This document shows positions 1 to 64,000 of a DNA stretch of 64,000 nucleotides, piece after piece. The notes beneath the pieces are model-generated. The model was not told where the DNA came from and did not search any database. It saw only the letters and a program-made list of their open reading frames with translations. How positions within the stretch are numbered: position 1 is the stretch's first letter; the number at the start of each line of letters is the position of its first letter. Source of the stretch: Promethearchaeota archaeon. Its GTDB lineage: Archaea; Asgardarchaeota; Heimdallarchaeia; Hodarchaeales; Hodarchaeaceae. Where the stretch lies: positions 6,726 through 70,725 of the forward strand of contig JBHLPQ010000001.1 of the NCBI GenBank assembly GCA_048939265.1, given 5' to 3'. The translations under genes and the position numbers were made by a program.

Positions 1-156
1 AAAAATCGAAAGATATTCTCTTGTATGCAGATTAAACAGGTTCATGGATTTTCAATGCCGATACACAATGGATAATAAAAGAAGGGTTAATTAATCCATT
101 TAGCATGAGAAATTTATAATTGATTTTAATTGATGCATACTTAGGAATGGATTCAA

Positions 157-783
157 ATGGCAGCCATTGATATAGTCGATAACTTATTGCACAATCTGGT
201 GTTTTGGAGTTTCCTAATTCTTATTCTAGGTGGTCTCTTGGCAGCATCATGGCTATTGGTGCGATTGGCTGGTGTAAGCTCTGATGATATGTCAGGGATT
301 GTTGATAAATTGTCCTTAGTAGGATTTCCAGTAGGTGTTCTTGCACTTATTACAATAGGGGCTGGATTGCTCTTATGGTCTACAATGGGAGAACCTGGAC
401 CTGAATTTATTGATGAATATCCTGCTTTTGATCTAATTACAATCATTTGTTTGGGAATCCTCAGTCTTGTCTTAATACTTCGACCAATCAAAGATTTCAG
501 AATTGGTGCGTTCATCTCCCTAGCAGTTGGTCTTCTCGGAGCTGGATTATTAATTTTCCTTGGAGCTGAATCAATTCAATTCTTAGCCATTGTATTTGTG
601 ATTATTTTTCTTGCCCTTTATCTCTCAATTAAGTTGATTGAAGACCTTTACCTTCTCGTCGCAGAAGTCTTATCCTCCCCCATAATCTCTATAGCAGTTG
701 GAATTCTTTGTATTATCCAAGGATTACTTCAATTCCTAGGATTTTCAATCGGGGGAATAATAATGTTTTTCCTTGGAGGATAA
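157..783 (+). CDS. Hypothetical polytopic membrane protein (very hydrophobic, Gly/Leu/Ile-rich, about 6 predicted TM helices)
   Basis: The 208-aa ORF is almost entirely hydrophobic. The antisense ORF 153..515 has a low-complexity, basic, atypical composition, so I prefer the + strand. Confidence 0.5.
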   Translation: MAAIDIVDNLLHNLVFWSFLILILGGLLAASWLLVRLAGVSSDDMSGIVDKLSLVGFPVGVLALITIGAGLLLWSTMGEPGPEFIDEYPAFDLITIICLGILSLVLILRPIKDFRIGAFISLAVGLLGAGLLIFLGAESIQFLAIVFVIIFLALYLSIKLIEDLYLLVAEVLSSPIISIAVGILCIIQGLLQFLGFSIGGIIMFFLGG

Positions 784-789
784 GAGAGT

Positions 790-1410
790 TTAACTTTGAA
801 TTTCCAAGCGAACAGGATTCTTTGATATCATCTCAGCAATCTGTTTCAGCTGATCTAGGGGAAATCTAAGCAATTTTGGATCTCCCCGTAACGTGATCTT
901 TAATTCAATATCACCCTCTGGGGGGGCAAAGATCTGATCAATTTCCAGAATATCCAGTGGAGCAAAGAAATCAGCAAAAGTTTTTCGTGTGTCAGATTTT
1001 CTCTCAATAATTTCAATGGGTTTTCTGATTTCAGTTTCGATAAATTGTCTAACTTCATCATTTTCCAGAATATTATACCCATTCCGTGTTAAAAGCACAA
1101 TAGATCCATTCAATTGCTGTGCACGATCCAAGGTCACATTCTGAAGTTGTTTCGGAAATCGTTGTTCAGCTTTAGCGAAAGCAATTGAAACATCAACGTC
1201 GAGTTGTGTGATTTTCTTTTTTCGAAGTTTTTGTTTGCATTTTTTACATAATACTCCGGTTTTCGCACAAAAGTTACAAATAGGGGTTATAACCACGTAT
1301 TTGGCCTCATCGTTTCTATATTTTTTTTCCCAATCCTTAAGTAATCTTAGATTATTTAAATAATTTCTCCTAATAAAAGCAGATTTTATATTATGAAGCT
1401 CATAGAACAC
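790..1410 (-). CDS. Putative nucleic-acid-binding protein with an N-terminal C4 zinc ribbon (CNFC..x6..CKKC) and a KH-like C-terminal region
   Basis: A Cys-x2-Cys-x8-Cys-x2-Cys motif followed by a basic stretch. Downstream composition is reminiscent of archaeal KH/NusA-like RNA-binding proteins. It overlaps the argF stop by 11 nt, an operon-like arrangement. Confidence 0.35.
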   Translation of the reverse strand: MFYELHNIKSAFIRRNYLNNLRLLKDWEKKYRNDEAKYVVITPICNFCAKTGVLCKKCKQKLRKKKITQLDVDVSIAFAKAEQRFPKQLQNVTLDRAQQLNGSIVLLTRNGYNILENDEVRQFIETEIRKPIEIIERKSDTRKTFADFFAPLDILEIDQIFAPPEGDIELKITLRGDPKLLRFPLDQLKQIAEMISKNPVRLEIQS

Positions 1411-2326
1411 TCTTCAATACTGCAGCTACGGTATGTAATCGATTCTCAGCCTCATCGAAAACAACAGAATGCTCACCATAAATTATGTCATCTGTAACTT
1501 CTTCTTCGTGCCGAGGAAGGCAATGCAAAAAGATAAAATCTTTATCAGAGTGCTGAACTAGCTGATTATTAACTTGAAACCCACTAAATTTTCTTAGTTT
1601 CTCTTGTTTTTCTGCTTCCTGACCCATGGAAATAAAAGTGTCTGTTACTACCACATTTGCATCTGTTGCTGCAGCAATAGGGTCGGAAGTCAATTTAATT
1701 TGTTCTGACGATAACGAGCTATTTTTACAGTACTTTAAAACACTAGGATTCGGCTCATATCCTTCAGGTGTTGCTATATACATATTCATTCCCATTTTAA
1801 CGGAAGAAATCATTAAAGAATGACATACATTATTTCCATCTCCAATCCACGCGATATTTACCCCTTTTAGTTTCCCAAGATGCTCTTCAATCGTCATAAT
1901 GTCTGCTAAACCTTGAAGAGGATGAAATAGATCAGAGAGCGCGTTGATTACAGGTATACCCGAGTGTTCTGCTAGAGTTTCTACATCATTATGGTCAAAG
2001 ACCCGAGCAAGAATTCCAGATACCATTCGACCTAAAACTTTTGCTGTATCATACAACGATTCGTTTACTCCTAGTTGAATGTCGTCCTTTCCTAAAAACA
2101 AGGCATGGCCCCCTAGCTCGACCATTGCTGTCTCTGTTGACACACGAGTCCTAGTAGATCGTTTTTGAAAGATCATTCCCAAGGTTTTTCCTTTCAAGGG
2201 TTGATCCCTCACATATTGGGGCCTATTGGCTTTAAATTTCAAAGCTTCATCTAGAAAAAACCGGATTTCTTCAGTTGAAAGATCTTTAAGTGTTAGTAAG
2301 GACCTTCCTTTCATATTTATCGTCAT
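1400..2326 (-). CDS. argF: Ornithine carbamoyltransferase
   Basis: STRTR carbamoyl-phosphate binding motif near the N-terminus, HCLP motif (FLHCLPRHEEEVTDD) and a length of about 308 aa, typical of OTCase. Confidence 0.9.
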   Translation of the reverse strand: MTINMKGRSLLTLKDLSTEEIRFFLDEALKFKANRPQYVRDQPLKGKTLGMIFQKRSTRTRVSTETAMVELGGHALFLGKDDIQLGVNESLYDTAKVLGRMVSGILARVFDHNDVETLAEHSGIPVINALSDLFHPLQGLADIMTIEEHLGKLKGVNIAWIGDGNNVCHSLMISSVKMGMNMYIATPEGYEPNPSVLKYCKNSSLSSEQIKLTSDPIAAATDANVVVTDTFISMGQEAEKQEKLRKFSGFQVNNQLVQHSDKDFIFLHCLPRHEEEVTDDIIYGEHSVVFDEAENRLHTVAAVLKSVL

Positions 2327-2354
2327 GATTTATCACCCTAAACTGATTTGTGAC

Positions 2355-2648
2355 CTATTCAAAAGCTCCTCCATGAATGACTGGAATAAAAGCTATTGTG
2401 TCTTCATTTTTCACCGTTGTGTTCATACCATTTAATACAGAAATTTCTTGTTGATTAATGAAAATTAAAAGAGATCGTTTCGTCTCTAAAGACTCAGAAA
2501 AGAAACTTTTCAGTTCTTTGAATTTTGGATCTTTTATCAGCTCTGATACAATTTCTCGTAGAGATATCTCTGAAGAAATTTGGTAAGATAAGGATTGCTG
2601 TTTTAAGTCATATTGTAAAGATCCTAAGAATAGGAGGCGTGCGATCAT
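2355..2648 (-). CDS. MoaD/ThiS-family ubiquitin-like small protein with a 3-residue tail (AFE) after the Gly-Gly
   Basis: The C-terminal region ...ISVLNGMNTTVKNEDTIAFIPVIHGG-AFE matches the MoaD/ThiS beta-grasp consensus (VNG...L.DGDEVAIIPPVSGG). The N-terminal FLGSL..L resembles MoaD FFARLRELLG. Confidence 0.6.
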   Translation of the reverse strand: MIARLLFLGSLQYDLKQQSLSYQISSEISLREIVSELIKDPKFKELKSFFSESLETKRSLLIFINQQEISVLNGMNTTVKNEDTIAFIPVIHGGAFE

Positions 2649-2676
2649 GGGAACATCAGTTTCATTACTTGGAGGA

Positions 2677-2778
2677 TGCGCCGACCGGGAGTTTCAGTAA
2701 TGCTCTAATTAAGATTACATTTGAACCCGGGTCACCAGCTTGGGAGGCTGGAGTCCTACCAAACTAGACTATCGGCGC
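2677..2778 (-). tRNA. tRNA-Gly(CCC) containing a ~29-nt non-canonical intron in the T-loop (between positions 59/60 and 61). No encoded CCA.
   Basis: Manual fold of the minus strand: acceptor GCGCCGA/UCGGCGC, D-arm GUC..GAC with GG, anticodon stem CCAGC/GCUGG with loop CUCCCAA (U33, anticodon CCC, A37), T-stem CCGGG + loop UUCAAAU, then an inserted GUAAUCUUAAUUAGAGCAUUACUGAAACU before the 3' T-stem strand CCCGG. The intron can form a GUAAU/AUUAC helix. Confidence 0.7.
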
Positions 2779-2790
2779 ATGATAATTGGC

Positions 2791-2821
2791 TATTTAAACA
2801 ATTTTTAGTGTGAATTTAAAT
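2791..2821 (-). promoter_or_regulatory. Candidate archaeal TATA/BRE region upstream of tRNA-Gly (TTTAAATA and ATTTAAAT motifs)
   Basis: AT-rich box-A-like motifs 13-43 nt upstream of the tRNA 5' end on the transcribed strand. The spacing of the nearer one is too short for a TSS outside the tRNA, so the distal one is more likely. Confidence 0.3.
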
Positions 2822-2866
2822 GAAATGTCCTGCAACGTGGAAAAAATAAAATCAAAAACATAATCT

Positions 2867-3610
2867 TTAACGAAACACGTCAGTTTGACGATCCCTAATC
2901 AAAATTGTAGTAGAAATATCATCTTCTTCATATTCCACTCCCCGTACAATAATAACTGGTGTTCCCTCGTCAGATTGCCCCATCACAAGACCTGCTGCCG
3001 CAGCTACTTCATCCGCTTTAGCAACAACAGTTGATTTTAATTCATATCCAAAAAGATCTTTTCGTCCCCTTAAATCGTCAATAGGATTAATTCCTGCAAC
3101 TCCAATGGCAACGTTGACCGTACCTGCTCTGAGAGGGCGACCAAAGGTATCAGAAATAATAACAGCAACATTTATCCCTAATTCTTTGAATATTCGGTCT
3201 CTTATCCGTTTTGCTGATAAATCAGGATCATTAGGAAGACCAATAACAGTTTCACCTGGAGTGTTGGATTTATCTACGCCACTATTAGCACAAATAAAGC
3301 CGTGTTTAGTCGCAGTTATCAGGACATGCTCATTCATACGAATGATCTCACTACTCTCTTGAAGAATGACCTCAATTTTTCTTGGATCCTTATCTTGAAG
3401 CTCCGCAACAGATAACGCGAAGGAACTTGGATTAATTTCAGCAAGGTTGTATACTTTATTCTCCGCTTTGGAAACAATGGTATGAGCAATGACAAGGATA
3501 TCGTCATTTTCCAATGTAATTTTCCGTAATTCTGTAACCAAGATACTCTCGAGATCATCTCCTGGATTAATAAGAGGAAAGTCTCGAAGAGGAAAAATTG
3601 TGACTAACAT
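2867..3610 (-). CDS. cofE: CofE-family protein (coenzyme F420-0:gamma-glutamyl ligase-like)
   Basis: N-terminal PLINPGDDLESIL, ICANSGVDKSN, ISDTFGRPLRAGTVNVAIG and GQSDEGTPVIIVRG blocks match remembered CofE signatures. Length of about 247 aa fits. Confidence 0.7.
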   Translation of the reverse strand: MLVTIFPLRDFPLINPGDDLESILVTELRKITLENDDILVIAHTIVSKAENKVYNLAEINPSSFALSVAELQDKDPRKIEVILQESSEIIRMNEHVLITATKHGFICANSGVDKSNTPGETVIGLPNDPDLSAKRIRDRIFKELGINVAVIISDTFGRPLRAGTVNVAIGVAGINPIDDLRGRKDLFGYELKSTVVAKADEVAAAAGLVMGQSDEGTPVIIVRGVEYEEDDISTTILIRDRQTDVFR

Positions 3611-3753
3611 CGACTTTAAAATCCTAAAAAGAGTATTTAAGCCTCAGACCGCTCATCGTTCATCATTAATAACTTCTGTTCCCTAAGCTGTCATCATTGG
3701 CAGGACTGATATTAAATTAAATCTCAGATTAATATATATTTGTAGCTTACAAA

Positions 3754-4518
3754 CTAAATTCCAAACTCTGAGGGGCGAGTTTTTACCTGTTCTGTTAGAT
3801 CTTGTAACAATCGTCGTACTTTCTCGGTTTGCGTAGTATTCCCCACTTTGTGGTATTTTTCGTGAGCTTTTGCAAGGAGATCGATTACTTCCTTAACATT
3901 TTCTCGGGCACTTATTAATGCTCTTGCTCGTTGATATAGTGCATGGGCCTCATATCGTGTTGGATCTTCTCGTCCTAATTTGAACTCCTCGACTGCTTTC
4001 TCCAAATAATATGCCTTATCAAAATTTGAATCCATCGCTGCTGCTCTTTGTACAAATGAGCGAGCCCGAGCTCGGGCTGCTTCCATTTCTAGACCCGTTG
4101 TTTGATAAAGAGCAGCTGCAGATTCATATAAACGTGCTGATTCGATAAATTCCCCTTCTTTGGCTTTAACTTTAGCAAATTCTCCTTGAGTTTGAGCTTG
4201 AATGGTTCTAGCTTGTTTTGCTTCTTCAGAAAACCCCTCTGTTGAGAATTTAACATTCGCTTTTCCAAAACATCGGATTGCATCTAGAAGATTCATATCA
4301 AGCATATTTATGTAACCCTTGGCACAAAATTGATACGCTTCAGCTCTCTGACTGAGTTTCTTCTGATCTCCACCTTTGAATAACTTTGAGGCCTTTTTAA
4401 AACTCTCTAAAGCCTCGTCATAGCGCTGAGTTTCATAAAAAACTATTCCTTGATCGAATTCCTCTTGTGCTTTTTTGGTTTTACTTCCTTTGAATAATGG
4501 TATACCCGTCAACTCCAT
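3754..4518 (-). CDS. Hypothetical all-alpha, TPR-like/helical repeat protein
   Basis: 254 aa, Ala/Lys/Glu-rich with repeated amphipathic helices (EALESFKKASKLF, KAYYLEKAVEEFK, YEAHALYQRARAL). No catalytic motif recognised. Confidence 0.4.
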   Translation of the reverse strand: MELTGIPLFKGSKTKKAQEEFDQGIVFYETQRYDEALESFKKASKLFKGGDQKKLSQRAEAYQFCAKGYINMLDMNLLDAIRCFGKANVKFSTEGFSEEAKQARTIQAQTQGEFAKVKAKEGEFIESARLYESAAALYQTTGLEMEAARARARSFVQRAAAMDSNFDKAYYLEKAVEEFKLGREDPTRYEAHALYQRARALISARENVKEVIDLLAKAHEKYHKVGNTTQTEKVRRLLQDLTEQVKTRPSEFGI

Positions 4519-4987
4519 GATCCTATATTTTCTAAACCCCTGAGATTTGTTAAATACCTTTTTATTTCCAGCTTTGTAAGATTATCGTTGGTCAAAAATT
4601 TTTTCTAAGATCGAAGGCTAGGAGGAATATGTTTCATTCCAAGGAGAATCTTTGAATCATAATTTTCAATGATAAAATGTCATGATTGATGCCTATACGT
4701 CTCCTAGATAATTCGTTTTGATGACTATTTCTGGAAGGATGCTTCAATTCGAACAACTTTCAGTAATAATTACTATAGAAATAGTGCTTGAAAAACCTCG
4801 ATGCTGATAAAAAACAAGATCACTATCTAATTAGTCATATGAAATAAAAAGGGGTTTTCTTTAAAAAAGATAATTTATTCTATTCATTCGATATGGATAG
4901 ATAAATAAAGAAAGGTAAATATTCAAGAAGTTAAGAAATACTTTCTCGCATCGCTCTCCAACTTTTAAAATAAACAGGAACTACTCC

Positions 4988-7900
4988 ATGAAAATTATAA
5001 CAGAGGATCCTCTTTTTGGTGGAATAAAAGTGAAAAGAATACAAAACAATAAAATCTTCTTCCTCTTCATAGTATTATTATTTACCTATTCAGCTCAGGG
5101 ATTCATTCAGTTTTTTCAAACTGAGTCTATAGATTCCCACTCTTCTTCATTAGGTAATAGACAAGTCCCACCCCTTCAGGAAAATGGTCTTTCATCCTCC
5201 TCTTCTCCACGTACTGGGATCATTCCACCTTCAGGCTCTCGTCACTCTCCTCGGGCTGGTGTAAACGAAATAGTTGATGGAGGGTTTGTTTATTTTCCTG
5301 GTGACACGATTCACATCAGAAATCGGTTTAATATTCCTAACTATGATTTTGCAATATTATCTCAAAGGATTGATATTTATCTATTCAATAGTAGTGATAC
5401 TCCCGAAAATGTCTCAACCCACTTCGTCAAGTCAGATTATACTAATGGTTCGAGACCCGCCGAAGAACCCTCAATTTCGGATGATCCTCAACTTGGCTGG
5501 CTTGATACCACATTTCAAATTCCCACTTGGACAGAATTAAATGCTATGGGTATCGATGCTGATGATAATGTAACAATTTACCAATTCTATCCCTCATACA
5601 ATGTAACTTCTGAAATCTCTGGATGCCCACCTTTTAATCGAACTGATTCTTTTATCATTAGTGGCTATGCCATGTTTTCTGTTGATGCTCCTGGTTTGGT
5701 GAATCCTATTAGTGGGGACAATAGCTTTCGGCAGGGAGAAAATGCCACCGCTTCATTAACCGCAATTTCAGGGGTAGATCCTGTACCAGACGTAGCAGTT
5801 GACTGTTCCCTCTATTTCAGTAATGATATAGAAATTCTAAATGGAACCAATGGGTTCAACTATTATCTTCAAGATTCGTTGGGAAATCCATCAACTACAA
5901 CAGATTCGAATGGTAAGATCTACTTATTCGTGAATACAACCTATCCTACCACGTCTGAGAATGATTATTATTGTAATGTTACAGCCAATTTCGATGGAAC
6001 TGGTTTTTACACTAGTAATTACGTTCCTGGCAATCCAAGCACTAATACAGAGACAGCCTCGGTTGATTTCACGATTGATAATCAGGAAGACATCGTATCT
6101 ATTGATTTTATATCTGCCATTGGCGATACATCTGGTTGGCCAAAAGGGGAGAATGATTCCTGGCCCCTGAATCCCCCACTTGAAAACATCACGATTGTGA
6201 CATTTAGAGTTCAAGCTACTACCTCGTATAATGGGACCTCAACTCCCTATATCCTTGAGGGCATTCCTGTTAACGTAACTTTAGATTTCGGGGGTGGTTG
6301 GCCAGCAGGGGTAACCCTCAGTGCTGTCCCAGGATTTTCGTATAATGGTAGCTGGGCTTTCACTAATAGTGCTGGACTTGTCCAATTTAATATCACTGCG
6401 ATATATCCTACTTATTATGGTCAAAAAACCCCAACTATTATTGCGAGGGCAAATTTGCAGAATAATTCAGCTTTATCCTACCCCTATTCTTCTGTTTTAT
6501 TGCCCCATCGTTTTCTGACTTCTGCGACTGGTGTTAATGCTACCACTTCCAAAGTGATCAGTATTGACCATGATTTTTGGATTGGAGAGATTTCCTCTTC
6601 GCTAAACGACACTAGTATCCGACCAGGAGAAGGAGCGAGACTAGCGACGCAAATCTATGCTTATGGGGATTATTACGATGACCAATACCATCAGTCAATC
6701 TCTCCAATTGGCACCCTTCCTGTGAAAATTGAATTAATCCAACAGATTCCTGGCGTTAGTATTATTAATACGAATCCTGTTGCTCCGAATCCGGGCTACC
6801 ACTATACGGATATAAATGGCTGGATATATGTGGATATTAGCACAACCTTTGGGGTCACTCCTGAATACTATCTCAACCTGGGAATTAAAATAACGGTCGA
6901 TTTTGAAAATGATTCAAATCCCCGCTTGATTGGTCCGTATCATGCTGGTTATGATACTTTTGCAGAATTCGACAAAACATGGAATACAATCCAGAGAAAT
7001 CTTGACATTGATGCTAATTATATACTTTGTAACATCTACACAAGAGATCTTATTGAGAACGGAATATCCTACCCTTCTTCTAGCACAGAAGCAAAAATCC
7101 TCCGTCCAGGTGACGTCTTGGATGTTTATTTTGAGGTCGAAGAGGTCATAGAGGCTATTTCTTTAGGGAGTATTCCTGTAAACGTCTCACTGAGTGTCTC
7201 TGATCCAGAGGTCTCAATAGGATTCATTTATTCTGATGGTGAAGCAAGACCGAACTACCATAAAACAAGAAGTGATGGATATATAGCGATTCGTGTCACC
7301 ACTACCAGTAGTCTAAAACCTCAAGTAATTCAACTCAAAGCAATAGCCGATTTTGCCAATGACTCTTTGCCCTGGCATGTAGGCCCGAAAAATTACACTC
7401 AATTCATTGGGAATAGCTCATATTCTGAGATCATTTTTGACATTACTATTAATCCTCAATATTTTACGGGCAGTATTTATAGGCCTAATCCATCTATAAA
7501 TCCGAATGCCTCGTTAGTCGTTCAAGGCGAAACCTTTGAAATCAGATTTGATTTAAGGCTCACTTTTCACAATACTGGAGAAATTCTTCCCCTGGCCAAT
7601 GCTCTCATTGACGGAATCTCCATTACTCTCCTAGTAAACGGTACAACGAACTACGGCCTTTATAAGATGCGAGTGCTAAATGAGACTCTTTTAGAAGCCT
7701 CCAGTCAAAACACTGTTGATAGCACAGTAATTTTTTATGTCCAAACAAATGTTTCAGGGTCCACTGTAGAAGATACATACAATATCTCTGCTAGCGCTAA
7801 TTTTGGAGCTGCTAAGGGATGGATTTATAATATTACTCATCCGTCGGTACCTACAGGGGAATTGTCAGGAGACTGGGTCAATGGTTCCTCCGCAGCTGAT

Positions 7901-10189
7901 TTTGCTCACATTAAAAACATTAATATTATCGTTCGGAATATTGACAAAATCACTACTAGAATGGGGGAAATTACTGATGGATCTCATACTGATGCGGGAT
8001 TCAATGCTCTTTCAGACCACTATGAGGTCTATAGAGGGACAAGCTCGATAAATGTGACTGGTGATTATTTAGACTCTGAAACTAAGGGAGGTATTTATCC
8101 AGCCACTATTGTCATCTCGTTCAATTACACAGGGGGTACTTATGATCATCCAACTACAACCTCTACTGATGCAAATGGCGAATTTTTTGTGATTGTTACC
8201 ATACCTAACTGGTTCCCATTAGAAAACATTACCATATATTGTTGGGATCAAGGAAACCCAATTCCAAGAGAAGGACGAACAGGTGTATCTAACGTTAGGG
8301 TAGTTTCCACTATTGATTTAACTTATAATCTGAGCGGTTTCACGGGTAACTCTGTTTTTATAGGGGAAAGCGTGACCGTTTCTGGAACAATAACGGATGA
8401 CCAAGGGAATGATATATCTGCATATTTGGTTAACAGTTTACGTGTAAGTGGGTGGAATGGAACTCATGAATTTGCGCCTATAGTAGGAAGTGCTACAGGT
8501 ACAAACTATAATCTAGTTTATCTAACACCATATGACTTTACTGGGGATAGTCTGATTATAAGGTTAAACATCACTGACAATCCACAGCTCCTTCATTATC
8601 GATTGAATTCTGCAGAACAACTCATCAATATCTACCATGATTTCGAAATCATCTCCCTACAAATCTATTTTCCCTCTAATGATACTCTTGTCGACATTAG
8701 CAATAATAGCATATATTTAATTACTGGAATCATGAATCGAGACATTGAATTAAGGGGAACACTTCAAGATTCTACTGGACGTACACTTTGGGGGAAATGG
8801 ATACATGATTTCTGGAATGAATCAAGTATGTTACCTCAGCTCGTAAATATCGATGGAAATTATTCCCTAACTCGTGCATTTCCAGGATGGGAAAATATCA
8901 CATCCTTCAGCTGGAGCATTTATCATGAGTTAGACAATGGTTCCCTGCTGGAAAAGCGTTATTCCATTACTCTGCAATGGGAGGTTTACGATGAGACTCC
9001 TCCCTCAATAGTCATAATTGATCCAGTAACCATTGGGAGCCTAGCAATTCTCTCAGAAAATGCTACTACAATACTCAATGCTACTGTTTTTGACCCTGAT
9101 TCAGGATCAGGGGTTGTTTCAGTTGGTCTTGGTAGTGTAATTCTTTGGATTGATGGAACAAGCTATCCAACAACTCAAAACGGACAGAACTACTTTTATA
9201 ACTGGGATACTGCAAGTCCAGAGGATAAAACCTATAACATCACAGTCGAAGCTTTTGATTTAGGAAATAATCAGTATTCAACCGAGATCACAGTTGTTTT
9301 TGATATTATTGACCCCACAGCAACCATACAATACGATAGTAATAATAGTTATCTTATGGTTGACTCATCAGGGGTTGTAAGTATTTCAGGTTCCTTAGCT
9401 GACTCGGCTTCAGCATCAGGGGAAAATAGTGGTGTGGATAACTCCTCAATTAGCCTCATTATCCGAAATGATGCTTCAATAGTCCACACTCTCTCTAGTG
9501 GAGATCTTAATATTGATCAAGATACCTATTCGTATAATTGGCAAATATATGATCCTATTACTCTGATTCGGGATCCCCGTTACACCTCAGAAGTTGCCTG
9601 GACATTAATCTTAACTGTTAATGATAGTATTGGAAATTCGTTACAGATTGTAGAATCGGTGAACCTTGACAATGTTGACCCTGATTTGATAATTTCTCAA
9701 GAGCCCGATTTAACAGTCGATGAAGATGTTGAAATTGCAGTAATTTTCACGGACGCAGTAGATCCCACTGATTTAGGAAGTGGCGTTAACACTGATACCT
9801 TAGAATTCGAGCTGGTATCTGAGGATACACAGGATGTTCTTTCCTCTTACACTGCCTCTGACACTCAAGTAACCTTGAGCTCCACAAGTGCATCCTTGAA
9901 ACTAGATATTTCATCCGAGCCAGATGGTGATTACTTCATTAGGACAAGGATAGCGGATAATACCGCGAATATACAAGAAGTATCTTCCAGAGTCTTTACC
10001 ATTTTTCATGCACCAGAGACATCTGCACCCCCTCAAACCTCAGAACCCTCAGGTCCGAATGGTACTCAACCCCAAGTGGTTTTCAGAGTTAATCTATTTC
10101 AGTTAATTCTATTTCCCACTTTGGCGATGGGGGGCGGTGTAGGTGTAGCAGCTTTGTATGAGAGAGTCAAAAAAATGCGAAATTTATGA
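4988..10189 (+). CDS. Giant secreted/cell-surface protein (1733 aa) with an N-terminal signal/anchor, dozens of N-glycosylation sequons, a Pro/Ser/Thr-rich stalk and a C-terminal TM helix with a basic tail. Candidate S-layer or adhesin.
   Basis: Hydrophobic N-terminus (FFLFIVLLFTYSAQG), very many NxS/T motifs, beta-rich Thr/Ser/Asn/Tyr composition. The C-terminus is ...SAPPQTSEPSGPNGTQPQ..LILFPTLAMGGGVGVAALYERVKKMRNL. Confidence 0.7.
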   Translation: MKIITEDPLFGGIKVKRIQNNKIFFLFIVLLFTYSAQGFIQFFQTESIDSHSSSLGNRQVPPLQENGLSSSSSPRTGIIPPSGSRHSPRAGVNEIVDGGFVYFPGDTIHIRNRFNIPNYDFAILSQRIDIYLFNSSDTPENVSTHFVKSDYTNGSRPAEEPSISDDPQLGWLDTTFQIPTWTELNAMGIDADDNVTIYQFYPSYNVTSEISGCPPFNRTDSFIISGYAMFSVDAPGLVNPISGDNSFRQGENATASLTAISGVDPVPDVAVDCSLYFSNDIEILNGTNGFNYYLQDSLGNPSTTTDSNGKIYLFVNTTYPTTSENDYYCNVTANFDGTGFYTSNYVPGNPSTNTETASVDFTIDNQEDIVSIDFISAIGDTSGWPKGENDSWPLNPPLENITIVTFRVQATTSYNGTSTPYILEGIPVNVTLDFGGGWPAGVTLSAVPGFSYNGSWAFTNSAGLVQFNITAIYPTYYGQKTPTIIARANLQNNSALSYPYSSVLLPHRFLTSATGVNATTSKVISIDHDFWIGEISSSLNDTSIRPGEGARLATQIYAYGDYYDDQYHQSISPIGTLPVKIELIQQIPGVSIINTNPVAPNPGYHYTDINGWIYVDISTTFGVTPEYYLNLGIKITVDFENDSNPRLIGPYHAGYDTFAEFDKTWNTIQRNLDIDANYILCNIYTRDLIENGISYPSSSTEAKILRPGDVLDVYFEVEEVIEAISLGSIPVNVSLSVSDPEVSIGFIYSDGEARPNYHKTRSDGYIAIRVTTTSSLKPQVIQLKAIADFANDSLPWHVGPKNYTQFIGNSSYSEIIFDITINPQYFTGSIYRPNPSINPNASLVVQGETFEIRFDLRLTFHNTGEILPLANALIDGISITLLVNGTTNYGLYKMRVLNETLLEASSQNTVDSTVIFYVQTNVSGSTVEDTYNISASANFGAAKGWIYNITHPSVPTGELSGDWVNGSSAADFAHIKNINIIVRNIDKITTRMGEITDGSHTDAGFNALSDHYEVYRGTSSINVTGDYLDSETKGGIYPATIVISFNYTGGTYDHPTTTSTDANGEFFVIVTIPNWFPLENITIYCWDQGNPIPREGRTGVSNVRVVSTIDLTYNLSGFTGNSVFIGESVTVSGTITDDQGNDISAYLVNSLRVSGWNGTHEFAPIVGSATGTNYNLVYLTPYDFTGDSLIIRLNITDNPQLLHYRLNSAEQLINIYHDFEIISLQIYFPSNDTLVDISNNSIYLITGIMNRDIELRGTLQDSTGRTLWGKWIHDFWNESSMLPQLVNIDGNYSLTRAFPGWENITSFSWSIYHELDNGSLLEKRYSITLQWEVYDETPPSIVIIDPVTIGSLAILSENATTILNATVFDPDSGSGVVSVGLGSVILWIDGTSYPTTQNGQNYFYNWDTASPEDKTYNITVEAFDLGNNQYSTEITVVFDIIDPTATIQYDSNNSYLMVDSSGVVSISGSLADSASASGENSGVDNSSISLIIRNDASIVHTLSSGDLNIDQDTYSYNWQIYDPITLIRDPRYTSEVAWTLILTVNDSIGNSLQIVESVNLDNVDPDLIISQEPDLTVDEDVEIAVIFTDAVDPTDLGSGVNTDTLEFELVSEDTQDVLSSYTASDTQVTLSSTSASLKLDISSEPDGDYFIRTRIADNTANIQEVSSRVFTIFHAPETSAPPQTSEPSGPNGTQPQVVFRVNLFQLILFPTLAMGGGVGVAALYERVKKMRNL

Positions 10190-10339
10190 AAATCAGGTCA
10201 CCAAAAATATACGTCAATACTGACATATTTATATGAATAAGTAATATAAATCAGAAAAGAAATTAAAAGTAATATTGGTATTAAATCGTCTACTCATCTA
10301 GATTAGTTAATAGAAGGACAAGAAAGACCAAAAAACATT

Positions 10340-10867
10340 ATGAGAATTGTGATAGGAATGAAAGAACTAAATTATTTTGCCCAAGTATTAAATCTATTTG
10401 ATCTACTTCTACCTATTATTGTTGTTGGTGGTTTAATTATTGGAATTGTGTTGTTCTATTTTCGACGACAAATTATGGAGACCATCGGAGGAGGAGGAGT
10501 AAAGAAAACTATTCTGGAACAAGAAATTGAACAACGCCTTGTTCAAATTCGACAATTGGCACGACAACAAATGTTTAGAGAAGCATCGATCCTCATGTGG
10601 CAAACGATGACTCTTGCATCTGAAGGTTTTCTTGGTATTGGTCGTACACCGAATGAATCCGCACGTCAACTCGGTGTTAGACTGATGAATCGTGGGGATT
10701 TAGATCCGAGCGCTATTAATGCTATTGTGATGGTTTTTGAAAAAGCCCGATACAGTCAAGCTCCTCTTACAACTCAGGAATTCAAAGATGGATTGTCGGG
10801 ACTTCATCAATTCCTTCAAACAGCCACATCTGTTGGTGAGATAGCTGAAGTAGCTGAAGAGTATTGA
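10340..10867 (+). CDS. DUF4129-like membrane-anchored protein (MoxR-module accessory)
   Basis: N-terminal TM helix followed by a GRTPNESARQL....VFEKARYSQAPLTTQEF pattern typical of DUF4129 (TPxE ... ARY..p.t..e). Confidence 0.5.
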   Translation: MRIVIGMKELNYFAQVLNLFDLLLPIIVVGGLIIGIVLFYFRRQIMETIGGGGVKKTILEQEIEQRLVQIRQLARQQMFREASILMWQTMTLASEGFLGIGRTPNESARQLGVRLMNRGDLDPSAINAIVMVFEKARYSQAPLTTQEFKDGLSGLHQFLQTATSVGEIAEVAEEY

Positions 10868-10919
10868 TCATTTACATATAACTGATGAGATTAATATAGT
10901 AAAGACTAAGTGAGACTTT

Positions 10920-12668
10920 ATGGTAGATCGAACAACCTCTGCACTGATCATCCTAGCCATTTTCATTAGTTATCCTTTTGCAGCAGCATTCTTACTGGGT
11001 ATAGTAGCTGTAGATAGAAACACAACTAATTTTTCCATTTATAATGAAGGTTGGAATGGAGCTAGTGCATTCAAGAAAATGTTCGAAGAATATGGCGACG
11101 AAGGGGAAGGGGGTCAAATCTCTACTATTGTTGGCAGTAATAATGTTCTAAATCGTTTAAATGCTTCTGAATCCAACAGTTCTCTCATCATATTAGGCCC
11201 AGCAGTCCATTATGATTTTTCCGAAGCATTAGCTATTGTTTTTTACGCTATTAAGGGAGGACGAGTTTTAATCGCAGATGACTTTGGCACAGCTAATGAT
11301 ATCCTTGGAGTTCTTTCTATCTTTCTAGGAATGATGGCACAGATAGATTTAGGTGGTTTGGGGTACAGTGATGCGACAGGAGGGACAAATATCTTTGGAT
11401 TTGAAACAACTACAGACAATACTACAACTACAACCACCACTGAGTCATGTGATCTCGGTGCAAATTTCCCAATTGCTGGAGTTGCCATTAATGGGAGCCT
11501 ACTAGTTGACCAAGGTAGCTACAAACCTCCTACCCCTCTCACGCCGATATTTCATTCTCCTGTTTCAGTTACTCAAGGTACCAGCTATCGAATGCCAGCC
11601 CCTTGGGTCACTGAATTTACAGAGGGGCTCAGTGGTAATGGTGTTGTGGGAAATTTTGCTTCAATCATAACAATGAAGGTTCGTTATCCAGTTAACGCGA
11701 CAGAGGACCCCATTACAGGAGAATGCCAAGTCTCTTATGAAACTAAATGGGTGCCAATGGGAGAGTTTCCAGCTTCTCTATCCAACGCGTTTTCTGATGT
11801 AAAAAGCCAAGTCTCTAATTTAAATATCCCTGATTTTTCCTTCAGTTTTCAAATCGCTGTCCTCTATAGCAGTAGTGAGGCATGGTTAGAATCTGATATT
11901 GAATTAGCAAAGCAAGATGTTAATAAAATAGGCCCAAATGTGACTGAATGGGGAAACCCAACCATTGGATTTCCAGTTTTTGTTTATTTTCCTTTTCCTC
12001 TAGGAGGAGACTTAACCATCTGTTCAGATCCCTCCATTTTCATCAATGAGTATATTGATGATGAAAGAGAAGAGTATGATTCAACTTACGATAATAGAGC
12101 TTTTGCTCAAAATGTAGTCGATAAAATGATGACAAGTCGGCCAGGTCAAACAATCATATTTGATGAAGGACACCTTGCAAATCACCCTTTATCACCAACC
12201 CTCCCACTTAGTTTATATCTGAAATTTCTCGATATGATTTCAATGTTTCCCCTCTTTGCGTGGGCTTTACCAATTGGAGCAATTATATTATCAAGACGAT
12301 TTATGCCGAAAAGAACACAAGCTAAACCTCTTCTGTTAACCCGTGTTGAACGATATTATGGGCGTAGCTTTTTCGCAGTTAAAATGCGTTGGTTCCTTGA
12401 ATATCAACAATATTCGCGCGGTTTAGAACTGATATATCGCCGTTTAAGGCGTAATTTAATTCGCCGCTACAATCCAGAGGTTGACCTTACCCCTGAAGTG
12501 GCCGCTACTTACTTAGCAAACGAATTTCCCGATCGTTTCACTCATAGAGGCATTACTGATGGGTTAATTGCAATCGAACGGATTATTGATAGTCGAGCTG
12601 CGATTTCTGAACAAGAATTTTTAGATCACTATCTATTCCTAAAAAACATTGGAGTAGAGATAACTTAA
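10920..12668 (+). CDS. DUF4350-like (GldG/GATase1-like) extracytoplasmic domain protein with a Thr-rich linker, a TM helix and a C-terminal DUF4129-like segment
   Basis: N-terminal signal/TM, a SLIILGPAVHYDFSEALAIVFYAIKGGRVLIADDFG block resembling DUF4350, a TTTTTTTT run, the TM MFPLFAWALPIGAIILS, and a C-terminal LTPEVAATYL...ISEQEF motif. Confidence 0.5.
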   Translation: MVDRTTSALIILAIFISYPFAAAFLLGIVAVDRNTTNFSIYNEGWNGASAFKKMFEEYGDEGEGGQISTIVGSNNVLNRLNASESNSSLIILGPAVHYDFSEALAIVFYAIKGGRVLIADDFGTANDILGVLSIFLGMMAQIDLGGLGYSDATGGTNIFGFETTTDNTTTTTTTESCDLGANFPIAGVAINGSLLVDQGSYKPPTPLTPIFHSPVSVTQGTSYRMPAPWVTEFTEGLSGNGVVGNFASIITMKVRYPVNATEDPITGECQVSYETKWVPMGEFPASLSNAFSDVKSQVSNLNIPDFSFSFQIAVLYSSSEAWLESDIELAKQDVNKIGPNVTEWGNPTIGFPVFVYFPFPLGGDLTICSDPSIFINEYIDDEREEYDSTYDNRAFAQNVVDKMMTSRPGQTIIFDEGHLANHPLSPTLPLSLYLKFLDMISMFPLFAWALPIGAIILSRRFMPKRTQAKPLLLTRVERYYGRSFFAVKMRWFLEYQQYSRGLELIYRRLRRNLIRRYNPEVDLTPEVAATYLANEFPDRFTHRGITDGLIAIERIIDSRAAISEQEFLDHYLFLKNIGVEIT

Positions 12669-12710
12669 TCTTAATTAAACCGTACTGATGATCTTTAAGA
12701 TAAATTAGAA

Positions 12711-13778
12711 GTGAAAGAAATGAGCAAAACCGATTTGAAAGGGAAAGATTTCACTAGTGATGAATTAACTTATGAAATGCTGGATGTTCACGATATAGCT
12801 CGTGCATATCAACAAATAATGGGAGAAATCCGAAAAGTATACATCGGAAGGACTGAAATCTTCGAAATGCTTTGGATTGCTATGTTAACGGGTAAGCATG
12901 TCTACCTCGAAGGCGTTCCAGGTATAGGGAAGACTTACATGGCAGAAACCTTTTCTAAAGTCCTTGGAACTGAATATAAACGAATTCAATTCACGCCAGA
13001 TATGCTTCCTTCAGATATCGTTGGAACAAATATTTTTAATCCTAAAACAGGAACCTTCCGACTAAAGAAGGGCCCCATTTTTGGTAATGTTATTCTCGCA
13101 GATGAAATTAACCGAGCTCCTCCGAAAACACAATCTGCAATGCTTGAAGCTATGGCTGAACGACAAGTTTCAATCGAAGGGGAAACGCACAAGCTCGAAC
13201 AACCATTTGTTGTTATGGCGACAGCAAACCCTGTTGAACAAGAAGGAACATATCCCCTCCCTGAAGCTCAATTAGACCGTTTTATGATTAAAGTTATCGT
13301 TCACCATTCTTCTCCTGACGATGAATTACGAATTATTAAATTTAAAAACGAACCCGTCCCCGCGACACTCAACCAAGTTGTTTCTCCTCAAACAATTGTA
13401 GCTATGATGGATGTGGTAAAAAGAGTCTATGTTTGTCCTGAAATCCTAGAAATGATACGTGATATCACTGTTTCAACTCGAACTGACCCACGGTTAGTCT
13501 TGGGATGTTCTCCTCGTGGGAGTGAAAGTCTTTTGTTGTCAGGAAAAGCTAGAGCTGCTATACATGGTCGTGAATATGTCATTCCAGATGATATTCTTTT
13601 AATGATACCTCATATAGTACATCATCGCCTTATACTCAAACCTGAAGCTGAATTAGAAGGAATCACGCAGATTCGTATTGCTGAAGATGTTCGAGATGGA
13701 TTGGTGCTACCAGTAGACCCAATAGAAGAAGAAGCAGTCTATGAAGAGTATTATGAAGAAGAAGTATACGAAGAATAG
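12711..13778 (+). CDS. moxR: MoxR-family AAA+ ATPase
   Basis: Walker A GVPGIGKT, Walker B ILADEINRAPPKTQSAMLEAM, and AAA_3/MoxR architecture with a C-terminal lid. Acidic C-terminal tail. Confidence 0.9.
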   Translation: MKEMSKTDLKGKDFTSDELTYEMLDVHDIARAYQQIMGEIRKVYIGRTEIFEMLWIAMLTGKHVYLEGVPGIGKTYMAETFSKVLGTEYKRIQFTPDMLPSDIVGTNIFNPKTGTFRLKKGPIFGNVILADEINRAPPKTQSAMLEAMAERQVSIEGETHKLEQPFVVMATANPVEQEGTYPLPEAQLDRFMIKVIVHHSSPDDELRIIKFKNEPVPATLNQVVSPQTIVAMMDVVKRVYVCPEILEMIRDITVSTRTDPRLVLGCSPRGSESLLLSGKARAAIHGREYVIPDDILLMIPHIVHHRLILKPEAELEGITQIRIAEDVRDGLVLPVDPIEEEAVYEEYYEEEVYEE

Positions 13779-13806
13779 GAAGAGTTTTTACTAGGTGTAA
13801 ATGTGA

Positions 13807-15279
13807 ATGCTTTCATCCCGAGGAGCCTTCATTGCAATTGGAGGTATATTATTAATTTCTGTAGGATTAAGTGCCAAAGGAATCGGTACTGTAGCTACAA
13901 TGTTCCCCATTCTCTCAGGTGAAGAAGGATGGGAAGCTACTGAAGAACCAGCTCCAACAAACGGAAACACAACTTCAATGGCAGACTTATTCAGACCGTT
14001 TGAAATTCTGAATAGTTCTCCGATAGTAGATTATGGCATGTTCCTTGGTACTTTATTGTTGTTAGCAAGTATCATTGGTCTACCCTTTTTCCGTGTGTCA
14101 GCTAACGCATCACTTATACGAGTTACACGTACCGTGGATCGAGAGAAAGCTTTTGCCGGGGAGTATGTCCATGTGACGGTTAAAATTGAAAACACTGGAC
14201 GCCGCCGAATGGACTTTTTGGAGATCTATGATGCCATTCCTGATATGTTTGAAATCGCCTTAGGTGAAAACTTCATTATTACTCAGCTTGAAGGTAGAGA
14301 GACTAAGGAATTCTCCTATATCGTTCAAGTAAGTACACGTGGAGTTTATCGCATTGGACCAGTGAAGGTCATCATTCATGATAGATTAGGATTTTATTTT
14401 GAAGAAGACATAAGGCACTTCTATACAGAAATTCTTTGTTATCCTTCGTACGAAGATATTAGGCGGATGGAAGCATTGAGTAAACGAAGACAACAAGGAA
14501 AGATGTTTGGGGCTCATAAAACAAAACAGAAAGGAATGGGAGACGATTTTCACGCATTAGCACGATACTACCCTGGTGCCCCCTTCAAATCTTTAGATTG
14601 GAAAGCTTTCAGCCGTACAGGGGAACTCATGGTTAGAGAGTTTGAATCAGAGAAGAATATTCGGATGGTTGTCTTTCTAGACCATAGTGGCAGTATGGGA
14701 GCTGGACTTCCTTTTAATACGAAACTAGACTTCGCTATCCGCTCTGTTATGCTAGTCATGAAGATGGCAGAAGAACGTCAAGATTTATTCGGAATGGTAA
14801 CATTTGCTGACCGACCCACATCTTTTCTTCCACCAGGAGGAGGAAAAGCAATGTTCTTTCAATTACTGGAAATTCTAGCTCTCGTAGAACCTCAAGGTCG
14901 ATCGGATCCTTTAGCTGCAGTAGATTTTGTGATGCAGAGGGTACCTCGTGCCTCATTTTATGTTTTTCTGACTGATCTTGAATCCTCTGATTCAGAAATT
15001 TTCACTGAAGCTGCAAAGCGCGCCCGTGCAACTAAGAACAACATAACTGTAATTTCCCCTTTCGGGCCGCTTTTTGAAACCAAGCTCAGTGATCTAACAG
15101 CCACAGAACGAGCTATAGCAGAAGCAATTTTCGAGGAGTATCTTGGATACAGAAAACAAGTAGAAGATAGATTGAGAGGATTGGGTGTCGAAATCATAAA
15201 TGTTGGCCCTGATGATATGCTTCCCAATGTAATTAAGACATATATGGAAGGAAAACAAGCAGGAAAAGGAACTGTGTAA
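13807..15279 (+). CDS. DUF58 protein with a von Willebrand factor A (MIDAS) domain
   Basis: Two N-terminal TM helices, the DUF58 core, and a MIDAS motif VFLDHSGSM (DxSxS). Canonical partner of MoxR. Confidence 0.8.
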   Translation: MLSSRGAFIAIGGILLISVGLSAKGIGTVATMFPILSGEEGWEATEEPAPTNGNTTSMADLFRPFEILNSSPIVDYGMFLGTLLLLASIIGLPFFRVSANASLIRVTRTVDREKAFAGEYVHVTVKIENTGRRRMDFLEIYDAIPDMFEIALGENFIITQLEGRETKEFSYIVQVSTRGVYRIGPVKVIIHDRLGFYFEEDIRHFYTEILCYPSYEDIRRMEALSKRRQQGKMFGAHKTKQKGMGDDFHALARYYPGAPFKSLDWKAFSRTGELMVREFESEKNIRMVVFLDHSGSMGAGLPFNTKLDFAIRSVMLVMKMAEERQDLFGMVTFADRPTSFLPPGGGKAMFFQLLEILALVEPQGRSDPLAAVDFVMQRVPRASFYVFLTDLESSDSEIFTEAAKRARATKNNITVISPFGPLFETKLSDLTATERAIAEAIFEEYLGYRKQVEDRLRGLGVEIINVGPDDMLPNVIKTYMEGKQAGKGTV

Positions 15280-15282
15280 AAT

Positions 15283-16680
15283 ATGCCCGCAGGACAAGCA
15301 ACAGCTCATTTCTTTCGGATTTTATATATCACAATATTTGTGATTTCTGCGGTCTTGGTTCTTGTCAGTATTGATCCTTCTATGTTTGATTTCGCACAGG
15401 TCTTCAATATCTTAGAATATATTATGTTGATAGTGCAAGTGCTAATCCAGGCTTTCGCTGGTGTAGCATTAAGCTTAGTATCTATGATTGCCTCAATTAT
15501 AAAGGATATTCCTTTCATCGGGGATATCCTTCCCTTCGGGAATGTTCAATCTAATGGATATAGTAGTATGGTCAATGCTCTTACAGCCATTACCAATCCT
15601 GAAAATGGTTTTTTCCCACATTCCAGCGCAACAACGATCACTTCATTTATTGAAGATTTTGGGAACTTTGTGGGAGCTACTACAATCCTGATTCTTCTTC
15701 CCGTTGCGTTTCTCTCAGGAATTGGATTTCTTCGTGAGGGAGACACGAAACTAGCGATATATTCATTTTTAGGGTTTCAACTTATCGTAATAATTGCCAT
15801 TTTTACAGAAAAGATCAATATATCCACAACTATCAATGCAGATGTATCAACTTCAACATTTTTCTTGACGTACATAATTGAAAACTTAATAGCAATGATC
15901 TTGAGTCCAATTTTCACCCTTGGATTTATATTATATCTTCTATTAGAAATCGCTTTTCAAACCTCCTATACTTTGAATATTATTGAACCCATGACTGAAC
16001 GAGAAAAAAGAATCCAAGGACACCTAAAGAGAATTCGCACTTTTGTCCCCTTATCGGAAGAAGAAAAGGGAAAAGAGCAATCTATTCAGAGCGTACAATC
16101 AAAAAAGTTTGATCTGCTTGCAGCGAGTTATCTACGAGAGATGGTCGAAAGACGTGTCTTTAAGAAAGGAGAAGTAATGCGGGATGCAAAATCAACCATG
16201 CGTTTACAGTCATATCTCGCAAGTTTAAATCAAAGTGATCCTGAAACTGATTTAAAATTAGCAGCAAAAACTGCTCAACCTGATATTTCAGCACTACTTC
16301 GACATTTTGTCCCAGCAATGGTTTTCCGTATCATTGCAGTCACAATTCTGGCTTATATTATTATTTCGCCAGAAATTCTTCTTAATCCTTTAGTAGGAAG
16401 TTCGTTTCCAGCACTTTTGCACAGTCTGGAACTCGGCCAACCTGAATTTCAAACAATTGCCATTCTCAATATAGTATTACTTTTTATTCTCATCAGTGTA
16501 ATTCTTCATTTCTTTTCTGGTGGAAGAACTAGTAAAATCGTCGAAAGAGTTGTTCAACAGATTGATACACTTGTAGACTTTGATAGGGCTCCAACACCAG
16601 TTGCAGCACCAGCTGCCGATGAACCATCTGAAGAAGAGGAAGAGGAACCTCCTTCCGATGAGGAAGAAGAAATTTCCTAA
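15283..16680 (+). CDS. Polytopic membrane protein with a C-terminal acidic (EEEEEEPPSDEEEE) tail, last gene of the MoxR module
   Basis: Multiple hydrophobic segments and a low-complexity acidic C-terminus. It starts 4 nt after the DUF58 stop. Confidence 0.45.
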   Translation: MPAGQATAHFFRILYITIFVISAVLVLVSIDPSMFDFAQVFNILEYIMLIVQVLIQAFAGVALSLVSMIASIIKDIPFIGDILPFGNVQSNGYSSMVNALTAITNPENGFFPHSSATTITSFIEDFGNFVGATTILILLPVAFLSGIGFLREGDTKLAIYSFLGFQLIVIIAIFTEKINISTTINADVSTSTFFLTYIIENLIAMILSPIFTLGFILYLLLEIAFQTSYTLNIIEPMTEREKRIQGHLKRIRTFVPLSEEEKGKEQSIQSVQSKKFDLLAASYLREMVERRVFKKGEVMRDAKSTMRLQSYLASLNQSDPETDLKLAAKTAQPDISALLRHFVPAMVFRIIAVTILAYIIISPEILLNPLVGSSFPALLHSLELGQPEFQTIAILNIVLLFILISVILHFFSGGRTSKIVERVVQQIDTLVDFDRAPTPVAAPAADEPSEEEEEEPPSDEEEEIS

Positions 16681-16705
16681 TTCTATTATTCAAGGAATTA
16701 ATAAA

Positions 16706-17239
16706 ATGTCAAGATTGGATCCTGAAAGCACTGAAGCAAGAAAAGCGATATCTAAGGAAGTACCTGGCTATAATCGCTATGAGAAACAATCAGATAGAAA
16801 ATCGAGTGAAACAGCAATACGAGATTATCTTGAATCACGTCTTTCAAGTTGTTTGGATGATATAAAAAAGATTCAAGAAGCTGCTTTAATGAGTCAAATG
16901 ATAACAACCTGGTCTGACCTTGATCGCTTAGTCTCCAGTTTTTCAGATATTCGACACATGATAAAACAGACTGAATATGGAATTAGTACCTTTTTTGACT
17001 CCAATGTAATCAAAGAATTTGATCTAAGTTATCTTTATACATTAGAAAATACTATTATCAACATCATAAGTCGGTTGGATGATAAAATAGGAAGTTTTGA
17101 TGAATCTATTGAAAGTGGTATGCTTTCGGACAGCAGCCGTTTAACCAATGAAATCTTAGATGATTTATCTGCTATTAGGGATGCATGGGAAGAACGGAGG
17201 AAATTAATTTCTGATTTTCAGAAATTAGGTCTAGTTTAA
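16706..17239 (+). CDS. Hypothetical cytoplasmic protein (about 177 aa). Start placed at the internal ATG (MSRLDPEST...) to avoid a 100-nt overlap with the upstream gene.
   Basis: The ORF 16580..17239 overlaps 15283..16680. The downstream ATG gives a non-overlapping gene with a plausible upstream AT-rich/GGAG region. The start choice is an inference. Confidence 0.4.
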   Translation: MSRLDPESTEARKAISKEVPGYNRYEKQSDRKSSETAIRDYLESRLSSCLDDIKKIQEAALMSQMITTWSDLDRLVSSFSDIRHMIKQTEYGISTFFDSNVIKEFDLSYLYTLENTIINIISRLDDKIGSFDESIESGMLSDSSRLTNEILDDLSAIRDAWEERRKLISDFQKLGLV

Positions 17240-17484
17240 TTTGTAATTTATAGTGTAACCTTTACGGATTTGTATCCTTATTTTCTTCAAATCAACATCT
17301 TTCATTAGCTAAGTAGAAGTGAGTATGCATAGATAGAGTCTCTGGGCACCATCATATAGCCACATTATGAGCAGTTCAAACTTCAAATATTTATAGCTCA
17401 CGATTTTTTCTTCCAACAAGCCTTAGATAGAATAAGCTTTGGTTTTTTTCCAAACCTGGCTCAAAACTGATAGGTGGTTTTTGT

Positions 17485-18762
17485 TTGAGCGAAGAAAATG
17501 TAATTAATCGCTATATCTTAATAATACCAGCCGTAATAATCCAATTATGTCTAGGTTCGATTTATGCTTGGTCAAAATTCCAAACAGCTTTGGTTAGTGA
17601 AACTGGAGTTTATGCTTGGGATAAACTTCTCACTCAACTCCCATTTACCGTTGGTTTGGCTTCTTTTGCTGGATTCATGATTTTTGCAGGAAGATGGCAA
17701 GATAGGGCTGGACCGAAAAGGGTCGCTACAATTGGAGGGATCCTTCTAGGGATTGGGTGGTTTCTTGCAGGTTTTGTCGATATTATTGCAGGTGAAAATG
17801 AATTACTAGGATTTCTTTGGATTGCGTTGACTTATGGCTTAATAGGTGGTGCAGGCATTGGTTTTGCTTATGTTTGTCCCATTGCTGCTTTGGTTAAATG
17901 GTTCCCTGATCTTAAAGGATTAATTACTGGGATCGCAGTCGCAGGATTTGGTCTTGGCGCATTTTTCCTTCTATTCATTGAAGAATTTTTGATAGAAGAT
18001 ATCAGCAATGGTCAAATCAGTTTAGCCTTCTGGGTTCTGGGTATCCTTTTCCTGGTTCTCGTAGTAGGGTCAGCTCAAATACTACAAAATCCTCCTGAAG
18101 GGTGGAAACCGCTAGGATATACTCCAAAACCTAGTCAAGTTACATCCGTAGGAGATAAGAGAGATTTCGAGCCAACAGAGATGGTTCAAACCCCTCAATT
18201 CTGGCTTCTATGGCTGATGTTTATTCTGGCAGCGGCAGCTGGATTAATGACCATCGGAAATGTGACAACATTTACTAAAGATCAACTAATCTTAGGAGGA
18301 ATCTCTCCAGAGGATGCAAGTGTCCTAGCAGTGACAACAGGATCGTTTCTGTCAATTTTCAATTCCGCGGGAAGGATTGTATGGGGTGCTGCTTCAGACA
18401 GACTTGGAAGGATCATTACAATGATGATAATGTTTGGCACCCTTGGAGTTGCTATGTTTTTCTTCGGAATACAGCAAGAATTTCTCTTATTATTGATAGG
18501 AGCATGCTTAATAGGCTTCTGCTTTGGTGGTAATTTCGCTTTATTTCCCTCCGCAACAGATGACTACTTCGGTACAAAAAACCTTGGACGAAATTATGGT
18601 CTGGTTTTTACGGCTTATGGTGTTGCAGGAGCTTTAGGACCTTTCATTGCTGGAGTACTTGCATACAACGAAGCTTTCCCCATTCTCGGAATTCTGGCCT
18701 TCTTGGCTGCAGCTCTAGCTATCGTCACAGAATATTTGGCCCGAAGAAAAGCCGTTGTGTGA
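17485..18762 (+). CDS. MFS transporter (12-TM, oxalate/formate antiporter-like family), TTG start
   Basis: 425 aa, two 6-TM halves, a GxxxDRxGRR-like loop (GAASDRLGRI) between TM8 and TM9 and an MFS loop motif between TM2 and TM3. Confidence 0.8.
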   Translation: MSEENVINRYILIIPAVIIQLCLGSIYAWSKFQTALVSETGVYAWDKLLTQLPFTVGLASFAGFMIFAGRWQDRAGPKRVATIGGILLGIGWFLAGFVDIIAGENELLGFLWIALTYGLIGGAGIGFAYVCPIAALVKWFPDLKGLITGIAVAGFGLGAFFLLFIEEFLIEDISNGQISLAFWVLGILFLVLVVGSAQILQNPPEGWKPLGYTPKPSQVTSVGDKRDFEPTEMVQTPQFWLLWLMFILAAAAGLMTIGNVTTFTKDQLILGGISPEDASVLAVTTGSFLSIFNSAGRIVWGAASDRLGRIITMMIMFGTLGVAMFFFGIQQEFLLLLIGACLIGFCFGGNFALFPSATDDYFGTKNLGRNYGLVFTAYGVAGALGPFIAGVLAYNEAFPILGILAFLAAALAIVTEYLARRKAVV

Positions 18763-18769
18763 AGAAATT

Positions 18770-18806
18770 ACGTCTCTTAAAGACGTCAATTTTTTCTTTT
18801 TTTTTA
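18770..18806 (+). terminator. Hairpin (ACGTCTC-TTAA-AGACGT) followed by a long T-run
   Basis: Perfect 7-bp inverted repeat immediately after the MFS stop, followed by TTTTTTCTTTTTTTTT. Archaeal terminators are oligo-T tracts. Confidence 0.45.
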
Positions 18807-19008
18807 ATTATTTTTACTTATTAAACGTAATTAGTCCACAGTTATTGTGTCTTAACTTTTTAATTAGACCACCTCCCAAGAATTGGATAAGCTAAAACTC
18901 AATTACAATAAGAGAAACAAACTTCTTATTTTTTTGATAAAAGCTTTGAAATCGGATTATAAAGCTATAATTACCGTTGAATTCAAGTTTAGTTTTATAT
19001 GACGATTA

Positions 19009-21066
19009 ATGAACAAAAAAATGGGCGATAATATGTCTGAGATGACAGAAACAGAGAAAGAAAAATCAAAAAAATATTATCCTCTTCCTGAGCTGGCGGA
19101 AAATGCCAGAATCGCTAATATGGATGCATACTTCGAAAAATGGAAATATTCAATCGATAATATGGAAGAATTTTGGGCTGAAGAAGCAAAAAAGCTAGAT
19201 TGGATAACCCCTTATGAAAAAGTGTGGGTTCCCCCAACCGGAGAGAAAGATGAGTTTGTAGGCAAATGGTTTGCTGGAGGAAAACTAAATACCTGTTATA
19301 ATTGCCTTGATCGATGGGTTGAGAAGGGATATGCAGACGAGGTAGCCTTAATTTGGATGGGTGAAGATGATACAGTGAAAGAATACAGCTACAAATCACT
19401 CCTGATAGAAGTAAATAAAGCAGCGAATGCATTGAAGTCTTTAGGGGTTAAAAAAGGAGACCGTGTATGTATTTGGTTACCAATGGTTGATACACTCGCT
19501 ATCGTAATGCTAGCATGTGCACGGATTGGTGCTATCCATTCTATTGTATTTGGTGGATTCTCAGCAGAATCAGTGAAAGATCGAATTGATGATTCCGAAT
19601 GTAAAATCTTGGTTGTTGCGGACGAAGTACGGCGGGCAGGAAAAAACCGGCCAATGAAAGATAATCTTCGGGGTATCATTGAAACTTGTGATTCAATTGA
19701 AAAAGTAGCAGTCATCAAGCTTACCGGGGGCGATGTTTATGAATACAAAAAGGATGTAGATTTCTTAGCACTCATGAAGGAGCAATCCTCAGAATGTGAT
19801 TATGAAATAATGGATGCAGAGGATCCACTTTTCATTCTCTATACAAGTGGGACAACAGGAAAACCCAAAGGTGTTGTTCATACCACAGCTGGTTATTTAG
19901 TTTATGGAGTATCAACAAACTATTATGTCTGGGACTATTCATGCTTACTTGACTTGAAAGGAACAACCCCAGCAACACGAGATGTCTGGTATTGCACTGC
20001 TGACATTGGTTGGATAACTGGTCATACACAAATCATCTATGCACCGTTATCGTTAGGAGCTATTTCCATTATGTATGAAGGAGTTCCTACATACCCACAC
20101 CAAGGAAGATTTTGGGAGATCTGTGAGAAGTTCGGTGTCACTCACTTCTATACTGCTCCAACTGCAATCCGAGCATTAAAGAAATTCGGGGATGAACATG
20201 TCACAAAATGGGATTTGTCTAAGTTGAAAATGTTGGGAACAGTCGGAGAAGTATGCAATTGGCCCGAATGGCGTTGGTATTGGGAAATTGTAGGAAATGG
20301 CACAAAGGAAGATAAGCCTATTGGCCGTCCAATAGTAGATAGTTATTGGCAAACTGAAACTGGTTCTTATATGATGGTGAATCTCGGTGCAATCACCCCT
20401 ATGAAGCCTGGAAGTTGTACCTATCCCTTCTTCGGGATTAATCCTGTATTATTGGATGATGATGGGAAAAAAGTTTCCCAACCCAATATCCAAGCCTATT
20501 TTGCTTATGATATGCCTTGGCCAGGATTGATGAGAACAGTCTGGGGTGACCATGAGAGATTTGTAAACACTTATCTCACTCAATTTGAAGGTCATTACTT
20601 TACAGGAGATTATGCACTGATTGATGAAGAAGGGTACTATTTCATACTTGGCCGATCAGATGACGTTATTAAAGTTTCTGGTCACCGTCTTGGTTCCGCT
20701 GAGGTTGAAGCAGCTGTTAATTCTCATCCTAAAGTAGCTGAAAGTGCAGTTATCCCCTATCCTCACCCAGTCAAAGGTTCAACTATCTTTGCTTATATAA
20801 CACTTATGGAAGGCGCCGAACCATCTGATGAACTAAAGAAAGATATTCAAAAGCACGTTCGAACAGTAGCAGGGCCAGCTGTTTATCCGGAGATCATCAT
20901 GTTTGCTGAAGCAGTTCCTAAGACACGATCGGGAAAGATTATGCGCCGAGTCCTGAAAGCTGTGGCTGAAAAGAGAGATATTGGTAATGTTATGACTTTA
21001 GCCAACCCAGAAGTCGTTGAAGAACTTATTGCCCGCAGGAAAATGATGGGTGAAATTAAGTTCTAA
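19009..21066 (+). CDS. acs: Acetyl-CoA synthetase (AMP-forming) or a closely related short-chain acyl-CoA synthetase
   Basis: YTSGTTGKPKGV AMP-binding motif, WYCTADIGWITGH, YWQTETG, GDY...DEEGYY..GRSDDVIKVSGHRLG and the C-terminal PKTRSGKIMRR motif. Length 685 aa. Confidence 0.9.
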   Translation: MNKKMGDNMSEMTETEKEKSKKYYPLPELAENARIANMDAYFEKWKYSIDNMEEFWAEEAKKLDWITPYEKVWVPPTGEKDEFVGKWFAGGKLNTCYNCLDRWVEKGYADEVALIWMGEDDTVKEYSYKSLLIEVNKAANALKSLGVKKGDRVCIWLPMVDTLAIVMLACARIGAIHSIVFGGFSAESVKDRIDDSECKILVVADEVRRAGKNRPMKDNLRGIIETCDSIEKVAVIKLTGGDVYEYKKDVDFLALMKEQSSECDYEIMDAEDPLFILYTSGTTGKPKGVVHTTAGYLVYGVSTNYYVWDYSCLLDLKGTTPATRDVWYCTADIGWITGHTQIIYAPLSLGAISIMYEGVPTYPHQGRFWEICEKFGVTHFYTAPTAIRALKKFGDEHVTKWDLSKLKMLGTVGEVCNWPEWRWYWEIVGNGTKEDKPIGRPIVDSYWQTETGSYMMVNLGAITPMKPGSCTYPFFGINPVLLDDDGKKVSQPNIQAYFAYDMPWPGLMRTVWGDHERFVNTYLTQFEGHYFTGDYALIDEEGYYFILGRSDDVIKVSGHRLGSAEVEAAVNSHPKVAESAVIPYPHPVKGSTIFAYITLMEGAEPSDELKKDIQKHVRTVAGPAVYPEIIMFAEAVPKTRSGKIMRRVLKAVAEKRDIGNVMTLANPEVVEELIARRKMMGEIKF

Positions 21067-21089
21067 TTACTCCAACGATCTCTCTCCCC

Positions 21090-21099
21090 TTTTTTTCAA
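21090..21099. terminator. Oligo-T tract (CCCCTTTTTTTC) between the convergent acs and DUF167 genes
   Basis: A T7 run directly after the acs stop in an intergenic region shared by convergent genes. Confidence 0.3.
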
Positions 21100-21141
21100 A
21101 AATGATTTAGATTTTCTCTCGTTTTTCTCATTTCTTTACTT

Positions 21142-21432
21142 CTATTTGGTCTCCCCTAGAGCTTCCAATATCTGTTTAGATGATATGTTTCTGAGCCGGA
21201 AGATCTTTCTCGAGCTAGTTTGACCAGACTCTAGGATTACATCAGTATGGAATTTCTTTCGGAACATTTTTAGAAGCTTTTTATTGGCTTTTCCCTTAAT
21301 AGGAGGTTCCTTTATAGTTACAATGAGTTTTTCAGAATTAACAATGAACTGGTCTTTGTTTCGAAGAGTTTTAACTTTAGCTGTTACTAAAGTATCTTTA
21401 TCAACTTCTTTCAACCAGGTCAAGCTCGGCAC
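21142..21432 (-). CDS. DUF167 / YggU-family small protein
   Basis: VKTLRNKDQFI....KLIVTIKEPPIKGKANKKLLKMF...VILESGQTSSRKIFRL matches the YggU consensus (v.v.p.a....i.....l.v.v.app.dGkAN..l...la........v.i..G..sr.K.v.i). Confidence 0.6.
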   Translation of the reverse strand: MPSLTWLKEVDKDTLVTAKVKTLRNKDQFIVNSEKLIVTIKEPPIKGKANKKLLKMFRKKFHTDVILESGQTSSRKIFRLRNISSKQILEALGETK

Positions 21433-23384
21433 TTTAGTCCATCTTCTGAAATCTCAGTTATTTCTGAAAATAAAATTTCTTGTAATGAAAATCGTTCTTT
21501 TATAACCATAAGTGCCTTCTTTAACGTCAGTTGTTCTTCCATCCATATGAAGTTCAAAAAATATCGTGCTAAATTGCTTGGCCACAGGCTCTTTTCGAAA
21601 GAAGTATCCAATGCCAAGGAAATCCGACGTCTTAAACGGTTAACATATTGTTCGGATGATTTTTTCCCTAAACGTTTGATTATCTCAATTGGATTTTTTG
21701 AAGTCCAAAGGATGGAAAAGTTTCCCTGGTAGACGGAAAAACCATATATTAATCCAGTTTCTTCATCAGCCCTATATAATGGTTTGCCGATGAGATATCG
21801 GAAAGTTTCTGGGATCGAATGAAAGTACACTCCAATTTTTGCGTGAATTTTATCTGAGAAATTGAATGCTGCCGCAGGAAGAACTGAATAGAATGAAGCA
21901 GTTATCTCATGAGGGGAGATTAGGAGACGCTCCCGGTTACACATAAGCCACAAATTCTCTGCAGAGAAAGCTTCTCCTTCTCCTATTTGAAGCTCTTTTG
22001 TAAAAGTTTGTCGGAGTTCAGCTAACGTTTCCTTTCCCAATCCTTTTAAATATAAATCCAATAAATATGAAGGAGGCACTTTCCGTTCAATGACTAAACA
22101 TTGACCGAAAGGAGTTTCATGCATAATTCCAGCAATTAACCCAAAATCAGAACCAGCCATCCCGATAACTTTCTGATTAATGTGAGTTTGTTGAGAAATC
22201 GCCTCTCCTTTTGCGGGAATCCATGCTGGAATACTAATTTTTTTCAAATCTTCATTTTTCACTATTGGAAGTTCAAAAGAAGATGTATCAATTAATTCTG
22301 ACTCAATGAACCAGGCTTTCGTTAATTGGGCTTTTGCAGGGACTACTTCAAGTCCAAGGAGACTAATCCACTGGTTAACAAATGATGGTTGTAGAGCAAG
22401 TTCTTCAGGAATTTTTACCGCGTTAGCGATTTTATTCTGAATTTGTTGTGTAGTGATTGAATTTAAATCGAGACCGAGTTGATTAAAAATATCTCCATAT
22501 CCTTTCTTTAATGTGGACATTGAAAAAGGTTTTTCTTTGACAATAGGTAGAAAAATTGATTTATTTACAACAATAGGTGGGCGAAACAACCCAAGGGGGG
22601 TTTTATTAGGATCGTATGCAACAAATCCAACTAGACCCCATGGAGAGGAAATTCTCTTATCATCTGGCACTTCAATTTGAACTTCAGCAGGAAGCTCCTC
22701 CTCTTGATCTTTTGTTAGCAATGGTAGCTGAAGACTTCGATCCATTGGCTGAATGACTTCATCTAGATTAAAAATGTCTTTTCCAATTTCAGCGATTGGA
22801 TCGATTAAAGATCTTAAGATCTCAAGTTCTACATCATCGAGTTTTTCCCGTCTCTGTGTCAATTCATCCTCTGGAGTTATACCCTCTAAGTATTTTACCC
22901 AAATCTTCTTGAATTCTCTAACTAGGATAGAAATTTCTTCATTGTCCGTAATTTCCAGAAAAGAATCAATAAATTTTTGCATATCAAAGTTTAATGTTTT
23001 TTCCGAGGATTTCATACGAAATATCTTATCCTGTATGCGTAACTGAAGTTTTTTTTGCTTTTTTACTAATCTATTTTGCTCTGTAACCAGATCAGTAAGA
23101 ATTTTTTTCGATTCGTTCTTAGATAGTACTTTTGCCTCCCAAGCTTTGATTGTTTCTTTTATCTTGGCATCAATCTCGGTCAGGGATTGATTAAGACGTT
23201 CTAATTCATTATCAGTCTTTTTTAATCCAAAAATATCCAGAAATGGTGTTAACTGATTTTCAATGTTTAAGGAGCTTCTCATCCCATCAAGGATCTGAAC
23301 ATACTGATTTTCGTCAATCAGGTCTTTTTGACGAAGAGAAATGAGAAATTTCTGAAACTTAAAATGAGAAGACAATTCAACCAC
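21420..23384 (-). CDS. Large conserved hypothetical protein (654 aa). The N-terminal ~250 aa are coiled-coil; the C-terminal globular region is of unknown family.
   Basis: Long uninterrupted ORF with coding-like composition and no motif I can assign. Its stop overlaps the DUF167 start by 13 nt (likely operon). Confidence 0.5.
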   Translation of the reverse strand: MVELSSHFKFQKFLISLRQKDLIDENQYVQILDGMRSSLNIENQLTPFLDIFGLKKTDNELERLNQSLTEIDAKIKETIKAWEAKVLSKNESKKILTDLVTEQNRLVKKQKKLQLRIQDKIFRMKSSEKTLNFDMQKFIDSFLEITDNEEISILVREFKKIWVKYLEGITPEDELTQRREKLDDVELEILRSLIDPIAEIGKDIFNLDEVIQPMDRSLQLPLLTKDQEEELPAEVQIEVPDDKRISSPWGLVGFVAYDPNKTPLGLFRPPIVVNKSIFLPIVKEKPFSMSTLKKGYGDIFNQLGLDLNSITTQQIQNKIANAVKIPEELALQPSFVNQWISLLGLEVVPAKAQLTKAWFIESELIDTSSFELPIVKNEDLKKISIPAWIPAKGEAISQQTHINQKVIGMAGSDFGLIAGIMHETPFGQCLVIERKVPPSYLLDLYLKGLGKETLAELRQTFTKELQIGEGEAFSAENLWLMCNRERLLISPHEITASFYSVLPAAAFNFSDKIHAKIGVYFHSIPETFRYLIGKPLYRADEETGLIYGFSVYQGNFSILWTSKNPIEIIKRLGKKSSEQYVNRLRRRISLALDTSFEKSLWPSNLARYFLNFIWMEEQLTLKKALMVIKERFSLQEILFSEITEISEDGLKCRA

Positions 23385-23487
23385 ATTAGATTAAGCCAAA
23401 TAACTACGAAAAACCATACAATGATGGATGTGTGATCCGTCAGCTGAGATTATTTATCATGAAGTTTACTTACTCTAATTTAAGAGG

Positions 23488-24516
23488 TTATTCCTTTTCC
23501 TCAGTGGCAGCATCTGTTTTTTCTTGTATACTGTCTGGCATCTCAAAATCGAATGGTGGTTGTGTAGTGATAATAACACCATCTTCCTTAGTAATAATGA
23601 ATGTATGTTCATATTGGGCAACAAAACTCCCTTTATCATCTGCTAAAGGAGGATATGCAATAACTCCACCACCATTTAGGAGTTCACGTATTGCAAACCG
23701 GACACGCGCCTGATTAAACTGATCGTATGAGGTTAACCACCGTTCAGCAAAAGGCAAAGTTTTATATTTCTTATAGGTTGTTGAATAAATCTTTCTTGAC
23801 ACTGGATTCCGTAATGGTACGCGTTTTGGAAGCAGCATATAGATATACTTTGTACCAACGACCTCATGAACGCTCCCAGTCCCAGATGATGCAAAAGTTT
23901 CTAATGCGTAAGCCTCTCCAACCTCTAATGCCCCCTCTGCAGGATCATAGGGGGAACTAATATTAGGTAATCGTTTATCACCATGTAATTCATATCTGCC
24001 AAGTTTGTGGCCTGTTAATTCCCGAATAGGGCGATATCCATATCCAGTAATTGCTTCTTCAATTCGCTTACCAATTAACGAAGGTAATGTTCCTGCCTGA
24101 ATAATCTCTATTGCAGCTTTAAATCCTTCTTCTGCGGCTTTCTTCAAGTTTTTAAGATCAGGAGAAAGAATTATTGTCACAGCAGTATCCGCAATATAGC
24201 CATTACAGTGAACACCAATATCTAATTTGACACTCCCTTCATCAGGGATCACAGTCTCATCCCCATGAGGACTAGAATAATGAGCTGCAATGTTGTTAAT
24301 TGATACATTGGTTGGGAAACCTAAACCATCTGCTCCTTTTTCTAATATCAACCCCTCAGCAGTTTCACATATCCGGATAATGGGTACACCAGGTTTAATC
24401 AATTCTTTCACTTGGTTTAAAACTTCATATCCGATCTGTCCAGCCTTGCGGTAAAAGTAAAATTTCTCTTCTTCTGTTATTCCTTCTTCCGAGGTCCAAT
24501 CAGACATACCATTCAC
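23488..24516 (-). CDS. map: Methionine aminopeptidase, type 2 (archaeal/eukaryotic class) with an N-terminal extension
   Basis: GFPTNVSINNIAAHYSSP, KLDIGVHCNGYIADTAVTI and C-terminal blocks match the MetAP2 pita-bread signature. 342 aa. Confidence 0.85.
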   Translation of the reverse strand: MNGMSDWTSEEGITEEEKFYFYRKAGQIGYEVLNQVKELIKPGVPIIRICETAEGLILEKGADGLGFPTNVSINNIAAHYSSPHGDETVIPDEGSVKLDIGVHCNGYIADTAVTIILSPDLKNLKKAAEEGFKAAIEIIQAGTLPSLIGKRIEEAITGYGYRPIRELTGHKLGRYELHGDKRLPNISSPYDPAEGALEVGEAYALETFASSGTGSVHEVVGTKYIYMLLPKRVPLRNPVSRKIYSTTYKKYKTLPFAERWLTSYDQFNQARVRFAIRELLNGGGVIAYPPLADDKGSFVAQYEHTFIITKEDGVIITTQPPFDFEMPDSIQEKTDAATEEKE

Positions 24517-24670
24517 CTGTTTTCATTCTAGGTTTTGTTTCTAGGTCATACTCGTTGTTTTTACAAACAAATAAATAAACGATGTTTCGAACTTATCTCA
24601 CACAGATTAAAGGTTTAACGAGAAGATAAAAGATCCGATCATAATCGATACCCTCTCTGAGGAGCAACTT

Positions 24671-25894
24671 ATGTCTGATGAAAACATTCTAGTCAGAGTC
24701 AAACAGATTCTGACACAAAAATATTGTACTTCTGCTGATGAAACTGTGGAGACAATTGGTCAATGTGATAACCTAGGGGAAGCATTAGTTTCAACAGATT
24801 TTCCCGAAAAAGATTTTTATATTCGCATCCTCCAACACCTCCGACTTTTCTACAATTCCGAGTTTATGATCTACAGTGATCGAATCAAAAAAGCCCTTTC
24901 ATCATACCAAAAATTACAGACTGGAATACTAGAAACTCAAACGCAATATCCCGATCTATATTCACAACTCCAGTATGACATTGATCGGCTTGTTTTACGT
25001 ATAGATGCTCGAATCCAAGAGACCCGCGCTCGGATAGCTGAAGCTGAAAATGATATGGTTCAAGCAGATGTATTATATGTTGAGACAATTAATCGTTATA
25101 ATAATGAATTAACGCTAGAGCAGAATAAAAGCGATTATGACCATTATTTCAATTCTTTAGGGATTATCTTCTTCATCACAGGTCACCTATACCGATTGCG
25201 AGGAAAAAATTCTTCTAACGCTGAAGATCTATACCTTGCTTTAAGAAATTTGAAAAAAGCACAGTTTCTAGGGCATTCTGACAGTGAAATTTTGAATCAG
25301 ACCTTTGAGGATATTAAGACTATAACCGTAGGAAAATTAGAACACCAAGCAGAATTGCTCTTTACTCAAGGACTGACAAATTCAGAAGCAGATCAATTTG
25401 ATATAGCAAAAGCCAATTATCAGAAGTCAGCTCAACTGTATCATTCATTAAACAAGCTTCAGAAGAGCGTGGAGTATGAACTCCAAGAACAAATTCAAAA
25501 TTCTTCATATTATGAAGCAACTGCGAAAGCATTTATGATACAAGATAACAATGAGCAAGCTGCCCTTCAATTCTCCTATGCAAACCAAACTTTACAAAAA
25601 GTCCTTCAAAAGCTACCCAGTGATTCCCTGAGACAGTCCTTTCAACCCCAAATCAGATACTTTCAAGCAATGCAGCTATTTTGTCAAGCTGTTACAGAGT
25701 ATGACAACATGAGTCCAGAAGCGATAGACCATTTTACAGAAGCGCGAGAGAAGCTTGAGGAAGCAAAAGAGATGGCTGATGAGAATCAAAATGTTCCATT
25801 ATCCAAAGGTTGTACTGAAGCATTAAACAAACTCGATTCGTATCAAGAAATTGCAGGGATTATGTTCCAAGAAACTGACAGCGATGAGTCTTAA
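24671..25894 (+). CDS. Hypothetical all-alpha protein (407 aa), Gln/Glu/Leu-rich
   Basis: Long ORF with helical repeat-like composition. No enzymatic motif recognised. Confidence 0.4.
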   Translation: MSDENILVRVKQILTQKYCTSADETVETIGQCDNLGEALVSTDFPEKDFYIRILQHLRLFYNSEFMIYSDRIKKALSSYQKLQTGILETQTQYPDLYSQLQYDIDRLVLRIDARIQETRARIAEAENDMVQADVLYVETINRYNNELTLEQNKSDYDHYFNSLGIIFFITGHLYRLRGKNSSNAEDLYLALRNLKKAQFLGHSDSEILNQTFEDIKTITVGKLEHQAELLFTQGLTNSEADQFDIAKANYQKSAQLYHSLNKLQKSVEYELQEQIQNSSYYEATAKAFMIQDNNEQAALQFSYANQTLQKVLQKLPSDSLRQSFQPQIRYFQAMQLFCQAVTEYDNMSPEAIDHFTEAREKLEEAKEMADENQNVPLSKGCTEALNKLDSYQEIAGIMFQETDSDES

Positions 25895-26208
25895 TCTGAA
25901 TGTAATTGGGATAAGATTACGTAAGCTTCTAGTAAAGGTATCGATAGTTCTTGTGCCAGCTCTTCTGGATGAATTTTAGGGTTTTTAGGGAGGATTTTTT
26001 GGCGTGTCCACGCCAAATTAGCTGCAAAACCTGGGATCTCGCCCATCAAAGGCTCTAATAATGCGATTAGTTGTTCTTTACTTAGTTGTTCCAATAAATA
26101 TGGAGATTTTTTTCGTTCGATGATTCTAGGTTTCTTCTTCTGAAGTTTTGACGATACACTCGGTTTTTTCTCCCTTTTTTTGGGGATAAAATTAGAGAGA
26201 TCAGACAT
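25891..26208 (-). CDS. Small basic hypothetical protein (105 aa), possibly DNA/RNA binding
   Basis: Lys/Arg-rich N-terminus (KKREKKPSVSSKLQKKKPRIIERKK) then a helical region. Convergent 4-nt stop overlap with the upstream + gene. Confidence 0.35.
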   Translation of the reverse strand: MSDLSNFIPKKREKKPSVSSKLQKKKPRIIERKKSPYLLEQLSKEQLIALLEPLMGEIPGFAANLAWTRQKILPKNPKIHPEELAQELSIPLLEAYVILSQLHSD

Positions 26209-26302
26209 TCAACCATGTCACCATAGAAATCCGACTCCTAATGTATTAAAAATTTTTTGTGGAAAGTGAAACCTGAGATTTGATACCGGAAAATGGAATA
26301 TT

Positions 26303-26632
26303 TTGGAGATCATTCTAGAGATGTCAAAAAAACAAACTCAAAAAAAAGGTGGGGTCAGGCGACTTGTGTTGGATGTGTTAAAACTCCATGATCCATCGAT
26401 AGTTTCCTTTGCAACTGCTCTGGAGCAGGTTGCTGGAGTAACTGCAGTAAATTGTACCCTTGTTGAAATAGATGCGAAAACAGAGAATCTTAAGGTTGTA
26501 CTCGAAGGATCTGATATGGATTTTAACCTCATTTCTGAAACAATAACCGAATTACATGGCTCTATACACTCAATCGATCAAGTAGTCAGTGGAGCTCGGT
26601 TTGTTGAAGCTGTTGAAACCCCACAAGATTAA
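26303..26632 (+). CDS. DUF211-family protein (COG1888-like archaeal small protein)
   Basis: GVRRLVLDVLKLHDPSIVSFATALEQVAGVTAVNCTLVEIDAKTENLKVVLEGSDMDFNLI..HGSIHSIDQVV closely follows the DUF211 consensus (RRLVLDVLKPHEPSI...GV.GVNI.V.E.D.ETE.LKI..EG.DIDF..I...IE..GG.IHSIDEV). Confidence 0.65.
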   Translation: MEIILEMSKKQTQKKGGVRRLVLDVLKLHDPSIVSFATALEQVAGVTAVNCTLVEIDAKTENLKVVLEGSDMDFNLISETITELHGSIHSIDQVVSGARFVEAVETPQD

Positions 26633-26760
26633 CTGCACCTTTCAGTCAGTATTCCCCTAATTACAACCTACCATAGAAAGGAAAATGGTATCCGTCCTAT
26701 ATGGGAAGAGACACCCTCAATCTAGGGAATAATTAGACGCAGTCAGTTTAATTACAAGAA

Positions 26761-27072
26761 TCAGTCGCGAAGCTCAATAGACGTTTCAGGAAATCCTTCA
26801 TCAACTAGAATTGGTGAAATCGATCGAAGAAAATTACCCTGAAGCTCAATTCGGCCATCTTTCGTTGTTCCACCTGTTGCTAAACTCTTCTTCAGACGTT
26901 TAGACAGGCTTCTAAGATCGATATCTTTAGACAGTCCATCAATGACCGTCACCTCACGTCCCCATTTTCGTTTTTCAATAAAAACCCGAATTGACGTTTG
27001 TTCTTCTCGTGCAATATCAGAGCAAGCGCATAACTCTTCTGGCAGACCGCAGGTCTTGCAAATACTACCCAT
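26761..27072 (-). CDS. sui1: Translation initiation factor aSUI1 (eIF1 homolog)
   Basis: ICKTCGLPEELCACSDIAREEQ..IRVFIEKRKWGREVTVIDGL.....DLRSLSKRLKKSLATGGTTKDGRIELQGNF matches the archaeal SUI1 zinc-ribbon + SUI1 fold. Confidence 0.9.
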   Translation of the reverse strand: MGSICKTCGLPEELCACSDIAREEQTSIRVFIEKRKWGREVTVIDGLSKDIDLRSLSKRLKKSLATGGTTKDGRIELQGNFLRSISPILVDEGFPETSIELRD

Positions 27073-27196
27073 TTTTATTTATTAACCTCAGATTTTCAGT
27101 TTGCTAAATAATTAATTAGCTGATCCATCTTTATCTTGAATAAAATATAAACCTATCGAATAATTGCAAAATGTCGAAAACATCTATTTGGTTGTT

Positions 27197-27343
27197 TCAA
27201 TCAGTTTTCAACCTTTTGATAATTGGAGGACGCTTTTTCAACAATATTCGGTGGCCACAAATAATGCACCGAATTCCAGGTAAAGTTTCTAATTCCGCAG
27301 GGTCAATCTCCTGGTGGCATTTTTGACATAGATATGTCGTCAT
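27197..27343 (-). CDS. rpoP: DNA-directed RNA polymerase subunit P (Rpo12/RpoP, RPABC4 homolog), 48 aa. Not in the supplied ORF table because it is under 60 aa.
   Basis: Manual translation: MTTYLCQKCHQEIDPAELETLPGIRCIICGHRILLKKRPPIIKRLKTD. It has a C-x2-C...C-x2-C zinc ribbon with the RCPYCG.RIL.K.RP pattern characteristic of Rpo12, and sits between SUI1 and an ABC operon. Confidence 0.7.
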   Translation of the reverse strand: MTTYLCQKCHQEIDPAELETLPGIRCIICGHRILLKKRPPIIKRLKTD

Positions 27344-27609
27344 ATTTTCAGCCTTCAATCCTTAAGAAGTCTCATTTTGATTTCTCTTATAAAAAGCGCT
27401 TAAAAGACAACTTGATAAAATTTGCTATAGTAGGAGTATCTTTTTAGAGGACAAAAGATCAATTTAGGTGAATACCTCAACCTTGATAGAATATCTTATA
27501 AACTAAAGGGAGTAAATTTTGAATATTATAATACAAAAGTGGTGAATTGGGCGACTTTGAATGGATTCAGCCGTTTTGAATGTGCATGAACATCATTGGG
27601 GTATAACTC

Positions 27610-30501
27610 ATGGGAAAAACGCGGATTCTTAAAGGAAGAATTCGCTTACTTCTGCAATTTTCCAGAATTAATCTGCATATATCTGCCATTACACTCATAG
27701 GTTTAACTATTGCGTTATCAGTCGTTTCAGCGTCGTTTATCTATTTAGAATCTAATCAAGCTAGTTACTATCTGAAAAGAATCCAAGATCTACGAGAAAA
27801 GAATTACATTATTTATGAAATTTCGAATGAGACTTCACCTTATCTTCATTACAATGTCCTCCCTCTTATTCAAGAATATATTGAAGAAGAACTCAATCAA
27901 TCTGGCCTAGGAGAGACCTTTCAACCTCATTCGTTATATCCACTGTTCCACTTGGGTAATTACATTCGATTCTTGAACCAAAGATCAAGCACTCTAATTG
28001 GAATAGATCTGAATGAAACAATCCTTTCTGACTGTGTTAATGGAAGCAAATTACCAGTAGAAGAAAACGAAGTAATATTATATTCTTCTACTGAGGGATT
28101 ACCATTGGAAATAGGCAACTACTTCAATATTTCTAAATCTTATAGAGATTCTTCGGATAATTATCAGGAATATAATTTTTCACTAAAAATATCTGGTTTA
28201 ATTACATCTACTTCAATTAATCAGACCTCTCCTCTAAAAGAAATCTTTGATGAGGAATATGAGGACCTTATTCTAATCACAGATTATCACAGATTTTACA
28301 CCTTAATTCAAACTATGAACTCTGAGTTAGAAGCACTAATAGCGCAGGATAGTATATTTGCAGAAGAAAATTTCTTTATGTTTCTAAAATATTTTTTCTA
28401 CCTTGATTTAACATCAATTGATCAAAAAAACGTCATTCAAATAATGGATGATTTATTGAAGTACTACAAAGCACTTTGGTATGTACAACCTTTTGAGGGA
28501 AATTTATATTTCAACAGAAATAGCCATGTTTTTTATAAAATAGAAGAGGCTACTACCAATTTTGATAGATTCTATTACTTGTTTTTAATTCTAAGTGTAC
28601 CAGCTTTCATACTTGCATTTTTATTAGTCAACTTCTCACTCAGTCTTATCAATGAAAGACGAAAGAGATCTTTTACATTACTAAAAATGAGAGGAGTCTC
28701 TACCAGTTTTATTTTTTTAATTTTAATCCTCGAGACTTTTATCTTAGCACTATTATCTTCTTTTTTGTCGATCATTTTAGGTATTGCTGTTTTTATTGTA
28801 CTGTCCTCAACAACCGGATTCCTTCTCTTTGATGCTAATAGACTACCTAAAGCAATGGTTATATCCCCGACAACTATAAGCTTCCTCATCATTTTCGGTC
28901 TAGCATTTACAATATTGTCTCATTTTAAAGCCACCTTTAAATTAGCTAGATCGAAAGTGGTTGAACTTGAGCGAGTAGCAAGTAAGAAGAGGAGAAGAAA
29001 GCCAAAAATGTGGGGAGGAAATCTTGACATAAATCTGTTGATAGTCGGAATCCTTGGATTTATTGTGTTTTATTCTCTTATGACAATTCTTCTGAACTTA
29101 GATCAACGAGAAAATGAAGTTTGGATGACAATCATTATTCTGATTATAGTTGTCATGGTATTTTGCCAATTAGCAATTCTCATTGGAGGTATTTTCACGT
29201 TTAACAGAATTATTCCAATTATTCTTCATCATCTAGGAAATTATTCATGGAAAAAAGATTGGCGCTCATTGGCTGTGGCTACCAGAAATTTATCGGTGTC
29301 TAGAATAACTAAACATGTCACCCTTTTGATAGCATATACTATTAGTTTTCTTATGATACTATCAATACTTCCTTCGACGATGTACAACAATGTTGTTGAT
29401 CATGCGTATTATGGGGTAGGCTGTGATATCAAGATATACACTGGAGCAAACGAGAATATCAATATGACGGTGGTCTCTAATTTAACGGCTGATTTAAATT
29501 CAATTCAAGGACTAGCAGCTACAGGTGTCACACGCCTTCGATATAACTTAATTCAAAAGGTTGAAGAGGATTATGAATATACTGTGCATCATAATTTCAT
29601 TGGTATTGATCCAAATTTTCATCAAATAGCGTACTGGCGAGATTATTATGATGATTCATCACTTCAGAAAATGGTCACATTACTACATAATTCCTCGGCC
29701 AAGTATCCAATTATTATTGATTCATTTTCAGCAAGAAGAGAGGAACTTGAAAACCTAGGAACATATTCTATAATTTCCAATAGTTCCGAATTAATAGAAT
29801 TGACTGTTGTAGAAATAAGTAACTGTTGGCCGACATGGTGGACTGGTGAAAATGTACTTAGCATGATAACTAAGAGATCGCTCATAGAGAATTTGTCTCT
29901 ACTTCTTGGAGGGGAGGATAACTACATGAATGCCGATATATGGTGTAAAGTTTCACCTAGTTATGATAAAGATGATGTGATTGATCAAGTAATAAATGTC
30001 ACATCTTTTTATGGTATCTCACAAGATGACATCGAAAATACAATTAAAAAAGTACAAATCGATCCTGAATCCTTATCTGATATTGCTTTTTGGATTATTA
30101 CTAATTTCAACTATTTAGTATCTTTATCAATAATCTTAATCATGATAATCCTCTTCACTACGGTTAGGATTGCAAGTCACACTACAGAAATTGGTTTAAG
30201 TAGAGCATTAGGAATGAAAACTAAACAAGTGTTTCTATTAATGTTTACAGAACCACTAATTCTTTTTCTAATCAGTGGAATCCCTGGGATCATATTTGGT
30301 TCATTTTTCACCTTCTTCCTCTTACAATGGACAAATCCACTTCTCACTTTAGGAGCGGGCCCCCCATTTGTGGTATATCCTAATTATTTTTCAGTATTTT
30401 TAATCTATAGTTCTATTTTTGTTGTAACTTTGCTAAGTGGCTTACTAGCATCGATAATTGCTTCTAGAGCGAACATTTCTAAAATTTTAAAGGTGGAGTA
30501 A
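27610..30501 (+). CDS. ABC transporter permease, fused double FtsX-domain (MacB/BceB-like) with two large extracytoplasmic domains
   Basis: 963 aa. TM1, a ~300-aa extracytoplasmic region, a 3-TM FtsX block, a second ~270-aa extracytoplasmic region, then a C-terminal 4-TM FtsX block (…GLSRALGMKTKQV… motif). Confidence 0.8.
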   Translation: MGKTRILKGRIRLLLQFSRINLHISAITLIGLTIALSVVSASFIYLESNQASYYLKRIQDLREKNYIIYEISNETSPYLHYNVLPLIQEYIEEELNQSGLGETFQPHSLYPLFHLGNYIRFLNQRSSTLIGIDLNETILSDCVNGSKLPVEENEVILYSSTEGLPLEIGNYFNISKSYRDSSDNYQEYNFSLKISGLITSTSINQTSPLKEIFDEEYEDLILITDYHRFYTLIQTMNSELEALIAQDSIFAEENFFMFLKYFFYLDLTSIDQKNVIQIMDDLLKYYKALWYVQPFEGNLYFNRNSHVFYKIEEATTNFDRFYYLFLILSVPAFILAFLLVNFSLSLINERRKRSFTLLKMRGVSTSFIFLILILETFILALLSSFLSIILGIAVFIVLSSTTGFLLFDANRLPKAMVISPTTISFLIIFGLAFTILSHFKATFKLARSKVVELERVASKKRRRKPKMWGGNLDINLLIVGILGFIVFYSLMTILLNLDQRENEVWMTIIILIIVVMVFCQLAILIGGIFTFNRIIPIILHHLGNYSWKKDWRSLAVATRNLSVSRITKHVTLLIAYTISFLMILSILPSTMYNNVVDHAYYGVGCDIKIYTGANENINMTVVSNLTADLNSIQGLAATGVTRLRYNLIQKVEEDYEYTVHHNFIGIDPNFHQIAYWRDYYDDSSLQKMVTLLHNSSAKYPIIIDSFSARREELENLGTYSIISNSSELIELTVVEISNCWPTWWTGENVLSMITKRSLIENLSLLLGGEDNYMNADIWCKVSPSYDKDDVIDQVINVTSFYGISQDDIENTIKKVQIDPESLSDIAFWIITNFNYLVSLSIILIMIILFTTVRIASHTTEIGLSRALGMKTKQVFLLMFTEPLILFLISGIPGIIFGSFFTFFLLQWTNPLLTLGAGPPFVVYPNYFSVFLIYSSIFVVTLLSGLLASIIASRANISKILKVE

Positions 30502-30509
30502 TGATTTAA

Positions 30510-31388
30510 GTGCTAATTGAATGTAAGGATCTTATCAAAATCTACCCCTCACCAGTAGAGGGACTGATGTTCCCTGCTTTACGGGGATTAGATCTATCTA
30601 TAGAAAAAGGAGAACTAATCTCAATAATTGGTCCTTCAGGAGCAGGAAAATCAACTCTTCTTCGTCTCATCAGTGGATTTGATCTCCCTAGTTCGGGTGA
30701 AATTTGGTTTGATGGTCGCTTACTTAATCAGTTTTCTGAAGAGGAGCTGTATGATCATCGAAAAAAGGTTGGGATCATGTACCAATCTCCAAGAGATAAT
30801 TTAGTATGGGGATTATCAGCCATTGACAATGTTTTGTTCCCTATGCGATATTCAGGCAAGTTTGGTGAAAACCAAAAACAAAAAGCACAGGAATTACTAG
30901 AAAAAGTAGGATTATCAGGAAAAAGTAAACGAAAACCAACCCAACTATCTGGAGGAGAACAACAAAGAGTAGCTATCGCAACTGCATTAGCAAATGACCC
31001 TCTTGTCTTGTTAGCAGACGAACCGACTGGAGAACTGGATAGCACCACTACAAGTAGTATAATTGATTACTTTAAGGAATTAAAGAACAATATGGGATTA
31101 ACGATATGTGTGGTGACTCACGATAGACGTTTCTCTAAATTAACCGATAAGACTTACAAGATTCAGGATGGTCGATTGACCACTCTTCAGGTGGGCTACA
31201 TTAGAGAACAGATTTTTGAACAAACTGAAGAGACAGCTATCATCGATTCGCAAGGGAATGTAAGACTCCCTGTAGAAGTTCTAGAACTTCTTAAAGGAAT
31301 ATCTTCTGTGAGAATTGTGATTAAAGAAAATAAAATCGAATTAATCCCAATAGTAACAGAACTGGAACGTGATAAGGAGGGGAATTAA
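30510..31388 (+). CDS. ABC transporter ATP-binding protein with a C-terminal AbrB/SpoVT-like (swapped-hairpin) extension
   Basis: Walker [11 protein letters not shown]-loop, signature LSGGEQQRVAIA, Walker B LLADEPTGELD, H-loop VTHD. The C-terminal ~50 aa (IDSQGNVRLPVEVLELLKGISSVRIVIKENKIELIPI) resembles AbrB/MazE DNA-binding/regulatory domains. Confidence 0.85.
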   Translation: MLIECKDLIKIYPSPVEGLMFPALRGLDLSIEKGELISIIGPSGAGKSTLLRLISGFDLPSSGEIWFDGRLLNQFSEEELYDHRKKVGIMYQSPRDNLVWGLSAIDNVLFPMRYSGKFGENQKQKAQELLEKVGLSGKSKRKPTQLSGGEQQRVAIATALANDPLVLLADEPTGELDSTTTSSIIDYFKELKNNMGLTICVVTHDRRFSKLTDKTYKIQDGRLTTLQVGYIREQIFEQTEETAIIDSQGNVRLPVEVLELLKGISSVRIVIKENKIELIPIVTELERDKEGN

Positions 31389-31391
31389 AGA

Positions 31392-32075
31392 TTGGGGAAA
31401 TCTGAAGTCTTATACCATTTAGAAAGCTTACAAAGATTTTATACCAGTAAAGCTGAAATAGTTAAAGCTATTGATGGTATTGATCTTGATATACATGTGG
31501 GCGATTTTATTGCCATTCTTGGCCCTTCTGGCTCCGGAAAAACCACTTTTTTGAATATTCTTGCAGGTTTGGATAAACCAACGGGAGGAAACCTAATTTT
31601 TGATAATACAGATATTTCCACTCTTAATGATTCTGAACTTTGTGATATTAGACGGTTTGACATCGGGATTGTTTTTCAATTTTTTAATTTACACCCCTCT
31701 TTTACAGCACAGGAGAATATAGAGTACCCAATGATGATAGCGGATGTTCCATACAAAGAACGAGAAATAAAAGCAGCAGATCTTCTTAAACAAATGAACT
31801 TGTATGATAAAAAGGATAATTACCCAATCGAAATGTCGGGTGGTGAAAAACAAAGGGTGGGAATTGCTCGAGCGTTGGCAAACGATCCTAGAGTACTCAT
31901 TGCTGATGAACCGACTGGTGATTTAGATTCAGAAAATGCAAAGCAGATTATTGAGTTACTACTGGACATCAATAACCGAGGGACAACTATCGTCATGGTG
32001 ACGCATGATGAATCCCTCTTATCAGAAAAAATGTCCATTCTGTCTCTTGTAGATGGAAAAATAATTAATCCTTAA
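31392..32075 (+). CDS. ABC transporter ATP-binding protein (second NBD of the + operon)
   Basis: GPSGSGKTT, MSGGEKQRVGIARALANDPRVLIADEPTGDLD, MVTHDES. Confidence 0.9.
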   Translation: MGKSEVLYHLESLQRFYTSKAEIVKAIDGIDLDIHVGDFIAILGPSGSGKTTFLNILAGLDKPTGGNLIFDNTDISTLNDSELCDIRRFDIGIVFQFFNLHPSFTAQENIEYPMMIADVPYKEREIKAADLLKQMNLYDKKDNYPIEMSGGEKQRVGIARALANDPRVLIADEPTGDLDSENAKQIIELLLDINNRGTTIVMVTHDESLLSEKMSILSLVDGKIINP

Positions 32076-32192
32076 TGCTAAATTACCAGAGATTATTTTG
32101 CTACTTCTGCAGTGATTTCTCTCATATAGAGCTCCTAAAATACCACTTGATAAAATTTACCATATATTGATGATTTCATTAATAAACCAATA

Positions 32193-32951
32193 TCAGATTG
32201 TTTCCAACATAACATCTTGAATTCCTCTTTCATAGAGAAATTGAGCTCTAGAAATTTGAGGAATATCCTTTGTTGCGATTCCATCTTCCAGTAGTAAAAC
32301 TCGATCTCCATCCTGAGGAATATTGTAATCATGAGTTGAAATTATGAGGAGACCATTGATTTCTTTGGCTTTTTGACGAAGTAATCTCATCAATTCACAG
32401 CCAGTTTCAATATCTAGAGCCCCTGTTGGTTCATCAGCTAGAATAATCAAAGGTGAGGTAATAAGAGCTCTGGCAATCGCAACTCGTTGTTTTTCTCCTC
32501 GAGACAGTTCATCTGTATACATATCTATTTTCTCTCCTAACCCAACTTCTTTCAACAAACTTGCTATTTGGTTAGTATTTGAATTTCGGGATACTTTATT
32601 GATCATGAATTTTAGTTCTAAAGTTTCACGGCAAGTTAATCCTAAATGCAACTCAAAGAATTGAAAAATTATCCCCAGGTTATCTCGACGAAATTCTGTC
32701 CTTTCCTCTTCAGTCATTCTGAATATATTCTGATTATTTATCTTTACATTTCCTTCTGTTGGCTCTTCAAGGCCTGCAAGCAAGTTCAAAATAGTCGATT
32801 TTCCTGCACCGCTTGGTCCCATGATGATAATTGTTTCACCAAGAGAAGCACTGAAAGAAATTCCCTTTAGAATTGTAGCTGGGATGCTCCCCCCAATAGA
32901 GTATTGTTTTTTCAAATTCTTTACTTGAAGTATTTGATTTATAGTTTTCAT
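32193..32951 (-). CDS. ABC transporter ATP-binding protein with a degenerate signature motif (LSRGE)
   Basis: [24 protein letters not shown] (the second G of LSGGQ is replaced by R), [16 protein letters not shown]. Confidence 0.9.
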
Positions 32952-32973
32952 TGCTAACCCCTACAGGCACTTT

Positions 32974-33687
32974 TCAATTATTCTGTCCGTTAATCATGAT
33001 CTCTTTCATTTTACCTTCTTTCATAATGAAACAGTGATCGGTCTTCTTAACCATTCTCAAGTCATGTGTAACCATGACAATAGTTTTTTCCAGATTGTCA
33101 CAGGATGTACGGAGGTAGTTAACGATTTTAAGTGCGTTGACAGTATCAAGTTGACTGGTTGGTTCGTCCAGAATGAGTAAATCTGGATTATTAGCTAAAG
33201 CAATAGCAAGACTCAACCTTTGGAGTTCCCCACCAGATAATTGAAAAGGTTTCCTCGAAGCTTTTGTTTCCAGATCTACCTGTTTAAGTAAGGTTTTGAC
33301 CCTTGTCTTCCCCTCTTGTAAATTGGGATGAGTTGAACATAAGACTATTGGAAAAAAAACGTTATCAAAAACACTAAGATCCCATATAACATTCTCCCGA
33401 GGATTTTGTAACATTAAGCCAATATGTTTTCTGTAATAAAAGAGTTTTTCTTTTGTTGATAGTTCATTAATGAGATGATCTTCTATTTTAATAAATCCAG
33501 CGGATGGTTCCAACAGGCCTGTGATAATCATTAACAGTGTAGTTTTACCACAACCACTAGGCCCTAAAATGCTGATAAATTCTCCTTTATGCACCGTGAG
33601 ATGTATTCCTCTTAAGGTAGCTTTCTTTACTTTGGATTTTTGTGGATATATCTTAATAATATCCTCACAGTGTAAATATGGTTGCAT
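32974..33687 (-). CDS. ABC transporter ATP-binding protein
   Basis: GPSGCGKTT, LSGGELQRLSLAIALANNPDLLILDEPTSQLD, MVTHD. Confidence 0.9.
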   Translation of the reverse strand: MQPYLHCEDIIKIYPQKSKVKKATLRGIHLTVHKGEFISILGPSGCGKTTLLMIITGLLEPSAGFIKIEDHLINELSTKEKLFYYRKHIGLMLQNPRENVIWDLSVFDNVFFPIVLCSTHPNLQEGKTRVKTLLKQVDLETKASRKPFQLSGGELQRLSLAIALANNPDLLILDEPTSQLDTVNALKIVNYLRTSCDNLEKTIVMVTHDLRMVKKTDHCFIMKEGKMKEIMINGQNN

Positions 33688-33690
33688 TTC

Positions 33691-36558
33691 TTAATCCTCC
33701 TGTTCATATTGTTTTAATAACAAACCAGTTGAATATCTCTGCTGTATAATATTTGAAGGAATAAGTGAAATGATCACGAAAATGAGAAACCAGATGAAAT
33801 ATGGAATGAATGCATTGAATGGAAGAATGACTGGGGGATATAACCCACTTTTTTGCAGCCATAAAATCGATTGAGAGGAAAAATAAATTATACAATATAA
33901 GATTCCAGTGCATGTACCAATAATTAATGCTGTAAAAATTACAAAAACACTTTCTATCAGGGTAACTAAAAAGATTTCCTGTTTCTTCACTCCTAACGCT
34001 CGTTCAAGAGCATGTTCTCTTGTCCGTCGATTCTGTTGAAACATACCAAGAAGTAAGACGCAGCCACAAGCGAGTACAAGAGAGACAAGAAGAACAACTT
34101 GCTGAGAATCTATAAACTGATCCCAAGATCGATTAACTTTCATATTCATTATTTCTTGAGATGTCCACGATATTTCTGCTAAATAATCTTCTTTCAAAAT
34201 TTGAAGTACTTCTGGAGAGATTTCTGAATCAGTATTGATTAAAAAATAATGTTTCTTTACAATTGAACTTGGTTCATCCGATATTGCCTCTAAACCCTGA
34301 AGGAAATCTTTATGGATAATCATAGCTTGATCCCCAGGGGACCTGGCAATTAATGGATAAATTTTAAATGAAGAAACCACTGTGACATTCGCTATAGGAT
34401 GAATAAAATATTCAAAATGAGCTGAAAAGTTTTCTGCCAATAATTGGAGATGATATAAACTATCAATTTTAAGATCCTGTAAGAAAAGAAATTGTTTACT
34501 GACACTCACCTTGGATTTATTGGTCAGAATGGCTTTTTGGAAAGCAGCCATGGAGGGGGTAAACTCTAACTGCCAATGATTGTATCCAACCTCAAAAAAA
34601 GTTTCAGGATCAATACCTAATAAAGCAATGGATGAACTACTAGAGATCATTCCGAAATCATCCCATTCCGCGTCAAAATCCATATTAGCAACCGTTATTT
34701 TTGTAAACACACTTTGTGAGGGAAGGTTTTCTGTTAAAAAGGTTGTTAAGGCTGCTTCCTTTGTTTCAGGAAATCCAATTCTATAATCAGCTCCAACAAC
34801 AAATCTGGCTTGCTCTATCATATGAAAGTTAGCGGAAGCATGTGACGTTAAAAGACAAAAGGAATAGAAGACAAGTAAAGTAAGAAATAACCAAGTATCT
34901 GAAAATGATTTACGAAAACGGTTAATGTTTTTTAGAGCAAAAGTAGGGAGGCTGTTTCCCCTTTTCCACAAAGAATTTGACAAGAATATCACAAAACTCG
35001 AGAATATGAATCTTAATGAGAAGAGGAGTCCAATTGTTAGACATACCAATGAGATTGTAACTAAATATTGTGTGAATTCCTTTAGCCCTACCCATATATC
35101 TAATACTGGAAGAAATATTTTAGGAATATCAAGTAAGTTCACAATGAAAGAAAAAGCAATAATGATGATCCCAAACAATATCATCTTCAAAGCCCAAGAG
35201 TGTATAGTTACCTCTTCGCTTTTTCTGAAACTGGGTAAATCCTTCCCCAAGTAAACTCTAACTATATTTCCCGCTATTTTTCCATAAACCATTCCGTTTA
35301 TCATGATCGAAATGAACAATACATAAAGAAACCAATTGTTAATGTTGAGGATTAATAACGTTGTTGTACTCATGAATGAAATTAAAAAAACGCTTAAGAT
35401 TACACCTAGTAATCCTCCCAGTAGGAGTGTTCCCAATATACTCACTCCTACTTCAAAGACAAGTAGTACAAAGATTTGTTTTAATGAGAACCCTCGTATA
35501 AATAATGATTGATTTCGCTTTAATCGAGAAAAGTTAGTATTATCTACAACATAATTCGTGAAGTAAAGAGAAATGATTATCACTGGCAATGAAAGGAATA
35601 AAAATTCAAAAAAACGAGTTTCCCATAATCTCTGAAAATCATTCAATTTTCTCTCTAAATAATCTTCACCCCAAGATAATCCTTGTATATTCCGTTTGAA
35701 GAGTTTTAGTCGCGATAAATATAATCCCCGATCTTGAGCTTTCAACTTATCCACATTGAATAATAAAAAGAATTCGATGTAACCTCTTCTTTCTTTTTTT
35801 GGATTAGAGGAAGAGATCCCAATTTTTTTTACAAGAGATGAATAATCATTTTTCCTAGTAATAAGACCATACCGATAACCGATATTGATACCTGTAATTC
35901 CCCTAAGCTGTTTAAGGTATTCATAGTACGATTCACGGGTTGGAAATTGATTTGATTGGAAGAATGGAAGGATCCCCACGATTTTTAGGGGAAAAGAAGA
36001 ATTTGGATATATTGCAGAAAAAGAGTAGTTTGAATTGATTGTATACTCATTCTTTTCTCTTTCAGGTATCATCAAGATCGTTTCATTAGCGTTTTGGGGC
36101 AGCCTGCTTTCAGGAAGAAGTAATGTTTCAAGGACACTTGCTTTATCATCCTCAAAAAAATATGTGTTCCCAAGGAGATGACTATCCCCCCAGGTGGTTG
36201 TATTCTGATTTCTACTAGATATCCCAGGTTCTATCCACGATCCCTGCAGAAAATTTTGTAAGTCAGTGTCATTTAGTTGGATTTCGATATTTCTGATGAT
36301 TTGATTGAGAGATGCCATTTCAAAGGCTAGATAATTTGCTGAAAAACTAATTTCTAATTTAATATGGTATCTGTATTCTTCAGATAACTCTCTTCGTGTG
36401 GCCATAAATAATGCATCACTATTTGAATCTAAAATAATGCAAACAGAAGTAACTACTGCCATAATTAAAGCTAAAGAGAAAATAATAGGGAACAAATTCC
36501 TCCTATTTCCTTTAAGTAATTTAATATTCAAAAGGAGTTTCTCAACCACCATAATCAC
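33691..36558 (-). CDS. ABC transporter permease, fused double FtsX-domain (paralog of 27610..30501)
   Basis: 955 aa with the same topology as the + strand permease: N-terminal TM, large extracytoplasmic domain, FtsX 3-TM block, second extracytoplasmic domain, C-terminal FtsX block (ERALGVKKQEI motif). Confidence 0.8.
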   Translation of the reverse strand: MIMVVEKLLLNIKLLKGNRRNLFPIIFSLALIMAVVTSVCIILDSNSDALFMATRRELSEEYRYHIKLEISFSANYLAFEMASLNQIIRNIEIQLNDTDLQNFLQGSWIEPGISSRNQNTTTWGDSHLLGNTYFFEDDKASVLETLLLPESRLPQNANETILMIPEREKNEYTINSNYSFSAIYPNSSFPLKIVGILPFFQSNQFPTRESYYEYLKQLRGITGINIGYRYGLITRKNDYSSLVKKIGISSSNPKKERRGYIEFFLLFNVDKLKAQDRGLYLSRLKLFKRNIQGLSWGEDYLERKLNDFQRLWETRFFEFLFLSLPVIIISLYFTNYVVDNTNFSRLKRNQSLFIRGFSLKQIFVLLVFEVGVSILGTLLLGGLLGVILSVFLISFMSTTTLLILNINNWFLYVLFISIMINGMVYGKIAGNIVRVYLGKDLPSFRKSEEVTIHSWALKMILFGIIIIAFSFIVNLLDIPKIFLPVLDIWVGLKEFTQYLVTISLVCLTIGLLFSLRFIFSSFVIFLSNSLWKRGNSLPTFALKNINRFRKSFSDTWLFLTLLVFYSFCLLTSHASANFHMIEQARFVVGADYRIGFPETKEAALTTFLTENLPSQSVFTKITVANMDFDAEWDDFGMISSSSSIALLGIDPETFFEVGYNHWQLEFTPSMAAFQKAILTNKSKVSVSKQFLFLQDLKIDSLYHLQLLAENFSAHFEYFIHPIANVTVVSSFKIYPLIARSPGDQAMIIHKDFLQGLEAISDEPSSIVKKHYFLINTDSEISPEVLQILKEDYLAEISWTSQEIMNMKVNRSWDQFIDSQQVVLLVSLVLACGCVLLLGMFQQNRRTREHALERALGVKKQEIFLVTLIESVFVIFTALIIGTCTGILYCIIYFSSQSILWLQKSGLYPPVILPFNAFIPYFIWFLIFVIISLIPSNIIQQRYSTGLLLKQYEQED

Positions 36559-36769
36559 CCTCTAAGTTGAAACCACCGTTTTCTGTTCTTCTTAATACAC
36601 CTCTTTAATAATCCATCATCACTTCAATTATACCTTTAGTCCATTGCTTACATAATGATGTTCACCTGTGAACATGTCCTATTTTTTAACCCTATCCATT
36701 TTTCATGTAAAAAATAGTTAATCCTTAGTTGTTAATATTTTCCCTTCTAAGAAGGCTATTCTACTACTT

Positions 36770-37183
36770 CTACAGTGAACGTTTGAGATTCGACTTAACA
36801 AAATCTACAATGTCCTTGGTATCAGTTCCAGGACCAAAAATTCCCTTGATTCCAATTTCGTTTAACTTTGGAACGTCTACATCAGGAATGATCCCACCTG
36901 CGACAACAAGAGTATCGCTTATCATCTCATTCTGTTTGAGTAATTCAATTACTTTCGGAAATAACGCCATGTGAGATCCACTTAAACTGGAAAGTCCAAT
37001 GACATCAACATCCTCTTGAAGTGCTGCTTCAACTATCTGCTCTGGACTTTTATGCAGTCCAGTATAAATGACCTCCATTCCTGCATCTCTCAAAGCTCGT
37101 GCAACGACCTTTACACCTCGGTCGTGTCCATCTAATCCAGGTTTTGCTAATAGAACTCTAATTTTTCGGGTCATTATTTTCAC
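36770..37183 (-). CDS. mcmB: Methylmalonyl-CoA mutase, B12-binding (small) subunit
   Basis: DxHxxG cobalamin-binding motif ([12 protein letters not shown]) and a Rossmann-like B12-binding domain, about 137 aa. It lies directly downstream of the large subunit. Confidence 0.9.
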
Positions 37184-37192
37184 CTGAAAATA

Positions 37193-38908
37193 TCAGATCA
37201 ATTGATCTCCCTTCCATTCTCCAAAGACCTCTCTTAAAACATCACATATCTCACCAACAGAGGCATAAGCTTTCACAGCTTTCAGAATAGGAGGCATCAA
37301 ATTGCCAGCGCCTTCAGCAGCCTCACGTACCTCAACCAACGCGTCATTTACCGCCTTATTGTCTCGTTCCTTTTTGGTTTGGTGCAGACGCGCTATCTGT
37401 CGTTCTGCTATTTCTTCTCCAATTTGAAGGAGAGGAACCTTGATTTCTTCTTCCGAGCCATATTCATTAACTCCTACTATTACCCGTTGGTTTTCCTCTA
37501 TTTCTTTTTGATATAGATATGCTGCATTCGCTATTTCTTGTTGAAAAAATCCCTTTTCTATCGCAGGTATGACCCCACCCAACTGTTCAATTTTGGAAAA
37601 ATATTCTTCAGTTTGTTCTTCCATTTCATTTGTCAATGCTTCTACAAAATAGCTTCCTGCTAAAGGATCAATCGTATTTGTTACACCACTTTCGTGAGCA
37701 AGAATCTGTTGAGTTCGTAGTGCAATTTCAACTGCTTCCTCACTAGGTAAAGCTAATGCTTCATCTAGCGAATTTGTGTGGAGAGATTGAGTTCCACCCA
37801 ATACTGCTGCGAGTGCTTGGATAGTAGTACGTACAACATTATTATAAGGCTGTTGAGCAGTTAAGGAGCATCCTGCAGTCTGAGTATGAAAGCGTAACCA
37901 CATTGAACGGGATTTTTTTGGCTGATATTTCTTAATGTGACGAGCCCAGATACGACGGGCAGCACGATACTTAGCTATTTCTTCAAACAGGTCATTATGT
38001 GAATTAAAAAAGAAAGATAACCGAGGAGCAAAGTCATCGATATCCATACCAGCTTCTACGGCCCATTTCACATATTCTAGTCCATCAACTAAAGTAAAAG
38101 CAAGTTCTTGAACCGCAGTTGACCCTGCTTCGCGAATATGATATCCAGAAATAGAAATAGTATTCCAACGAGGAACGTGTTCTGAACAATACTTAATAAT
38201 ATCCACTATAATTCGCATCGATGGTTTTGGAGGAAATATATACGATTTTTGAGCAATAAATTCTTTAAGAATGTCATTTTGAATGGTTCCACCAATTTGA
38301 TCGGGCCTAACCCCTTGTTTTTCTGCTACTGCAATGTACATAGCGAGTAATATCGCTGCAGGAGCATTAATTGTCATTGATGTGGTCACCTGATTGAGGG
38401 GAATTCCATCAAACAAGATCTCCATGTCTTTTAATGTATCAATAGCCACACCTAACTTGCCAACCTCTCCAAGGGACATGGGATGGTCAGATTCACGACC
38501 ATAAATCGTAGGGAGATGAAAAGCCACACTCAATCCTGTCATTCCGTGCTCTAGAAGAAACTTAAATCTTTGATTTGTCTCTTCAGCGCCTCCAAATCCC
38601 GCAAATTGACGCATGGTCCATAAACGACCCCGATACATAGTCGGTTGAACGCCTCGTGTGAATGGAAACATACTTGGATATCCTAAGTCATCTTGGTAAC
38701 CCCAATTAGAAGGCAGATCTGTAGGATCATATATTCGATTAATAGGTTGACTAGAGGTTGTCATAAACTTCTGTAACCGCTCTGAATGTTTTTTTGTAGC
38801 GTTCTTGTAGATCGATTCCCATTCTTTGCGTTTTCGTTTGATATCATCTAAAGAATTGGCTTTTTCTTCCATTGGAGTTCTTCCACTCTTTGTTGTATTC
38901 GAAGTCAA
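37193..38908 (-). CDS. mcmA: Methylmalonyl-CoA mutase, large (substrate-binding TIM-barrel) subunit
   Basis: 571 aa. Blocks such as [33 protein letters not shown] and the [12 protein letters not shown]-like region match the MCM N-terminal domain. Split-subunit archaeal arrangement. Confidence 0.9.
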
Positions 38909-39450
38909 TACTCAACACCTTTTCGGGCTAATATCTGCTTTTGATATGGATGTTTATGTTCACAAATCTCTGTATAATAATCAGCAAGATCAATTAATAC
39001 ATTAGGCGCGTCTCTGCCTGTTAAAACCAACTCAAGATTTTTAGGTTTTTGCTTGATGATATCAATTACCTGTTTTTCAGATATTAATTTAAAGTCCAAA
39101 GCAACGTTAATCTCATCTAAAATCAAAATATCCCATTTCTCTTCTGTAATGGCTAATTTAGCACGATCTAAAGCAGCTTTAGCTTCATCTAAATCAATTT
39201 TCTTCGGATTATCCTTATTGACAAACTCAGGTGTCCCATACTGAAGAATGGTTATTTCAGGAATAGTCTGTATAACTCTTAATTCCCCATAATCCCACCC
39301 TTTTTTCATAAATTGGATAATCAATGACCGAAATCCATGTCCTGCAGCTCGAAGTGCCAATCCTAAAGCAGATGTCGTCTTCCCTTTCCCATTACCAGAA
39401 ATAACGTGAATTAATCCGAGCTGAGATGTTTCAATGCTTTCCTCATTCAT
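38905..39450 (-). CDS. cobO: Cob(I)alamin adenosyltransferase (CobA/CobO/BtuR family)
   Basis: [33 protein letters not shown]-loop signature of the CobA family. Its stop overlaps the mcmA start by 4 nt, so it is co-operonic with the mutase. Confidence 0.85.
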
Positions 39451-39591
39451 TATATCGACCCTAAATCTACTTGTTGGAATGTTTAAAGGAATGATACTCG
39501 CTTCATTAAATCATTCAATTCCTCTCTACCAAAAGATAAGAGATTTATTTCCTTCTCTTTTCTTTGAAAATAGGCTTTATTCTTGAAGCTC

Positions 39592-39605
39592 TAAATAAAT
39601 AACCT
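39592..39605 (+). promoter_or_regulatory. Archaeal TATA box (TAAATAAATAACC) about 30 nt upstream of tRNA-His
   Basis: An A/T box-A-like motif centred about 30 nt upstream of the predicted tRNA 5' end. Confidence 0.4.
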
Positions 39606-39629
39606 CTTAAAAGGTCTTTCAATTACTCT

Positions 39630-39730
39630 GGCCGACGTAGGATAGATACGAGCAGCTGACTGCTTGTAGTACAATGGTAGTCTCGGAGGTTGTGGCCCTT
39701 CATGTCCGGGTTCGATTCCCGGTGTCGGCC
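39630..39730 (+). tRNA. tRNA-His(GUG) with an encoded G-1 and a ~27-nt insertion (non-canonical intron) in the D-arm region. No encoded CCA.
   Basis: Manual fold: G-1 then acceptor GCCGACG/UGUCGGC, discriminator C73 (the G-1:C73 pair is diagnostic of His), anticodon stem GGAGG/CCUUC with loop UUGUGGC (anticodon GUG), T-arm CCGGG-UUCGAUU-CCCGG. The 5' half between the acceptor and anticodon stems is about 27 nt too long and contains a GCAGC/GCUGC hairpin, consistent with a BHB intron. Confidence 0.6.
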
Positions 39731-39901
39731 CTCACTTTTAACACAAGATTTTATATATAAATCACTGCTACAATCACCCTCAGCTTTATTTTGTCAGTTA
39801 TGCATCTCTCTTCGGATTTCTTGGTAAAAATAAAAATGAAGATACCTTTTTTCTATTAAAGGATCCTTACTTAGAGTTGCCATTAAAGAGCCTGAAGATT
39901 A

Positions 39902-41044
39902 CTATTCCATATTCGCATGAACTATTGGAGGATCACCAGGAGTTATTGTGATTAAATTTCTTGAAACTAACTCCTCTTGTAACATTTGTTTGAGCCTCGT
40001 GGGATGTGCACCAACAGACATGGCAAGTGTAGGAAGATCTAGAGAACCTCCAAGATTTAGTAAAATCAAGATTGAAGCATATAAGGGATGGGTGGAAAGT
40101 AACCTCTGAGTGTATTCCAAGATTATATTACGTTGAGTACGTTCATCATATATTTTGGTCAGTTTTTCTTGAAGGGTTTTCTGCTCCTCTTCGGCCATTG
40201 TAAGAGCTTCTTCCAGACGAGATACCGTCATTTTATACTGTTTAGAGTCTACTTCATGTCGTTCAATTTCATTCTTTAAGCGGGTCTGCATTTCTTCTAT
40301 CTCTAAATCATAATCCTGACGTACCTGCTTTAATCGTTGTTGTACAGCCTCTTCTAACATCCGAGCATAATAATCTTCTTGTATTTGATAGGTTTCAGCA
40401 ACTGAGGCTAACGCCTCTTCAATATCTTTTTCGTGGATCTTTTCATTCTCTTTTAATTTTTCAATTAACGCCTCTTTCGCAGCTAATTCTGATCTAATCT
40501 CCACAACGCTTTTTTGGGTTAGCTGTTCCTGCTCTTGAAGGCTTTGAACTTGATTCTGCAACCGTTTGATTTCTATCTCTTGTTGTGCGACTTTATCCTT
40601 ATTTTCCTCATAAATCTGACGGTTTTCCTCCCGCTCGTGTTCAAACTGAGACAGCTGTGTATTCTTGTCTTTGATCTGGCCTTTTAAGGTCTTAATCTCT
40701 GCCTCGAATACTTGAATTTGTTCTTCTGTAACAGAAGAAGTGACTTCTTGAAGGAATGTCGCATCACTTTGAATGATTTGGCGAATCCGACCCAAAGATT
40801 TGAGTGTAATACGGGTCAATTCTCCATCTACAACACGTGCGGTCTCCTTCCTGATTATTTTAATAAATTCTTCTAAATCTTTGTAAGTAAAATGTGGAAG
40901 GCCTTGGGTGACGAAAGAGCTTTTCGCCCCAGAAATACCTACACCAATCTCCTGCTGAGCAACCTCTCGATCTTTAGCCATTTCATTAATAAACTCTAAA
41001 CCATACTCCTTCAGCGTTTTTTGTGCCATATATCTTTCCTTCAT
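39902..41044 (-). CDS. Hypothetical coiled-coil protein (380 aa) with a C-terminal winged-helix-like segment
   Basis: Central ~250 aa are heptad-rich with Glu/Gln/Lys/Leu. No enzymatic motif. Confidence 0.4.
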   Translation of the reverse strand: MKERYMAQKTLKEYGLEFINEMAKDREVAQQEIGVGISGAKSSFVTQGLPHFTYKDLEEFIKIIRKETARVVDGELTRITLKSLGRIRQIIQSDATFLQEVTSSVTEEQIQVFEAEIKTLKGQIKDKNTQLSQFEHEREENRQIYEENKDKVAQQEIEIKRLQNQVQSLQEQEQLTQKSVVEIRSELAAKEALIEKLKENEKIHEKDIEEALASVAETYQIQEDYYARMLEEAVQQRLKQVRQDYDLEIEEMQTRLKNEIERHEVDSKQYKMTVSRLEEALTMAEEEQKTLQEKLTKIYDERTQRNIILEYTQRLLSTHPLYASILILLNLGGSLDLPTLAMSVGAHPTRLKQMLQEELVSRNLITITPGDPPIVHANME

Positions 41045-41115
41045 ATATTGAGAAGAATCTCGCTCATAATTTAATTTAAATTATAAAATTTTCAGCTTCC
41101 TTTAAATCATTCTAC

Positions 41116-41883
41116 ATGACGAATGAAAAAGAGGCCTCTCTCATGTCAGCAGAGCAAAACAATGTACTGTTTCAGAAATTCAATCTTTCCTTAAATCTAA
41201 AATTACCTCTAGCATTACTCATTGAAGCTCTTACACACCCGTCCTACAAATCAGTAGATCCTAATATTCGTGATAATCAACGACTTGAAACGCTTGGAGA
41301 TTCCGTTATTGATCTTCTCGTTCTTAATTGGTTCTATCACAAGGATGTAATGACTGAAGGAATGTTAACGAAGAAACGGGCCGAAATTGTCCAAAACACC
41401 ACATTAGCGAAAATAGGGAAAGACTTACAATTAGACTCAATCCTACGCTGTGCACCAGCTTATATAATTCAAGAAAAAGATATTGCTGATACTATTGAAG
41501 CCATCTTCGGAGCAGTATTCGTAGCTAATGGATTGTCTTTATGTCAGTCGCTGTTATTACAACTGTTTGAGGATCTTTTAGATAATGCTTTGAACTCCGA
41601 TGAGAATGAAAGCTTTATTCTAGGCCAAAATGAAATTAATCCAAAAAATCAGCTCCAGGAATTTTTTCAGCAGCGGTATTTACCTGAACCTATATATCGA
41701 TTACTTAAAAAGGAGGGGAGTGATCATGAACCAAGATATTGGTATTTATGTCAAGGAACATACCAAGAGGAGATTGTGAAAGGGGAAGGATTTGGAAAAA
41801 ATAAAAAAGAAGCGCAGAAAGACGCTGCCCAAAACTTGCTCAAAAAACTCATTCACTTGGAAAATCAGGTTAATTGTGATTAA
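41116..41883 (+). CDS. rnc: Ribonuclease III (bacterial-type, catalytic domain plus C-terminal dsRBD)
   Basis: RNase III signature HPSY....NQRLETLGDSVIDLLV, a second acidic cluster DTIEAIFGAVF, and a C-terminal dsRBD (NPKNQLQEFFQQRYLPEPIYRL...GEGFGKNKKEAQKDAAQNLLKKL). Confidence 0.85.
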   Translation: MTNEKEASLMSAEQNNVLFQKFNLSLNLKLPLALLIEALTHPSYKSVDPNIRDNQRLETLGDSVIDLLVLNWFYHKDVMTEGMLTKKRAEIVQNTTLAKIGKDLQLDSILRCAPAYIIQEKDIADTIEAIFGAVFVANGLSLCQSLLLQLFEDLLDNALNSDENESFILGQNEINPKNQLQEFFQQRYLPEPIYRLLKKEGSDHEPRYWYLCQGTYQEEIVKGEGFGKNKKEAQKDAAQNLLKKLIHLENQVNCD

Positions 41884-41902
41884 GCAATGTTTCAAAGAAC
41901 TT

Positions 41903-42298
41903 CTATTTCAAGGGGACAAATTGTGATCCTCTTGTGGCTCCAATACCAGGAGCGGAGTGCTTAACCTGTTTACAGGTGGGCGCAAACTCCCCTAAATAAT
42001 GTCCAAGCATTTCTGGGAGAAGATTGACACGAAGAAACTCCTTACCGTTGTAAACCTGAACAACAGCACCAATAAGTTCGGGAAGAATGATGAAATCGCG
42101 GCAGTGCGTTCGAATAGGCCGTTTTGATTCTTTGCTAGCCAGAATGCGTTCCATTAGTTTAATGTGCTGAGAACTCATTCCACGGGTCAGAGATCGACGC
42201 TGGCGAGCAGGAAGGAGGGAAATAAATTCATCCATGGATTTTTGACGGAGTTCATCGAGTGTAAATCCACGATAACGAAAACCACGACGTGATGACAA
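41903..42298 (-). CDS. rps19: 30S ribosomal protein S19 (uS19 / S15e-type archaeal form)
   Basis: FRYRGFTLDELRQKSMDEFISLLPARQRRSL....THCRDFIILPELIGAVVQVYNGKEF...PEMLGHYLGEFAPT.K.VKHSAPGIGATR matches archaeal/eukaryotic uS19. Confidence 0.85.
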   Translation of the reverse strand: MSSRRGFRYRGFTLDELRQKSMDEFISLLPARQRRSLTRGMSSQHIKLMERILASKESKRPIRTHCRDFIILPELIGAVVQVYNGKEFLRVNLLPEMLGHYLGEFAPTCKQVKHSAPGIGATRGSQFVPLK

Positions 42299-42659
42299 TT
42301 AAATTCACCTTTACTTTCATATCCAGGGAAAATAAGATAGGGTTAAAAAAAAGTAGGTAGACCATCTGATGGAGGAGAGTTAAGAAAATTAAATGTATTA
42401 AAAATGCTGTATTATAAAAAAGGTTAGAATGGAGAATTTAATGTGTTGTAGAAACCAAAATAGCTGAAATAATGAATAGGCAAGGAAGAGGCAGAAATTC
42501 TTCAAAGGATTTGAAATGCGTACATGAATCAGTGGGAGGAGATGATTTTTATAACGAAAAAATCGTAACCTTAAATGTTTAAAACAAGCCAATACTACGT
42601 GTAAAGGTTAAAAAACAGGAAAACAATAGAGGATTCAGGATTATTCCTCAATCTTTAAA

Positions 42660-43136
42660 ATGGTTGAATTTGAAGTGCCGAATTACAAGATCTCCGTCTT
42701 TGGGTTAGATGCAGACCGCACTGCGATTGCAACAGGACGGAATATGCGAATTTCGCCAAAGCATGCTCGTGAAATTTGTCATGAATTAAAAGGGAAATAC
42801 TTAGAAACCGCTCAAGAATATCTTGAACAAGTAATCGCAGGAGAAAAAAGTGTTCCTTTCAAACGATATCGGAAAAAAATACCTCACCGACGCGATTTAC
42901 AGAAATGGCCAGCAGGGCGTTACCCCCAAAAGGCAGCAAGGGAAATTCTCCGAGTCTTGGAAAATGTGGAACAGAATTCCTCATTCAAAGGATTAGAGGT
43001 TAGCCGGTTACGAATAACCCATATTGCGGCTCAAAGAGGACGAAAAATCCGAGGAATTATGCCACGAGCCCATGGACGGTCATCACCAAGCAATCAAACA
43101 TTAACTCATGTCGAGGTAGTGGTTACGGAGGAGTGA
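42660..43136 (+). CDS. rpl22: 50S ribosomal protein L22 (uL22)
   Basis: Archaeal uL22 pattern (ISPKHAREICHELKGKYLETAQEYLEQV....GLEVSRLRITHIAAQRG), in position before uS3. Confidence 0.85.
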   Translation: MVEFEVPNYKISVFGLDADRTAIATGRNMRISPKHAREICHELKGKYLETAQEYLEQVIAGEKSVPFKRYRKKIPHRRDLQKWPAGRYPQKAAREILRVLENVEQNSSFKGLEVSRLRITHIAAQRGRKIRGIMPRAHGRSSPSNQTLTHVEVVVTEE

Positions 43137-43139
43137 GGG
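43127..43139 (+). promoter_or_regulatory. Shine-Dalgarno-like GGAGGAGTGAGGG immediately upstream of the rps3 start
   Basis: A purine-rich GGAGG stretch ending about 2-7 nt before the ATG of the internal operon gene. Confidence 0.3.
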
Positions 43140-43140
43140 A

Positions 43141-43932
43141 ATGGCTGCAAGAAAAGAGTTATTAAATAGGAATTTGCAATACGTTCAAGTAAGTGAATAC
43201 CTAAATGATGAATTACAGTTAGCAGGGCAAGGGAAGGTTGAGATTCATAAAACACCAATGGGCCATCGAGTGGTAATCCACGCTGTACGATTAGGAATGG
43301 TGATTGGGAGACGTGGACGAAATATTAGAAAAATCACTGAAATTCTAGAGCATAAATTCGGATTAGAAACTCCTCAACTAGAAATCAAAGATCTTGAAAA
43401 TCCTAGACTTAATTCCCGAGTAATGGCTGGTAGATTAATTTCACAAATTCAAAAGGGGTTCCACTTTCGTAGAGCAGGGTATGCTTTAGTTCGACGAATC
43501 ATGTCCGCAGACGCACGAGGTTGCGAAATTACAATAAAAGGCAAATTAACCTCCCAACGAGCACGTGCGGAAGTTTTCAGAGAAGGGTTCGTGGCAAAAT
43601 GTGGAGAGCCTTCAAAAAGATACGTCGAAGATACAGTAATGGAAGTAACACTCAAACAGGGAGTTATCGGGGTACATGTAAAGATTATGCAACCCGATGC
43701 AGTACTCCCTGATGATGCCGTACTCATACCAAATGTTTTTGGTGAACCAAAAGATGAAGTGATCATCGAGGAAGAAGAAGAATTTGTCGAAGAAGAACTA
43801 AAACCAGAAACTGAGGAAGAGCCCATACCTGAAACGAAAGCAGAAGAAGATATAATTGAAGCGGATCCTGAAGATGCAATTGAAAAAAGTGAAGAATTGC
43901 TGAAAGAGGAAGATTTTGAAGAAGAAAGGTGA
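43141..43932 (+). CDS. rps3: 30S ribosomal protein S3 (uS3) with an acidic C-terminal extension
   Basis: KH domain (RLGMVIGRRGRNIRKITEILEHKFG), the uS3 C-terminal domain, then a Glu-rich tail. Confidence 0.9.
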   Translation: MAARKELLNRNLQYVQVSEYLNDELQLAGQGKVEIHKTPMGHRVVIHAVRLGMVIGRRGRNIRKITEILEHKFGLETPQLEIKDLENPRLNSRVMAGRLISQIQKGFHFRRAGYALVRRIMSADARGCEITIKGKLTSQRARAEVFREGFVAKCGEPSKRYVEDTVMEVTLKQGVIGVHVKIMQPDAVLPDDAVLIPNVFGEPKDEVIIEEEEEFVEEELKPETEEEPIPETKAEEDIIEADPEDAIEKSEELLKEEDFEEER

Positions 43933-44150
43933 TAGAAACGGCAATATTAAGGAAAGCTGAGATTCGGAAATTGTCTCTTCCTGAACGGGAGAAGAAGTTA
44001 AAAGAATTGAAAACCGAATTATTGACATTGAGAGGCAAAGCTAAAACAGGATCAATTGAATCCGCCGGTCGTGTCCGTGAACTAAGACGAACAGTGGCAC
44101 GAATCCTTACCATTAATAAGGAAGAGCAAAATGTCCCGAAATCACCGTGA
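43929..44150 (+). CDS. rpl29: 50S ribosomal protein L29 (uL29), GTG start
   Basis: LRKAEIRKLSLPEREKKLKELKTELLTLRGKAKTG..ESAGRVRELRRTVARILTI matches the uL29 helical hairpin. The start overlaps the rps3 stop. Confidence 0.8.
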   Translation: MIETAILRKAEIRKLSLPEREKKLKELKTELLTLRGKAKTGSIESAGRVRELRRTVARILTINKEEQNVPKSP

Positions 44151-44418
44151 AGTATCACTAGAGAGAAATCTATTAAGAATTAGGTTAATAAATCGTCAAT
44201 GCGAAATTGAATATTCAGGCAATGTATTTTCAGGACAAATTAGGAACGAAACAAAAAATACCTGGGAAATAATGACCACATCAGGGTTGAAAACAATCCC
44301 AAAGGATCAAGCTAAATTACGAATCACAATTAATAACCAATCATACAAAATAAATGGTAACCAAATGAAAGGACGATATGAAGATCGCATTAAGCGTATG
44401 AGGAAACGTAAATGGTGA
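44131..44418 (+). CDS. rnp1: Ribonuclease P protein component 1 (Rpp29/Pop4 homolog)
   Basis: Conserved operon position between uL29 and uS17 in archaea. The Sm-like beta region is followed by the C-terminal GRYEDRIKRMRKRK basic tail typical of Rpp29. Confidence 0.65.
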   Translation: MSRNHREVSLERNLLRIRLINRQCEIEYSGNVFSGQIRNETKNTWEIMTTSGLKTIPKDQAKLRITINNQSYKINGNQMKGRYEDRIKRMRKRKW

Positions 44419-44756
44419 AGAAAAAGTATTCACGACAAATTGGAATCGCCCCGACACCTAAGAGGACGTGTGATGACCAGAACTGTCCCTTCCATGGAAC
44501 ATTATCTGTTCGTGGACGAATTATTGAAACAAAAGTGATTTCAGACAGAATGGACAAAACAGTGACAGTTGAAAGACCATATCTGGAATTAATAAGGAAA
44601 TACAAACGTTATGGGCGATCAACAATACGAATGCATGCTCATAATCCCCCTTGCATCGACGCGAAGGTGGGAGACCATATACGAATTGGAGAATGTCGTC
44701 CACTATCAAAAACCGTTTCTTTCGTTGTAATTGAAAATCTTGGGAAAGGAGAATGA
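44412..44756 (+). CDS. rps17: 30S ribosomal protein S17 (uS17)
   Basis: GIAPTPKRTCDDQNCPFHGTLSVRGRIIETKVISDRMDKTVTV.....KYKRYGRSTIRMHAHNPPCIDAKVGDHIRIGECRPLSKTVSFVVIE matches the uS17 OB-fold. Confidence 0.85.
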   Translation: MVKKKYSRQIGIAPTPKRTCDDQNCPFHGTLSVRGRIIETKVISDRMDKTVTVERPYLELIRKYKRYGRSTIRMHAHNPPCIDAKVGDHIRIGECRPLSKTVSFVVIENLGKGE

Positions 44757-44760
44757 TAAA

Positions 44761-45177
44761 GTGAAAAAAAGAAGATCATTAAGGCTTGTAACAAGGCGAA
44801 TAACACGCGCACTACCCACTGGAGCTATTGTAAGAGTGGCAGATAACTCTGGGGCAAGAATGATTCAGGTAATTAGTGTGAAAGGGCATAACACCCGATT
44901 AAGAAGACAACCAGCTGCTAGGGTCGGGGATATGATCGTATGTTCAGTCAAAAAAGGAACCCCAAAACTAAGAAGGCAGATAGTCCACGCCGTTGTAATT
45001 AGACAGAAAAAACCCTATAAACGATCAGATGGGAGTTGGGTATATTTTGAAGATAACGCAGTAGTAGTCACAAACGAACAAGGAGAACCACGTGGAAGCG
45101 AAATCCGAGGAGCCGTATCAAAAGAAGCTGCTGATGCGTGGCCACGAATTGCGAGTACTGCAAGAGTGATTTCCTGA
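44761..45177 (+). CDS. rpl14: 50S ribosomal protein L14 (uL14). The GTG start is chosen just after the rps17 stop; the alternative in-table ATG at 44731 would overlap rps17.
   Basis: TRALPTGAIVRVADNSGARMIQVISVKG...VGDMIVCSVKKGTPKLRRQIVHAVVIRQKK......FEDNAVVV matches the uL14 consensus. Confidence 0.8.
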   Translation: MKKRRSLRLVTRRITRALPTGAIVRVADNSGARMIQVISVKGHNTRLRRQPAARVGDMIVCSVKKGTPKLRRQIVHAVVIRQKKPYKRSDGSWVYFEDNAVVVTNEQGEPRGSEIRGAVSKEAADAWPRIASTARVIS

Positions 45178-45180
45178 AAG

Positions 45181-45606
45181 GTGAAAAAAATGGGTACAAA
45201 GACTCGAGATCCATCGAAACAAAGACGCAGGCTATACTCCGCAGACTCATTTCATCGATCAAAACTGATGTCAGCACGACTCTCCAAAGACCTACGAGAG
45301 AAGTACAAGGTGAGAAAAATGCCCGTACGAACAGGCGATACGGTCTATATTACCACGGGCGACTTCACTGGGACAGAAGGGAAAGTACTCTCTATCGATA
45401 CGAAAAAACGACGATTAGCAGTTGATGGAATTGCCCGCGAGAAAGCAGATAAATCAAAAGTAATGTACAAAATTGACCCCTCAAAAGTGGTTATTCGGCG
45501 GTTTGGAAAAGTAGATAGATCACGAAAGAAGATTCTTGAGCGACGGGCAAAAATGGAACTGGAAATTGACGAAGAGGACATCAGCGTTGTGGAAGAAGAG
45601 GAATAA
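45181..45606 (+). CDS. rpl24: 50S ribosomal protein L24 (uL24, KOW domain) with an acidic tail
   Basis: KOW motif (KMPVRTGDTVYITTGDFTGTEGKVLSIDTKKRRLAVDGI) and archaeal operon position. Confidence 0.85.
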   Translation: MKKMGTKTRDPSKQRRRLYSADSFHRSKLMSARLSKDLREKYKVRKMPVRTGDTVYITTGDFTGTEGKVLSIDTKKRRLAVDGIAREKADKSKVMYKIDPSKVVIRRFGKVDRSRKKILERRAKMELEIDEEDISVVEEEE

Positions 45607-45620
45607 TGGAGTAGAGAACA

Positions 45621-46403
45621 ATGGGTAAGAAAGGAAGTCCCCGACATAGAAAACGATTAAGTGCTCCAATCGCATATCCTATCCCAAGAAAGCATGGAAT
45701 CTTTACAATCAGACCTTACCCGACACGAAGTACAAGGGAATCTTCGATCCCGTTAGGAATTGTAATTAGAGAAATATTAGGATACGCCAAAACCCTTTCC
45801 GAAGTTAAAAAAATACTCAGCAAGAAAATAATCAAAATTGATGGAAAAGTGCAAACTAGCTATAAATCTAGCTTAGGACCAATGGATATATTGGAAATTA
45901 CCAAAACGGAGGAATATTTTCGGCTAACCCCCTACCGTGGCAAACGAAGATTCAAATTACACCCAATTACCAAAGATAACGCTCATCTAAAAATGCAACG
46001 AATCCAAAGAAAACAGACAGTCAAGAATAACTTAATTCAACTTACATTTCACGATGGGAGGAACTACTTAATGGATCCTAAAGAGAAGTACAAATTTCCT
46101 ATACAAGAACTTGCAGCCAAAGACAGTGTGATGTTCAACCTGGAAGAAAAAATAATCGAAGATCATTTCCCCTTTACTGAAGGTAACACCGCATTAATTA
46201 TGGGAGGACATAATGTAGGAATCGTTGGCAAAATCCAAGAGATTGAAGCTCAAAGCGGTCGGAGAACAAAAACAGTTACTTTAGAAACAGAAGAAGGAGA
46301 AATAAAAACAACAGATCAACATCTATTTGTCATCGGCCGAGAAGAACCAGTCATTGAAATACCACAAGTAATCATCACCGAGGATACTCAAGATGAGCTT
46401 TAG
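45621..46403 (+). CDS. rps4e: 30S ribosomal protein S4e (eS4)
   Basis: GSPRHRKRLSAP..YPIPRK.G.F..RP.PTRSTRESSIPLGIVIRE matches the eS4 N-terminus. Length 260 aa and position after uL24. Confidence 0.85.
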   Translation: MGKKGSPRHRKRLSAPIAYPIPRKHGIFTIRPYPTRSTRESSIPLGIVIREILGYAKTLSEVKKILSKKIIKIDGKVQTSYKSSLGPMDILEITKTEEYFRLTPYRGKRRFKLHPITKDNAHLKMQRIQRKQTVKNNLIQLTFHDGRNYLMDPKEKYKFPIQELAAKDSVMFNLEEKIIEDHFPFTEGNTALIMGGHNVGIVGKIQEIEAQSGRRTKTVTLETEEGEIKTTDQHLFVIGREEPVIEIPQVIITEDTQDEL

Positions 46404-46995
46404 AAAAAGAACTCTCCCAACAGAAGAAGAAGAAAGGAAACCAGTTCCACTCACAGATGCCGAAAAAGCCTATGTAAAAGAATGGAAAGCACATCCAATG
46501 CGAAAACCACGCATTTTAAAAGTGTGCGTGAACTTTGCAGTAGGATCATCCGGACCAAAACTGGAACAAGCTAGAGAACTGTGTGAAATCTTAACAAATC
46601 AAGCACCAGCAGATGGGAGAGCAAAAGAGTCTGTTAGAGGATTTGGTATTAGAAAACATGAACCCATCGCAGTATTCACAACGCTAAGAGGAGAACTTGC
46701 TGAAGAATTCCTGAAGAAAGCGTTTTGGGCTGTAGAAGATCAAGTTTCACAGAGAAATTTTGATAGACATGGAAACCTATCATTGGGAATAGACGACCAC
46801 CTAAAATTACCCAATATTAAATACGATCCTAAAATCGGAGTTCACGGATTTGATACAACAGTAGTTTTGGAACGCCCTGGTTATCGAACAAATCGACGGA
46901 GATCACGGAGAATGAAAATCCCAGCTAGCCATAGAATTACTAAAGAGGAAGGTATTGCTTTTTTCAAGCATGAGTTCAATCTTGGAGTTGTCTAA
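46393..46995 (+). CDS. rpl5: 50S ribosomal protein L5 (uL5)
   Basis: [38 protein letters not shown].......[20 protein letters not shown]....FLKKAFWAV matches uL5. Confidence 0.85.
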
Positions 46996-46996
46996 T

Positions 46997-47155
46997 ATGC
47001 ATAAGATGTCAGAGCCAAAGAAAAAGTTTGGGAAGGGAACACGTACCTGTCGGAGATGTGGGACACATAGAGCAGTTATACGAAAATATGGATTGTACAT
47101 CTGCAGACGATGTATCCGAGAAATTGCAGACGACTTAGGTTTTAGAAAATATTGA
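46997..47155 (+). CDS. rps14: 30S ribosomal protein S14 type Z (uS14, zinc-binding). Start moved to the internal ATG after the rpl5 stop.
   Basis: [45 protein letters not shown] is a canonical Zn-ribbon uS14. The in-table start at 46955 would overlap rpl5 by 40 nt. Confidence 0.8.
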
Positions 47156-48021
47156 CAGCTAGACGAACTCCATTCCAACAAATTCAACAAGTAATCCGAG
47201 ACCAAGAAATTCTACCAGAAAAAAAGCTTGCACTATTACCAAAACGCTGGAAGCGAGTAGGGGAAGTAGGGATATTAAATCTGAACCCAGAACTCTTACC
47301 CTGGAAGAGAGAAATAGGGGAAAAATATCTAGAATTCTTACCAGAACTAAAGACAATTGCACATAAAGTTGGAATAACAACTGCCACGATAAGGCAACCT
47401 GATAATGAGGTTCTAGCAGGAGACACCAATACAGTCACGCTACACAAGGAGTTAGGCTGTAAATTCTGGATAGACGCGCTGAAACTGACATTTTCCAATG
47501 GAAATCATGCAGAACGACAAAGGATGATAAGAATCTGCCAGAAACGGGAACAAATTATTGATATGTTTGCCTGTGTTGGAAACTTGTCATTACCAATAGC
47601 TGTTCACAATCCAGCTGTTAAAATAAAAGGAATTGAAATCAATCCAGAGGCATTTGAGTTCTTGAAAAAGAATATTCAGGTGAATCAGGTTAAGGAACAA
47701 TACCAAGCAGTATTTGGGGATAACCGGAAAGTCACACCAAAGGATTGGGCAGATCGAGTAATTATGGGATATTTCACCAGTGATAATGCTCAACTTGCTG
47801 CTGCCCTTACGAGTTTAAACCAAGAACATGGAGGAATCATTCATGTTCATGGATTATCTAGCTCACGTAATCCAACTGATTGGCATCCACAAATACAAGC
47901 AGTAATTGAAGAATCATTTCCTCATCTTATAATTAAAACTAATTATAAAAAAATTATCAAGACAGTCGCACCAGGCATTAACCACTATGTTAATGATATA
48001 GAAATACTATCCAATAAATAA
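47152..48021 (+). CDS. tRNA methyltransferase of the Trm5/Taw2 (Met-10+ like) class, TTG start
   Basis: SAM-dependent MTase motif I in a Met-10+ context ([16 protein letters not shown]...[21 protein letters not shown]), length 289 aa. The start overlaps the rps14 stop. Confidence 0.7.
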
Positions 48022-48072
48022 GATGCAATCAGGGAAGGAAATCTGTCCACAGGGGCAATAAAAAAGATAAGC

Positions 48073-48966
48073 TTATTGTTTTTGCATGAAAGAGAGAAAT
48101 TCAGTAACTTGAGAATGAATATCACGAGCCTCCTCCTTAGAAAGAAGATAATTATCATGAATAACAGCATTACGGAGAGAGTTGAGGCGATTGAAAAACC
48201 GTTGGTACTGAAATAGCCCATAATGGGCCACTTTAGCATCTAAACCTGTTTTAAAGTTCCCATCGAGGCTCAACACCTCTCGCACTGTTGAATGAGCATA
48301 ATGGATGAAAGCATTAAGATAAATCAGATTTTCTCCTTTTGTCCCTTCTTCAAAGCATTCTAATGCAAGGTTCCAGACATTCTCTGCTTCAGGAGGTATT
48401 TGAAAAACAATCTTTGATTTAACTACAGGAGTAGAAATAACTGAAGGCCCATTGGTTTCAGGCTCATTAATCTGGGGAGATTCATCAGAAACATCAAGAA
48501 GTTCATCTGTTTTTGGAATTCCAGGAGGAAAGGATAGACGAATTTCTAACTGTTGTAGAATAGAATTTAACTCTGCTGTAATAGAAGGGTGGGATTCTAA
48601 CCTCGCTTTGGCCTCAATAAGAAAGAAAGATGCTTTGAGGAATTCATCTTTAGATTTAAAAATATCTGCAATCCGTAACCAAGTACTTACATCCTCTGGA
48701 CACCATTTAGTAGCCTCAAAAAATAGCTTTACTGCCTCAAGATCTTTGCCTTCTTCCTTCAGGATCATAGCTCGTAAAATCCAGAAATCTATCAACAGGG
48801 ATACGTTATTATTGCTTAATTCCCTAAGGGAGGCAATATGAACAGAATCAACATCCCCAGAATCATCAGCTAAGATTAATTCAACAATATCGATAATGGC
48901 TTCTCCATTAGGATGAGTTTCTAAACTCCTAACGAAATTAGAAACTAATTGGCTAGTTCCTTCCAT
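48073..48966 (-). CDS. TPR-like N-terminal domain fused to a C-terminal HEPN-like domain (putative RNase or RNA-binding protein)
   Basis: The N-terminal helical repeats are followed by a ~110-aa C-terminal helical domain ending in LNSLRNAVIHDNYLL, an Rx4HxxY arrangement like HEPN/HepT catalytic motifs. Confidence 0.45.
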   Translation of the reverse strand: MEGTSQLVSNFVRSLETHPNGEAIIDIVELILADDSGDVDSVHIASLRELSNNNVSLLIDFWILRAMILKEEGKDLEAVKLFFEATKWCPEDVSTWLRIADIFKSKDEFLKASFFLIEAKARLESHPSITAELNSILQQLEIRLSFPPGIPKTDELLDVSDESPQINEPETNGPSVISTPVVKSKIVFQIPPEAENVWNLALECFEEGTKGENLIYLNAFIHYAHSTVREVLSLDGNFKTGLDAKVAHYGLFQYQRFFNRLNSLRNAVIHDNYLLSKEEARDIHSQVTEFLSFMQKQ

Positions 48967-49121
48967 TGTTATTAACCGAAAAGTCTTAACATGTCAATTA
49001 TGAAAAAAAGATCTTTTACATTATTCTTACCTGTAGTTCTTTTTTAAAGTCCAAAAAAAAAGAAAATAATGATCGTAATCATTTCAGTAAGATACTGGAA
49101 AAAGGAGCCCTTTTGAAATTA

Positions 49122-50144
49122 TTAATCTCGAACAAATTCTTCCATAATTTTATCGGGTATCTCTATGGCAAATTTACAAACCATATCGCCCCATAATGCA
49201 GTCTGTAGTGGTTCAACATTTATAGCTTGATCAAAAATCTCATCCCAATATAATTTGAAATAACCTCCACTACAATAACAAAAATTTGGAGAAATCTCTT
49301 GTTCCGTTCCATCTTTGATGGCTCCCCGTACCCAAGGACAATAACACCAATAGTATCGTTTCATGTGATCTGAGTCAGCAGTCAAGAATCTTTTAATTTG
49401 ATAAGGAACTTTTGAAATAATAATCTTATTATTGTCCCGGACACCTGCACCCATGGTAGGGATTGATTTTATATACTCAAAGACTTCATCGTCAACTAAT
49501 TGAGCAAACATAGCTGTTCCATCATTTTTATGCCGCTCAACCTCGCTCAGGAAATCTTGACGTTTCAGCGCAAGAAATTGATCTAAATCCTTTAATTCTT
49601 GGAATTTCTCTTTATCGGTACCAACTGGTTGGCCACCATGTAAACAGGGCCGAAGCAACGCAATTGTCTTCTCCTTCCCTAGTTTATCTTCTAATCTTCT
49701 CATAACTAATTTTGTCACTTGAGGCTTTTTCTCAGGATGAGCTCCTAGAGGAGGAATTTCTATCCCCTCAAAAATTTCCTCTCGTACTGCTTCGCCATGC
49801 CAGTCAGCTATGCGATCATAGATAGTGTTCATGGCGGAATAGGATTCAGCGATGTCAAGTAATTCCTCCATGTGATGATGTGCTTCGATGAAAGGGAAAT
49901 ATCTCCAGAGTCCAATAACAAGGTGTCTTGCTGTTTCTTTATCGTTTAAAGCCAGCTGGTCAGCATACCTGATCAATTTTCCATAAGAAAAGGAATTTAT
50001 TGTCTCATTCTCTTCCTTAAGAAACTCAATAAAACCACGGATAGCTCCAAGGAGGTTGGGTATCTCAGTTTCTGGAACTTTGTTTTCTAAAAGAAAGGAT
50101 CTGTACTCTTCCAGCTGATATTCGTTTTTCTCCATATTGCTCAC
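49122..50144 (-). CDS. Hypothetical protein with a His cluster (EAHHHMEE) and a Cys-rich C-terminal module (CLHGG...CYCPW...CYCSGG...CKFA), possibly metal-binding
   Basis: 340-aa ORF with conserved-looking Cys/His spacing. No family assignment from memory. Confidence 0.4.
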   Translation of the reverse strand: MSNMEKNEYQLEEYRSFLLENKVPETEIPNLLGAIRGFIEFLKEENETINSFSYGKLIRYADQLALNDKETARHLVIGLWRYFPFIEAHHHMEELLDIAESYSAMNTIYDRIADWHGEAVREEIFEGIEIPPLGAHPEKKPQVTKLVMRRLEDKLGKEKTIALLRPCLHGGQPVGTDKEKFQELKDLDQFLALKRQDFLSEVERHKNDGTAMFAQLVDDEVFEYIKSIPTMGAGVRDNNKIIISKVPYQIKRFLTADSDHMKRYYWCYCPWVRGAIKDGTEQEISPNFCYCSGGYFKLYWDEIFDQAINVEPLQTALWGDMVCKFAIEIPDKIMEEFVRD

Positions 50145-50261
50145 GGTTCCCGTGAGTAATTGTCGAGTATATTATAGTCAAAAACTTTCCTTTCACTGCA
50201 AAATATCGAAGACTCCATTGATTGAGAAGGATAAGTGAATAATATCACTAATCCCCCTCTT

Positions 50262-52955
50262 TTATTTCCTCTTGAATCTATCTCTGAATAGTACAAGAAT
50301 ACCAAGAGATAATGAGAGTGTAAGGAAGCTAGAAAAAGAGGTAATGCGCGGGGTACCAGGTTCTCCAGATGTCGTAGTAGTAGTGGTATCTGAGAGCATT
50401 GGAAGAGTAGCACTTACTTCATCAGAATACTCACTCTCACCAATGGGGTTAACAGCAGTGACAACATAATAATAGGTGGTTTCACGAACGATTGTAGTAT
50501 CCTCGAAAAATGTATTGGAAGTGTCTTCTAAGAAAGAATAACTGCCACTAGAGGTACCACGATAGATGTTATAATGCGAAATCGCACGTCCACCAGTATC
50601 AGTAGGAGGAGACCAGCTCAAATGAATATTATCCTCACTAGGAGTGGCAAGAAGACCTCGAGGAGGTGTAGGAACTGTCGCAGGAACAATTGGAGTTGCC
50701 CACGCTTCATTAGAGAAGAAACTTTCCCCAGCGCTGTTAACAGCAGTAACAACATAATAATATGTAGTCCCAGCAACAACGGTAGAATCATCGAGAGTAG
50801 TTCCAGTAGTAGAATTTAAAAAAGAATGGCTCCCACTGGAAGTGCCACGATAGATGTTGTAATGTGTAATCACACTTCCACCGTCATAACTGGGAGGAGC
50901 CCAATTTAACGTTACAGAATGCTCCCCTGCGGTAGCTTGAAGGTTTAATGGAGCACTTGGGAGTTCTAAGACTTCATACTTTCTTAATTCAGATCGATAA
51001 TTATTACCCAGGGAATCATTCCCAAAAACCTGAACTGTATGAACTCCTACAGGAGGCATAAGAATGGTAGTATTACCCAGAGTAGTGATATTTGCCCCAC
51101 CATCGAGAGAATACCCTGTCCAGAAGGGGGGAGTTGGAGTCGTATAATTTAGGAGTAAACCCTCATTCAGATTATCTCCAACATAATAATTCGGATCCCA
51201 ACTGAAACCAAAGGCATCCCATTGAGTGGCTCCAAAATAGGTAGGGATATCACTAGCTAAATACAGTTCATCTAGTGTATCTAAATCATTTTGAAATTCA
51301 ACATTCTGGACACGACTAATTTCAGTCCCATTTTCATTGGCGACAGTCCAGGTAAATTGACCATTCGCCCCGAGCTCACAATCGAACTGGATGGAATGAT
51401 GGTACCATTCATAACTGACAAGATCCGATATTGAATGCCAAGTAGTCCCATCAGAATACTCAAGGTTACTTAAAGTAGCACTAACAACATTAATTCGGAT
51501 TTCAACAGCAATTGTATCATCAAAAGCACGTAACTGGAGATAATGGGTTCCTGTGTAAGGCGCATGGATATTCTCTACAAGGGTGTAGAATTGAATGGTG
51601 CCAGTATTGGGAGGAGTATTAAAATAATGAACGCCATAGGTGTACGTCGCAGCTTGAGCATCACCAATGTGAAGAACCTTCTTATGACCGTAAATAGGGC
51701 CGTCATGAACCCCAATTCCAACATACTCCCCAGCTGTTGAATACTCATCAAGAAATTCAAGTTCTAATCCTGTGGCAGTATGACGTTCATTCTCAAAGCC
51801 AAAGGTCGCAGGATAATACCCACTCATTGGGGAGTTATACACTGTAGCCTCAGGGGAATGTAATCGGATCGGATCATTTATTATGGAAGATAGAGGTTCA
51901 GATTCAGCACATTTTCGAACAAAAACCCAATCACAACGGATTTCAGGAGAACCAGTGCCATCATGCCATGTACGGGCGCGGACTGCATGACCCATGCCCC
52001 AAGAGTCAGTTGATTGAAGAGCCTCACCATACCAAGTACCAGGGCCAGCATACATATCCATGGTAAGAATTCGAACCTGTAACGGAAGAGTGGGTATGGT
52101 AGAACTGTTTGTATGAGCAATAACAGCAGTTCCATTATCAAATTCAGCCAGAGAAGCATGTATCCGTCGAATCTCATGGGTAAACCAGGTTTCATATGAG
52201 AGGGCATTATCGGTAACTTCCCATCCTACTTCATAAGTAAAATTTCTAGTGAAAAAAGTATCACTTGGACCATAGGTACGACCTGTAGAGACTCCATTGG
52301 CCCCTTTGGCTCCATAAGTTTGGCCATGGTTAACGTAAAAGTCACTAAAACCAATATGGACACTAGACGCATGATCACTAGGAGTATCCGTCTGTAAAGA
52401 AACAACACCCCCAGCGACATCGGAAGTACTATAGGTATCACTTTCAGTTGTCCACTTACTCGAATCAATAACTGAACCAAGAAAATCATCGAAAAAGAGG
52501 AATGTGGCTTCCCCATCGCTTCCAGAACTAGCAGCAGTATTACCAGAAAACATATTGAAGGAGGAAGTACCTGCATCAGGAATCTTTACCCAAATGATTG
52601 AGGTGCCAATTGAATCCCAGAGTTCTATCCAATAAGATAACGGATTATTCTTCAAATCAAAAAATCGAATATCCGCCCCACTTATCTGTGCACGGGAATA
52701 ATCGAAGTTAGAAGGAGTTAAGACAATTTTAACATTGTAATCGGGAGTAGGGGTGGACTGATCTAAAGCAATCAGACTGTGATAAGTCCAACCTGCAGGA
52801 ATAATAGAAGCCCTTAGTACACTACTGTTTTCAGGAATCATCTCTTCAGAGAGAGAATTCTCGGTTAAAAGACTCCGAGAAGAAAAAGGAAGATCTTCTA
52901 ATGAAGTTAAAAAAATACAAAAAATAATGGCAATTAAGATTAGGCTCTTTCTCAT
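50262..52955 (-). CDS. Secreted/anchored surface protein: signal peptide, DUF2341-like domain, a central beta-rich (LamG/jelly-roll-like) region, two tandem fibronectin type III domains, a poly-Thr linker, and a C-terminal TM helix with a basic tail
   Basis: N-terminal MRKSLILIAIIFCIFLTSL. Residues 70-150 match the DUF2341 pattern (YNVKIVLTPSNFDYSRAQISGADIRFFD..NNPLSYWIELWD....IWVKIP......MFSGN). Two FN3 repeats both contain ..WxPP..GG..I.HYNIYRGTSSGS..F......TYYYVVTAVN..GES. The C-terminus is TTTTTTSGEPGTPRITSFSSFLTLSLSLGILVLFRDRFKRK. Confidence 0.7.
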   Translation of the reverse strand: MRKSLILIAIIFCIFLTSLEDLPFSSRSLLTENSLSEEMIPENSSVLRASIIPAGWTYHSLIALDQSTPTPDYNVKIVLTPSNFDYSRAQISGADIRFFDLKNNPLSYWIELWDSIGTSIIWVKIPDAGTSSFNMFSGNTAASSGSDGEATFLFFDDFLGSVIDSSKWTTESDTYSTSDVAGGVVSLQTDTPSDHASSVHIGFSDFYVNHGQTYGAKGANGVSTGRTYGPSDTFFTRNFTYEVGWEVTDNALSYETWFTHEIRRIHASLAEFDNGTAVIAHTNSSTIPTLPLQVRILTMDMYAGPGTWYGEALQSTDSWGMGHAVRARTWHDGTGSPEIRCDWVFVRKCAESEPLSSIINDPIRLHSPEATVYNSPMSGYYPATFGFENERHTATGLELEFLDEYSTAGEYVGIGVHDGPIYGHKKVLHIGDAQAATYTYGVHYFNTPPNTGTIQFYTLVENIHAPYTGTHYLQLRAFDDTIAVEIRINVVSATLSNLEYSDGTTWHSISDLVSYEWYHHSIQFDCELGANGQFTWTVANENGTEISRVQNVEFQNDLDTLDELYLASDIPTYFGATQWDAFGFSWDPNYYVGDNLNEGLLLNYTTPTPPFWTGYSLDGGANITTLGNTTILMPPVGVHTVQVFGNDSLGNNYRSELRKYEVLELPSAPLNLQATAGEHSVTLNWAPPSYDGGSVITHYNIYRGTSSGSHSFLNSTTGTTLDDSTVVAGTTYYYVVTAVNSAGESFFSNEAWATPIVPATVPTPPRGLLATPSEDNIHLSWSPPTDTGGRAISHYNIYRGTSSGSYSFLEDTSNTFFEDTTIVRETTYYYVVTAVNPIGESEYSDEVSATLPMLSDTTTTTTSGEPGTPRITSFSSFLTLSLSLGILVLFRDRFKRK
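50406..50957 (-). repeat. Tandem in-gene duplication encoding two FN3 domains (about 88 aa each) of the 897-aa surface protein
   Basis: The protein-level repeat ...HYNIYRGTSSGS.SFL..T.......T.V...TYYYVVTAVN..GES occurs twice back to back. The underlying DNA shows corresponding similarity (complements of GTTAACAGC.GTGACAAC near 50451..50462 and 50736..50747). Confidence 0.6.
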
Positions 52956-53120
52956 GCAATCATCTCTAAAACTGAGGAATATAAGGCAGAATTTTCATCT
53001 AAGGACAAAATATAGTTTTACATACATTTGATAGTTTAAAAGGTTAGGTAACAGTATGAAAAGGTCTGCATGTAAGAGATTTGTTAAAATATCATCTCTT
53101 ATAATGAAAATTGCTTCAAA

Positions 53121-53648
53121 TTAAAGATTTAGAATCCTTAAATACTGGGTCCACGGACCAACATCATCTTTGTATCGTAAAGCTAAAGCCTCTAGAATCT
53201 GGAATAAATGGGTCAAATCATGAACAACCCAGGTGGCTAAATGTTGTTGTAACGTGACTTCCCCAAAATCAGGATGAATACCTGTTTTATGAAGATCATC
53301 AATAGTTACAGATTCTTTTAAAACCTCAAGATTTTGTGTTCGAAGAGCTGCAAACTGAGAAAGTCGCTCTGAAAGCCCTAGATGCTTATCAAAACCCTCA
53401 CGATTAAAAGGAGGAAATTCTTTCGACCCCTCTGGTGAAAGCATTATCTGCATGCGAGGAATCCAATCAGTTTGTTCTCCAGCAATCAGATGACCAATGA
53501 CCTCTGAAGGAGAAAAGGCTTGGTCGTGTTTGTGGAAATCAACCCAACTGCTAGCAAGACCTCCCAATAATTCTTGTAAGATGTGAGGTGTACGAGATAA
53601 AATGTCAATTGCTTCATGGATGTCATAAACCATAATTATACCAACCAA
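53121..53648 (-). CDS. DinB/YfiT-like (DinB_2 superfamily) putative metal-dependent hydrolase/thiol transferase
   Basis: 175-aa four-helix-bundle-like protein with spaced His residues (H..., VIGHLIAGEQTDW, VVHDLTHLFQI) typical of the DinB_2 His triad. Confidence 0.5.
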   Translation of the reverse strand: MVGIIMVYDIHEAIDILSRTPHILQELLGGLASSWVDFHKHDQAFSPSEVIGHLIAGEQTDWIPRMQIMLSPEGSKEFPPFNREGFDKHLGLSERLSQFAALRTQNLEVLKESVTIDDLHKTGIHPDFGEVTLQQHLATWVVHDLTHLFQILEALALRYKDDVGPWTQYLRILNL

Positions 53649-53758
53649 TCTGAATGGAGAGAGCCAAATACACTTTAGAAATTACCAAAATGCACTTCCA
53701 AAAAGACCAAAAACATATGTATATGAAAGCGTTTTGCTCACAGCCCAACGAATGAAAA

Positions 53759-55057
53759 ATGATAGTAAGGGCACTGAAATCCTTTTTAGGAATTGATCCC
53801 TTACCTGAACCAGCTCAACAATTACTATTGAAAACTGTTGGCTCATTTATATTATATGATACGGTGTGGAGTCTTTCCACCGCGTTCTATGTCCTTTTTG
53901 TCATTGATACCGTAGGGATTGAACAATTAGGAATACTCCTAGCGATCAGTTTTCTCATCCAGGCTATTTTCGATTACCCATCGGGTGTGATTGGAGATTG
54001 GATTGGTCAAAGGTGGATCCTCTTGGTTGGTTTCTTCTTGGAGGCGTTAGCTTTTGGTATTTTGACAATTGCTGATTCTTTCCCGAGTTTACTACTTGTG
54101 TATGTCATCAGGGCAATCGCGTTTTCACAACAATCAGGAGCAATAGAAACCTGGCTTGACAATAATTATAAATTGGCAACTAATGAGGCCGATCCGCAAA
54201 GAAAGATCTACAAGTTCTTCATGGGACGAAGGATGATGTTCGGGACCATGGTTTATGGAATCGCTACGGTATTAGGAGGGATTTACGCAATGATTTCTTC
54301 CCGAAGAGATGTCTTCCTCATCCAAGTTATAGGCTGGATATTAACAGCTCTCCTATTTTTCTATATTATTAAAGACTTTCCTGGAATCGAGCGGCCAAAA
54401 AAATCACTCAGGAATTACTTTAGCTTACTAAGAGAGGGAATTCAGTTTGTACTCACAAGTAGAATCTTGTTACTATTCATTATAGGCCTATGCATAGGAG
54501 AAGGGTTGGCAGCTCTCTGGTATGAACTAATATTATTTCCAGTGTATTTTGGTTACACTGGATCTGATGGTGGAGTAGGAATTCTGCGATTTGTCATTTT
54601 GATAATTGGTACACTCTTAACATATTACGCGGCAAAAATAGCAACAAGAGTAAAAATAATCCGAATCCCCTGGTTACGGCTCGTAGACACAGTATTTTTC
54701 TTTTGGGGGATTGCACTCTTAACACTGTTCTTTCCAATTAAGTATAATACGTATACTCCACTAGCAATCATCGTACTGATAATAAATTATTCAGCAATTT
54801 GGTTCTTTTACCAAATTGGAAATATTATTGCCCAACAATTCTTCTTGGATTATGTACCCGATCGAAATCGAAATTCCATCTATTCCTTAATACCAACTCT
54901 ATTATTACTTATAACAGCGCCAGGGGCAGTTATTGGAGCATCTTTAATAAAGAATTTCGGTTATTCGGTAACTGCTTTTATTTTAGGGGGGATGGGATTA
55001 GTCGCAGTTGCCTTTTACTATTTCTCTGTACGCTTAATACCAGAAAAAAACTTATAA
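53759..55057 (+). CDS. MFS-type transporter (12 TM)
   Basis: 432 aa, hydrophobic throughout, with MFS-like loop motifs (GVIGDWIGQRW between TM2 and TM3). Confidence 0.7.
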   Translation: MIVRALKSFLGIDPLPEPAQQLLLKTVGSFILYDTVWSLSTAFYVLFVIDTVGIEQLGILLAISFLIQAIFDYPSGVIGDWIGQRWILLVGFFLEALAFGILTIADSFPSLLLVYVIRAIAFSQQSGAIETWLDNNYKLATNEADPQRKIYKFFMGRRMMFGTMVYGIATVLGGIYAMISSRRDVFLIQVIGWILTALLFFYIIKDFPGIERPKKSLRNYFSLLREGIQFVLTSRILLLFIIGLCIGEGLAALWYELILFPVYFGYTGSDGGVGILRFVILIIGTLLTYYAAKIATRVKIIRIPWLRLVDTVFFFWGIALLTLFFPIKYNTYTPLAIIVLIINYSAIWFFYQIGNIIAQQFFLDYVPDRNRNSIYSLIPTLLLLITAPGAVIGASLIKNFGYSVTAFILGGMGLVAVAFYYFSVRLIPEKNL

Positions 55058-55186
55058 CAAAATTTAACTTCATCAATGAAGCCAAAATCTCTCGTTAGTT
55101 TCTAATTTAATCTAAAATTTTGCACAAATCTTCTGTTTTTTAAAGAATAATCACAATCTGATATACCCAATTCGGAATGATTAGCT

Positions 55187-56170
55187 TTGACCAATACAAG
55201 GTTATTACTGGGGGTTCTTGCTACAGTCCTGATAATTTCATCTCTAGGTTTTATTATGCTATTGGTATTTAGTAACCCTGGATTTTCTATAAAGGAGATT
55301 GCAAAAGTAAATACAGGCCAAAATACTTATTATATACAAGTTCAACAGGATTTAGCTGTTGTTTCTGACATTGATTTAGGTGGTTTACGAATTTATAACA
55401 TATCAAATCCAAATCAACCAATTGAAATAGCTACATATGTTGACGGCCCCGCTGGTCCTCATGATATCCGAATCAAAAATAATTTAGTGTTTCTAGCAGA
55501 CAGGGACGATGGGTTAGAAATAATTAACATTAGTAATCCCCTGAAACCAACCTTAATCTCAAAAATCAATACTGGCGGTTATGCCTGGGGAGTAGATATA
55601 GTGGGTGATCTTGTCTATGTTGCAGATCATAGCACAGGATTGCACATCATAGATACCAAGAATCTCACAGCTCCAAAAGAAATTGGGAATTATACCAATA
55701 GAAGCTATAATTGCGTCCATATAGCAACAAACAAGATAGCTTATGTCACTAGTGACCTAGGTTATGTCCACTTGATTGATGTATCAAATCCAAAAAACTG
55801 TACGCTAGTTGGAACGTTTAATAATGTCATATCACCTTGGGGAGTAACAACTAAAGATGATCTAGCTTATATTGTCGATTTCAGTGGAGGTTTTAAGATA
55901 ATCAATACAAGTAATCCTAGTCAACCTGTTGAAATTAAATCAATTAATGCAATGGGGGCTTGTTTAGATGTCTTTATACATAATGATCTGGCTTTTATCT
56001 CCAACTGGAGAGAGGGACTCGCAATCTATGACGTATCAGATCCTATAGATCCCCAATTTATAATGCAATATGACGAGTGTAAAGAGACAAAAATGGTCTG
56101 TGTTCAGAACGATTTGATTTACGTAGCGGATGGCTATTCAGGGGTACGAATTCTAAAAATTAGTTCTTAA
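55187..56170 (+). CDS. LVIVD-repeat beta-propeller protein with an N-terminal membrane anchor/signal
   Basis: Seven repeats of the form [DL][LI][AV][FY][VI]..D...G[LF].I.[ND][IT]SNP..P (for example LVFLADRDDGLEIINISNP, LAYIVDFSGGFKIINTSNP), characteristic of the LVIVD repeat (PF08309). N-terminal TM LLLGVLATVLIISSLGFIMLLVF. Confidence 0.7.
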   Translation: MTNTRLLLGVLATVLIISSLGFIMLLVFSNPGFSIKEIAKVNTGQNTYYIQVQQDLAVVSDIDLGGLRIYNISNPNQPIEIATYVDGPAGPHDIRIKNNLVFLADRDDGLEIINISNPLKPTLISKINTGGYAWGVDIVGDLVYVADHSTGLHIIDTKNLTAPKEIGNYTNRSYNCVHIATNKIAYVTSDLGYVHLIDVSNPKNCTLVGTFNNVISPWGVTTKDDLAYIVDFSGGFKIINTSNPSQPVEIKSINAMGACLDVFIHNDLAFISNWREGLAIYDVSDPIDPQFIMQYDECKETKMVCVQNDLIYVADGYSGVRILKISS

Positions 56171-56228
56171 GATCTTCAGTATAACTTCTCCTTCTTTTTT
56201 TTCTGAATTAATAAGGCGTGCATCAGAT

Positions 56229-57179
56229 GTGGCTAGATTTACAGTAATAAACTTTATTAAACTCAAGAACCATAATATGGGGATTATGATGAGTCAAATG
56301 AAAAATTTACCCACAGGTATTATATTGTTAATATCCGCATCCGCATTTGTAGCAGGACTAATTCAGACTGATTTGACTTCTAATAGTGTCACACTCAGTC
56401 AAGAGAAGAAATTACTCGAAAATAGGCTTGATCGAATGCGAGAGAAGGCCAATGATATCTATATCCATGAGTTGGTTACTATTAATGAAGCTACTCACCG
56501 AGCTACTGAAATAAGATTATTAGACATCGATCTCTCCCACAATATTGCAAGTATGACTGCTGATGAAGTAAATAGCGTTTATTCACAAATTAAATTCCTA
56601 TTAGAGCAAATGAAATCCTACTTGGAGGCATTAGACCTAGCAAAAATGTATAGTCACTTCCAAGTTAATGATAGTGATTATGTCATCGCATCGGAGGAAG
56701 AAGATGGTTATGAATATACCATCACAAAGCAATACCACAATGAAAACAAAGTCATTGAGAATCAGACAGCAAACATGGTATACGGATTTCTCTACAGCTA
56801 TCTAGAAGTTAGCTCGTTGGGGGCACCAGGGTGGTTCTATTACCCTGTAGGGGATTTTCGAACGTTTTTATATACCCCATTAAAAGCAGTTCAAGATGAA
56901 ATAGATGATTTAGCAGTACGAATTGATACATTAAGCTTCAGAGCAGATAGGATCGGACTAGGCGTTTCATTAACCGCAATAGCAGTCATTCTTTCAGCAG
57001 CAATGGCCACGAGAATTAATGAAAAGAAAATGAGTTACGACCTGTCAGTCATACAATCAAACCTCGATGAAGGGAAGACAGAAATAATTACTGAATCAGA
57101 TCTGATTTCCATCCCAGTCCTTCTGATGGCCGCCACACTGTCCATCTTAGGAGTGATCATTCCCATAGTGTTTAGCTGA
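56229..57179 (+). CDS. Hypothetical membrane-anchored coiled-coil protein (N-terminal and C-terminal TM helices)
   Basis: N-terminal TM (TGIILLISASAFVAGLIQ), a long helical middle, and two C-terminal hydrophobic segments. Confidence 0.4.
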   Translation: MARFTVINFIKLKNHNMGIMMSQMKNLPTGIILLISASAFVAGLIQTDLTSNSVTLSQEKKLLENRLDRMREKANDIYIHELVTINEATHRATEIRLLDIDLSHNIASMTADEVNSVYSQIKFLLEQMKSYLEALDLAKMYSHFQVNDSDYVIASEEEDGYEYTITKQYHNENKVIENQTANMVYGFLYSYLEVSSLGAPGWFYYPVGDFRTFLYTPLKAVQDEIDDLAVRIDTLSFRADRIGLGVSLTAIAVILSAAMATRINEKKMSYDLSVIQSNLDEGKTEIITESDLISIPVLLMAATLSILGVIIPIVFS

Positions 57180-57328
57180 TACCCCATATTAGAAGAATAA
57201 GTCAAGCTTCATGACAGAAAGTGATGGTGTACGGAGAACAGCAACCATAGAAGTGGCAAAATCCCGAAAAAACGAAATAATTGCCCCATTAAATTGCTTT
57301 ATTAATAGATGAAAGACTGCGCGGAAGT

Positions 57329-58096
57329 ATGAGCTTCGTTCAAAGGAATCTAAAAGCAATTGTAGTGATAGTTGCAGTTGTTGCCATTACCTCGGGAGCG
57401 GTTTTCGCCGTAGTTGTTTTCAACTCTAATGCAAGAATCAACGTAACATTATTATTCAACGCGGGAGTAATGATTGAAGTAGAAGACACTAGGATCTATA
57501 TAGATCCATATGATTTGCCATTGAGATACTCAGATCGTCCAGCAGATGTAATACTCATTACACACGACCATGGAGATCATTATGAACCAATGTCTATTGA
57601 TTTGCTTGTAACAGAGGACACCCAATTATTTTTCCCAGCCATAATGAGTCAAGAAGTGTCTGAATATGGAGCAGAGGCCGTACAGCCAGGAGATACGTTC
57701 ACATTCGATACTTTCAATATGACATGTTTCTATATGTATACAATGCCTGGATCTGATCAATCAAGTCATCCCAAGGAGAATAACTACACTAGCTACATTA
57801 TTGAGCTGGAAGGAATGACCATGTTTCATGCAGGCGATTCCTGGGAAATTGTGGAATATGAACAATTGACTGGAACGATAGATCTAGCGTTTCTTCCACT
57901 CGGGCCTGGATGTCAAACCATGACAGAGATGGCTGTAGTAAGAGTAATCGAAACAATCGAACCGAGTTATTTCATCCCTATTCATTACACGGAAGAAGCG
58001 AAAGAGGACTTTTTAGACCTATACAAGGAAAGCGTTGAAGACTGTGGCTGTAGATTGATTAACCTAGACTATTACGAATCGTACGGATTTAACTGA
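57329..58096 (+). CDS. Secreted MBL-fold metallo-hydrolase (intact HxHxDH motif: THDHGDH)
   Basis: N-terminal signal/TM (AIVVIVAVVAITSGAVFAVVVF), ILITHDHGDHYEP, and downstream His/Asp residues at MBL spacing. Confidence 0.7.
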   Translation: MSFVQRNLKAIVVIVAVVAITSGAVFAVVVFNSNARINVTLLFNAGVMIEVEDTRIYIDPYDLPLRYSDRPADVILITHDHGDHYEPMSIDLLVTEDTQLFFPAIMSQEVSEYGAEAVQPGDTFTFDTFNMTCFYMYTMPGSDQSSHPKENNYTSYIIELEGMTMFHAGDSWEIVEYEQLTGTIDLAFLPLGPGCQTMTEMAVVRVIETIEPSYFIPIHYTEEAKEDFLDLYKESVEDCGCRLINLDYYESYGFN

Positions 58097-58131
58097 TTGA
58101 AAATCCCCTTCCCCTATCAAGTGTGTCATAA

Positions 58132-58959
58132 ATGCGCTTTAAGAAGCCAGCAACCATAATAATCCTATTATGGGTCATTTTAACCCCAGCCGTGGTAGCT
58201 AATACCAACGAAAATAAGGTAACTATCACACATATTAAAAGCGATAACCAATACCTCAATGTGTCAATGGTGTGCATTGAGGGAAATGACACAAGAATAT
58301 ACATCGATCTGTTTGATATCCCTCAAGAATATGCTGACAAGCCAGCAGATGTGATTTTCATCACTCACAACCACTCAGCTCATTATGACCCAACATCAAT
58401 CGATTTGGTCGCCCAGAACACGACCACATTTATCGGACCCAGTGTCTGTGATGAGTTCATCTCCAAATATAATGGGACTGGAATAGTTCCAGGAGATAAT
58501 GGAACTGTTGCAGGGATCCAATATGAAGCGTTCAGAGCCTACAATACCGCACACCCGTATCAGGACAACCAAAGCGGCTATATCATCACTATAAACGGGT
58601 TTAGAATATTCCATACGGGAGATACGGGAAATATTCCTGAATTTCAGGATTTAGAAGGAACAATTGACGTTCTTATACTCGCAGTAGGGAGCGACTATGC
58701 AACAATGACGTTTGACGATGCCATCGACACCATTGGGGTAATTCAACCTGACTATTTCATCCCAGTTCATTACTTAAGAATGAGTATCACTAGTTTTATC
58801 GAGGAATGCGAAGAAACTTATCCTGACCTCAAAATTTACACAGACGAACTGGTGTTACCAGAAGAAACGGAAGGAGGGGTATCAGGGTATGTCTTGATAG
58901 TGTCTGCTTGTGCTATAGCAATGCTAATTATTTATCGCAAAAAAAAGAAGCATCCTTGA
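58132..58959 (+). CDS. Tandem paralog MBL-fold protein with a degenerate metal-binding motif (THNHSAH, Asp replaced by Ala) and a C-terminal TM plus Lys-rich tail
   Basis: Colinear with the upstream paralog (..TRIYIDL.D.P.EY.D.PADVI.ITH.H..HY.P.SIDL..), but the HxHxDH Asp is Ala. The C-terminus is EGGVSGYVLIVSACAIAMLIIYRKKKKHP. Confidence 0.65.
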   Translation: MRFKKPATIIILLWVILTPAVVANTNENKVTITHIKSDNQYLNVSMVCIEGNDTRIYIDLFDIPQEYADKPADVIFITHNHSAHYDPTSIDLVAQNTTTFIGPSVCDEFISKYNGTGIVPGDNGTVAGIQYEAFRAYNTAHPYQDNQSGYIITINGFRIFHTGDTGNIPEFQDLEGTIDVLILAVGSDYATMTFDDAIDTIGVIQPDYFIPVHYLRMSITSFIEECEETYPDLKIYTDELVLPEETEGGVSGYVLIVSACAIAMLIIYRKKKKHP

Positions 58960-59191
58960 ATTGAACCTCCAGATTGAAGGGGTACAGCGGAGAATTATAG
59001 GAAGCATTGTAAATTTTGAGAAATGCGAATGATGGGTATACAAATAGGAAAACAATGAAAGAATATCCTCTAATAAGTGGAACTTTAATAACGGGAAAGC
59101 AGAATCATTGATGGTAGTAGATGGCAGGAGTAGAGGCTACTTCCAAGATTGAATTCCCTACAATATAAGAAACAAGGTGTGAGAAATAAGA

Positions 59192-59572
59192 ATGAAAGAT
59201 TTAACAATACGAGGAGAAGATCGGCCTGGTACTCTAGCTGATACAGGAGAGAGACTAGGAGAAGCTAACATCAATATTGAAGGGATCACAGGGTGTCGCT
59301 GCGAAGGAAAAAGAGAGCTTCATGTTTTACTGGAAGACACCTCGGTAGCTCGACGGGTCTTAGAGAAAGCTCAGATCGACGTGATAAAAGAACGGGAAGT
59401 TCTTGTGGTGGAGATTGAAGACCAGCCCGGTGAATTGGGAAGGATCACCCGGAGAATTGTTAACAATGGAGTTAATATTAACCTGGTCTACCTAGCAACC
59501 AAGAATCGATTAGTCTTGGGAGTTGATGATCTAGATAAAGCCAGAGGAATCTTGAAGCAAAAAAACCCATAA
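59192..59572 (+). CDS. Small tandem ACT-domain protein
   Basis: Two ~60-aa halves, each with a G-x-L ACT-like loop (EDRPGTLADTGERLGEANINIEGI ; EDQPGELGRITRRIVNNGVNINLV). Confidence 0.5.
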   Translation: MKDLTIRGEDRPGTLADTGERLGEANINIEGITGCRCEGKRELHVLLEDTSVARRVLEKAQIDVIKEREVLVVEIEDQPGELGRITRRIVNNGVNINLVYLATKNRLVLGVDDLDKARGILKQKNP

Positions 59573-59609
59573 GAGAAATCGGAAAAATAAACTGTCTGAG
59601 GTACAGCCA

Positions 59610-60281
59610 ATGAAACTAGGTGAATTCACAGAAGCACAAATCCTAGCATTAGCAAAAACAGCATATGAAAAAGGGAGTGCGCAATTCTCAATAAAAGTCA
59701 ATAAAACTGCTCTCATAGTCGTGGACATGCAAGAGGAGTTTGTAAAACCTCACTGGACACCCTTTTGGATCCCAGAAGCAACACGACAAGTTAATACGAT
59801 TAAAACATTAATAAACACCTGTCGGGAGAAAGGAATACCGATTATCTATACAGCAGTAGCATATACCCATTTTCGGAAAGATCGGCCTAGTACAGGAGAC
59901 CTGATGCCAAACCGATATTCAGAGCTGGGAATTGAAGATCCTGTTATCTTCAGAGATGGACACATTTGGGAGGAACTCACGCCATTAACAGAGGAAATTG
60001 TGATCTATAAACCCTCCTATGGGGCGTTCTATGACACCCCCTTGGAAACGATCCTTCGAAATCTGGGGAAAGATACTATCATCATTTGTGGGACATTAAC
60101 GAATTATTGTTGTGGAATGACCGCACGGCAAGGATACGAGAGAGGATTCAAAGTCATTCTGGGGAGCGATGTGACTTCAACAAATGACCCAGAAATGCAT
60201 GAAGCAGAATTAAAAGTCTTAAGAGCGGGATTCGCTCGAGTTCTTACCTCAGCTGAGATTATCAAGGAGCTAAATGTGTAG
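59610..60281 (+). CDS. Isochorismatase-family cysteine hydrolase
   Basis: ALIVVDMQEEF (catalytic Asp), a conserved Lys region, and the catalytic Cys in IIICGTLTNYCCGMTARQGYERGFKVILGSD. Confidence 0.8.
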   Translation: MKLGEFTEAQILALAKTAYEKGSAQFSIKVNKTALIVVDMQEEFVKPHWTPFWIPEATRQVNTIKTLINTCREKGIPIIYTAVAYTHFRKDRPSTGDLMPNRYSELGIEDPVIFRDGHIWEELTPLTEEIVIYKPSYGAFYDTPLETILRNLGKDTIIICGTLTNYCCGMTARQGYERGFKVILGSDVTSTNDPEMHEAELKVLRAGFARVLTSAEIIKELNV

Positions 60282-60480
60282 GAGATCCTGCAAATTTTTG
60301 GAGTAGAATTTAGACTTATTACTCAAGGAAATACGGTGAAAAACAAACTGAAAAAAAAGTCTTATTTCCAAATTTTACTTAGAAATACGCTTCCTTCCAT
60401 TTTTTGAAAAAATTGGTCTTTAGTTCCTACAAATTTAAAGGTAGTAAATGTAGTAAAAACCATTTATAACCAGCTAACGT

Positions 60481-60531
60481 GAATTGGATTAAGTAGTGTA
60501 CGCCACCAAGCTAAATCTTTAATGAACTCAG
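60481..60531. repeat. Copy 1 of a diverged ~50-nt direct repeat (AATTGGATT...CCA-AGCTAAATCTTTAATGAACT) in the 3' flank of the PIN gene
   Basis: A 20-21-nt near-identical core (AGCTAAATCTTTA[A]ATGAACT) plus an upstream AATTGGATT block shared with 62285..62345. Confidence 0.55.
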
Positions 60532-60537
60532 TTACAA

Positions 60538-60969
60538 CTATTGTATTGAAGTCAAGCGTAGGATATCAGGAATTTTATCAAAATCTGAATCAAAAGAAGC
60601 AATCCGACTGAGGTTCAAGACTTTCATGGCTTGATACAGACAGGCATCATCAAAATCCAGACCGAGCGAGACCATATGATCGGTAGCTTCAATTTTATCA
60701 AAAATAGATAACTGATAAATTTCAAGGCCTTTGTAAGCAAGTAAGGAGAGAAGAAAGCGTTTAATTTCAGAAGGAGATTTACCATAATGTTCCAAGATGA
60801 TAATAATGGAATCAATCGTAAAATCAGTAATATAACCCTCAACGTCTTTCTGGAGAACAGCTTTTAGGATACCTGCAGCTGCTGGTGCCTTTTCTTGATT
60901 GAGTTGGACTTCCAAGAAGATGTTTGCGTCAATTAACATGAACAATCCCAGACGATTATTATTGCCCAA
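60538..60969 (-). CDS. vapC: PIN-domain ribonuclease toxin (VapC-like)
   Basis: MLIDANIFLE (first acidic residue), plus DFDDACLYQAM and ASFDSDFD acidic motifs at PIN spacing. 143 aa. An 11-nt overlap with the upstream small gene. Confidence 0.75.
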   Translation of the reverse strand: MGNNNRLGLFMLIDANIFLEVQLNQEKAPAAAGILKAVLQKDVEGYITDFTIDSIIIILEHYGKSPSEIKRFLLSLLAYKGLEIYQLSIFDKIEATDHMVSLGLDFDDACLYQAMKVLNLSRIASFDSDFDKIPDILRLTSIQ

Positions 60970-61234
60970 CGCGAAATTCCGAGGCTTTATGCTGGAGCTC
61001 TACCGAGGTAAGAGTGATCCCTTCCAGTTGGCCTCGGATGACTTCAATCGGATCCTTAGGAATGTTCAAATTGTCCAAGTTAGTCGCATACTCTTGAAGC
61101 CACCTCTTGAAGGCAGCTTCCGCAGCTTTACTCAACGACCCTTTTCCATAACCAAAGACTTTCATGGCCGTTTTTCGAAATTCTGCCTCAATTTGAGGAT
61201 CAACATAAACCTTGATGCCCTTCATGATAATCAA
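60959..61234 (-). CDS. vapB: Putative VapB-type antitoxin (ribbon-helix-helix-like)
   Basis: 91 aa, upstream of and overlapping vapC. An RHH-like pattern (KVYVDPQIEAEFRKTAMKVFGYGKGSLSKAAEAAFKRWLQE). Confidence 0.55.
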   Translation of the reverse strand: MIIMKGIKVYVDPQIEAEFRKTAMKVFGYGKGSLSKAAEAAFKRWLQEYATNLDNLNIPKDPIEVIRGQLEGITLTSVELQHKASEFRVGQ

Positions 61235-61402
61235 GAAAAAATAGGGCCCTAAGATATAAAAATCTTACCACCTTAAGATCCTTATCAAAAGTAACCTTCC
61301 CACATCAAATGTTGATAATTCCTTCTTACCTCCTAAAACAGGATACCCTCCTTAAAAATTAAATAAATTATTACAATCAAACCTAGGATCATAATAACCC
61401 AG

Positions 61403-61921
61403 TTAGATATTGAACATAACATAAGGAATCCCAAAAAAAGTATCCCCAATTAGATCCTTAATCTGGTTCCGGGTGCTGTTTGTATCGTAATAGATTTCTA
61501 CTTCCCCTTTTCCAAGACAGCGCTCTACTAATGAAACAAAAACATAGCCAGGGCTAATATTTTCAATTTGCTCAACCGTGTCGAGATGTTCATTATAAAT
61601 TTGTTCTGCTTGACTCATATCAGGTAATTGGTCACAAGGAACCCGTTGAGAATCATGCTGAAGAATTAAAAATGGTTCAACTACCCAGTAAAGAATGACA
61701 GCTCCCCCAAGTATAGTACCTGAGATAAATACAACCAATAGAATCCAGGTTTTTTTGTGTTGAAAATCAAAAAGCTGATGCAATTGGCTCCATATTATCC
61801 TTCGAAAATTAGATATAAAAAACCTTCCCTTGAGAATCATGCTCAACAAGATAGCAGTTAAGTTTTGGACGGTTAATATTGATATCATCATAGGAGGGAT
61901 GTATGAAGTACTTTGTTCCAA
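61403..61921 (-). CDS. Hypothetical membrane protein (2 TM) with an extracytoplasmic C-terminal domain
   Basis: Hydrophobic segments ISILTVQNLTAILLSMIL and ILLVVFISGTILGGAVILYWVV. No family assigned. Confidence 0.4.
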   Translation of the reverse strand: MEQSTSYIPPMMISILTVQNLTAILLSMILKGRFFISNFRRIIWSQLHQLFDFQHKKTWILLVVFISGTILGGAVILYWVVEPFLILQHDSQRVPCDQLPDMSQAEQIYNEHLDTVEQIENISPGYVFVSLVERCLGKGEVEIYYDTNSTRNQIKDLIGDTFFGIPYVMFNI

Positions 61922-61942
61922 ATAACAAATAATCTAGATTAT

Positions 61943-62101
61943 GTGATATTTCAGATTTTAGTGGCGTATGGCCCGCTTACGCGTCCAGAAATGTTTTAAT
62001 TAACAGGTATTGCACGGAGCTCAATCTATAATGGCTTACAACGATTAATAGCGAATGGATATGCCGTGGAGTATACAGAGAAGAGAAGTCACACGGGATG
62101 A
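61943..62101 (+). pseudogene. Small winged-helix (MarR/PadR/TrmB-like) gene interrupted by an in-frame TAA at 61997..61999
   Basis: Conceptual translation (GTG start) VIFQILVAYGPLTRPEMF*LTGIARSSIYNGLQRLIANGYAVEYTEKRSHTG. The stop falls between helix 1 and the recognition helix of a well-conserved wHTH pattern (ILxxxGPLTxxEl..xTGIsrSsvy..L.rL...GyV). Confidence 0.35.
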
Positions 62102-62284
62102 CCAACTACAGTGTTTGATGCCCTATTATGAGATGTGTTAGATAAATAACTTGAAAAGGAATTCCAAGCGCTGGGGGATTGATTGTTTTTATTTGGACAG
62201 TGGGATTAGCACTTCTTCTTATATGGTGTATTAGTTTGTTAGGGATATTAACTTATTTTACCAACTACTAAGATAATAGTTAAA

Positions 62285-62345
62285 AAATTGGATTCTGATA
62301 AATACTTCCTGTATGTTGCCAGCTAAATCTTTAAATGAACTACAT
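62285..62345. repeat. Copy 2 of the diverged ~50-nt direct repeat (AATTGGATT...CCAGCTAAATCTTTAAATGAACT) in the 3' flank of the MarR gene
   Basis: See copy 1. Same orientation, 1.8 kb apart. Confidence 0.55.
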
Positions 62346-62374
62346 AGGCAGAATTTCACGTAAAGCTTGATGTT

Positions 62375-62806
62375 TTATCTTTCTAATTCTCCTCTCGAAG
62401 TGACTTTGCGGAGTAAACGTGCGAGGGTATCCACTTCTTCCTTCGTTAAATGGTCAAACATCTCCCGAGTTATTTCTATTGTTGCTTCAAATCTTTTAAT
62501 CACAAGCTTATGTCCTTTATTGGTCAGATTCAGAACCACTTTACGTCGATCATTGGGATGGCCTTCCCTCGTAACAAATTCATATGCTACTAGCCTATCT
62601 ACTATGTTTGTGGCTGTACTTGGAGCCATCTGGAATTTGTCTACCAGATGTTTCATAGTACAAACTGGTATTTCACTGATTTGACGTAATACTTCGGCCT
62701 CTTGAAAAAGTAATTCTAATTTATCTTCAAAAAGCGTGTGCTTAGAATATTCTGTAAAGATATCAGCTATTGCACTTAATATTTGTTCTTCTGATTCGTT
62801 TCTCAC
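62375..62806 (-). CDS. MarR-family transcriptional regulator
   Basis: MarR wHTH (CTMKHLVDKFQMAPSTATNIVDRLVAYEFVTREGHPNDRRKVVLNLTNKGHKLV), 143 aa. Confidence 0.8.
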   Translation of the reverse strand: MRNESEEQILSAIADIFTEYSKHTLFEDKLELLFQEAEVLRQISEIPVCTMKHLVDKFQMAPSTATNIVDRLVAYEFVTREGHPNDRRKVVLNLTNKGHKLVIKRFEATIEITREMFDHLTKEEVDTLARLLRKVTSRGELER

Positions 62807-63082
62807 TGATCATCTTCCCTATTCCATTTATTGAAAGAAAATAAATTGATTATTTATAAATATTTTACTTTTGAACATTTCTATATGGAATATTCCGAAA
62901 TCGAAGCAAATATAAAGTTTTTTTGTACTGTGCCCATTGGTAGTTTAACAGTCTAATGGCTGATTAAACAATAAAAAAACATATCAATTAACCCCTAATA
63001 TGTTGAGTTGGTGTGAATAATAACAACTGCTTCAAAGTGGAATTCTTCTAATGTATATCACACCTTTCATACTACTGTACCT

Positions 63083-64000
63083 GTGGTGTCGTGGTTATCG
63101 AATTCTCAGGGAGTTACCGTATATATCAGTGACAATGTGAAAAACATCTATGGTTATACACCTGAAGAGATTTATATTGCAAAAGAAGATTTATGGTATG
63201 GTCGAATCCATGCTGATGATCAGCGACAAGTTCGCAGCAAATTTTCCGCTTTTATAGAGAATGGCACAGAATATGATGTAGAATATCGTATCCAGAAAAA
63301 AGATGGGACGTGGATCTGGATTCGTGATAAAGCTTTAGCTATTTATGAGTATAAAGGAGCCAACTACGCGTATGGAGTCTTCTTTGACATTTCTACGTTG
63401 AAAAAGCGTGAACAATTCTTGCAGAGTATCATTAGCCATACTCAAGATGGTTTAATGATCCTTGATGCCAATGGAGTAGTTAGAGAGTGGAATCCTCCTA
63501 TGGCTGAGTCAACCGAAATTCGGGCCCAAAAAGCGATTGGTTCATCCTTCTGGGATGTTTTATCCTCACTGATCCCTCTAAAGTCACATAGATCATCCTA
63601 TTTAAAACTTATCAAATCCCAATATAAGGAATTTATGGCAGGGAAATCCCCATGTCTGAGTAAACCATTTGAGATCCAACTTAATATCAACAACAGACCC
63701 AAAGTCTTTCGCTTATCCTTTTTTCCAATACAAATTGGGGAATGTCGATTATTAGGGAGTTTTTGGCGTGATATTAATTATCAAAAACAACTGGAAAATC
63801 GTCTCCAAAAACAATTCCTCCGCTTTGGTTTAGAGGATCAATCCGTTTATCTTGTAAATGAAGTGGGGCCACTCATTTCGAAAGAAGCATTTAGTGATCT
63901 TCTCAACAATGGCTATATGGGTTTTGTTATCTCACGTACAACAGATATGATCCAATCCTCCAACTATCCTGATACTTGCAAGTTTCTTTGGTTAGCAGAT
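63083..64000 (+). CDS. PAS-domain sensor protein, 5' partial/uncertain start (no in-frame ATG before the first PAS; a GTG at 63083 is assumed). The CDS runs off the 3' end of the window.
   Basis: Two PAS/S-box-like segments (NIYGYTPEEIYIAKEDLWYGRIHADD....EYDVEYRIQKKDGTWIWIRDKA ; LMILDANGVVREWNPPMAES....). The frame is open from 63017 to the window end. Confidence 0.55.
   Translation, partial: MVSWLSNSQGVTVYISDNVKNIYGYTPEEIYIAKEDLWYGRIHADDQRQVRSKFSAFIENGTEYDVEYRIQKKDGTWIWIRDKALAIYEYKGANYAYGVFFDISTLKKREQFLQSIISHTQDGLMILDANGVVREWNPPMAESTEIRAQKAIGSSFWDVLSSLIPLKSHRSSYLKLIKSQYKEFMAGKSPCLSKPFEIQLNINNRPKVFRLSFFPIQIGECRLLGSFWRDINYQKQLENRLQKQFLRFGLEDQSVYLVNEVGPLISKEAFSDLLNNGYMGFVISRTTDMIQSSNYPDTCKFLWLAD

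Follow-up and report, generated by a model that had tools for sequence, protein, structure and literature searches.

A Urm1/SAMP-family ubiquitin-fold protein of Hodarchaeales, probably made as a precursor with a variable tail after Gly-Gly

Results

Genes and features at the locus

The window, by which we mean the whole 64,000-nucleotide (64-kb) stretch of DNA analysed here, has a GC content of 37.8% and carries on its minus strand an open reading frame for a protein of 97 residues (MIARLLFLGSLQYDLKQQ...DTIAFIPVIHGGAFE; in full MIARLLFLGSLQYDLKQQSLSYQISSEISLREIVSELIKDPKFKELKSFFSESLETKRSLLIFINQQEISVLNGMNTTVKNEDTIAFIPVIHGGAFE), hereafter the Ubl. The first-pass annotation had placed this frame at 2355-2648 with the ending IPVIHGG-AFE and gave no strand; its coordinates and the ending are correct. 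The complete C-terminus reads FIPVIHGG-AFE, with H92 encoded by nucleotides 2375-2373, G93 by 2372-2370 and G94 by 2369-2367, and the stop codon TAG occupies 2357-2355. The features of the locus are collected in Table 1.

Table 1. Features of the Ubl locus (positions in the window)
Feature	Position	Strand	Description and basis
Gene for a Urm1/SAMP-family ubiquitin-fold protein (Ubl)	2355..2648, including stop codon	minus	97-aa ORF, probable precursor
Predicted mature core, residues 1-94, ending FIPVIHGG	2367..2648	minus	F87-G94 invariant
Tail Ala-Phe-Glu, three codons after Gly-Gly, predicted propeptide	2358..2366	minus	variable across orthologues
argF, ornithine carbamoyltransferase, 308 aa	1400..2326	minus	TIGR00658, 419.9 bits against a cutoff of 280.85; Pfam OTCace_N and OTCace
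GGTGAT, Shine-Dalgarno-like motif	2332..2337	minus	5 nt upstream of the argF ATG
NusA-like KH-domain protein, downstream neighbour	790..1410	minus	NF005013, 93 bits, below cutoff; synteny
Gene for tRNA-Gly(CCC), its T-loop carrying an insertion of 29 nt (2690-2718)	2677..2778	minus	Rfam, ARAGORN, synteny
TATA-like TTTAAATA, candidate promoter for a tRNA-Ubl-argF transcript	2791..2798	minus	about 13-20 nt upstream of the tRNA 5' end; sequence reading
cofE, coenzyme F420-0:L-glutamate ligase, upstream neighbour	2867..3610	minus	TIGR01916, 288 bits against a cutoff of 180.65; synteny

The stop codon of the Ubl gene is followed after exactly 28 nt by a start codon in the same orientation, and the TIGR00658 and Pfam OTCace matches confirm the earlier reading of that next gene as argF. 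On the other side, the 3' end of the tRNA-Gly gene also lies 28 nt from the Ubl start codon. This tRNA gene gives a partial match to the Rfam tRNA family, and ARAGORN calls it as tRNA-Gly(ccc) after the 29-nt insertion is taken out; a tRNA-Gly is found at the same position in six syntenic loci, and its 5' half was detected in 11 of 19 species genomes. The NusA-like KH gene that follows argF codes for 167-168 residues in four related loci, and the true start of the frame given in Table 1 is therefore probably internal.

The Shine-Dalgarno-like motif in front of argF is among the clearest in the window, and a motif of the GTGAT type is kept at this place in four of seven aligned loci. Together with the fact that no terminator-like site was found between the Ubl gene and argF, this suggests that the two are co-transcribed. 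The 28-nt spacer between the tRNA and the Ubl gene holds no AT-rich box suitably placed for a promoter of its own. Since the spacer cannot accommodate a TATA box of its own and TTTAAATA stands upstream of the tRNA, a common tRNA-Gly/Ubl/argF transcript appears plausible as judged from the sequence.

Every Heimdall/Hodarchaeales locus inspected keeps the order TPR-like gene, cofE, tRNA-Gly, Ubl, argF, NusA-like KH gene, even one with an inversion of the flanking block. In all 19 Heimdall/Hodarchaeales species genomes argF lay directly downstream of the Ubl gene, at a spacing of 20-50 nt. The relatives outside this clade have other neighbours: YbaK-like and CN-hydrolase genes in Baldrarchaeota, NadA and GGR in Jordarchaeia, the ribosomal protein S17e in Helarchaeota, S17e together with a small ORF on another contig and in one Bathyarchaeia genome, and cofE in two further Bathyarchaeia genomes; argF does not stand beside the relatives in Baldr-, Jord-, Hel- and Bathyarchaeia. 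The argF neighbour is thus confined to one clade, which makes it a lineage-specific gene order and gives no evidence of a shared or new pathway, so that the suggestion of a different pathway, drawn at first pass from the argF context, gains no support from it. The gene neighbourhood of Urm1 in Sulfolobales includes S17e (PMC2948915), and the S17e link of the relatives described here recalls that arrangement.

Family and fold

The Ubl passes the Pfam gathering scores of both Urm1 (PF09138; 35 bits against 21.8, with residues 16-94 covered) and ThiS (PF02597; 27.1 bits against 22.5), and PF09138 was found in all 27 of its orthologues, which show 49-100% identity and come from MAGs labelled Heimdallarchaeota, Hodarchaeota, Hodarchaeales or Promethearchaeota. 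Four NCBIfam models were matched, each below its cutoff, namely the Sulfolobales-type equivalog Urm1_like (NF053661; 26.8 bits against 70), moaD_arch (TIGR01687; 25.1 against 49.5), moaD (TIGR01682; 22.2 against 66) and the SAMP1 equivalog (NF041918; 21.3 against 60). A search of the PDB sequences with the single protein as query returned the Urm1 proteins of rice, Trypanosoma and mouse at the top, and then Ta0895, a CysO-like protein and Sulfolobus Urm1, while a search with the orthologue profile ranked rice Urm1 first and Haloferax SAMP3 second (E = 3e-5 for SAMP3). In the alignments, mouse, trypanosome and rice Urm1 pair residue for residue with the ...HGG end of the Ubl, and this ending is a Urm1 signature.

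The AlphaFold2 model, built on an input of 28 sequences, shows a beta-grasp fold (pLDDT 84, pTM 0.77) in which the lowest confidence, 58, falls on the C-terminal block. Foldseek matched this model to SAMP3, MoaD, SAMP1, Urm1 and CysO with TM values of 0.6-0.77, the best being SAMP3 (HVO_2177, PDB 2M19; TM 0.77), and gave a probability of 1.0 for Urm1 (1wgk, 2k9x, 2ax5 and 6yuc), MoaD and the SAMPs. The Pfam scores, the 27 orthologues and the beta-grasp model establish that the reading frame is a real gene. The Pfam and NCBIfam scores, the PDB and profile matches, the model and the Foldseek results therefore place its product in the ThiS/MoaD superfamily between Urm1 and the archaeal SAMPs, which within this superfamily are its nearest kin. 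This agrees with the MoaD/ThiS-like ubiquitin fold recognised earlier, and narrows it.

The residues after Gly-Gly

The eight residues from F87 to G94 (F-I-P-V-I-H-G-G) are invariant in all 28 orthologue sequences, that is the Ubl of the window and its 27 orthologues, and the motif FIPVIHGG is likewise present in 28 species-representative genomes. What follows the GG differs from one orthologue to the next. Among the same 28 sequences there are 22 distinct tails with lengths of 0-10 residues (AFE, SFE, AFG, VFG, AIG, AF, TI, TD, LF, II, IF, MF, VI, FI, TY, FQ, SSLR, AFGNI, YIFNQA, SSLEKNE, YQSFLELFGN and none), most of them being short, with two or three residues. The first-pass annotation had left it to be checked whether the orthologues, too, carry residues after the GG; most do, and in all of them the GG is aligned and invariant. 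Comparison of the window with its close relative CP070695.1 shows how small a change can be involved: one inserted T turns GCT TTT GAA TAG into GCT TTT TGA, and the tail AFE into AF. The tail in CP070665.1 is MF, and GCA_016839815.1 is one of the genomes with a tail-less form. At position +2, 21 of the 27 tailed orthologues have Phe or Ile, a bias that could come from shared ancestry, from the AT-rich sequence or from a weak constraint such as a weak preference of a protease, the last of which would speak against pure drift.

A scan of species-representative genomes with the clade-level orthologue alignment found the Ubl gene in 19 Heimdall/Hodarchaeales genomes, in 12 of which it encodes a tail (2-12 residues) and in seven of which it ends at GG. 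The tail-less orthologues are mostly distant (49-55% identity), with one at 68%, and one tail-less orthologue keeps the same gene order as the tailed ones. An HMM search of the full library gave 444 relatives at E<=0.001. Among the best 150 representatives of this wider family, on which the C-termini were tallied, 124 end exactly at GG, and the premise that carriers of this kind normally terminate there is thus upheld. The named relatives with a tail are mostly from Asgard archaea, among them Helarchaeota (SEIIY) and Jordarchaeia/Freyarchaeota, where a single 90%-identity cluster contains the endings DMISYYLNL, DMISYYPNL, DMLSY and DMI. A thaumarchaeal fusion of a Ubl with Cgi121 belongs to the same HMM-defined family, and there the ...IPVSHGG is also followed by more sequence.

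An invariant GG with all later sequence varying by substitution, by insertion or deletion and by shift of the stop codon is the signature of a discarded propeptide, and the Ubl is probably made as a precursor. In canonical Urm1 the HGG forms the C-terminal end; in the Ubl it is present but is followed by AFE.

Search for partner enzymes

Motif regexes and Pfam searches of 46 ORFs detected no E1, JAMM, rhodanese, Ncs6/NcsA, MoaE or ThiG in the 64-kb window, which extends to the whole window the earlier remark that MoaE, ThiF and ThiG are missing nearby, and no other Moco gene was found in it. Regex searches for motifs of JAMM, E1, PP-loop and rhodanese proteins returned nothing from the six-frame translations of the family loci. 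The same was true of tblastn with AfJAMM and with MoeB and ThiF of E. coli (of these three query sequences, AfJAMM alone was verified against the PDB) in 47 loci, the window and 46 others, totalling 425 kb. Canonical Urm1 is activated by an E1 of the Uba4/MOCS3/ELSA type and acts with Ncs6/NcsA in tRNA 2-thiolation; a tRNA-thiolation gene was likewise absent from the window and the 47 family loci. Archaeal JAB genes are known to adjoin Ubl genes only rarely (PMC2948915). The lack of a linked JAMM or E1 matches this published pattern, and is therefore not evidence against the precursor model.

Rpn11-like JAMMs have been reported in Asgard archaea, and a universal archaeal SAMP/JAMM system has been spoken of (PMC6043591). 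A JAMM labelled 'Candidatus Hodarchaeaceae', obtained in a search seeded with AfJAMM, was not counted: its relatives at 74-82% identity are labelled Hadarchaeaceae or Hadesarchaea and its contig has about 53% GC as against 38% in the window. The label is for these reasons treated as an error; the protein is almost certainly from Hadarchaeota, the names in Hod and Had having been mixed up.

Discussion

We propose, with a probability that we put at about 0.6, that the Ubl is the Hodarchaeales version of the archaeal Urm1/SAMP-type sulfur carrier and protein modifier, and that it is translated as a short-tailed precursor, trimmed, and then activated by an E1. Translation would give the core of residues 1-94 together with the AFE tail, and a hydrolase cutting after Gly-Gly would strip the tail and expose Gly94. 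The likeliest enzyme for this step would be a JAMM/MPN+ metalloprotease of the desampylase type, which would also reverse conjugates. An E1 of the ThiF/MoeB/UbaA type, which we infer to be encoded elsewhere, would then adenylate Gly94. Adenylation by an E1 of this type requires the free carboxylate of the terminal glycine, so the tail must come off first. The activated end may be thiocarboxylated and so become a sulfur donor, for instance in the 2-thiolation of tRNA wobble uridine, or may be attached to target lysines, or both; as far as can be read from the present data, neither the role of sulfur carrier nor that of protein modifier is favoured. The tail would carry no information of its own. 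Where a GG-specific hydrolase is present, extra residues are free of cost and the position of the stop codon is not under selection, so that the tail would drift both in length and in sequence. The Ubl gene probably shares one transcript with the tRNA-Gly gene upstream of it and with argF downstream.

For this type of maturation there are precedents. JAB peptidases were predicted by Iyer and colleagues to free ThiS and MoaD at the terminal glycine where further sequence follows (PMC1779556), and in Caldiarchaeum subterraneum CsJAMM cleaves the SAMP precursors and CsRpn11 cleaves CsUb-pre exactly after GG (PMC6043591). The precursors of the Caldiarchaeum SAMPs (Csub_C0702, Csub_C1603) and CsUb-pre are, like the Ubl, archaeal ubiquitin-like proteins with residues after the GG, and the mechanism proposed here is the one found there, a JAMM trimming exactly behind the two glycines (PMC6043591). 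Caldiarchaeum belongs to the Aigarchaeota, whereas the Ubl is from Hodarchaeales, and the two are likened by the layout of the precursor and not by sequence alignment. The protease is known in Caldiarchaeum, and for CsUb is encoded in the same operon, whereas none was seen in the window or the 47 loci. On balance we lean towards the view that the Ubl functions in the manner of the archaeal SAMP/Urm1 systems, and more precisely in that of the JAMM-matured Caldiarchaeum precursors. The proteolytic maturation suggested by the first-pass annotation thus fits the invariant core, the hypervariable tail and the Caldiarchaeum precedent (PMC6043591), and its JAMM-type protease is kept here as the predicted enzyme.

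The Urm1 proteins of eukaryotes and of Sulfolobales (e.g. SiRe_1713, PDB 4WWM) resemble the Ubl in Pfam family, beta-grasp fold, ...HGG ending and length (about 95 residues), and the Sulfolobales proteins share the S17e neighbourhood with its relatives. The C-terminus of Saccharolobus Urm1 is H81-G-G, and canonical Urm1 requires no processing in eukaryotes and in Sulfolobales (PMC12625751). Canonical Urm1 is translated in its mature form, ending at GG, whereas the Ubl and most of its clade carry 2-12 residues more. The Ubl therefore appears to depart from canonical Urm1 in one defining respect, namely that it would not be made mature. Haloferax volcanii has SAMP1, SAMP2 and SAMP3, with UbaA as their E1 and HvJAMM1 as the desampylase, and SAMP3 is the best structural match to the Ubl. 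The Haloferax proteins have a dual function as sulfur carriers and modifiers, with the E1 and JAMM genes elsewhere in the genome, and they end at GG in the motif VSGG or VAGG, whereas the Ubl has IHGG and a tail. Among bacteria, QbsE of the Pseudomonas thioquinolobactin pathway is a ThiS/MoaD-like carrier with a tail of two residues (GG-CF) that is removed by a JAMM before activation. QbsE/QbsD and the CysO/Mec+ pair of Mycobacterium belong to dedicated biosynthetic operons that contain a JAMM and an E1 of their own, in contrast to the Ubl, near which there is no such operon. The thaumarchaeal Ubl-Cgi121 protein differs in another way, since it has the whole domain of a KEOPS subunit after the GG (PMC2948915) and not a short variable tail.

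The tail could instead be removed by an enzyme other than a JAMM, either a carboxypeptidase that halts at the folded GG end or some other endopeptidase, which we regard as unlikely. The fact that most tails have only two or three residues speaks for such trimming, as does the absence of a linked JAMM from each of the 47 loci, and related loci share a gene for an M50 peptidase as a conserved neighbour some 2 kb downstream. Against M50 as a candidate is that it is a site-2 protease embedded in the membrane, for which we know of no such role. Tails of 7-12 residues also exist, which speaks against removal by an enzyme other than a JAMM. QbsD and Mec+ are further JAMM enzymes that mature prokaryotic Ubl precursors. 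All tested maturations of prokaryotic Ubl precursors that we know of use a JAMM, as with CsJAMM and CsRpn11 (PMC6043591). Archaeal JAB genes are seldom next to Ubl genes anyway (PMC2948915).

It is also doubtful, and we think somewhat unlikelier than trimming by another enzyme, that the Ubl is the small, MoaD-type subunit of a molybdopterin synthase or some other sulfur carrier dedicated to a cofactor, and not Urm1-like. Its database annotation is "MoaD/ThiS family protein", several MoaD chains score as well as Urm1 in Foldseek, and SAMP1 of Haloferax reportedly serves both as a MoaD-type carrier and as a modifier. The Pfam score for Urm1 is nevertheless higher than that for ThiS, and the moaD and moaD_arch scores fall far below the NCBIfam cutoffs. 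The C-terminus is HGG as in Urm1 and not the (P)PV[AS]GG in which SAMP3 ends, S17e adjoins relatives of the Ubl as it does Urm1 in Sulfolobales, and there is no MoaE or Moco gene in the 64 kb.

A tie to arginine synthesis, with the Ubl modifying or regulating ornithine carbamoyltransferase or acting there as a carrier protein, would explain the 28-nt spacing, and we hold it to be improbable. In its favour are the adjacency of the two genes in all 19 species genomes, even where identity of the Ubl falls to 49% and across a local inversion, and the Shine-Dalgarno-like motif at argF with no terminator before it; Makarova and Koonin have also pointed out that neighbours of Ubl genes are sometimes targets of the Ubl (PMC2948915). 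Against it, the adjacency is limited to one clade, the neighbours in Baldr-, Jord-, Hel- and Bathyarchaeia being unrelated, and Pfam detected no further arg genes among the 46 ORFs of the window. Ornithine carbamoyltransferase is not mentioned as a target of Saccharolobus Urm1 in the main text of the paper on that protein. The arginine neighbour and the terminal Glu of AFE also raised the idea of an amino-group carrier like LysW/ArgW, which was rejected: the tail varies (AF, TI, IF, SSLR, none) and, being unconserved, cannot be a LysW-like C-terminal Glu acceptor, and the modelled fold is a beta-grasp and not a zinc ribbon.

That the tail is kept and the Ubl acts as a non-covalent beta-grasp partner or adaptor without C-terminal activation is very improbable: in its favour, the window and the 47 loci yielded no enzyme for activation or processing, but ubiquitin-like proteins that lose conjugation normally lose the GG, and here HGG and the five residues before it are invariant while everything after it varies and 7 of 19 species end at GG.

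With trimming of a precursor as the preferred reading, the finding reveals no new kind of system. The tailed precursor is a modest new example of a principle already shown in another archaeon, although we found no description of Asgard Urm1-like proteins or of their tails in the open literature searched. It has small practical consequences, in that annotation pipelines name such proteins "MoaD/ThiS family" and that expression of an activatable protein needs the tail to be trimmed.

Urm1 is usually cast as the ubiquitin-like protein that links the sulfur carriers of prokaryotes with ubiquitin, and as one of the few such proteins that are made mature. Among archaea, Hodarchaeales have been described as the nearest kin of eukaryotes. 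It is tempting to speculate, though we think it unlikely, that Asgard Urm1 (in Hodarchaeales, Jordarchaeia and Helarchaeota) has repeatedly become a processed precursor; that its maturation by a GG-hydrolase would be a regulated activation and not tolerated drift, making it an intermediate between unprocessed carriers such as Urm1 and SAMP and the ubiquitin-type precursors; and that the tRNA-Gly/Ubl/argF co-transcript may tie its level to translation and amino-acid supply. Disposable tails are common on the Urm1-like proteins of several Asgard lineages, and this implies that a C-terminal hydrolase specific for GG acts in these archaea, for the finding of which the tailed Ubl would be a simple substrate.

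A tRNA gene with an insertion upstream of Ubl

ARAGORN returned no tRNA from the 64-kb window as unedited sequence. The tRNA-Gly(CCC) gene that lies upstream of the Urm1/SAMP-family gene (Ubl) was missed both by ARAGORN and by Rfam at gathering score because of the 29-nt insertion in its T-loop. Once this insertion was taken out, ARAGORN called a 73-nt tRNA-Gly. The orthologous tRNA gene in L007 (about 4020-4200), one of the loci around Ubl relatives, has an intact T-loop, while an insertion of ~30 nt adjoins the anticodon loop instead, and the intron position therefore differs between the orthologous tRNA genes. Across the 64 kb, Rfam gives a single match at gathering score, a partial one elsewhere in the window that may mark a further tRNA gene whose intron or ends are unusual.

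Gene neighbours of Ubl and its relatives

The gene for F420-0:gamma-glutamyl ligase (CofE) directly adjoins a FIPVIHGG-type Ubl in two genomes of Bathyarchaeia, on its downstream side, and in Heimdall/Hodarchaeales it is found upstream of the adjoining Ubl in all loci where CofE was detected. The pairing is thus common to two phyla with a different gene order, and could be due to chance or to an unexplained link. Three loci, on a Helarchaeota contig, in a genome of Bathyarchaeia and on one further contig, encode ribosomal protein S17e just upstream of a Urm1-like gene, in two of them together with an uncharacterised ORF of 124-134 aa; this arrangement resembles the Urm1 neighbourhood described for Sulfolobales in 2010.

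Features of the window and of loci around Ubl relatives
Feature	Location	Strand	Basis
tRNA-Gly(CCC) gene with 29-nt T-loop insertion (2690-2718)	window 2677-2778	-	ARAGORN after insertion removal
Partial tRNA match	window 39667-39722	+	Rfam, model positions 8-63, 29.1 bits
CofE + Ubl pair	window 2355-3610		
CofE + Ubl pair, Bathyarchaeia	L037 3001-3959; L038 3001-4068		
S17e next to Urm1-like gene	L015 1058-2082; L018 9675-10306; L039 992-1985		
P0076-cluster Urm1-like gene, Jordarchaeia/Freyarchaeota	L016 10001-10309		
1733-aa secreted or surface protein, then DUF4129, DUF4350, MoxR AAA+ ATPase, DUF58/vWA, 465-aa unknown protein	window 4988-16680	+	
273-aa ABC ATPase, then separate 114-aa ORF	window 30567-32075	+	
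255-aa protein, RNase III domain + double-stranded-RNA-binding motif	window 41116-41883	+	

Other genes in the window

The first part of the block that opens with the 1733-aa protein is also kept beside the Ubl locus in related genomes. The ABC ATPase and the 114-aa ORF are flanked on both sides by large FtsX-type permease genes, two in all; the ORF's match to ABC_tran is confined to the C-terminal portion of that domain, and the ORF may be a gene fragment or the product of a frameshift. The RNase III gene adjoins a ribosomal-protein cluster (41903-47155), and its bacterial/eukaryotic-type architecture is, to our knowledge, uncommon in archaea.

A JAMM gene and tail turnover

'Candidatus Hodarchaeaceae' is the NCBI label of a MAG (GCA_030016755.1, JASEJC010000019.1; locus L047) that encodes a JAMM protein with 56% identity to the query protease AfJAMM. 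Relatives of this JAMM are from Hadarchaeaceae and the contig has ~53% GC; the public record has probably confused the Hod and Had taxon names here.

In the P0076 cluster of Urm1-like proteins, whose members share >90% identity, the residues after Gly-Gly are DMISYYLNL, DMISYYPNL, DMLSY or DMI. Four different ends among proteins so similar indicate that tail length changes over very short evolutionary timescales.

Follow-up and report, generated by a model that had tools for sequence, protein, structure and literature searches.

The tRNA-Gly locus lies near the beginning of the window, which is the whole stretch of 64,000 nucleotides that was analysed. It is flanked on one side by the gene for CofE, the F420-0:gamma-glutamyl ligase (2867-3610), and on the other by an Urm1/ThiS-like ORF (2355-2648) followed by the gene for ornithine carbamoyltransferase (OTCase). 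The CofE protein of the window has a 100% identical match in a 'Promethearchaeota archaeon' MAG and shares 70-89% identity with proteins that carry the labels Hodarchaeota, Hodarchaeales, or Heimdallarchaeota. All of these labels fall within the Asgard kingdom Promethearchaeati. The remaining window is ordinary chromosomal DNA containing, among others, transporters, MoxR/DUF58 genes, acetyl-CoA synthetase, methylmalonyl-CoA mutase, and a ribosomal-protein operon.

Several of these neighbours have features of their own. The Urm1/ThiS-family ORF (97 aa, minus strand) starts 28 nt downstream of the 3' end of tRNA-Gly on the same strand and ends in ...VIHGGAFE, three residues after the diglycine. 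The spacer upstream of CofE contains a candidate archaeal C/D-box sRNA of textbook layout (3641-3701, minus strand), which consists of a C box AUGAUGA, a 12-nt guide, a D' box CAGA, a C' box AUGAUGA, another 12-nt guide, and a D box CUGA within a GCC/GGC terminal stem, and which scores 24.1 bits against Rfam sR1, below the threshold. Two very large predicted surface proteins are encoded in the window. One comprises 1733 aa (4988-10189, plus strand), does not match any Pfam family, and has a counterpart of 1720 aa at the same place in CP070695.1, while the other comprises 897 aa (50262-52955, minus strand) with DUF2341 and fibronectin type III domains. An RNase III of the bacterial type (RIIID and dsRBD; 41116-41883, plus strand) is found in this archaeal genome next to the ribosomal-protein operon, a synteny that is kept in three relatives (L105 176-910, L106, and L107). 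The plus strand shows a strong purine skew (AT and GC) at about 42000-48000, which is due to the ribosomal-protein operon (L22, S3, S4e, L5) and the subsequent gene for a Trm5/TYW2-type tRNA methyltransferase at 47152-48021.

The features of the tRNA-Gly locus, all on the minus strand and given in the order in which they would be transcribed, are as follows.

2813-2820, minus strand: TTTAAATT, a candidate for a TATA-like element at -42 to -35, 35-42 nt ahead of the mature 5' end
2677-2778, minus strand: complete tRNA-Gly(CCC) gene with a pre-tRNA body of 102 nt and the discriminator A73 at 2677, according to ARAGORN on the spliced product and to the orthologs
2720-2778, minus strand: 5' exon with tRNA positions 1-59 (acceptor 5' strand, D-arm, anticodon arm, variable loop, T-stem 5' strand, and T-loop U54-A59)
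2742-2744, minus strand: anticodon CCC (GGG on the plus strand), from the ARAGORN cloverleaf
2722-2725, minus strand: exon strand of the putative central helix H, T-loop U54 U55 C56 A57 (UUCA), pairing with the intron UGAA
2719-2721, minus strand: predicted 5' bulge A58 A59/U with the 5' splice site between 2720 and 2719, geometry from the sequence
2691-2719, minus strand: predicted intron of 29 nt at tRNA position 59/60, UGUAAUCUUAAUUAGAGCAUUACUGAAAC, with a 1-nt ambiguity (U) settled by the cleavage rule for bulge-helix-bulge (BHB) motifs
2697-2718, minus strand: intron hairpin h' with GUAAU/AUUAC (2714-2718 and 2697-2701) and an inner extension, showing compensatory double changes
2693-2696, minus strand: intron strand of the putative central helix H, UGAA, 4 bp with UUCA, invariant in 9/9 aligned orthologs
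2690-2692, minus strand: predicted 3' bulge A C/U60 with the 3' splice site between 2691 and 2690, geometry from the sequence, the middle base varying among orthologs
2685-2689, minus strand: outer helix h, T-stem 3' strand CCCGG, pairing with CCGGG at 2726-2730
2677-2690, minus strand: 3' exon with tRNA positions 60-73 (U60, T-stem 3' strand, acceptor 3' strand, and A73), present as a single copy in the window

The minus strand of 2677-2778 reads GCGCCGATAGTCTAGTTTGGTAGGACTCCAGCCTCCCAAGCTGGTGACCCGGGTTCAAA (5' exon), TGTAATCTTAATTAGAGCATTACTGAAAC (intron), and TCCCGGTCGGCGCA (3' exon). Deletion of the 29 nt at 2691-2719, by which ...GGGUUCAAA is joined to UCCCGG..., results in a product of 73 nt that is called tRNA-Gly(ccc) by ARAGORN, the only program from which this call was obtained. 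The cloverleaf has acceptor, D, anticodon, and T stems of 7, 4, 5, and 5 bp, an anticodon loop of 7 nt (CUCCCAA), a variable region of 4 nt, and the T-loop UUCAAAU. The universal bases U8, A14, G18G19, U33, U54U55C56, and A58 can all be read from the sequence. Glycine identity of the archaeal/eukaryal type is determined by the anticodon NCC, the base pairs C2:G71 and G3:C70, and the discriminator base A73, and the spliced product has this entire set with CCC as anticodon. CCA is not encoded in the gene, whose 3' end runs ...GCGCA-TCC. An AT-rich block, cATTTAAATTCAC, occupies the positions 30-42 nt ahead of the mature 5' end and is kept in the window and in the orthologs L099 and L001, and TTTAAATT within this block may be the TATA box of the gene.

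In the unspliced DNA ARAGORN does not find a tRNA, neither in the window nor in the region, with and without the intron option. Rfam, run with gathering as well as E-value cut-offs, gives only a partial match at the locus, in which the tRNA model RF00005 reaches 20.5 bits compared to a gathering score of 29, with model positions 7-64 aligned and the 3' strand of the T-stem lost. Such a score below the threshold is expected for a genomic sequence with an intron in the T-loop. An earlier note, made from the letters of the window, had proposed a tRNA-Gly(CCC) at 2677-2778 that standard scans would miss; the coordinates proved to be exact, the minus strand being left unstated there, and both the identity and the prediction on the scans agree with these results. 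An uninterrupted tRNA fold, which that note had set against its own reading, does not exist. Within 102 nt the exons stand contiguous and in collinear order, so that the gene is neither a split nor a permuted tRNA gene. Group I and group II introns need a catalytic core of hundreds of nucleotides; the insert has only 29 nt, and Rfam models of self-splicing intron families do not match at the locus.

The position of the intron is defined by the BHB motif, in which each cut is made after the second base of the bulge. According to this rule the intron is placed at 59/60. The geometry corresponds to the strict hBHBh' form, with the T-stem of 5 bp as helix h, UUCA/UGAA (4 bp) as the predicted helix H, 5 bp as helix h', and the bulges AAU and ACU of 3 nt each. 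Cuts after the second base of both bulges give exactly the mature 73-nt tRNA-Gly(ccc) called by ARAGORN. The earlier note had put a 29-nt segment between T-loop position ~59/60 and the 3' strand of the T-stem, had seen the GUAAU/AUUAC helix in it, and had suggested either a BHB or a relaxed BHB substrate. Segment and helix were found as described, and the motif turned out to be the strict one, including the 4-bp helix UUCA/UGAA that had gone unnoticed. Its remark that non-canonical introns are confined to certain archaeal lineages also fits the host, a Hodarchaeales-type Asgard archaeon from a lineage known for such introns.

In a brute-force scan of all window sequence not covered by ORFs of 150 aa or more, every BHB-like pair was excised and the product run through ARAGORN. 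Only two loci in the scanned non-coding sequence were obtained, the tRNA-Gly and a tRNA-His. At the tRNA-Gly locus, the excision of 2691-2719 is the sole solution with 4/4 pairs in H and 4/4 flanking pairs in h'. Folding of the 46 nt of T-arm and intron gives the BHB fold as ensemble centroid. For the same 46 nt the BHB fold has -9.2 kcal/mol versus -12.9 kcal/mol for the minimum free energy (MFE) structure, which omits the 4-bp helix H. Similarly, RNAalifold recovered the cloverleaf and the intron hairpin but left out the 4 bp of the central helix. In view of the strong comparative signal, we treat this as a limit of the energy models with respect to BHB motifs and not as counter-evidence. 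The proposed central helix H of the tRNA-Gly intron rests on geometry and comparative evidence.

The second locus of the scan is another interrupted tRNA gene, which is also missed in the window DNA by ARAGORN and which is matched by Rfam only at model positions 8-63 with 29.1 bits.

39630-39730, plus strand: tRNA-His(GUG) with encoded G-1, from the brute-force BHB and ARAGORN scan and the orthologs
39646-39674, plus strand: predicted intron of 29 nt in the D-loop at position 15/16, with a relaxed BHB motif

The relaxed motif has GGAU x GUAC with a conserved G.A mismatch as helix H, the bulges AGA and AAU, and a 9-bp hairpin as h'. Four orthologs (L105, L106, L107, and L108; minus strand) are located upstream of CobA. 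In all four the exon blocks UAGGAUA and UGGUAGUCUC are preserved, and their hairpin covaries. An alternative excision at 7/8 was rejected, as it would make the conserved UAGGAUA intronic and would result in G8 in L105 and in a U11-C24 mismatch.

The tRNA-Gly gene is found directly downstream of CofE in at least four Heimdall/Hodarchaeales genomes (CP070695.1, which corresponds to L001/L004, and L006, L007, and L008), and in all of these the intron has 29 nt and is located at the same site. The underlying CofE-based genome scan contained at least five loci of the relevant clade among the matches listed, most of the others belonging to Bathyarchaeia and bacteria. In the closed genome CP070695.1 the gene order CofE, tRNA-Gly, Urm1-like, and OTCase is kept. 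The exons of its tRNA-Gly are identical to those in the window except for one base in the D-loop, whereas the intron is different in sequence with the same length of 29 nt and the same site. Another closed genome, CP070760.1 (L003/L005), has a run of 100 N exactly at the place where the tRNA-Gly is expected (L003 3770-3869). In the 'chromosome' record of this genome, genes are separated in several places by exactly 100 N, and these stretches look like assembly gaps and not like real sequence. CP070760.1 is therefore uninformative with respect to the tRNA-Gly.

The metagenome scan was done with a pattern of exon bases only (CCCGGGTTCAAA N15-45 TCCCGGTCGGCGC), so that features of the intron could not be selected for. 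It revealed 21 loci in which the T-loop is interrupted by an intron of 28-42 nt. Several of these tRNA-Gly loci have extra introns, among them a canonical 37/38 intron in L088 and L094, with two or three in others. The multi-intron genes (L084, L085, L096, and L102; L086-L087, L091, L093, L095, and L100) combine an intron of 34-42 nt at 59/60 with one or two further introns. Their T-arm and acceptor exons are the same, and their anticodon loops appear by eye to include GCC, UCC, and CCC. The proteins on the contigs of L084, L085, L096, and L102 (JABAOH/JABAOC) are labelled Candidatus Aenigmarchaeota (DPANN) by NCBI. Based on these labels, the 59/60 site is also used outside Asgard, in the tRNA-Gly of a DPANN lineage.

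The comparison of the introns shows which parts are constrained. In a list of 21 T-loop introns, comprising the window, three genome orthologs, and 17 introns from the metagenome scan, a tetranucleotide of the intron pairs 4/4 with UUCA in 19 cases. Directly after the 5' bulge most of the 21 form a helix from unrelated sequences such as GUAAU/AUUAC, GACC/GGUC, or CAACG/CGUUG. The structure-anchored alignment contains 20 distinct introns (the window, three genome orthologs, and 16 from the scan), of which 18 have 4/4 pairs in the central helix H with 97.5% of the cells paired. Helix h' shows double changes in 5/5 pairs. The covariation score of this alignment is 0.215 compared to 0.088 for shuffled alignments, none of 500 reaching the observed value, and slid controls score at most 0.083. 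In nine aligned single-intron genes every helix of the cloverleaf is paired to 100%, H is invariant, two pairs of the anticodon stem show a compensatory change, and the covariation score is 0.110 compared to 0.066 for the shuffles (again 0/500 reach it). The mean column identity in the nine orthologs is 93% in the exons and 68% in the intron, where 19 of the 29 columns are variable. What does not vary within the intron among the nine genes is UGAA, the base with which the 3' bulge begins, the C closing h', and four bases of the inner hairpin. UGAA is kept also in introns that are otherwise unrelated. In one ortholog, L001, the base of h' is disturbed by two mismatches, which makes its motif a relaxed one. 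As far as the sequences tell, this conservation pattern is the signature of an excised intron that would be constrained only by the endonuclease motif. A chance origin of the predicted BHB arrangement at the tRNA-Gly is excluded because the same arrangement is conserved in independent genomes.

Taken together, the minus strand of 2677-2778 very probably encodes a functional tRNA-Gly(CCC) in an Asgard archaeon belonging to the Heimdall/Hodarchaeales group, the gene being split by a protein-spliced intron of 29 nt at 59/60. Another explanation would be a pseudogene, an old tRNA-Gly that was inactivated by the insertion of 29 nt into the T-loop and is no longer used, and the failure of standard tRNA finders on the genomic sequence is what would be expected in this case. 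However, the interrupted arrangement is kept across genomes whose neighbouring CofE is only 70-89% identical. The exons are 93% identical with all stems paired and compensatory changes in the anticodon stem while the insertion diverges, and the insertion keeps a covarying BHB motif. Decay would lose both the constraint on the exons and the motif, and we regard a pseudogene as very unlikely. It is also hard to imagine that the 29 nt are retained in the mature RNA, which would then be a structural tRNA variant or a tRNA-like RNA with an enlarged T-loop and an extra hairpin. The MFE fold of the unspliced sequence does keep the acceptor and T-stems with the insert as a hairpin, but a T-loop of 36 nt is incompatible with the conserved elbow of T-loop and D-loop. 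In addition, conservation of the insert is poor apart from the bases of which the endonuclease motif is made (UGAA, the G-C closing pair, and the first A of the bulge). Unrelated sequences of 28-42 nt at the same site elsewhere fit an excised spacer and not a functional domain, and retention of the insert is extremely improbable.

Archaeal integrative elements target tRNA genes, and for Thermoproteales a transposition of introns between tRNA genes has been proposed (PMC4090602). The insert could accordingly be the scar of a mobile element, either an integrase att site or a transposed intron-like segment, that resembles a BHB motif by chance. The window contains neither a duplicated 3' exon or other att-type duplication nor an intron-less junction or intron-less copy of the tRNA-Gly. 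The tRNA-Gly is bordered by ordinary genes (CofE, Urm1-like, and OTCase) in conserved synteny, and the intron has, by eye, no evident similarity to that of the tRNA-His in the window. The probability of a mobile-element scar is close to nil.

For the protein-spliced intron the following maturation can be proposed. In the precursor, U54-A57 of the T-loop would be paired with UGAA of the intron, and the T-stem and the GUAAU/AUUAC hairpin would complete the hBHBh' motif. Based on archaeal tRNA biology and the literature on Asgard EndA, both bulges would be cut by the archaeal splicing endonuclease EndA, which in Asgard is reported as an (alpha-beta)2 enzyme. The exons would then be joined by an RtcB-type ligase, as is established for archaeal tRNAs, and the ends would presumably be trimmed by RNase P and RNase Z. 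Because CCA is not encoded it would have to be added post-transcriptionally. As long as U54-A57 are paired with the intron, the elbow of T-loop and D-loop could not form, and splicing should precede the final folding and the modification of the T-loop. A Pfam scan of all 43 window ORFs with 150 aa or more revealed neither EndA nor RtcB.

It could further be imagined that the 59/60 intron of tRNA-Gly is old and vertically inherited instead of recently inserted, that it has been kept at this site, mostly with a length of 29 nt, throughout Hodarchaeales-type Asgard, the site being occupied also in tRNA-Gly genes on the Aenigmarchaeota-labelled contigs, and that it has been retained for a function. 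We consider this unlikely. If it were the case, the intron might impose an order on the maturation, with the T-loop locked as long as splicing has not occurred, it might protect the gene's T-arm and 3' end against integrases, or it might give rise to a stable circular RNA with the conserved CUC-N4-GAG hairpin.

For annotation, the failure of ARAGORN and Rfam means that tRNA-Gly(CCC) could falsely appear to be absent from a genome of this lineage. Hodarchaeales are generally taken to be the nearest archaeal relatives of eukaryotes known so far, and a correct inventory of their tRNAs and introns therefore bears on reconstructions of eukaryotic splicing. At stake is the reconstruction in which the eukaryotic system, which is restricted to 37/38, narrowed from an archaeal ancestor of broad specificity.

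The canonical 37/38 introns of Archaea and Eukarya share with the tRNA-Gly intron the presumed protein-catalysed excision by homologous endonucleases, which leave 2',3'-cyclic phosphate and 5'-OH ends. The canonical introns are located in the anticodon loop, however, whereas the intron of the window gene is located in the T-loop. The eukaryotic tRNA-splicing enzyme measures the distance from the tRNA body, and a cut in the T-loop is not expected. Introns in the T-arm of tRNAs are known from nucleomorphs and Cyanidioschyzon merolae, and their excision has been confirmed experimentally (PMC4090602). These are likewise insertions into the T-arm of otherwise normal tRNA genes, but the hosts are eukaryotic and some of the introns have only 3 nt and no clear BHB motif. 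A relationship by descent is not implied.

Non-canonical BHB introns in tRNA genes of Crenarchaeota and Thermoproteales are said to have been described by Marck and Grosjean in 2003 and by Sugahara et al. in 2008. These introns have been reviewed, and 59/60 is among the listed non-canonical positions of archaeal tRNA introns (PMC4090602). The intron of the window resembles them in its site, the BHB architecture, the short length class, and the presumed processing by EndA and RtcB. The hosts differ, being thermophiles of the TACK group there and a Hodarchaeales-type Asgard archaeon here. Compared to those introns, the intron of the window has the predicted strict hBHBh' form and is stably inherited at a syntenic locus across relatives at about the level of genera.

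Closest to the host are other Asgard archaea. A study of four Asgard genomes describes non-canonical as well as multiple introns in their tRNA genes and reports the EndA of Asgard, a Heimdallarchaeota genome being included, as an (alpha-beta)2 enzyme with an L1 loop that confers broad specificity (PMC5829648). This type of EndA explains why non-canonical positions are tolerated. In Atabeyarchaeia and Freyarchaeia 92-95% of the tRNA genes have introns, with the non-canonical ones being abundant, and a tRNA-Gly(CCC) with three introns is tabulated (PMC11291895). All these genomes belong to the same superphylum as the host, and their introns are often non-canonical as well. The two studies present genome-wide counts for other Asgard classes, while the window gene has a single intron. 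A conservation of the 59/60 intron of tRNA-Gly through Hodarchaeales is not stated in PMC11291895, PMC5829648, or PMC4090602. Seen against these systems, the tRNA-Gly gene is an ordinary example, whose mechanism and intron position are already well described. There are two additions, both only modest, namely the stable inheritance of the intron at a syntenic locus of the Hodarchaeales type and the use of the same site in the tRNA-Gly of a DPANN lineage.

Follow-up and report, generated by a model that had tools for sequence, protein, structure and literature searches.

Directly downstream of an open reading frame (ORF) encoding a giant surface glycoprotein, six co-directional ORFs occupy positions 10340-17239 of the window, the whole 64,000-nucleotide stretch analysed here (Table 1). 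The window derives from an Asgard archaeon of Hodarchaeales type, and one of its proteins shows 100% identity to a protein of a Promethearchaeota MAG. An earlier note on this DNA had described a six-gene block at this position, and this was borne out, all six ORFs lying on the plus strand with intergenic gaps of 52, 42, 28, 3 and 25 nt (5' to 3'). The module genes are arranged in an operon-like manner and, as gaps are 3-52 nt here and have medians of 1-42 nt across about 83 loci, co-transcription and translational coupling would fit. The spacer between the giant gene and the module is 150 nt long and AT-rich, and could hold a promoter of its own. The MoxR, DUF58, DUF4129 and DUF4350 domains named in the note were confirmed by Pfam. 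Membrane topology was predicted from hydrophobicity and the positive-inside rule rather than by a dedicated predictor. On this basis DUF4129, the DUF4350-protein tail and the Ig-vWA segment of the DUF58 protein are predicted to be cytoplasmic, alongside MoxR, and the sequon-rich parts to lie outside.

Table 1. Coordinates of the giant gene and the six module genes in the window.
Product	Position	Strand	Length	Basis
Giant surface glycoprotein	4988..10189	+	1733 aa	ORF, translation, topology
DUF4129 small single-pass membrane protein	10340..10867	+	175 aa	Pfam PF13559
DUF4350 (GldG/GIFT-like, arCOG01314-type) protein	10920..12668	+	582 aa	Pfam PF14258
MoxR-family AAA+ ATPase	12711..13778	+	up to 355 aa from GTG 12711	AAA_3, AAA_lid_2
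DUF58 vWA protein	13807..15279	+	490 aa	PF01882, VWA_2
Polytopic membrane protein	15283..16680	+	465 aa	no Pfam or NCBIfam model
Small soluble helical-bundle protein	16706..17239	+	177 aa	ATG 16706 start

The MoxR protein matched AAA_3 (E = 1.3e-64) and AAA_lid_2 (E = 1.4e-17), and its translation contains Walker A (GVPGIGKT) and Walker B (ILADEI) motifs; the bpMoxR model was also matched, at 49 bits, with AAA_3 scoring far higher. The DUF58 protein (PF01882, E = 1.2e-22; VWA_2, E = 9e-7; BatD and DUF11 sub-threshold) is predicted to possess two N-terminal membrane helices, at about residues 8-26 and 76-94, separated by a 45-aa outside loop with 2 sequons and followed by a cytoplasmic Ig-like domain and then the vWA domain. 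The MIDAS motif reported previously is intact in the vWA domain (DHSGS), and DxSxS is kept in 71 of 72 DUF58 homologs. Identity of the DUF58 protein to its relatives (62-96%) is on a par with that of MoxR to its Hodarchaeales-type relatives (64-97%).

The 175-aa protein matched DUF4129 with E = 1.9e-6 (28.2 bits against a cut-off of 24.8), this domain forming the predicted cytoplasmic C-terminal part behind a membrane helix at residues 22-40. The 582-aa protein starts with an N-terminal signal or anchor. Its ectodomain spans about 410 aa and includes 8 sequons as well as a poly-Thr insert, which the translation shows as previously stated; a predicted membrane helix at 439-457 and a conserved, predicted cytoplasmic helical tail of 125 aa follow. 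It had been described as a DUF4350+DUF4129 protein. The DUF4350 part of this call stands (35.4 bits against a cut-off of 30.4), and all 22 family members examined matched DUF4350, 17 of them also matching the GldG-like ABC_transp_aux. In contrast, none of 15 diverse C-terminal tails of the family matched Pfam DUF4129, even at E <= 1, and profile-profile comparison of the tail with the 175-aa DUF4129 family gave E = 0.024 and a probability of 2%; no DUF4129 domain was thus detectable in the tail. In a homolog search, DUF4350-protein homologs were found only in Asgard MAGs.

The 465-aa protein has about seven membrane helices, a strongly conserved charged loop at approximately residues 225-335, probably cytoplasmic, and an acidic C-terminal tail, which corresponds to the poly-Glu tail noted previously and is present in the translation. 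Neither this protein nor the 177-aa protein belongs to a Pfam family, the former is also without an NCBIfam model, and fold searches with both gave no specific match. The earlier note had regarded the 465-aa protein as an 'extra' gene, which fails: of about 83 loci, 67 encode it, typically just behind DUF58 (median gap 3 nt, frequent overlap). It belongs to the core of the Asgard module and founds an Asgard-wide family. The 177-aa protein is highly conserved, occurs in Hodarchaeales-type loci and a few others, and is missing from most module-bearing lineages.

The giant protein begins with an N-terminal signal or anchor, ends with a membrane anchor and a short basic tail, and carries 50 N-X-S/T sequons; its interior consists of beta-sandwich (Ig-like) repeats, with sub-threshold Ig matches only in Pfam, and a Thr/Pro-rich stalk. 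The C-terminal anchor contains a Gly-zipper-like motif, LAMGGGVGVAALYER. This motif (GGGxGxAALYER) falls within the best-conserved block of an otherwise fast-evolving protein, as packing of the anchor against partner membrane proteins would predict.

The giant gene is followed by DUF4129, DUF4350, MoxR, DUF58 and the 465-aa membrane protein, in this order, in about 80 related loci, which belong to Hod-, Heimdall-, Thor-, Hermod-, Odin-, Baldr- and Wukongarchaeia and a few TACK MAGs. Since the DUF4350 proteins of these loci are only 24-77% identical to that of the window, the conservation of gene order exceeds chance. Outside the module, the flanking genes have housekeeping roles and differ between lineages. 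Identity between window and relatives falls from 62-97% for MoxR and DUF58, through 39-86% for the membrane parts, to 29-46% for the giant, the fastest-evolving part.

A link of the module to the upstream surface protein, suggested previously, gained much stronger support in that a positional equivalent of the giant lies upstream in nearly all related Asgard loci with enough upstream sequence. Furthermore, in 47 loci the C-terminus of the giant is fused to an anchor and DUF4129, and in many lineages such fused giants overlap or abut the next gene; these fusions provide a Rosetta stone for the link between giant and module. A stand-alone small DUF4129 protein is encoded in 56 loci, and DUF4129, small or fused, is present in every locus with at least 1.5 kb of upstream sequence except L073. 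TgpA-like giants, with Transglut_core, Ig arrays, anchor and DUF4129, occur in Thor, Hermod, Baldr, Odin and Thermoproteota loci. Their transglutaminase domain belongs to the sequon-rich region, presumably outside the cell, and its Cys motif has mostly degenerated, with Pro in place of Cys in Thor and Ser in Baldr and Odin; it is intact only in the Thermoproteota locus L086. By hhalign, no transglutaminase core was found in Hodarchaeales giants, and giants of the window's lineage have no detectable homology to the TgpA-like ones beyond Ig-like repeats. As the window giant carries neither this core nor DUF4129, and is followed by the spacer, the functional link in Hodarchaeales is limited to what position and the conserved anchor suggest.

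The core of the module has already been predicted, both as the arCOG01314 system and as the MoxR-vWA-transglutaminase operon; the Asgard module has parts not previously described. The archaeal arCOG01314 system, a 'putative novel secretion or membrane-remodelling system' (Makarova, Galperin and Koonin 2015, PMC5898192), likewise places MoxR and an Ig-vWA (DUF58-type) protein beside a DUF4350/GldG-like protein that has a large ectodomain and a C-terminal membrane helix; small membrane proteins and large surface proteins of Ig-like type are encoded nearby. Its euryarchaeal and crenarchaeal versions include S-layer-like DUF1616/pfam07760 proteins as well as small membrane proteins of 2-5 helices, whereas DUF4129, a TgpA-like giant, the 465-aa family and the 177-aa protein are not listed in its descriptions, and the 2015 data set held no Asgard archaea. 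The vWA domain is predicted here to be cytoplasmic, whereas Makarova et al. (PMC5898192) considered the vWA protein to be secreted. The three-gene MoxR-vWA(DUF58)-TgpA/YebA transglutaminase-like operon of bacteria and archaea (Zhang and Aravind 2012, PMC3495828; TgpA of Pseudomonas aeruginosa, PMC3507681) also combines MoxR and a DUF58-type vWA protein with a membrane protein that has an anchor and DUF4129 at its end, and in Asgard relatives a single giant carries both Transglut_core and C-terminal DUF4129, with one weak TgpA_N match. In contrast, the window has no transglutaminase core and its DUF4129 is a separate 175-aa protein, Asgard giants hold Ig-like arrays of 1000-2000 aa, and the DUF4350 and 465-aa proteins are additional obligatory Asgard parts.

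A DUF4350-MoxR-DUF58 core with flanking membrane proteins is also found in the Mycobacterium cluster Rv3689-Rv3695 (DUF4350 Rv3691, MoxR2 Rv3692, DUF58 Rv3693, SpoIIM-like Rv3694c, RDD Rv3695), whose genes are co-regulated in M. chelonae (PMC8191103); its membrane partners, however, are bacterial SpoIIM-like and RDD proteins in place of the 465-aa family, and a giant surface protein is not reported there. In the actinobacterial Esr threat-sensing pathway (bioRxiv 10.64898/2026.09.08.750141) and PFNA cluster (PMC8430577), genes for MoxR, vWA/DUF58 and a transglutaminase stand together with one for an Ig/FN3-repeat surface protein, and in Esr the transglutaminase holds this protein on the cell. 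Both have Ser/Thr kinases, a phosphatase and FHA proteins, and Esr also a beta-propeller sensor head, all of which are absent from the Asgard module, and both lack stand-alone DUF4350 or DUF4129 proteins.

With the giant gene, the conserved cluster in the window comprises seven genes, in which we infer that a cytoplasmic AAA+ ATPase and a vWA adaptor are tied via membrane proteins to the giant. Our tentative proposal is that this MoxR-vWA engine assembles or remodels a giant surface glycoprotein complex. A cytoplasmic MoxR hexamer and the membrane-tethered vWA/MIDAS adaptor (the DUF58 protein) would sit beneath a membrane complex of three kinds of protein: the single-pass protein with cytoplasmic DUF4129, the GldG-like DUF4350 protein with its large ectodomain and conserved cytoplasmic tail, and the Asgard-specific polytopic protein. 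By analogy with CbbQ/CbbO, NorQ/NorD and midasin, the MIDAS might grip an acidic residue on a cytoplasmic tail or loop, and ATP hydrolysis by MoxR would then remodel the gripped partner. The change, transmitted through membrane helices, would result in assembly, anchoring or conformational maturation of the N-glycosylated giant outside. The proposal draws on the parts, their predicted topology, their Asgard-wide co-linearity and the DUF4129-giant fusions, with the retained MIDAS motif and the gradient of identity as further points in its favour; the binding partners, and an output of surface-protein assembly instead of signalling, are our interpretation. In bacteria, TgpA has the same anchor and DUF4129 layout and is encoded beside MoxR and a vWA protein (PMC3495828), independent comparative genomics had led to a comparable prediction for the DUF4350-MoxR-vWA core (PMC5898192), and in Actinobacteria an Ig-repeat surface protein is kept on the cell by the transglutaminase of a MoxR-vWA cluster (bioRxiv 10.64898/2026.09.08.750141).

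The giant could instead sense partners, viruses or surfaces outside the cell, the membrane proteins passing its state on to vWA-MoxR, which would switch a cytoplasmic output, perhaps the 177-aa protein. This would be much as in MoxR-vWA 'ternary' conflict systems and in Esr, a pathway needed for the epibiont response that unites an Ig-repeat surface filament, MoxR, vWA and a transglutaminase (bioRxiv 10.64898/2026.09.08.750141). The rapid divergence of the giant relative to the other cluster members, the bpMoxR match and the conserved soluble protein closing the operon would agree with this. However, we consider such signalling unlikely: neither within the cluster nor beside it, in the window or its relatives, is there a gene for a beta-propeller, kinase, phosphatase, FHA protein, effector or toxin, the outer neighbours are unconserved housekeeping genes, PADLOC defence models gave only generic AAA+ similarity, AAA_3 far outscores bpMoxR, and most module-bearing lineages lack the 177-aa protein. 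Slightly less probable again is the secretion role originally proposed for arCOG01314 on account of its similarity to GldG and its wealth of membrane and surface components (Makarova et al. 2015, PMC5898192), in which the 465-aa and other membrane proteins would form a conduit, the GldG-like ectodomain an outer scaffold, and MoxR would energise export of the giant or other substrates. The ABC_transp_aux matches, the polytopic core protein and the adjoining exported giant in nearly all loci would fit this. Yet the giant's ordinary N-terminal signal or anchor implies that Sec export would suffice, no channel-like relative was evident from the model of the 465-aa protein, and the conserved set includes no ABC transporter or other translocase gene. 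MoxR ATPases, moreover, are known as remodelling chaperones, not translocation motors.

The pair could also be a generic maturation factor, for example one inserting metal cofactors, as mentioned in the earlier note, or maturing respiratory complexes, with the adjacent giant incidental; precedents are NorQ/NorD, the chelatases and RavA/ViaA, MoxR-vWA pairs that act on metalloenzymes or respiratory complexes. This seems very improbable, as no metalloenzyme or respiratory gene is conserved beside the module in related loci, every conserved partner is a membrane or surface protein, and both giant adjacency and DUF4129 fusion recur across Asgard classes. Least probable is membrane-proximal, ATP-dependent degradation or processing, in which vWA recruits, MoxR unfolds and a transglutaminase-like peptidase cleaves, a model put forward for the widespread MoxR-vWA-TGL operon (Zhang and Aravind 2012, PMC3495828). 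Transglut_core is indeed present in giants of Thor, Baldr, Odin and Thermoproteota loci, but there the catalytic Cys is mostly lost and the domain is placed away from the cytoplasmic MoxR, and the window cluster, having no transglutaminase-like domain by Pfam or hhalign, contradicts the model.

Two start codons were also considered. MoxR homologs span 319-355 aa, and the true start may therefore lie a few codons after GTG 12711. For the sixth gene, a TTG start at 16580 (219 aa) was rejected, since it would overlap the 465-aa ORF by 100 nt, and because all of the 60+ homologs are 177 aa long the start was assigned to ATG 16706.

The six-gene co-directional block described in the earlier note is present on the + strand at 10340-17239, with gaps of 3-52 nt (52, 42, 28, 3 and 25 nt in gene order), and the ORF of a 1733-aa surface glycoprotein, here called the giant, lies 150 nt upstream. 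The observed block is real and far beyond chance. The domain assignments made from the sequence, DUF4129 for ORF1, DUF4350 for ORF2, MoxR AAA_3 for ORF3 and DUF58/vWA for ORF4, were all borne out by matches above the Pfam cut-offs (see table). The translation of ORF3 carries the Walker A motif GVPGIGKT and the Walker B motif ILADEI, the latter pattern being found in 73/74 MoxR homologs, while ORF4 carries the MIDAS motif DHSGS, with DxSxS in 71 of 72 DUF58 homologs. The vWA partner directly adjoins MoxR, as ORF4 starts 28 nt 3' of ORF3 and the median gap between the two genes is 42 nt (73 loci). The DUF4129 domain of ORF1 is C-terminal to a membrane helix at residues 22-40, and in ORF2 the DUF4350/GldG-like ectodomain lies between an N-terminal signal and a membrane helix on its C-terminal side; all 22 family members analysed match DUF4350 and 17 of the 22 also match ABC_transp_aux.

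Features of the window, with Pfam matches (score versus cut-off) and identity of relatives to the window's protein
Feature	Position	Strand	Length (aa)	Domain match	Identity in relatives
Giant surface glycoprotein	4988-10189	+	1733		29-46%
ORF1, DUF4129 protein	10340-10867	+	175	DUF4129 (PF13559), 28.2 bits vs 24.8, residues 87-149	44-80%
ORF2, DUF4350 protein	10920-12668	+	582	DUF4350 (PF14258), 35.4 bits vs 30.4, N-terminal part only	47-78%
ORF3, MoxR	12711-13778	+	355	AAA_3, E = 1.3e-64, 216.4 bits vs 27; AAA_lid_2, 63.6 bits vs 22.7	64-97%
ORF4, DUF58/vWA	13807-15279	+	490	DUF58 (PF01882), E = 1.2e-22, 80.6 bits vs 23.4; VWA_2, E = 9e-7, 29.9 bits vs 27; BatD/DUF11 Ig-like, sub-threshold	62-96%
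ORF5, polytopic membrane protein	15283-16680	+	465	no Pfam family	39-86%
ORF6, helical protein	16706-17239	+	177	no Pfam family	70-90%
Modifier-like ORF	2355-2648	-	97		
ORF without Pfam match	21420-23384	-	654		
ORF without Pfam match	24671-25894	+	407		
FtsX-like permease	27610-30501	+	963		
FtsX-like permease	33691-36558	-	955		
Borderline Rfam tRNA match	39667-39722	+		29.1 bits vs gathering score 29, model positions 8-63	
Second large surface-type protein	50262-52955	-	897	DUF2341, fibronectin type III	

The interpretation in the earlier note was broadly right, but three of its points needed correction. A further DUF4129 domain had been placed in the tail of ORF2, whereas none of 15 diverse tails matched it in Pfam at E <= 1, and comparison of the 125-aa cytoplasmic tail with the ORF1 family by hhalign gave E = 0.024 and a probability of 2%. 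ORF6 had been read as a 219-aa product from a TTG codon, a reading that overlaps ORF5 by 100 nt; since every homolog is 177 aa long, its start is the ATG at 16706. Finally, ORF5 had been counted as an extra gene, but it is a core part of the cluster, as the comparison of related loci made clear.

The same gene order was found in six homolog-bearing contigs. A scan of one genome per species then identified 208 relatives, from which 80 loci were kept and inspected, nearly all of them from Asgard archaea with a few from Bathyarchaeia, Thermoproteota and Nitrososphaerota MAGs. Profile searches for the six families in the six-frame ORFs of every locus revealed the order [giant], DUF4129, DUF4350, MoxR, DUF58 and ORF5 family in essentially every untruncated locus, with median intergenic gaps of 1 to 42 nt; the conservation of gene order in related genomes, proposed as a check on the original reading, was therefore confirmed. 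Between DUF58 and ORF5 the median gap was 3 nt, with 66/67 loci at 100 nt or less and frequent overlap. On this conservation of order and spacing, ORF5 is a core part and not an addition. Its profile matched no more than 106 clusters in a set of 1.84 billion representative proteins. The named distant members, from Hel-, Frey/Jord- and Njordarchaeia, carry no Pfam domain, and Pfam searches with divergent homologs from Thor, Heimdall, Baldr and TACK loci gave no match. ORF6, in turn, was restricted to 20-22 loci, those of Hodarchaeales type plus a few more, where its identity is 70-92%. The sole addition from NCBIfam was a sub-threshold match of ORF6 to the Leptospira family LIMLP_15305, and this assignment was rejected at 20 bits against a cut-off of 210, the sole paper naming that locus being silent on function, as was the JGI name of one homolog, 'gas vesicle protein', since the Pfam gas-vesicle families were unmatched.

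Several related loci carry additional genes. In the Hermodarchaeota locus L004 a histone-fold gene in opposite orientation (11932-12138, -) separates the DUF4350 gene from the MoxR gene, and between the ORF5 and ORF6 homologs lies a gene (16978-18144, +) for a further protein, of 388 aa, that bears an IFT52_GIFT/GldG-like domain (E = 8e-17). One Heimdall group has an actin-like ALP_N/MreB-like_C gene of approximately 355 aa directly 3' of the ORF5 homolog (L005, 15490-16557, +, with equivalents in L030-L039), and in Thorarchaeota-type loci the ORF5 homolog is regularly followed by a DHH/DHHA1 phosphoesterase of approximately 322 aa (L063, 15131-16099, +; L081, 15115-16089, +; and other Thor loci). 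OrfB_IS605/Cas12f1-like TnpB genes occur near the cluster in L002 (2524-3789, -), L003 (1-2132, -) and L006 (18557-19717, -), and in L023 an insertion of two large ORFs (438 and 1500 aa) parts the DUF4350 gene from that for MoxR. On the Thorarchaeota contig L006/L078 the DUF58 and ORF5-family genes each seem to be split into two ORFs (12442-13765, 13627-15005); module decay, a frameshift or a sequencing error may be the cause.

Topology was predicted from hydrophobicity, the positive-inside rule and the positions of sequons. The giant, which carries 50 N-X-S/T sequons and a Thr/Pro stalk, is predicted to start with a signal/anchor and to have a second anchor at its C-terminus. ORF1 is predicted to be single-pass with a cytoplasmic DUF4129 domain, and ORF2 to display an ectodomain of approximately 410 aa with eight sequons, followed by a membrane helix (439-457) and a cytoplasmic tail. 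In ORF4 two predicted N-terminal membrane helices flank a 45-aa outside loop with two sequons, a layout that would place its Ig-like and vWA domains in the cytoplasm, like MoxR. ORF5 is predicted to contain approximately seven membrane helices and has a highly conserved charged loop (225-335), while ORF6 is predicted to be soluble.

The giants of Thor, Hermod, Baldr and Odin loci, and of one Thermoproteota locus, contain Transglut_core near residues 270-400. These proteins, of 1177-2269 aa, continue with Ig-like arrays (CarboxypepD_reg, MG2, Big_1) and end in a C-terminal DUF4129, with a weak TgpA_N match in one of them; they thus share the architecture of bacterial TgpA but for a very long Ig insert. 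In a MAFFT alignment the transglutaminase Cys motif was kept in the Thermoproteota locus, while its Cys was replaced by Pro in Thor and by Ser in Baldr and Odin. The two ends of the giant lie on two separate large genes in Heimdallarchaeum, and another Heimdall group encodes an 813-aa Ig protein fused to DUF4129, with no separate small DUF4129 gene. Overall, DUF4129 was fused to the giant in 47 loci and encoded as a small protein in 56, and one form or the other was present in every locus with enough upstream sequence, bar one Nitrososphaerota locus. The giants of Hodarchaeales, including that of the window, have neither Transglut_core nor DUF4129. No cluster protein of the window matched Transglut_core at Pfam E <= 0.1, and its giant, devoid of a DUF4129 match, ends in an anchor and a 13-aa basic tail, DUF4129 being a separate gene. 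A hidden transglutaminase core or DUF4129 in this giant was likewise rejected by Pfam (E <= 0.1), by BLASTP against a Thor giant and by hhalign, in which 17 Hodarchaeales giants were compared with 15 transglutaminase-bearing N-termini; with other giants, BLASTP and hhalign found weak Ig-repeat similarity alone. The Hodarchaeales giants are the fastest-evolving part of the cluster, and their best-conserved block is the C-terminal anchor, LA[FL]GGG[VI]G[IL]AALYER. Such conservation would be expected of an anchor packed against partner proteins in the membrane.

Taken together, the loci show a conserved membrane and surface module in which a cytoplasmic MoxR-vWA pair is encoded with a giant surface protein, and in many lineages this giant is physically fused to the DUF4129 of the module. 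The core was known before from comparative genomics. The GldG-like DUF4350 family arCOG01314 was found with MoxR, Ig-vWA, S-layer-like Ig and small membrane proteins, and the authors named the set a putative new system for secretion or for membrane remodelling (Makarova, Galperin and Koonin 2015, PMC5898192). The operon of this system with a MoxR ATPase and an Ig-vWA protein is present in the window too; its DUF1616/pfam07760 S-layer-like neighbours had no counterpart, as neither the giant nor any other cluster protein matched pfam07760, and the Ig-like Pfam matches of the giant were all sub-threshold. A true secretion conduit is improbable, since the giant has an ordinary signal sequence and a channel-like fold was not found. 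For the operon of MoxR, vWA and the YebA/TgpA transglutaminase-like protein, membrane-proximal proteolysis was proposed (Zhang and Aravind 2012, PMC3495828). That operon encodes a transglutaminase-like protein with an anchor-DUF4129 ending, whereas the window's giant lacks both; with a peptidase domain absent in the window and degenerate in relatives, proteolysis has the slightest of chances here. Surface sensing and signalling of the Esr type is unlikely, in that no kinase, FHA, propeller or effector is present: the features of MoxR-vWA-beta-propeller ternary and Esr-type systems (beta-propeller, kinase, phosphatase, FHA, effector) were absent from the cluster and its flanks. An unrelated role in metal insertion would call for a conserved metalloenzyme neighbour, which the loci lack, and is very improbable. 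PADLOC was negative for a defence system, and of the Bat (BatA-E) operon features there was no TPR protein and no second vWA protein, the BatD match inside DUF58 being sub-threshold (20.2 bits vs 24.1).

Our own reading, held tentatively and drawn by analogy with CbbQ/CbbO, NorQ/NorD and midasin, is that the vWA MIDAS site would bind a tail or loop which the membrane proteins expose to the cytoplasm, that MoxR would remodel the partner so bound, and that the change would cross the membrane so that a giant glycoprotein complex is assembled, anchored or matured, with the GldG-like ectodomain as its outer partner. Bacterial clusters offer points of comparison, and the related core also occurs in Thermococcus (arCOG01314, TON_1832 type) and in Mycobacterium smegmatis (orthologs of Rv3689-Rv3695). 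In mycobacteria, DUF4350 (Rv3691), MoxR (Rv3692), DUF58 (Rv3693), SpoIIM-like and RDD proteins are co-regulated (PMC8191103), and the PFNA cluster of Bifidobacteria comprises a kinase, an FN3 surface protein, MoxR, DUF58 and a transglutaminase (PMC8430577). In an oral actinobacterium, the epibiont response requires a MoxR-vWA cluster that includes an Ig-repeat surface filament, and the transglutaminase of the cluster retains the filament on the cell (bioRxiv 10.64898/2026.09.08.750141). Hodarchaeales in culture bear an S-layer and, where they contact partners, surface filaments with knobbed tips that are as yet unexplained (bioRxiv 10.1101/2025.02.26.640444). A bolder proposal, which we regard as quite improbable, is an Asgard-wide ATP-driven 'inside-out' machine, in which a giant adhesin for attachment to syntrophic partners would have its display or conformation governed by the cytoplasmic MoxR-vWA engine; in Hodarchaeales it could contribute to the knob-tipped filaments where protrusions touch partner cells (bioRxiv 10.1101/2025.02.26.640444). 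With its MoxR ATPase, transglutaminase-like and GldG/GIFT-like parts, the operon also unites three kinds of component whose relatives have been put forward as prokaryotic origins of dynein and midasin, ciliary TGL proteins, and IFT52 and OST48, respectively.

A literature search on Asgard archaea and MoxR returned no relevant paper. What is new is the Asgard-wide composite of a TgpA-like giant, DUF4129, DUF4350, MoxR, DUF58 and a new membrane family, together with its Hodarchaeales variant, in which the transglutaminase core and DUF4129 fusion have been lost from the giant and the 177-aa protein gained. Among prokaryotic operons still awaiting a function, MoxR-vWA-DUF58 clusters that include transglutaminase, DUF4129 or DUF4350 partners rank with the most widespread. 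In the composite, the arCOG01314 system and the MoxR-vWA-TgpA operon, which had been predicted separately, are both linked to a single giant surface protein, and an Asgard-specific membrane family is added. The reading predicts that the cluster is co-expressed and that surface placement of the giant glycoprotein depends on it. As Hodarchaeales have been cultured (strains HC1 and SC1, with a published transcriptome, proteome and glycoproteome), and proteomics and cryo-tomography are available, the closest known relatives of eukaryotes lend themselves to a direct test of this; if true, it would provide the first function for these DUF families and identify an Asgard cell-surface component mediating partner contact.

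ORF2 has a counterpart of 100% identity in a Promethearchaeota (Asgard) MAG, with relatives in Hodarchaeales, Heimdall-, Thor-, Odin- and Hermodarchaeota. The window also encodes aspartate/ornithine carbamoyltransferase, an F420 ligase, acetyl-CoA synthetase and a ribosomal-protein operon, and with such neighbours the cluster lies in ordinary chromosome and not on a mobile island. Scans of the window for Rfam families, tRNAs and tandem repeats turned up nothing that bears on the cluster. Flanked by the genes for the carbamoyltransferase and the F420 ligase, the 97-aa ORF is a ubiquitin-related modifier-like gene in whose product the Gly-Gly is followed by a short extension (...IHGGAFE), and its positional equivalents in the related loci L001 and L002 match Pfam Urm1/ThiS. 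The 654-aa ORF is a conserved unknown, since L001 has a 663-aa ORF at the equivalent place. The two very large FtsX-like permeases, on opposite strands, are probably parts of MacB-type ABC systems with big extracytoplasmic domains, and the 897-aa surface-type protein is unconnected to the cluster. At the borderline tRNA match ARAGORN called no tRNA; the match may mark a fragment of a tRNA, or else a tRNA gene that is split or interrupted by an intron. Finally, AT skew is strongly positive (0.23-0.30) at 42000-48000, coinciding with the ribosomal-protein operon (L22, S3, S4e, L5), and is attributed to purine-rich highly expressed genes.

Follow-up and report, generated by a model that had tools for sequence, protein, structure and literature searches.

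Two Convergent Type VII ABC Operons with Paired ATPase Genes in a Variable Slot of an Asgard Archaeal Genome

Introduction

To our knowledge, every characterised type VII ABC system, i.e., MacB, LolCDE, FtsEX, YbbAP, BceAB, HrtBA, and YtrEF, has a single kind of ATPase present in two copies, and systems with an asymmetric membrane part make no exception. Two neighboring operons of a Promethearchaeota archaeon raise the question of what kind of machine is built when each permease gene is accompanied by two different ATPase genes. Both operons lie in a stretch of 64,000 nt (assembly GCA_048939265.1, contig JBHLPQ010000001.1, positions 6,726-70,725 of the forward strand), which is referred to here as the window and in which all coordinates are given. 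Operon A (27610-32075, + strand) and operon B (32193-36558, - strand) each consist of a permease of about 960 aa and two different ABC ATPases, with gaps of 3-22 bp between the genes of either operon. A sequence-only reading of the locus had described two convergent operons with six open reading frames, and all six were found at the coordinates claimed. The parts of the operons are the following:

27610..30501, + strand: PermA, YbbP-like type VII permease of 963 aa, 10 TM (4+2+4), two extracytoplasmic domains
27760..28563, + strand: PermA extracytoplasmic domain 1 (ECD1), aa ~51-318, TM1-TM2 loop, the fastest-diverging part of PermA
29395..30078, + strand: PermA extracytoplasmic domain 2, aa ~596-823, TM7-TM8 loop
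30510..31388, + strand: A-NBD1, 292 aa, family-specific NBD1 lineage (Pfam ABC_tran, 1.7e-35)
31215..31388, + strand: C-terminal extension of A-NBD1, ~57 aa, possibly AbrB/MazE-like (from the translation)
31392..32075, + strand: A-NBD2, ABC ATPase of 227 aa, more generic type VII lineage
32193..32951, - strand: B-NBD2, ABC ATPase of 252 aa, LSRGE signature and STHD switch region
32493..32507, - strand: LSRGE signature motif of B-NBD2 (from the translation)
32974..33687, - strand: B-NBD1, 237 aa, NBD1 lineage, no C-terminal extension
33691..36558, - strand: PermB, paralogous 10-TM double-FtsX permease of 955 aa

Class of the Systems and Fold of the Permeases

The assignment to the MacB/FtsX-type (type VII) class is supported from both the ATPase and the permease side. 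The best NCBIfam models for all four NBDs are LolD, FtsE, DevA, MacB, and YbbA, all under their equivalog cut-offs (171-219 bits with the LolD model, against a cut-off of 307.75), and their leading PDB matches include LolD, MJ0796, FtsE, YtrE, MacB, and YbbA. The permease fold matches YbbP, BceB, MacB, and LolCE. In the ranking obtained with the PermA model (pLDDT 77.8, built on an alignment of 11 sequences), Escherichia coli YbbP is the top structural match, followed by BceB, MacB, YtrF, FtsX, and LolC/E, and HrtB also matches. Sequence identity to the closest solved relative is only 11-12%. Of the outcomes named beforehand as refuting the sequence-only reading, a close characterised homolog or near-identical NBD genes, neither applies. 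Among the Pfam domains proposed as a check, FtsX was detected in PermA (two stretches) and PermB (one) and ABC_tran in each of the four NBDs, but MacB_PCD was undetectable in the permease sequence.

By hydropathy, PermA and PermB alike have 10 TM segments, with two long loops (about 230-270 aa each) at TM1-2 and TM7-8, and the modeled extracytoplasmic domains of PermA appear to resemble the periplasmic domains of LolC/E. The internal FtsX duplication escaped a BLASTP comparison of the N-terminal and C-terminal halves; at the profile level, aa 347-454 align with aa 853-960 (hhalign probability 95.7%, E 1e-8). The view of each permease as a built-in pseudo-heterodimer of two diverged FtsX halves is supported. 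What does not hold is the idea that such a fused permease is unusual. This feature is already known, since it is the published architecture of YbbP, and BceB represents its version with one extracytoplasmic domain (PMC12646458, PMC5985334). Where the Asgard operons part from the characterised type VII systems is in having a pair of different ATPases; a single NBD gene is present in all those characterised in E. coli and B. subtilis (PMC12646458; PMC11466899 Table 6; PMC5985334).

The two halves of the permease also differ in their coupling helices, which are canonical in the C-half (E-I-G-x-S-R-A-L-G-M-K) and degenerate in the N-half (R-R-K-x-x-x-x-L-K-M-R-G). This asymmetry was considered as the reason for two NBDs and dropped, because a family member with a single NBD (L017) shares it, and it cannot explain the need for two.

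The ATPase Pair

The ATPase genes of each operon are clearly different, as had been proposed, and far from near-identical duplicates: A-NBD1 and A-NBD2 are 38% identical, B-NBD1 and B-NBD2 29%. Identities between the operons are 43% for A-NBD1 and B-NBD1 and 39% for A-NBD2 and B-NBD2. In the phylogenetic tree, the ATPases fall into two lineages, NBD1 and NBD2, each of which holds A-type, B-type, and a third type of sequences. Once outgroups were added, the NBD1 clade received a bootstrap value of 65%, and the monophyly of NBD2 was unsupported with an outgroup in the tree (16%). Judged by their sequences, NBD1 and NBD2 are old, distinct paralogs.

Every NBD keeps Walker A, Walker B, the catalytic Glu, and the switch His intact. 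The NBDs of operon A carry the canonical signatures LSGGE and MSGGE, and all other motifs of A-NBD1 and A-NBD2 are canonical as well; operon A has two fully canonical ATP sites. The degenerate LSRGE signature, which had been compared with that of ABC systems with one non-hydrolytic site, is present in B-NBD2 and conserved: together with STHD, it is kept in three of three B-type NBD2 proteins (B-NBD2 and its orthologs from loci L007 and L010). However, neither the Walker B Glu nor the switch His has been lost along with it, and because both residues are kept in all NBDs, a dead site in the B-type system is unproven. In the heterodimeric exporters of the type IV fold (TM287/288, TmrAB, BmrCD, and PatAB), two NBDs form one consensus and one deviant site. 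By analogy, the LSRGE of the B-type system would change the site that it shares with the Walker A of NBD1, although the transmembrane fold of these exporters is unrelated to that of the Asgard systems. In their degenerate sites, the switch His and the catalytic Glu of Walker B are typically lost (PMC7756269), whereas the Asgard NBDs retain both.

The C-terminal extension of A-NBD1, with the pattern G..P.E..I..P, is kept in A-type and single-NBD relatives. It gave weak Pfam matches to MazE_antitoxin (E 0.01-0.07), an hhalign probability of just 8.8% with AbrB, and no meaningful match in a sequence search of the PDB. Its model shows a beta-beta-alpha-beta-beta pattern (pLDDT ~60), and the extension is possibly AbrB/MazE-like.

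Conservation in Relatives

An exhaustive HMM search retrieved 1247 cluster representatives at E<=1e-30, and all named members of the family are Asgard archaea. The impression of a tiny family, given by word-indexed homolog searches (7 PermA-type and 3 PermB-type matches), was overturned by this result. The family appears to be a large, unstudied part of the Asgard cell envelope, itself very little known.

Profiling of the gene order, which the sequence-only reading had proposed, revealed permease-NBD1-NBD2 again in most of 14 related loci. Two NBD genes are present in 10 of them, a single one in two, and none adjacent in one; in the last locus, an NBD1-like and an NBD2-like half are fused into one protein of 573 aa. 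PermB orthologs, 41-44% identical, are each followed by NBD1 and NBD2. In other relatives, the permease is doubled, either as two genes in tandem or as one fused protein of ~1950 aa, and in three relatives one NBD pair goes with two permease units. Two family members use only one gene, of the NBD1 type, which indicates that the fold does not require a second NBD.

If the two-ATPase lineage holds, it would be the first type VII case with genetically distinguishable ATP sites; the version with fused NBDs and a subgroup whose deviant signature motif is conserved also belong to it. It would then become directly testable in which way the individual ATP sites drive the two halves of a mechanotransmission machine.

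The Chromosomal Slot and the Origin of the Operon Pair

The operons occupy a slot whose surroundings are conserved and whose content is not. The relevant features are the following:

27430..36764: variable slot, bounded by a conserved RpoP/aIF1 side and a methylmalonyl-CoA mutase side
27197..27358, - strand: RpoP (RNA polymerase subunit P; open reading frame), 53 aa, conserved flank marker outside the system
27378..27429, + strand: direct repeat, left copy, within the region upstream of RpoP; the homology of the flank to related locus L001 runs on into it
32113..32164, + strand: direct repeat, right copy, inside the 117-bp spacer between the operons

The core genes around the locus are those for RpoP, aIF1, methylmalonyl-CoA mutase, and ribosomal proteins, and RpoP is 100% identical over 48 aa to an RPAB4-domain gene product at the equivalent place in L001. 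In a blastn comparison with CP070695.1, the flanks were 80-83% identical, and the slot could not be aligned except for the NBD genes (66%). At the protein level, the flanking genes are 82-100% identical (69% for one farther out), the NBDs 65%, the permease 36%, and ECD1 only 22-25%. Such low identity to a close relative could reflect replacement of the cassette instead of fast evolution in place. The fast divergence of the permeases, chiefly of ECD1, speaks for a role that is adaptive and faces the environment over a housekeeping one, and the location in a hypervariable slot, surrounded by a conserved core region, suggests interactions with other organisms or the environment. The only Rfam match in the window is a borderline tRNA-like one at 39667-39722; ARAGORN detected no tRNA gene in the window, and no RNA element is tied to the locus.

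The whole arrangement had been described as duplicated and placed tail to tail. The tail-to-tail placement is real in this genome, but the pairing is lineage-specific and is not kept in relatives, among which gene content varies even between close ones; in other genomes, the operon's surroundings differ too. As for duplication, the permeases are only 19-22% identical (22% in a full-length alignment of PermA and PermB, E 1.5e-12), which speaks for old paralogy and against the idea that one operon arose from the other by a recent local duplication. The ATPases contradict this idea too, since each NBD resembles its counterpart across the operons more than the other NBD of its own operon. The operons are instead ancient paralogs, apparently joined by insertion. 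The two 52-nt repeat copies, 83% identical to each other, bracket operon A, and both align to one single-copy stretch in the relative; their 20-nt core was found at these two sites alone, with 0.01 occurrences expected by chance. Operon A looks as if it had been inserted next to operon B, bracketed by this direct repeat.

Proposed Function and Its Alternatives

Each operon probably encodes a complete type VII mechanotransmission machine, composed of a 10-TM permease and an NBD1:NBD2 heterodimer, that works on the external face of the membrane in an adaptive role. Gene order, the paralogy of the ATPases, and the one NBD-NBD fusion point to heterodimerisation, and mechanotransmission is suggested by the fold alone. 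The heterodimer would dock on the two coupling helices of the permease, presumably in a 1:1:1 stoichiometry, and ATP-driven NBD closure would reach the two extracytoplasmic domains, presumably of the MacB/Lol type, by way of the long stalk helices (TM1/2 and TM7/8). There, a hydrophobic or amphipathic molecule might be extracted or expelled, or a surface partner actuated, with no import. Of the two ATP sites in the B-type system, the one to which LSRGE contributes is probably functionally distinct from the other. Operons A and B represent ancient paralogs of an Asgard-specific family, presumably juxtaposed when operon A entered the variable slot.

The main alternative to this machine is a BceAB-like resistance system, which senses membrane-active antimicrobial peptides or shields a lipid carrier (dolichol or polyprenyl phosphate) and whose variable domains track toxins. 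BceAB of Firmicutes (PDB 7TCG, 8G4C) also has a 10-TM fused double-FtsX permease, a separate ATPase, and an asymmetric complex, and BceB is the second-best structural match. The hypervariability of the extracytoplasmic domains and of the entire cassette among close relatives, the presence of several paralogs per genome, and the small HTH regulators found upstream in some relatives would all fit, and one source labels a homolog "antimicrobial peptide transport system permease". That annotation is, however, automatic. The Asgard permeases have two large extracellular domains and BceB only one (TM7-8), and the BceA homodimer and the genetic and physical coupling to the BceS histidine kinase are not seen in the Asgard operons. 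Neither a BceRS-type kinase nor a response regulator was found in the window region or in the 14 related loci, a histidine kinase being absent from all loci examined, and Asgard genomes are without GraXSR and MprF-type peptide-resistance partners (PMC7997004). A BceAB-like role is considered unlikely. A known anti-phage defence system was rejected as well, since the permeases gave no PADLOC match and the NBDs only generic ABC-ATPase similarity.

The mechanotransmission machine can also be drawn in a more elaborate form that is asymmetric throughout: an obligate NBD1:NBD2 pair on a pseudo-heterodimeric permease, a regulatory or dimerising C-terminal domain of NBD1, higher-order forms with two tandem or 20-TM fused permeases per NBD pair, and an Asgard-specific, rapidly diversifying family, exchanged as cassettes at hot spots, that works C-terminally anchored beta-helix proteins or otherwise remodels the surface. 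Taken with all these parts, it seems rather improbable.

A related possibility is a mechanotransmitter that actuates a partner, as in FtsEX-EnvC or YbbAP-TesA, its extracytoplasmic domains holding or switching a surface protein, possibly a C-terminally anchored beta-helix of the NosD type. Docked partners are frequent targets of known type VII systems (PMC12646458). NosD/Beta_helix proteins are encoded within 8 kb in five of 11 independent related loci; in L017, the gene lies directly downstream in the same orientation after a gap of 47 bp, and in L007, one gene away. These proteins are homologous to each other; each has a signal or anchor at the N-terminus and, at the C-terminus, a TM helix followed by a basic tail. 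However, the association in five of 11 loci may be due to chance; the beta-helix gene of L015 is closer to a different ABC system, and such a gene is missing at L001, L010, L013, and L016. None occurs near operons A and B or in the scanned parts of the window, where the synteny check for lipoprotein or surface-protein substrates yielded no partner, regulator, or substrate gene at all. For operons A and B, this reading appears distinctly doubtful.

A different objection concerns the heterodimer itself, as the two ATPases could form alternately used homodimers, or one could be redundant or regulatory. The single-NBD members show that the family can do with one type, the relatives with two permease units per NBD pair leave room for other stoichiometries, and with all motifs of A-NBD1 and A-NBD2 intact, either might in principle homodimerise. 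Against this, both lineages are kept together across the A-type, B-type, and third type in spite of deep divergence, the NBD1-like and NBD2-like proteins are fused in one relative, the operon spacing is tight, and the conserved signature change is confined to one lineage, which makes the absence of a heterodimer very unlikely. Least plausible is a housekeeping role in envelope biogenesis, e.g., extraction of lipoproteins or of lipid-anchored surface proteins in the manner of Lol: the top NBD scores of the LolD models, the LolC/E-like modeled domains, and the surrounding core genes could suggest it, but the scores (204-218 bits) stay below the LolD equivalog cut-off of 307, a LolA-like partner gene is absent, nothing else in the region is as poorly conserved as the cassette (36%, with most flanking genes at 82-100%), close relatives differ in gene content, and the operon occurs in other contexts in other genomes.

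Comparison with Known Systems

The proposed machine has its closest counterpart in E. coli YbbAP(-TesA) (PDB 9GE6/9GE7/9GE8; PMC12646458), which also combines one 10-TM (4+2+4) permease with ATPases that are separate cytoplasmic subunits. Large TM1-2 and TM7-8 extracytoplasmic domains are likewise shared, and in the model they may have the MacB/Lol-type (Porter+Sabre) fold. YbbP binds two copies of YbbA (2:1), whereas the Asgard operons have two different ATPase genes. The periplasmic domains of YbbP are ~26% identical, and the halves of the Asgard permease are far more diverged, with no similarity detected by BLASTP. Unlike YbbAP, the Asgard systems have no TesA-like esterase in the operon neighborhood and belong to an archaeal host without outer membrane or periplasm.

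With LolCDE and MacB, the Asgard operons share the FtsX 4-TM module, LolD/MacB-like ATPases, and apparently the periplasmic-domain fold, and LolCE provides a precedent in type VII for a heterodimeric permease side. Both systems, however, have separate 4-TM permease units and an ATPase homodimer, in contrast to the fused 10-TM permease, and rely on bacterial envelope partners (LolA; MacA-TolC) that are missing from archaea.

Literature searches yielded no account of two ATPase genes in any type VII system, nor of the Asgard family, save for a TCDB listing. TCDB 3.A.1.157 is an uncharacterised Heimdallarchaeota ABC3 (FtsX-type) family (PMC7997004), for which that paper gives no account of a two-ATPase arrangement, structure, or function. 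Under 3.A.1.157.2, the 10-TMS protein OLS22729 is listed with OLS22727, OLS22730, and OLS22731, and from this listing alone the family may be the same kind of system as the Asgard operons. Further accessions under TCDB 3.A.1.157 are OLS27678 and OLS27681.

Two paralogous operons

The window carries two YbbP-like type VII (MacB/FtsX-fold) ABC machines of an Asgard-specific family with a probably heterodimeric ATPase side. Their six open reading frames, in convergent operons A and B, lie exactly where the sequence-only reading had placed them.

Genes and features of the two operons
27610-30501, +, PermA, permease of operon A, 963 aa
30510-31388, +, A-NBD1, ATPase of operon A, 292 aa
31215-31388, +, C-terminal extension of A-NBD1, conserved, ~55-65 aa in relatives
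31392-32075, +, A-NBD2, ATPase of operon A, 227 aa
36558-33691, -, PermB, permease of operon B, 955 aa
33687-32974, -, B-NBD1, ATPase of operon B, 237 aa
32951-32193, -, B-NBD2, ATPase of operon B, 252 aa
32493-32507, -, LSRGE signature of B-NBD2, from the translation

Genes within the operons are 3-22 bp apart, and a 117-bp spacer separates the operons. In line with the original assignment, Pfam recognizes ABC_tran in each of the four ATPases and FtsX in PermA (two stretches) and PermB. Among NCBIfam models, the ATPases score best against LolD, FtsE, DevA, MacB, and YbbA, every score being below the equivalog cut-off, and the top matches among PDB sequences include LolD, MJ0796, FtsE, YtrE, MacB, and YbbA. 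The two ATPase genes of each operon are non-identical, as had been claimed: BLASTP gives 38% identity between A-NBD1 and A-NBD2 and 29% between B-NBD1 and B-NBD2. Between the operons, identities are 43% for NBD1, 39% for NBD2, and 22% over the full length of the permeases. The four ATPases are therefore clearly distinct proteins and the operons are old paralogs. Recent copying of one operon into the other is ruled out by these low values.

Permease architecture and known type VII systems

Hydropathy gives both permeases 10 TM segments, with loops of ~270 aa at TM1-2 (ECD1) and ~235 aa at TM7-8 (ECD2), and a basic cytoplasmic linker precedes TM5. BLASTP detects no significant similarity between the N- and C-terminal halves. 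The family profile of the N-half aligns to the C-half (residues 347-454 versus 853-960, probability 95.7%, E 1e-8) across the coupling helix, TM3, and TM4; such a profile match without BLASTP similarity indicates that the internal FtsX duplication is real and very old. The architecture is that published for YbbP, with 10 helices, periplasmic domains between TM1-2 and TM7-8, and TM5-6 as a linker (PMC12646458), and BceB is a version of the fused permease with one external domain (PMC5985334). The earlier view that fusing two FtsX modules in one permease is unusual by itself was thus incorrect.

The characterized type VII systems of E. coli have one ATPase gene each (PMC12646458), the same holds for the eight in B. 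subtilis (PMC11466899, Table 6), and a 2018 review of MacB-family organizations does not list a two-ATPase form (PMC5985334). By fold and ATPase subfamily, both window systems belong to the type VII class, but they differ from YbbAP, BceAB, and LolCDE proper in ATPase composition, domain number, and partners. The overall interpretation is supported in part: the class and the distinct ATPases stand, while the unusual permease does not. Divergent Heimdall ABC3 systems have been assigned, in a survey of Asgard transporters, to the uncharacterized TCDB family 3.A.1.157, one entry of which comprises a 10-TMS protein and three further components (PMC7997004); the window systems may belong to it.

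The two ATPases

All four ATPases retain Walker A, the Walker B D-E pair, the D-loop, and the switch His. B-NBD2 carries LSRGE and STHD, and both motifs recur in the two B-type NBD2 orthologs examined (related Asgard loci L007 and L010), so that the deviant signature is conserved in the B-type NBD2 lineage. The degenerate signature had been likened to that of systems with one non-hydrolytic site; the signature itself is confirmed, but motif inspection of B-NBD2 and its partner shows no further sign of a dead ATP site. It is plausible that the two ATP sites of system B are functionally different. Both sites of system A are canonical by motif.

A neighbor-joining tree built from the ATPases of eight loci separates NBD1 from NBD2, and each of the two groups holds A-type, B-type, and a third type. 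A second tree was enlarged with further family members and two outgroup ATPases. Here the NBD1 group has 65% bootstrap support and also includes the lone ATPases of L012 and L017, together with the first half of an NBD-NBD fusion. Monophyly of NBD2 falls to 16% with the outgroups added, and the ATPase of an ordinary Asgard system of MacB_PCD type falls within the NBD2 sequences. NBD1 thus looks specific to the family and NBD2 looks like a generic type VII ATPase. The C-terminal extension is present on A-type NBD1 and on the single NBD of L017, has been lost from B-type NBD1, and occupies the middle of the fused L013 protein (7831-9552), between its halves. Its pattern weakly resembles the AbrB/MazE swapped-hairpin (Pfam E 0.01-0.07, hhalign probability 8.8%, model pLDDT ~60).

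A variable slot in a core region

Positions 21133-27429 and 36765-41557 match CP070695.1, a complete chromosome ('Ca. Heimdallarchaeota bin6', locus L001), at 80-83% DNA identity, and the source of the window is a close relative of that organism.

Protein identity, window versus L001
RpoP, 100%
aIF1, 96%
Methylmalonyl-CoA mutase (MCM) large subunit, 91%
MCM B12-binding subunit, 91%
DUF211, 91%
M24 peptidase, 91%
Unnamed 380-, 407-, and 105-aa neighbors, 85-86%
CobO, 82%
Unnamed 654-aa neighbor, further out, 69%
NBD1 and NBD2, 65%
PermA versus the two L001 permeases, 36%

Between the same flanks, L001 lacks a B-type operon and has two A-type permeases (58% mutual identity) followed by one NBD pair. 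Identity between window and L001 permeases rises from ECD1 (22-25%) through ECD2 (34-37%) to the TM blocks (46-56%). The ABC cassette thus occupies a hypervariable slot within a core region and differs from L001 also in gene content.

Operon A lies exactly between the two copies of a 52-nt direct repeat (27378-27429 and 32113-32164, 83% identical). The 20-nt core of the repeat is confined to these two sites in the window, where chance would give 0.01 matches. In L001 a stretch present once (12493-12560), between the NBD2 stop and RpoP, matches either copy, so that operon A looks like an insertion of 4.7 kb that duplicated its site. Homology to L001 runs outward from both copies, from the left one toward RpoP and from the right one toward B-NBD2, and the NBD genes of operon A match L001 in the orientation opposite to the flanks. 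On the simplest reading, operon A would have entered the spacer upstream of RpoP, duplicating the site. Compared with the A-type operon in L001, it would be inverted, and operon B would sit where that L001 operon lies. The right repeat would duplicate the RpoP promoter region and point, in antisense, into operon A from its 3' end.

The operons do converge here, but the mirror-image, tail-to-tail layout is not a conserved design feature, since an 85%-identical PermA homolog has no B operon after it, in one genome the A-type and B-type operons are on separate contigs, and the A-type operon of L004 has unrelated flanks.

Family and gene orders

A word-indexed protein search returned few relatives, all named ones from Asgard MAGs. 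An exhaustive HMM search gave 1247 cluster representatives at E<=1e-30. For at least 150 the E-value is under 1e-70, and most match over the full length, at 920-990 aa; several longer proteins (1950-2070 aa) hold two complete permeases. Named members come only from Hodarchaeales, Odinarchaeota, Heimdallarchaeota, Hermodarchaeota, or 'Promethearchaeota'.

Gene orders in the window and related Asgard loci
Permease, NBD1, NBD2: window A, window B, L002, L004, L006, L007-9, L010-11, contig of P0002
Two tandem permeases, NBD1, NBD2: L001 (permeases 5025-10808)
Two permeases, single fused 573-aa NBD-NBD: L013 (permeases 2082-7877; fusion 7831-9552)
HTH, NBD1, NBD2, fused 1968-aa double permease (P0074, Hodarchaeales, 3809-9715): L015
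Permease, one NBD: L012, L017
Fused double permease (P0075, 1952 aa, Odinarchaeota), no adjacent NBD: L016
One adjacent NBD gene, locus cut by the contig end: L018

Double-permease fusions of ~2000 aa also include P0135, P0184, and P0208. Two NBD modules are encoded at 11 of 14 loci with readable gene order, the fused NBD-NBD included and L018 left out of the count. Two permeases, fused or tandem, beside one NBD pair hint at higher-order assemblies or at alternative permeases with a common motor. The family appears to be a large, unstudied part of the Asgard envelope.

Small winged-helix/HTH proteins are encoded directly upstream of the operon at L007 (7612-7887), L017 (4629-4940), and L015 (1206-1853), those of L007 and L017 being homologous (E 8e-11); neither window operon has such a gene. 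The distant single-NBD member at L012 lies among ubiquitin-system genes (UQ_con, JAB, ThiF; 6324-7491, 11582-12442), which agree with an Asgard origin of that contig.

Possible function

Judged by the fold and by how all studied relatives work, the machines would act by ATP-driven mechanotransmission, with work done at the outer face of the membrane. The two different ATPases provide a natural handle to tell apart the ATP sites of such a machine. The permeases match no PADLOC defense model. A check for lipoprotein or surface-protein substrates nearby had been suggested; the window neighbors (RpoP, aIF1, DUF211, M24 peptidase, MCM genes, CobO, RNase III, and a ribosomal protein operon) offer no partner gene.

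BceAB-like resistance or target protection is unlikely; structural similarity and the variability of the cassette would point to it, but the window systems have two external domains, and there is no kinase in the window region or at the 14 related loci. More doubtful still is a role in actuating C-terminally anchored NosD/beta-helix surface proteins. Such proteins, bearing a signal or anchor at the N-terminus and a TM helix at the C-terminus, are encoded near 5 of 11 related loci (L017 8814-10490; L007 13487-16303; L015 13872-15326; L002 16017-17558; L012 1-1565), once directly 3' of the ATPase gene, but none is near the window operons, and they could be merely a common Asgard gene class. A Lol-like housekeeping role is argued against by the hypervariable cassette in a core region, the fastest evolution in ECD1, and several paralogs per genome, which argue for an adaptive, environment-facing role.

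Other features of the window

A 1733-aa ORF with no Pfam match (4988-10189) is followed by genes for a MoxR AAA ATPase, a DUF58/VWA protein, and DUF4129/DUF4350 proteins (10340-15279), together resembling a MoxR-VWA type module. The 897-aa product of 50262-52955, in which DUF2341 is combined with fibronectin type III domains, is probably a surface protein. The borderline Rfam tRNA match at 39667-39722 (29.1 bits; gathering score 29), uncalled by ARAGORN, may represent either a fragment of a tRNA or an archaeal tRNA that is split or contains an intron.
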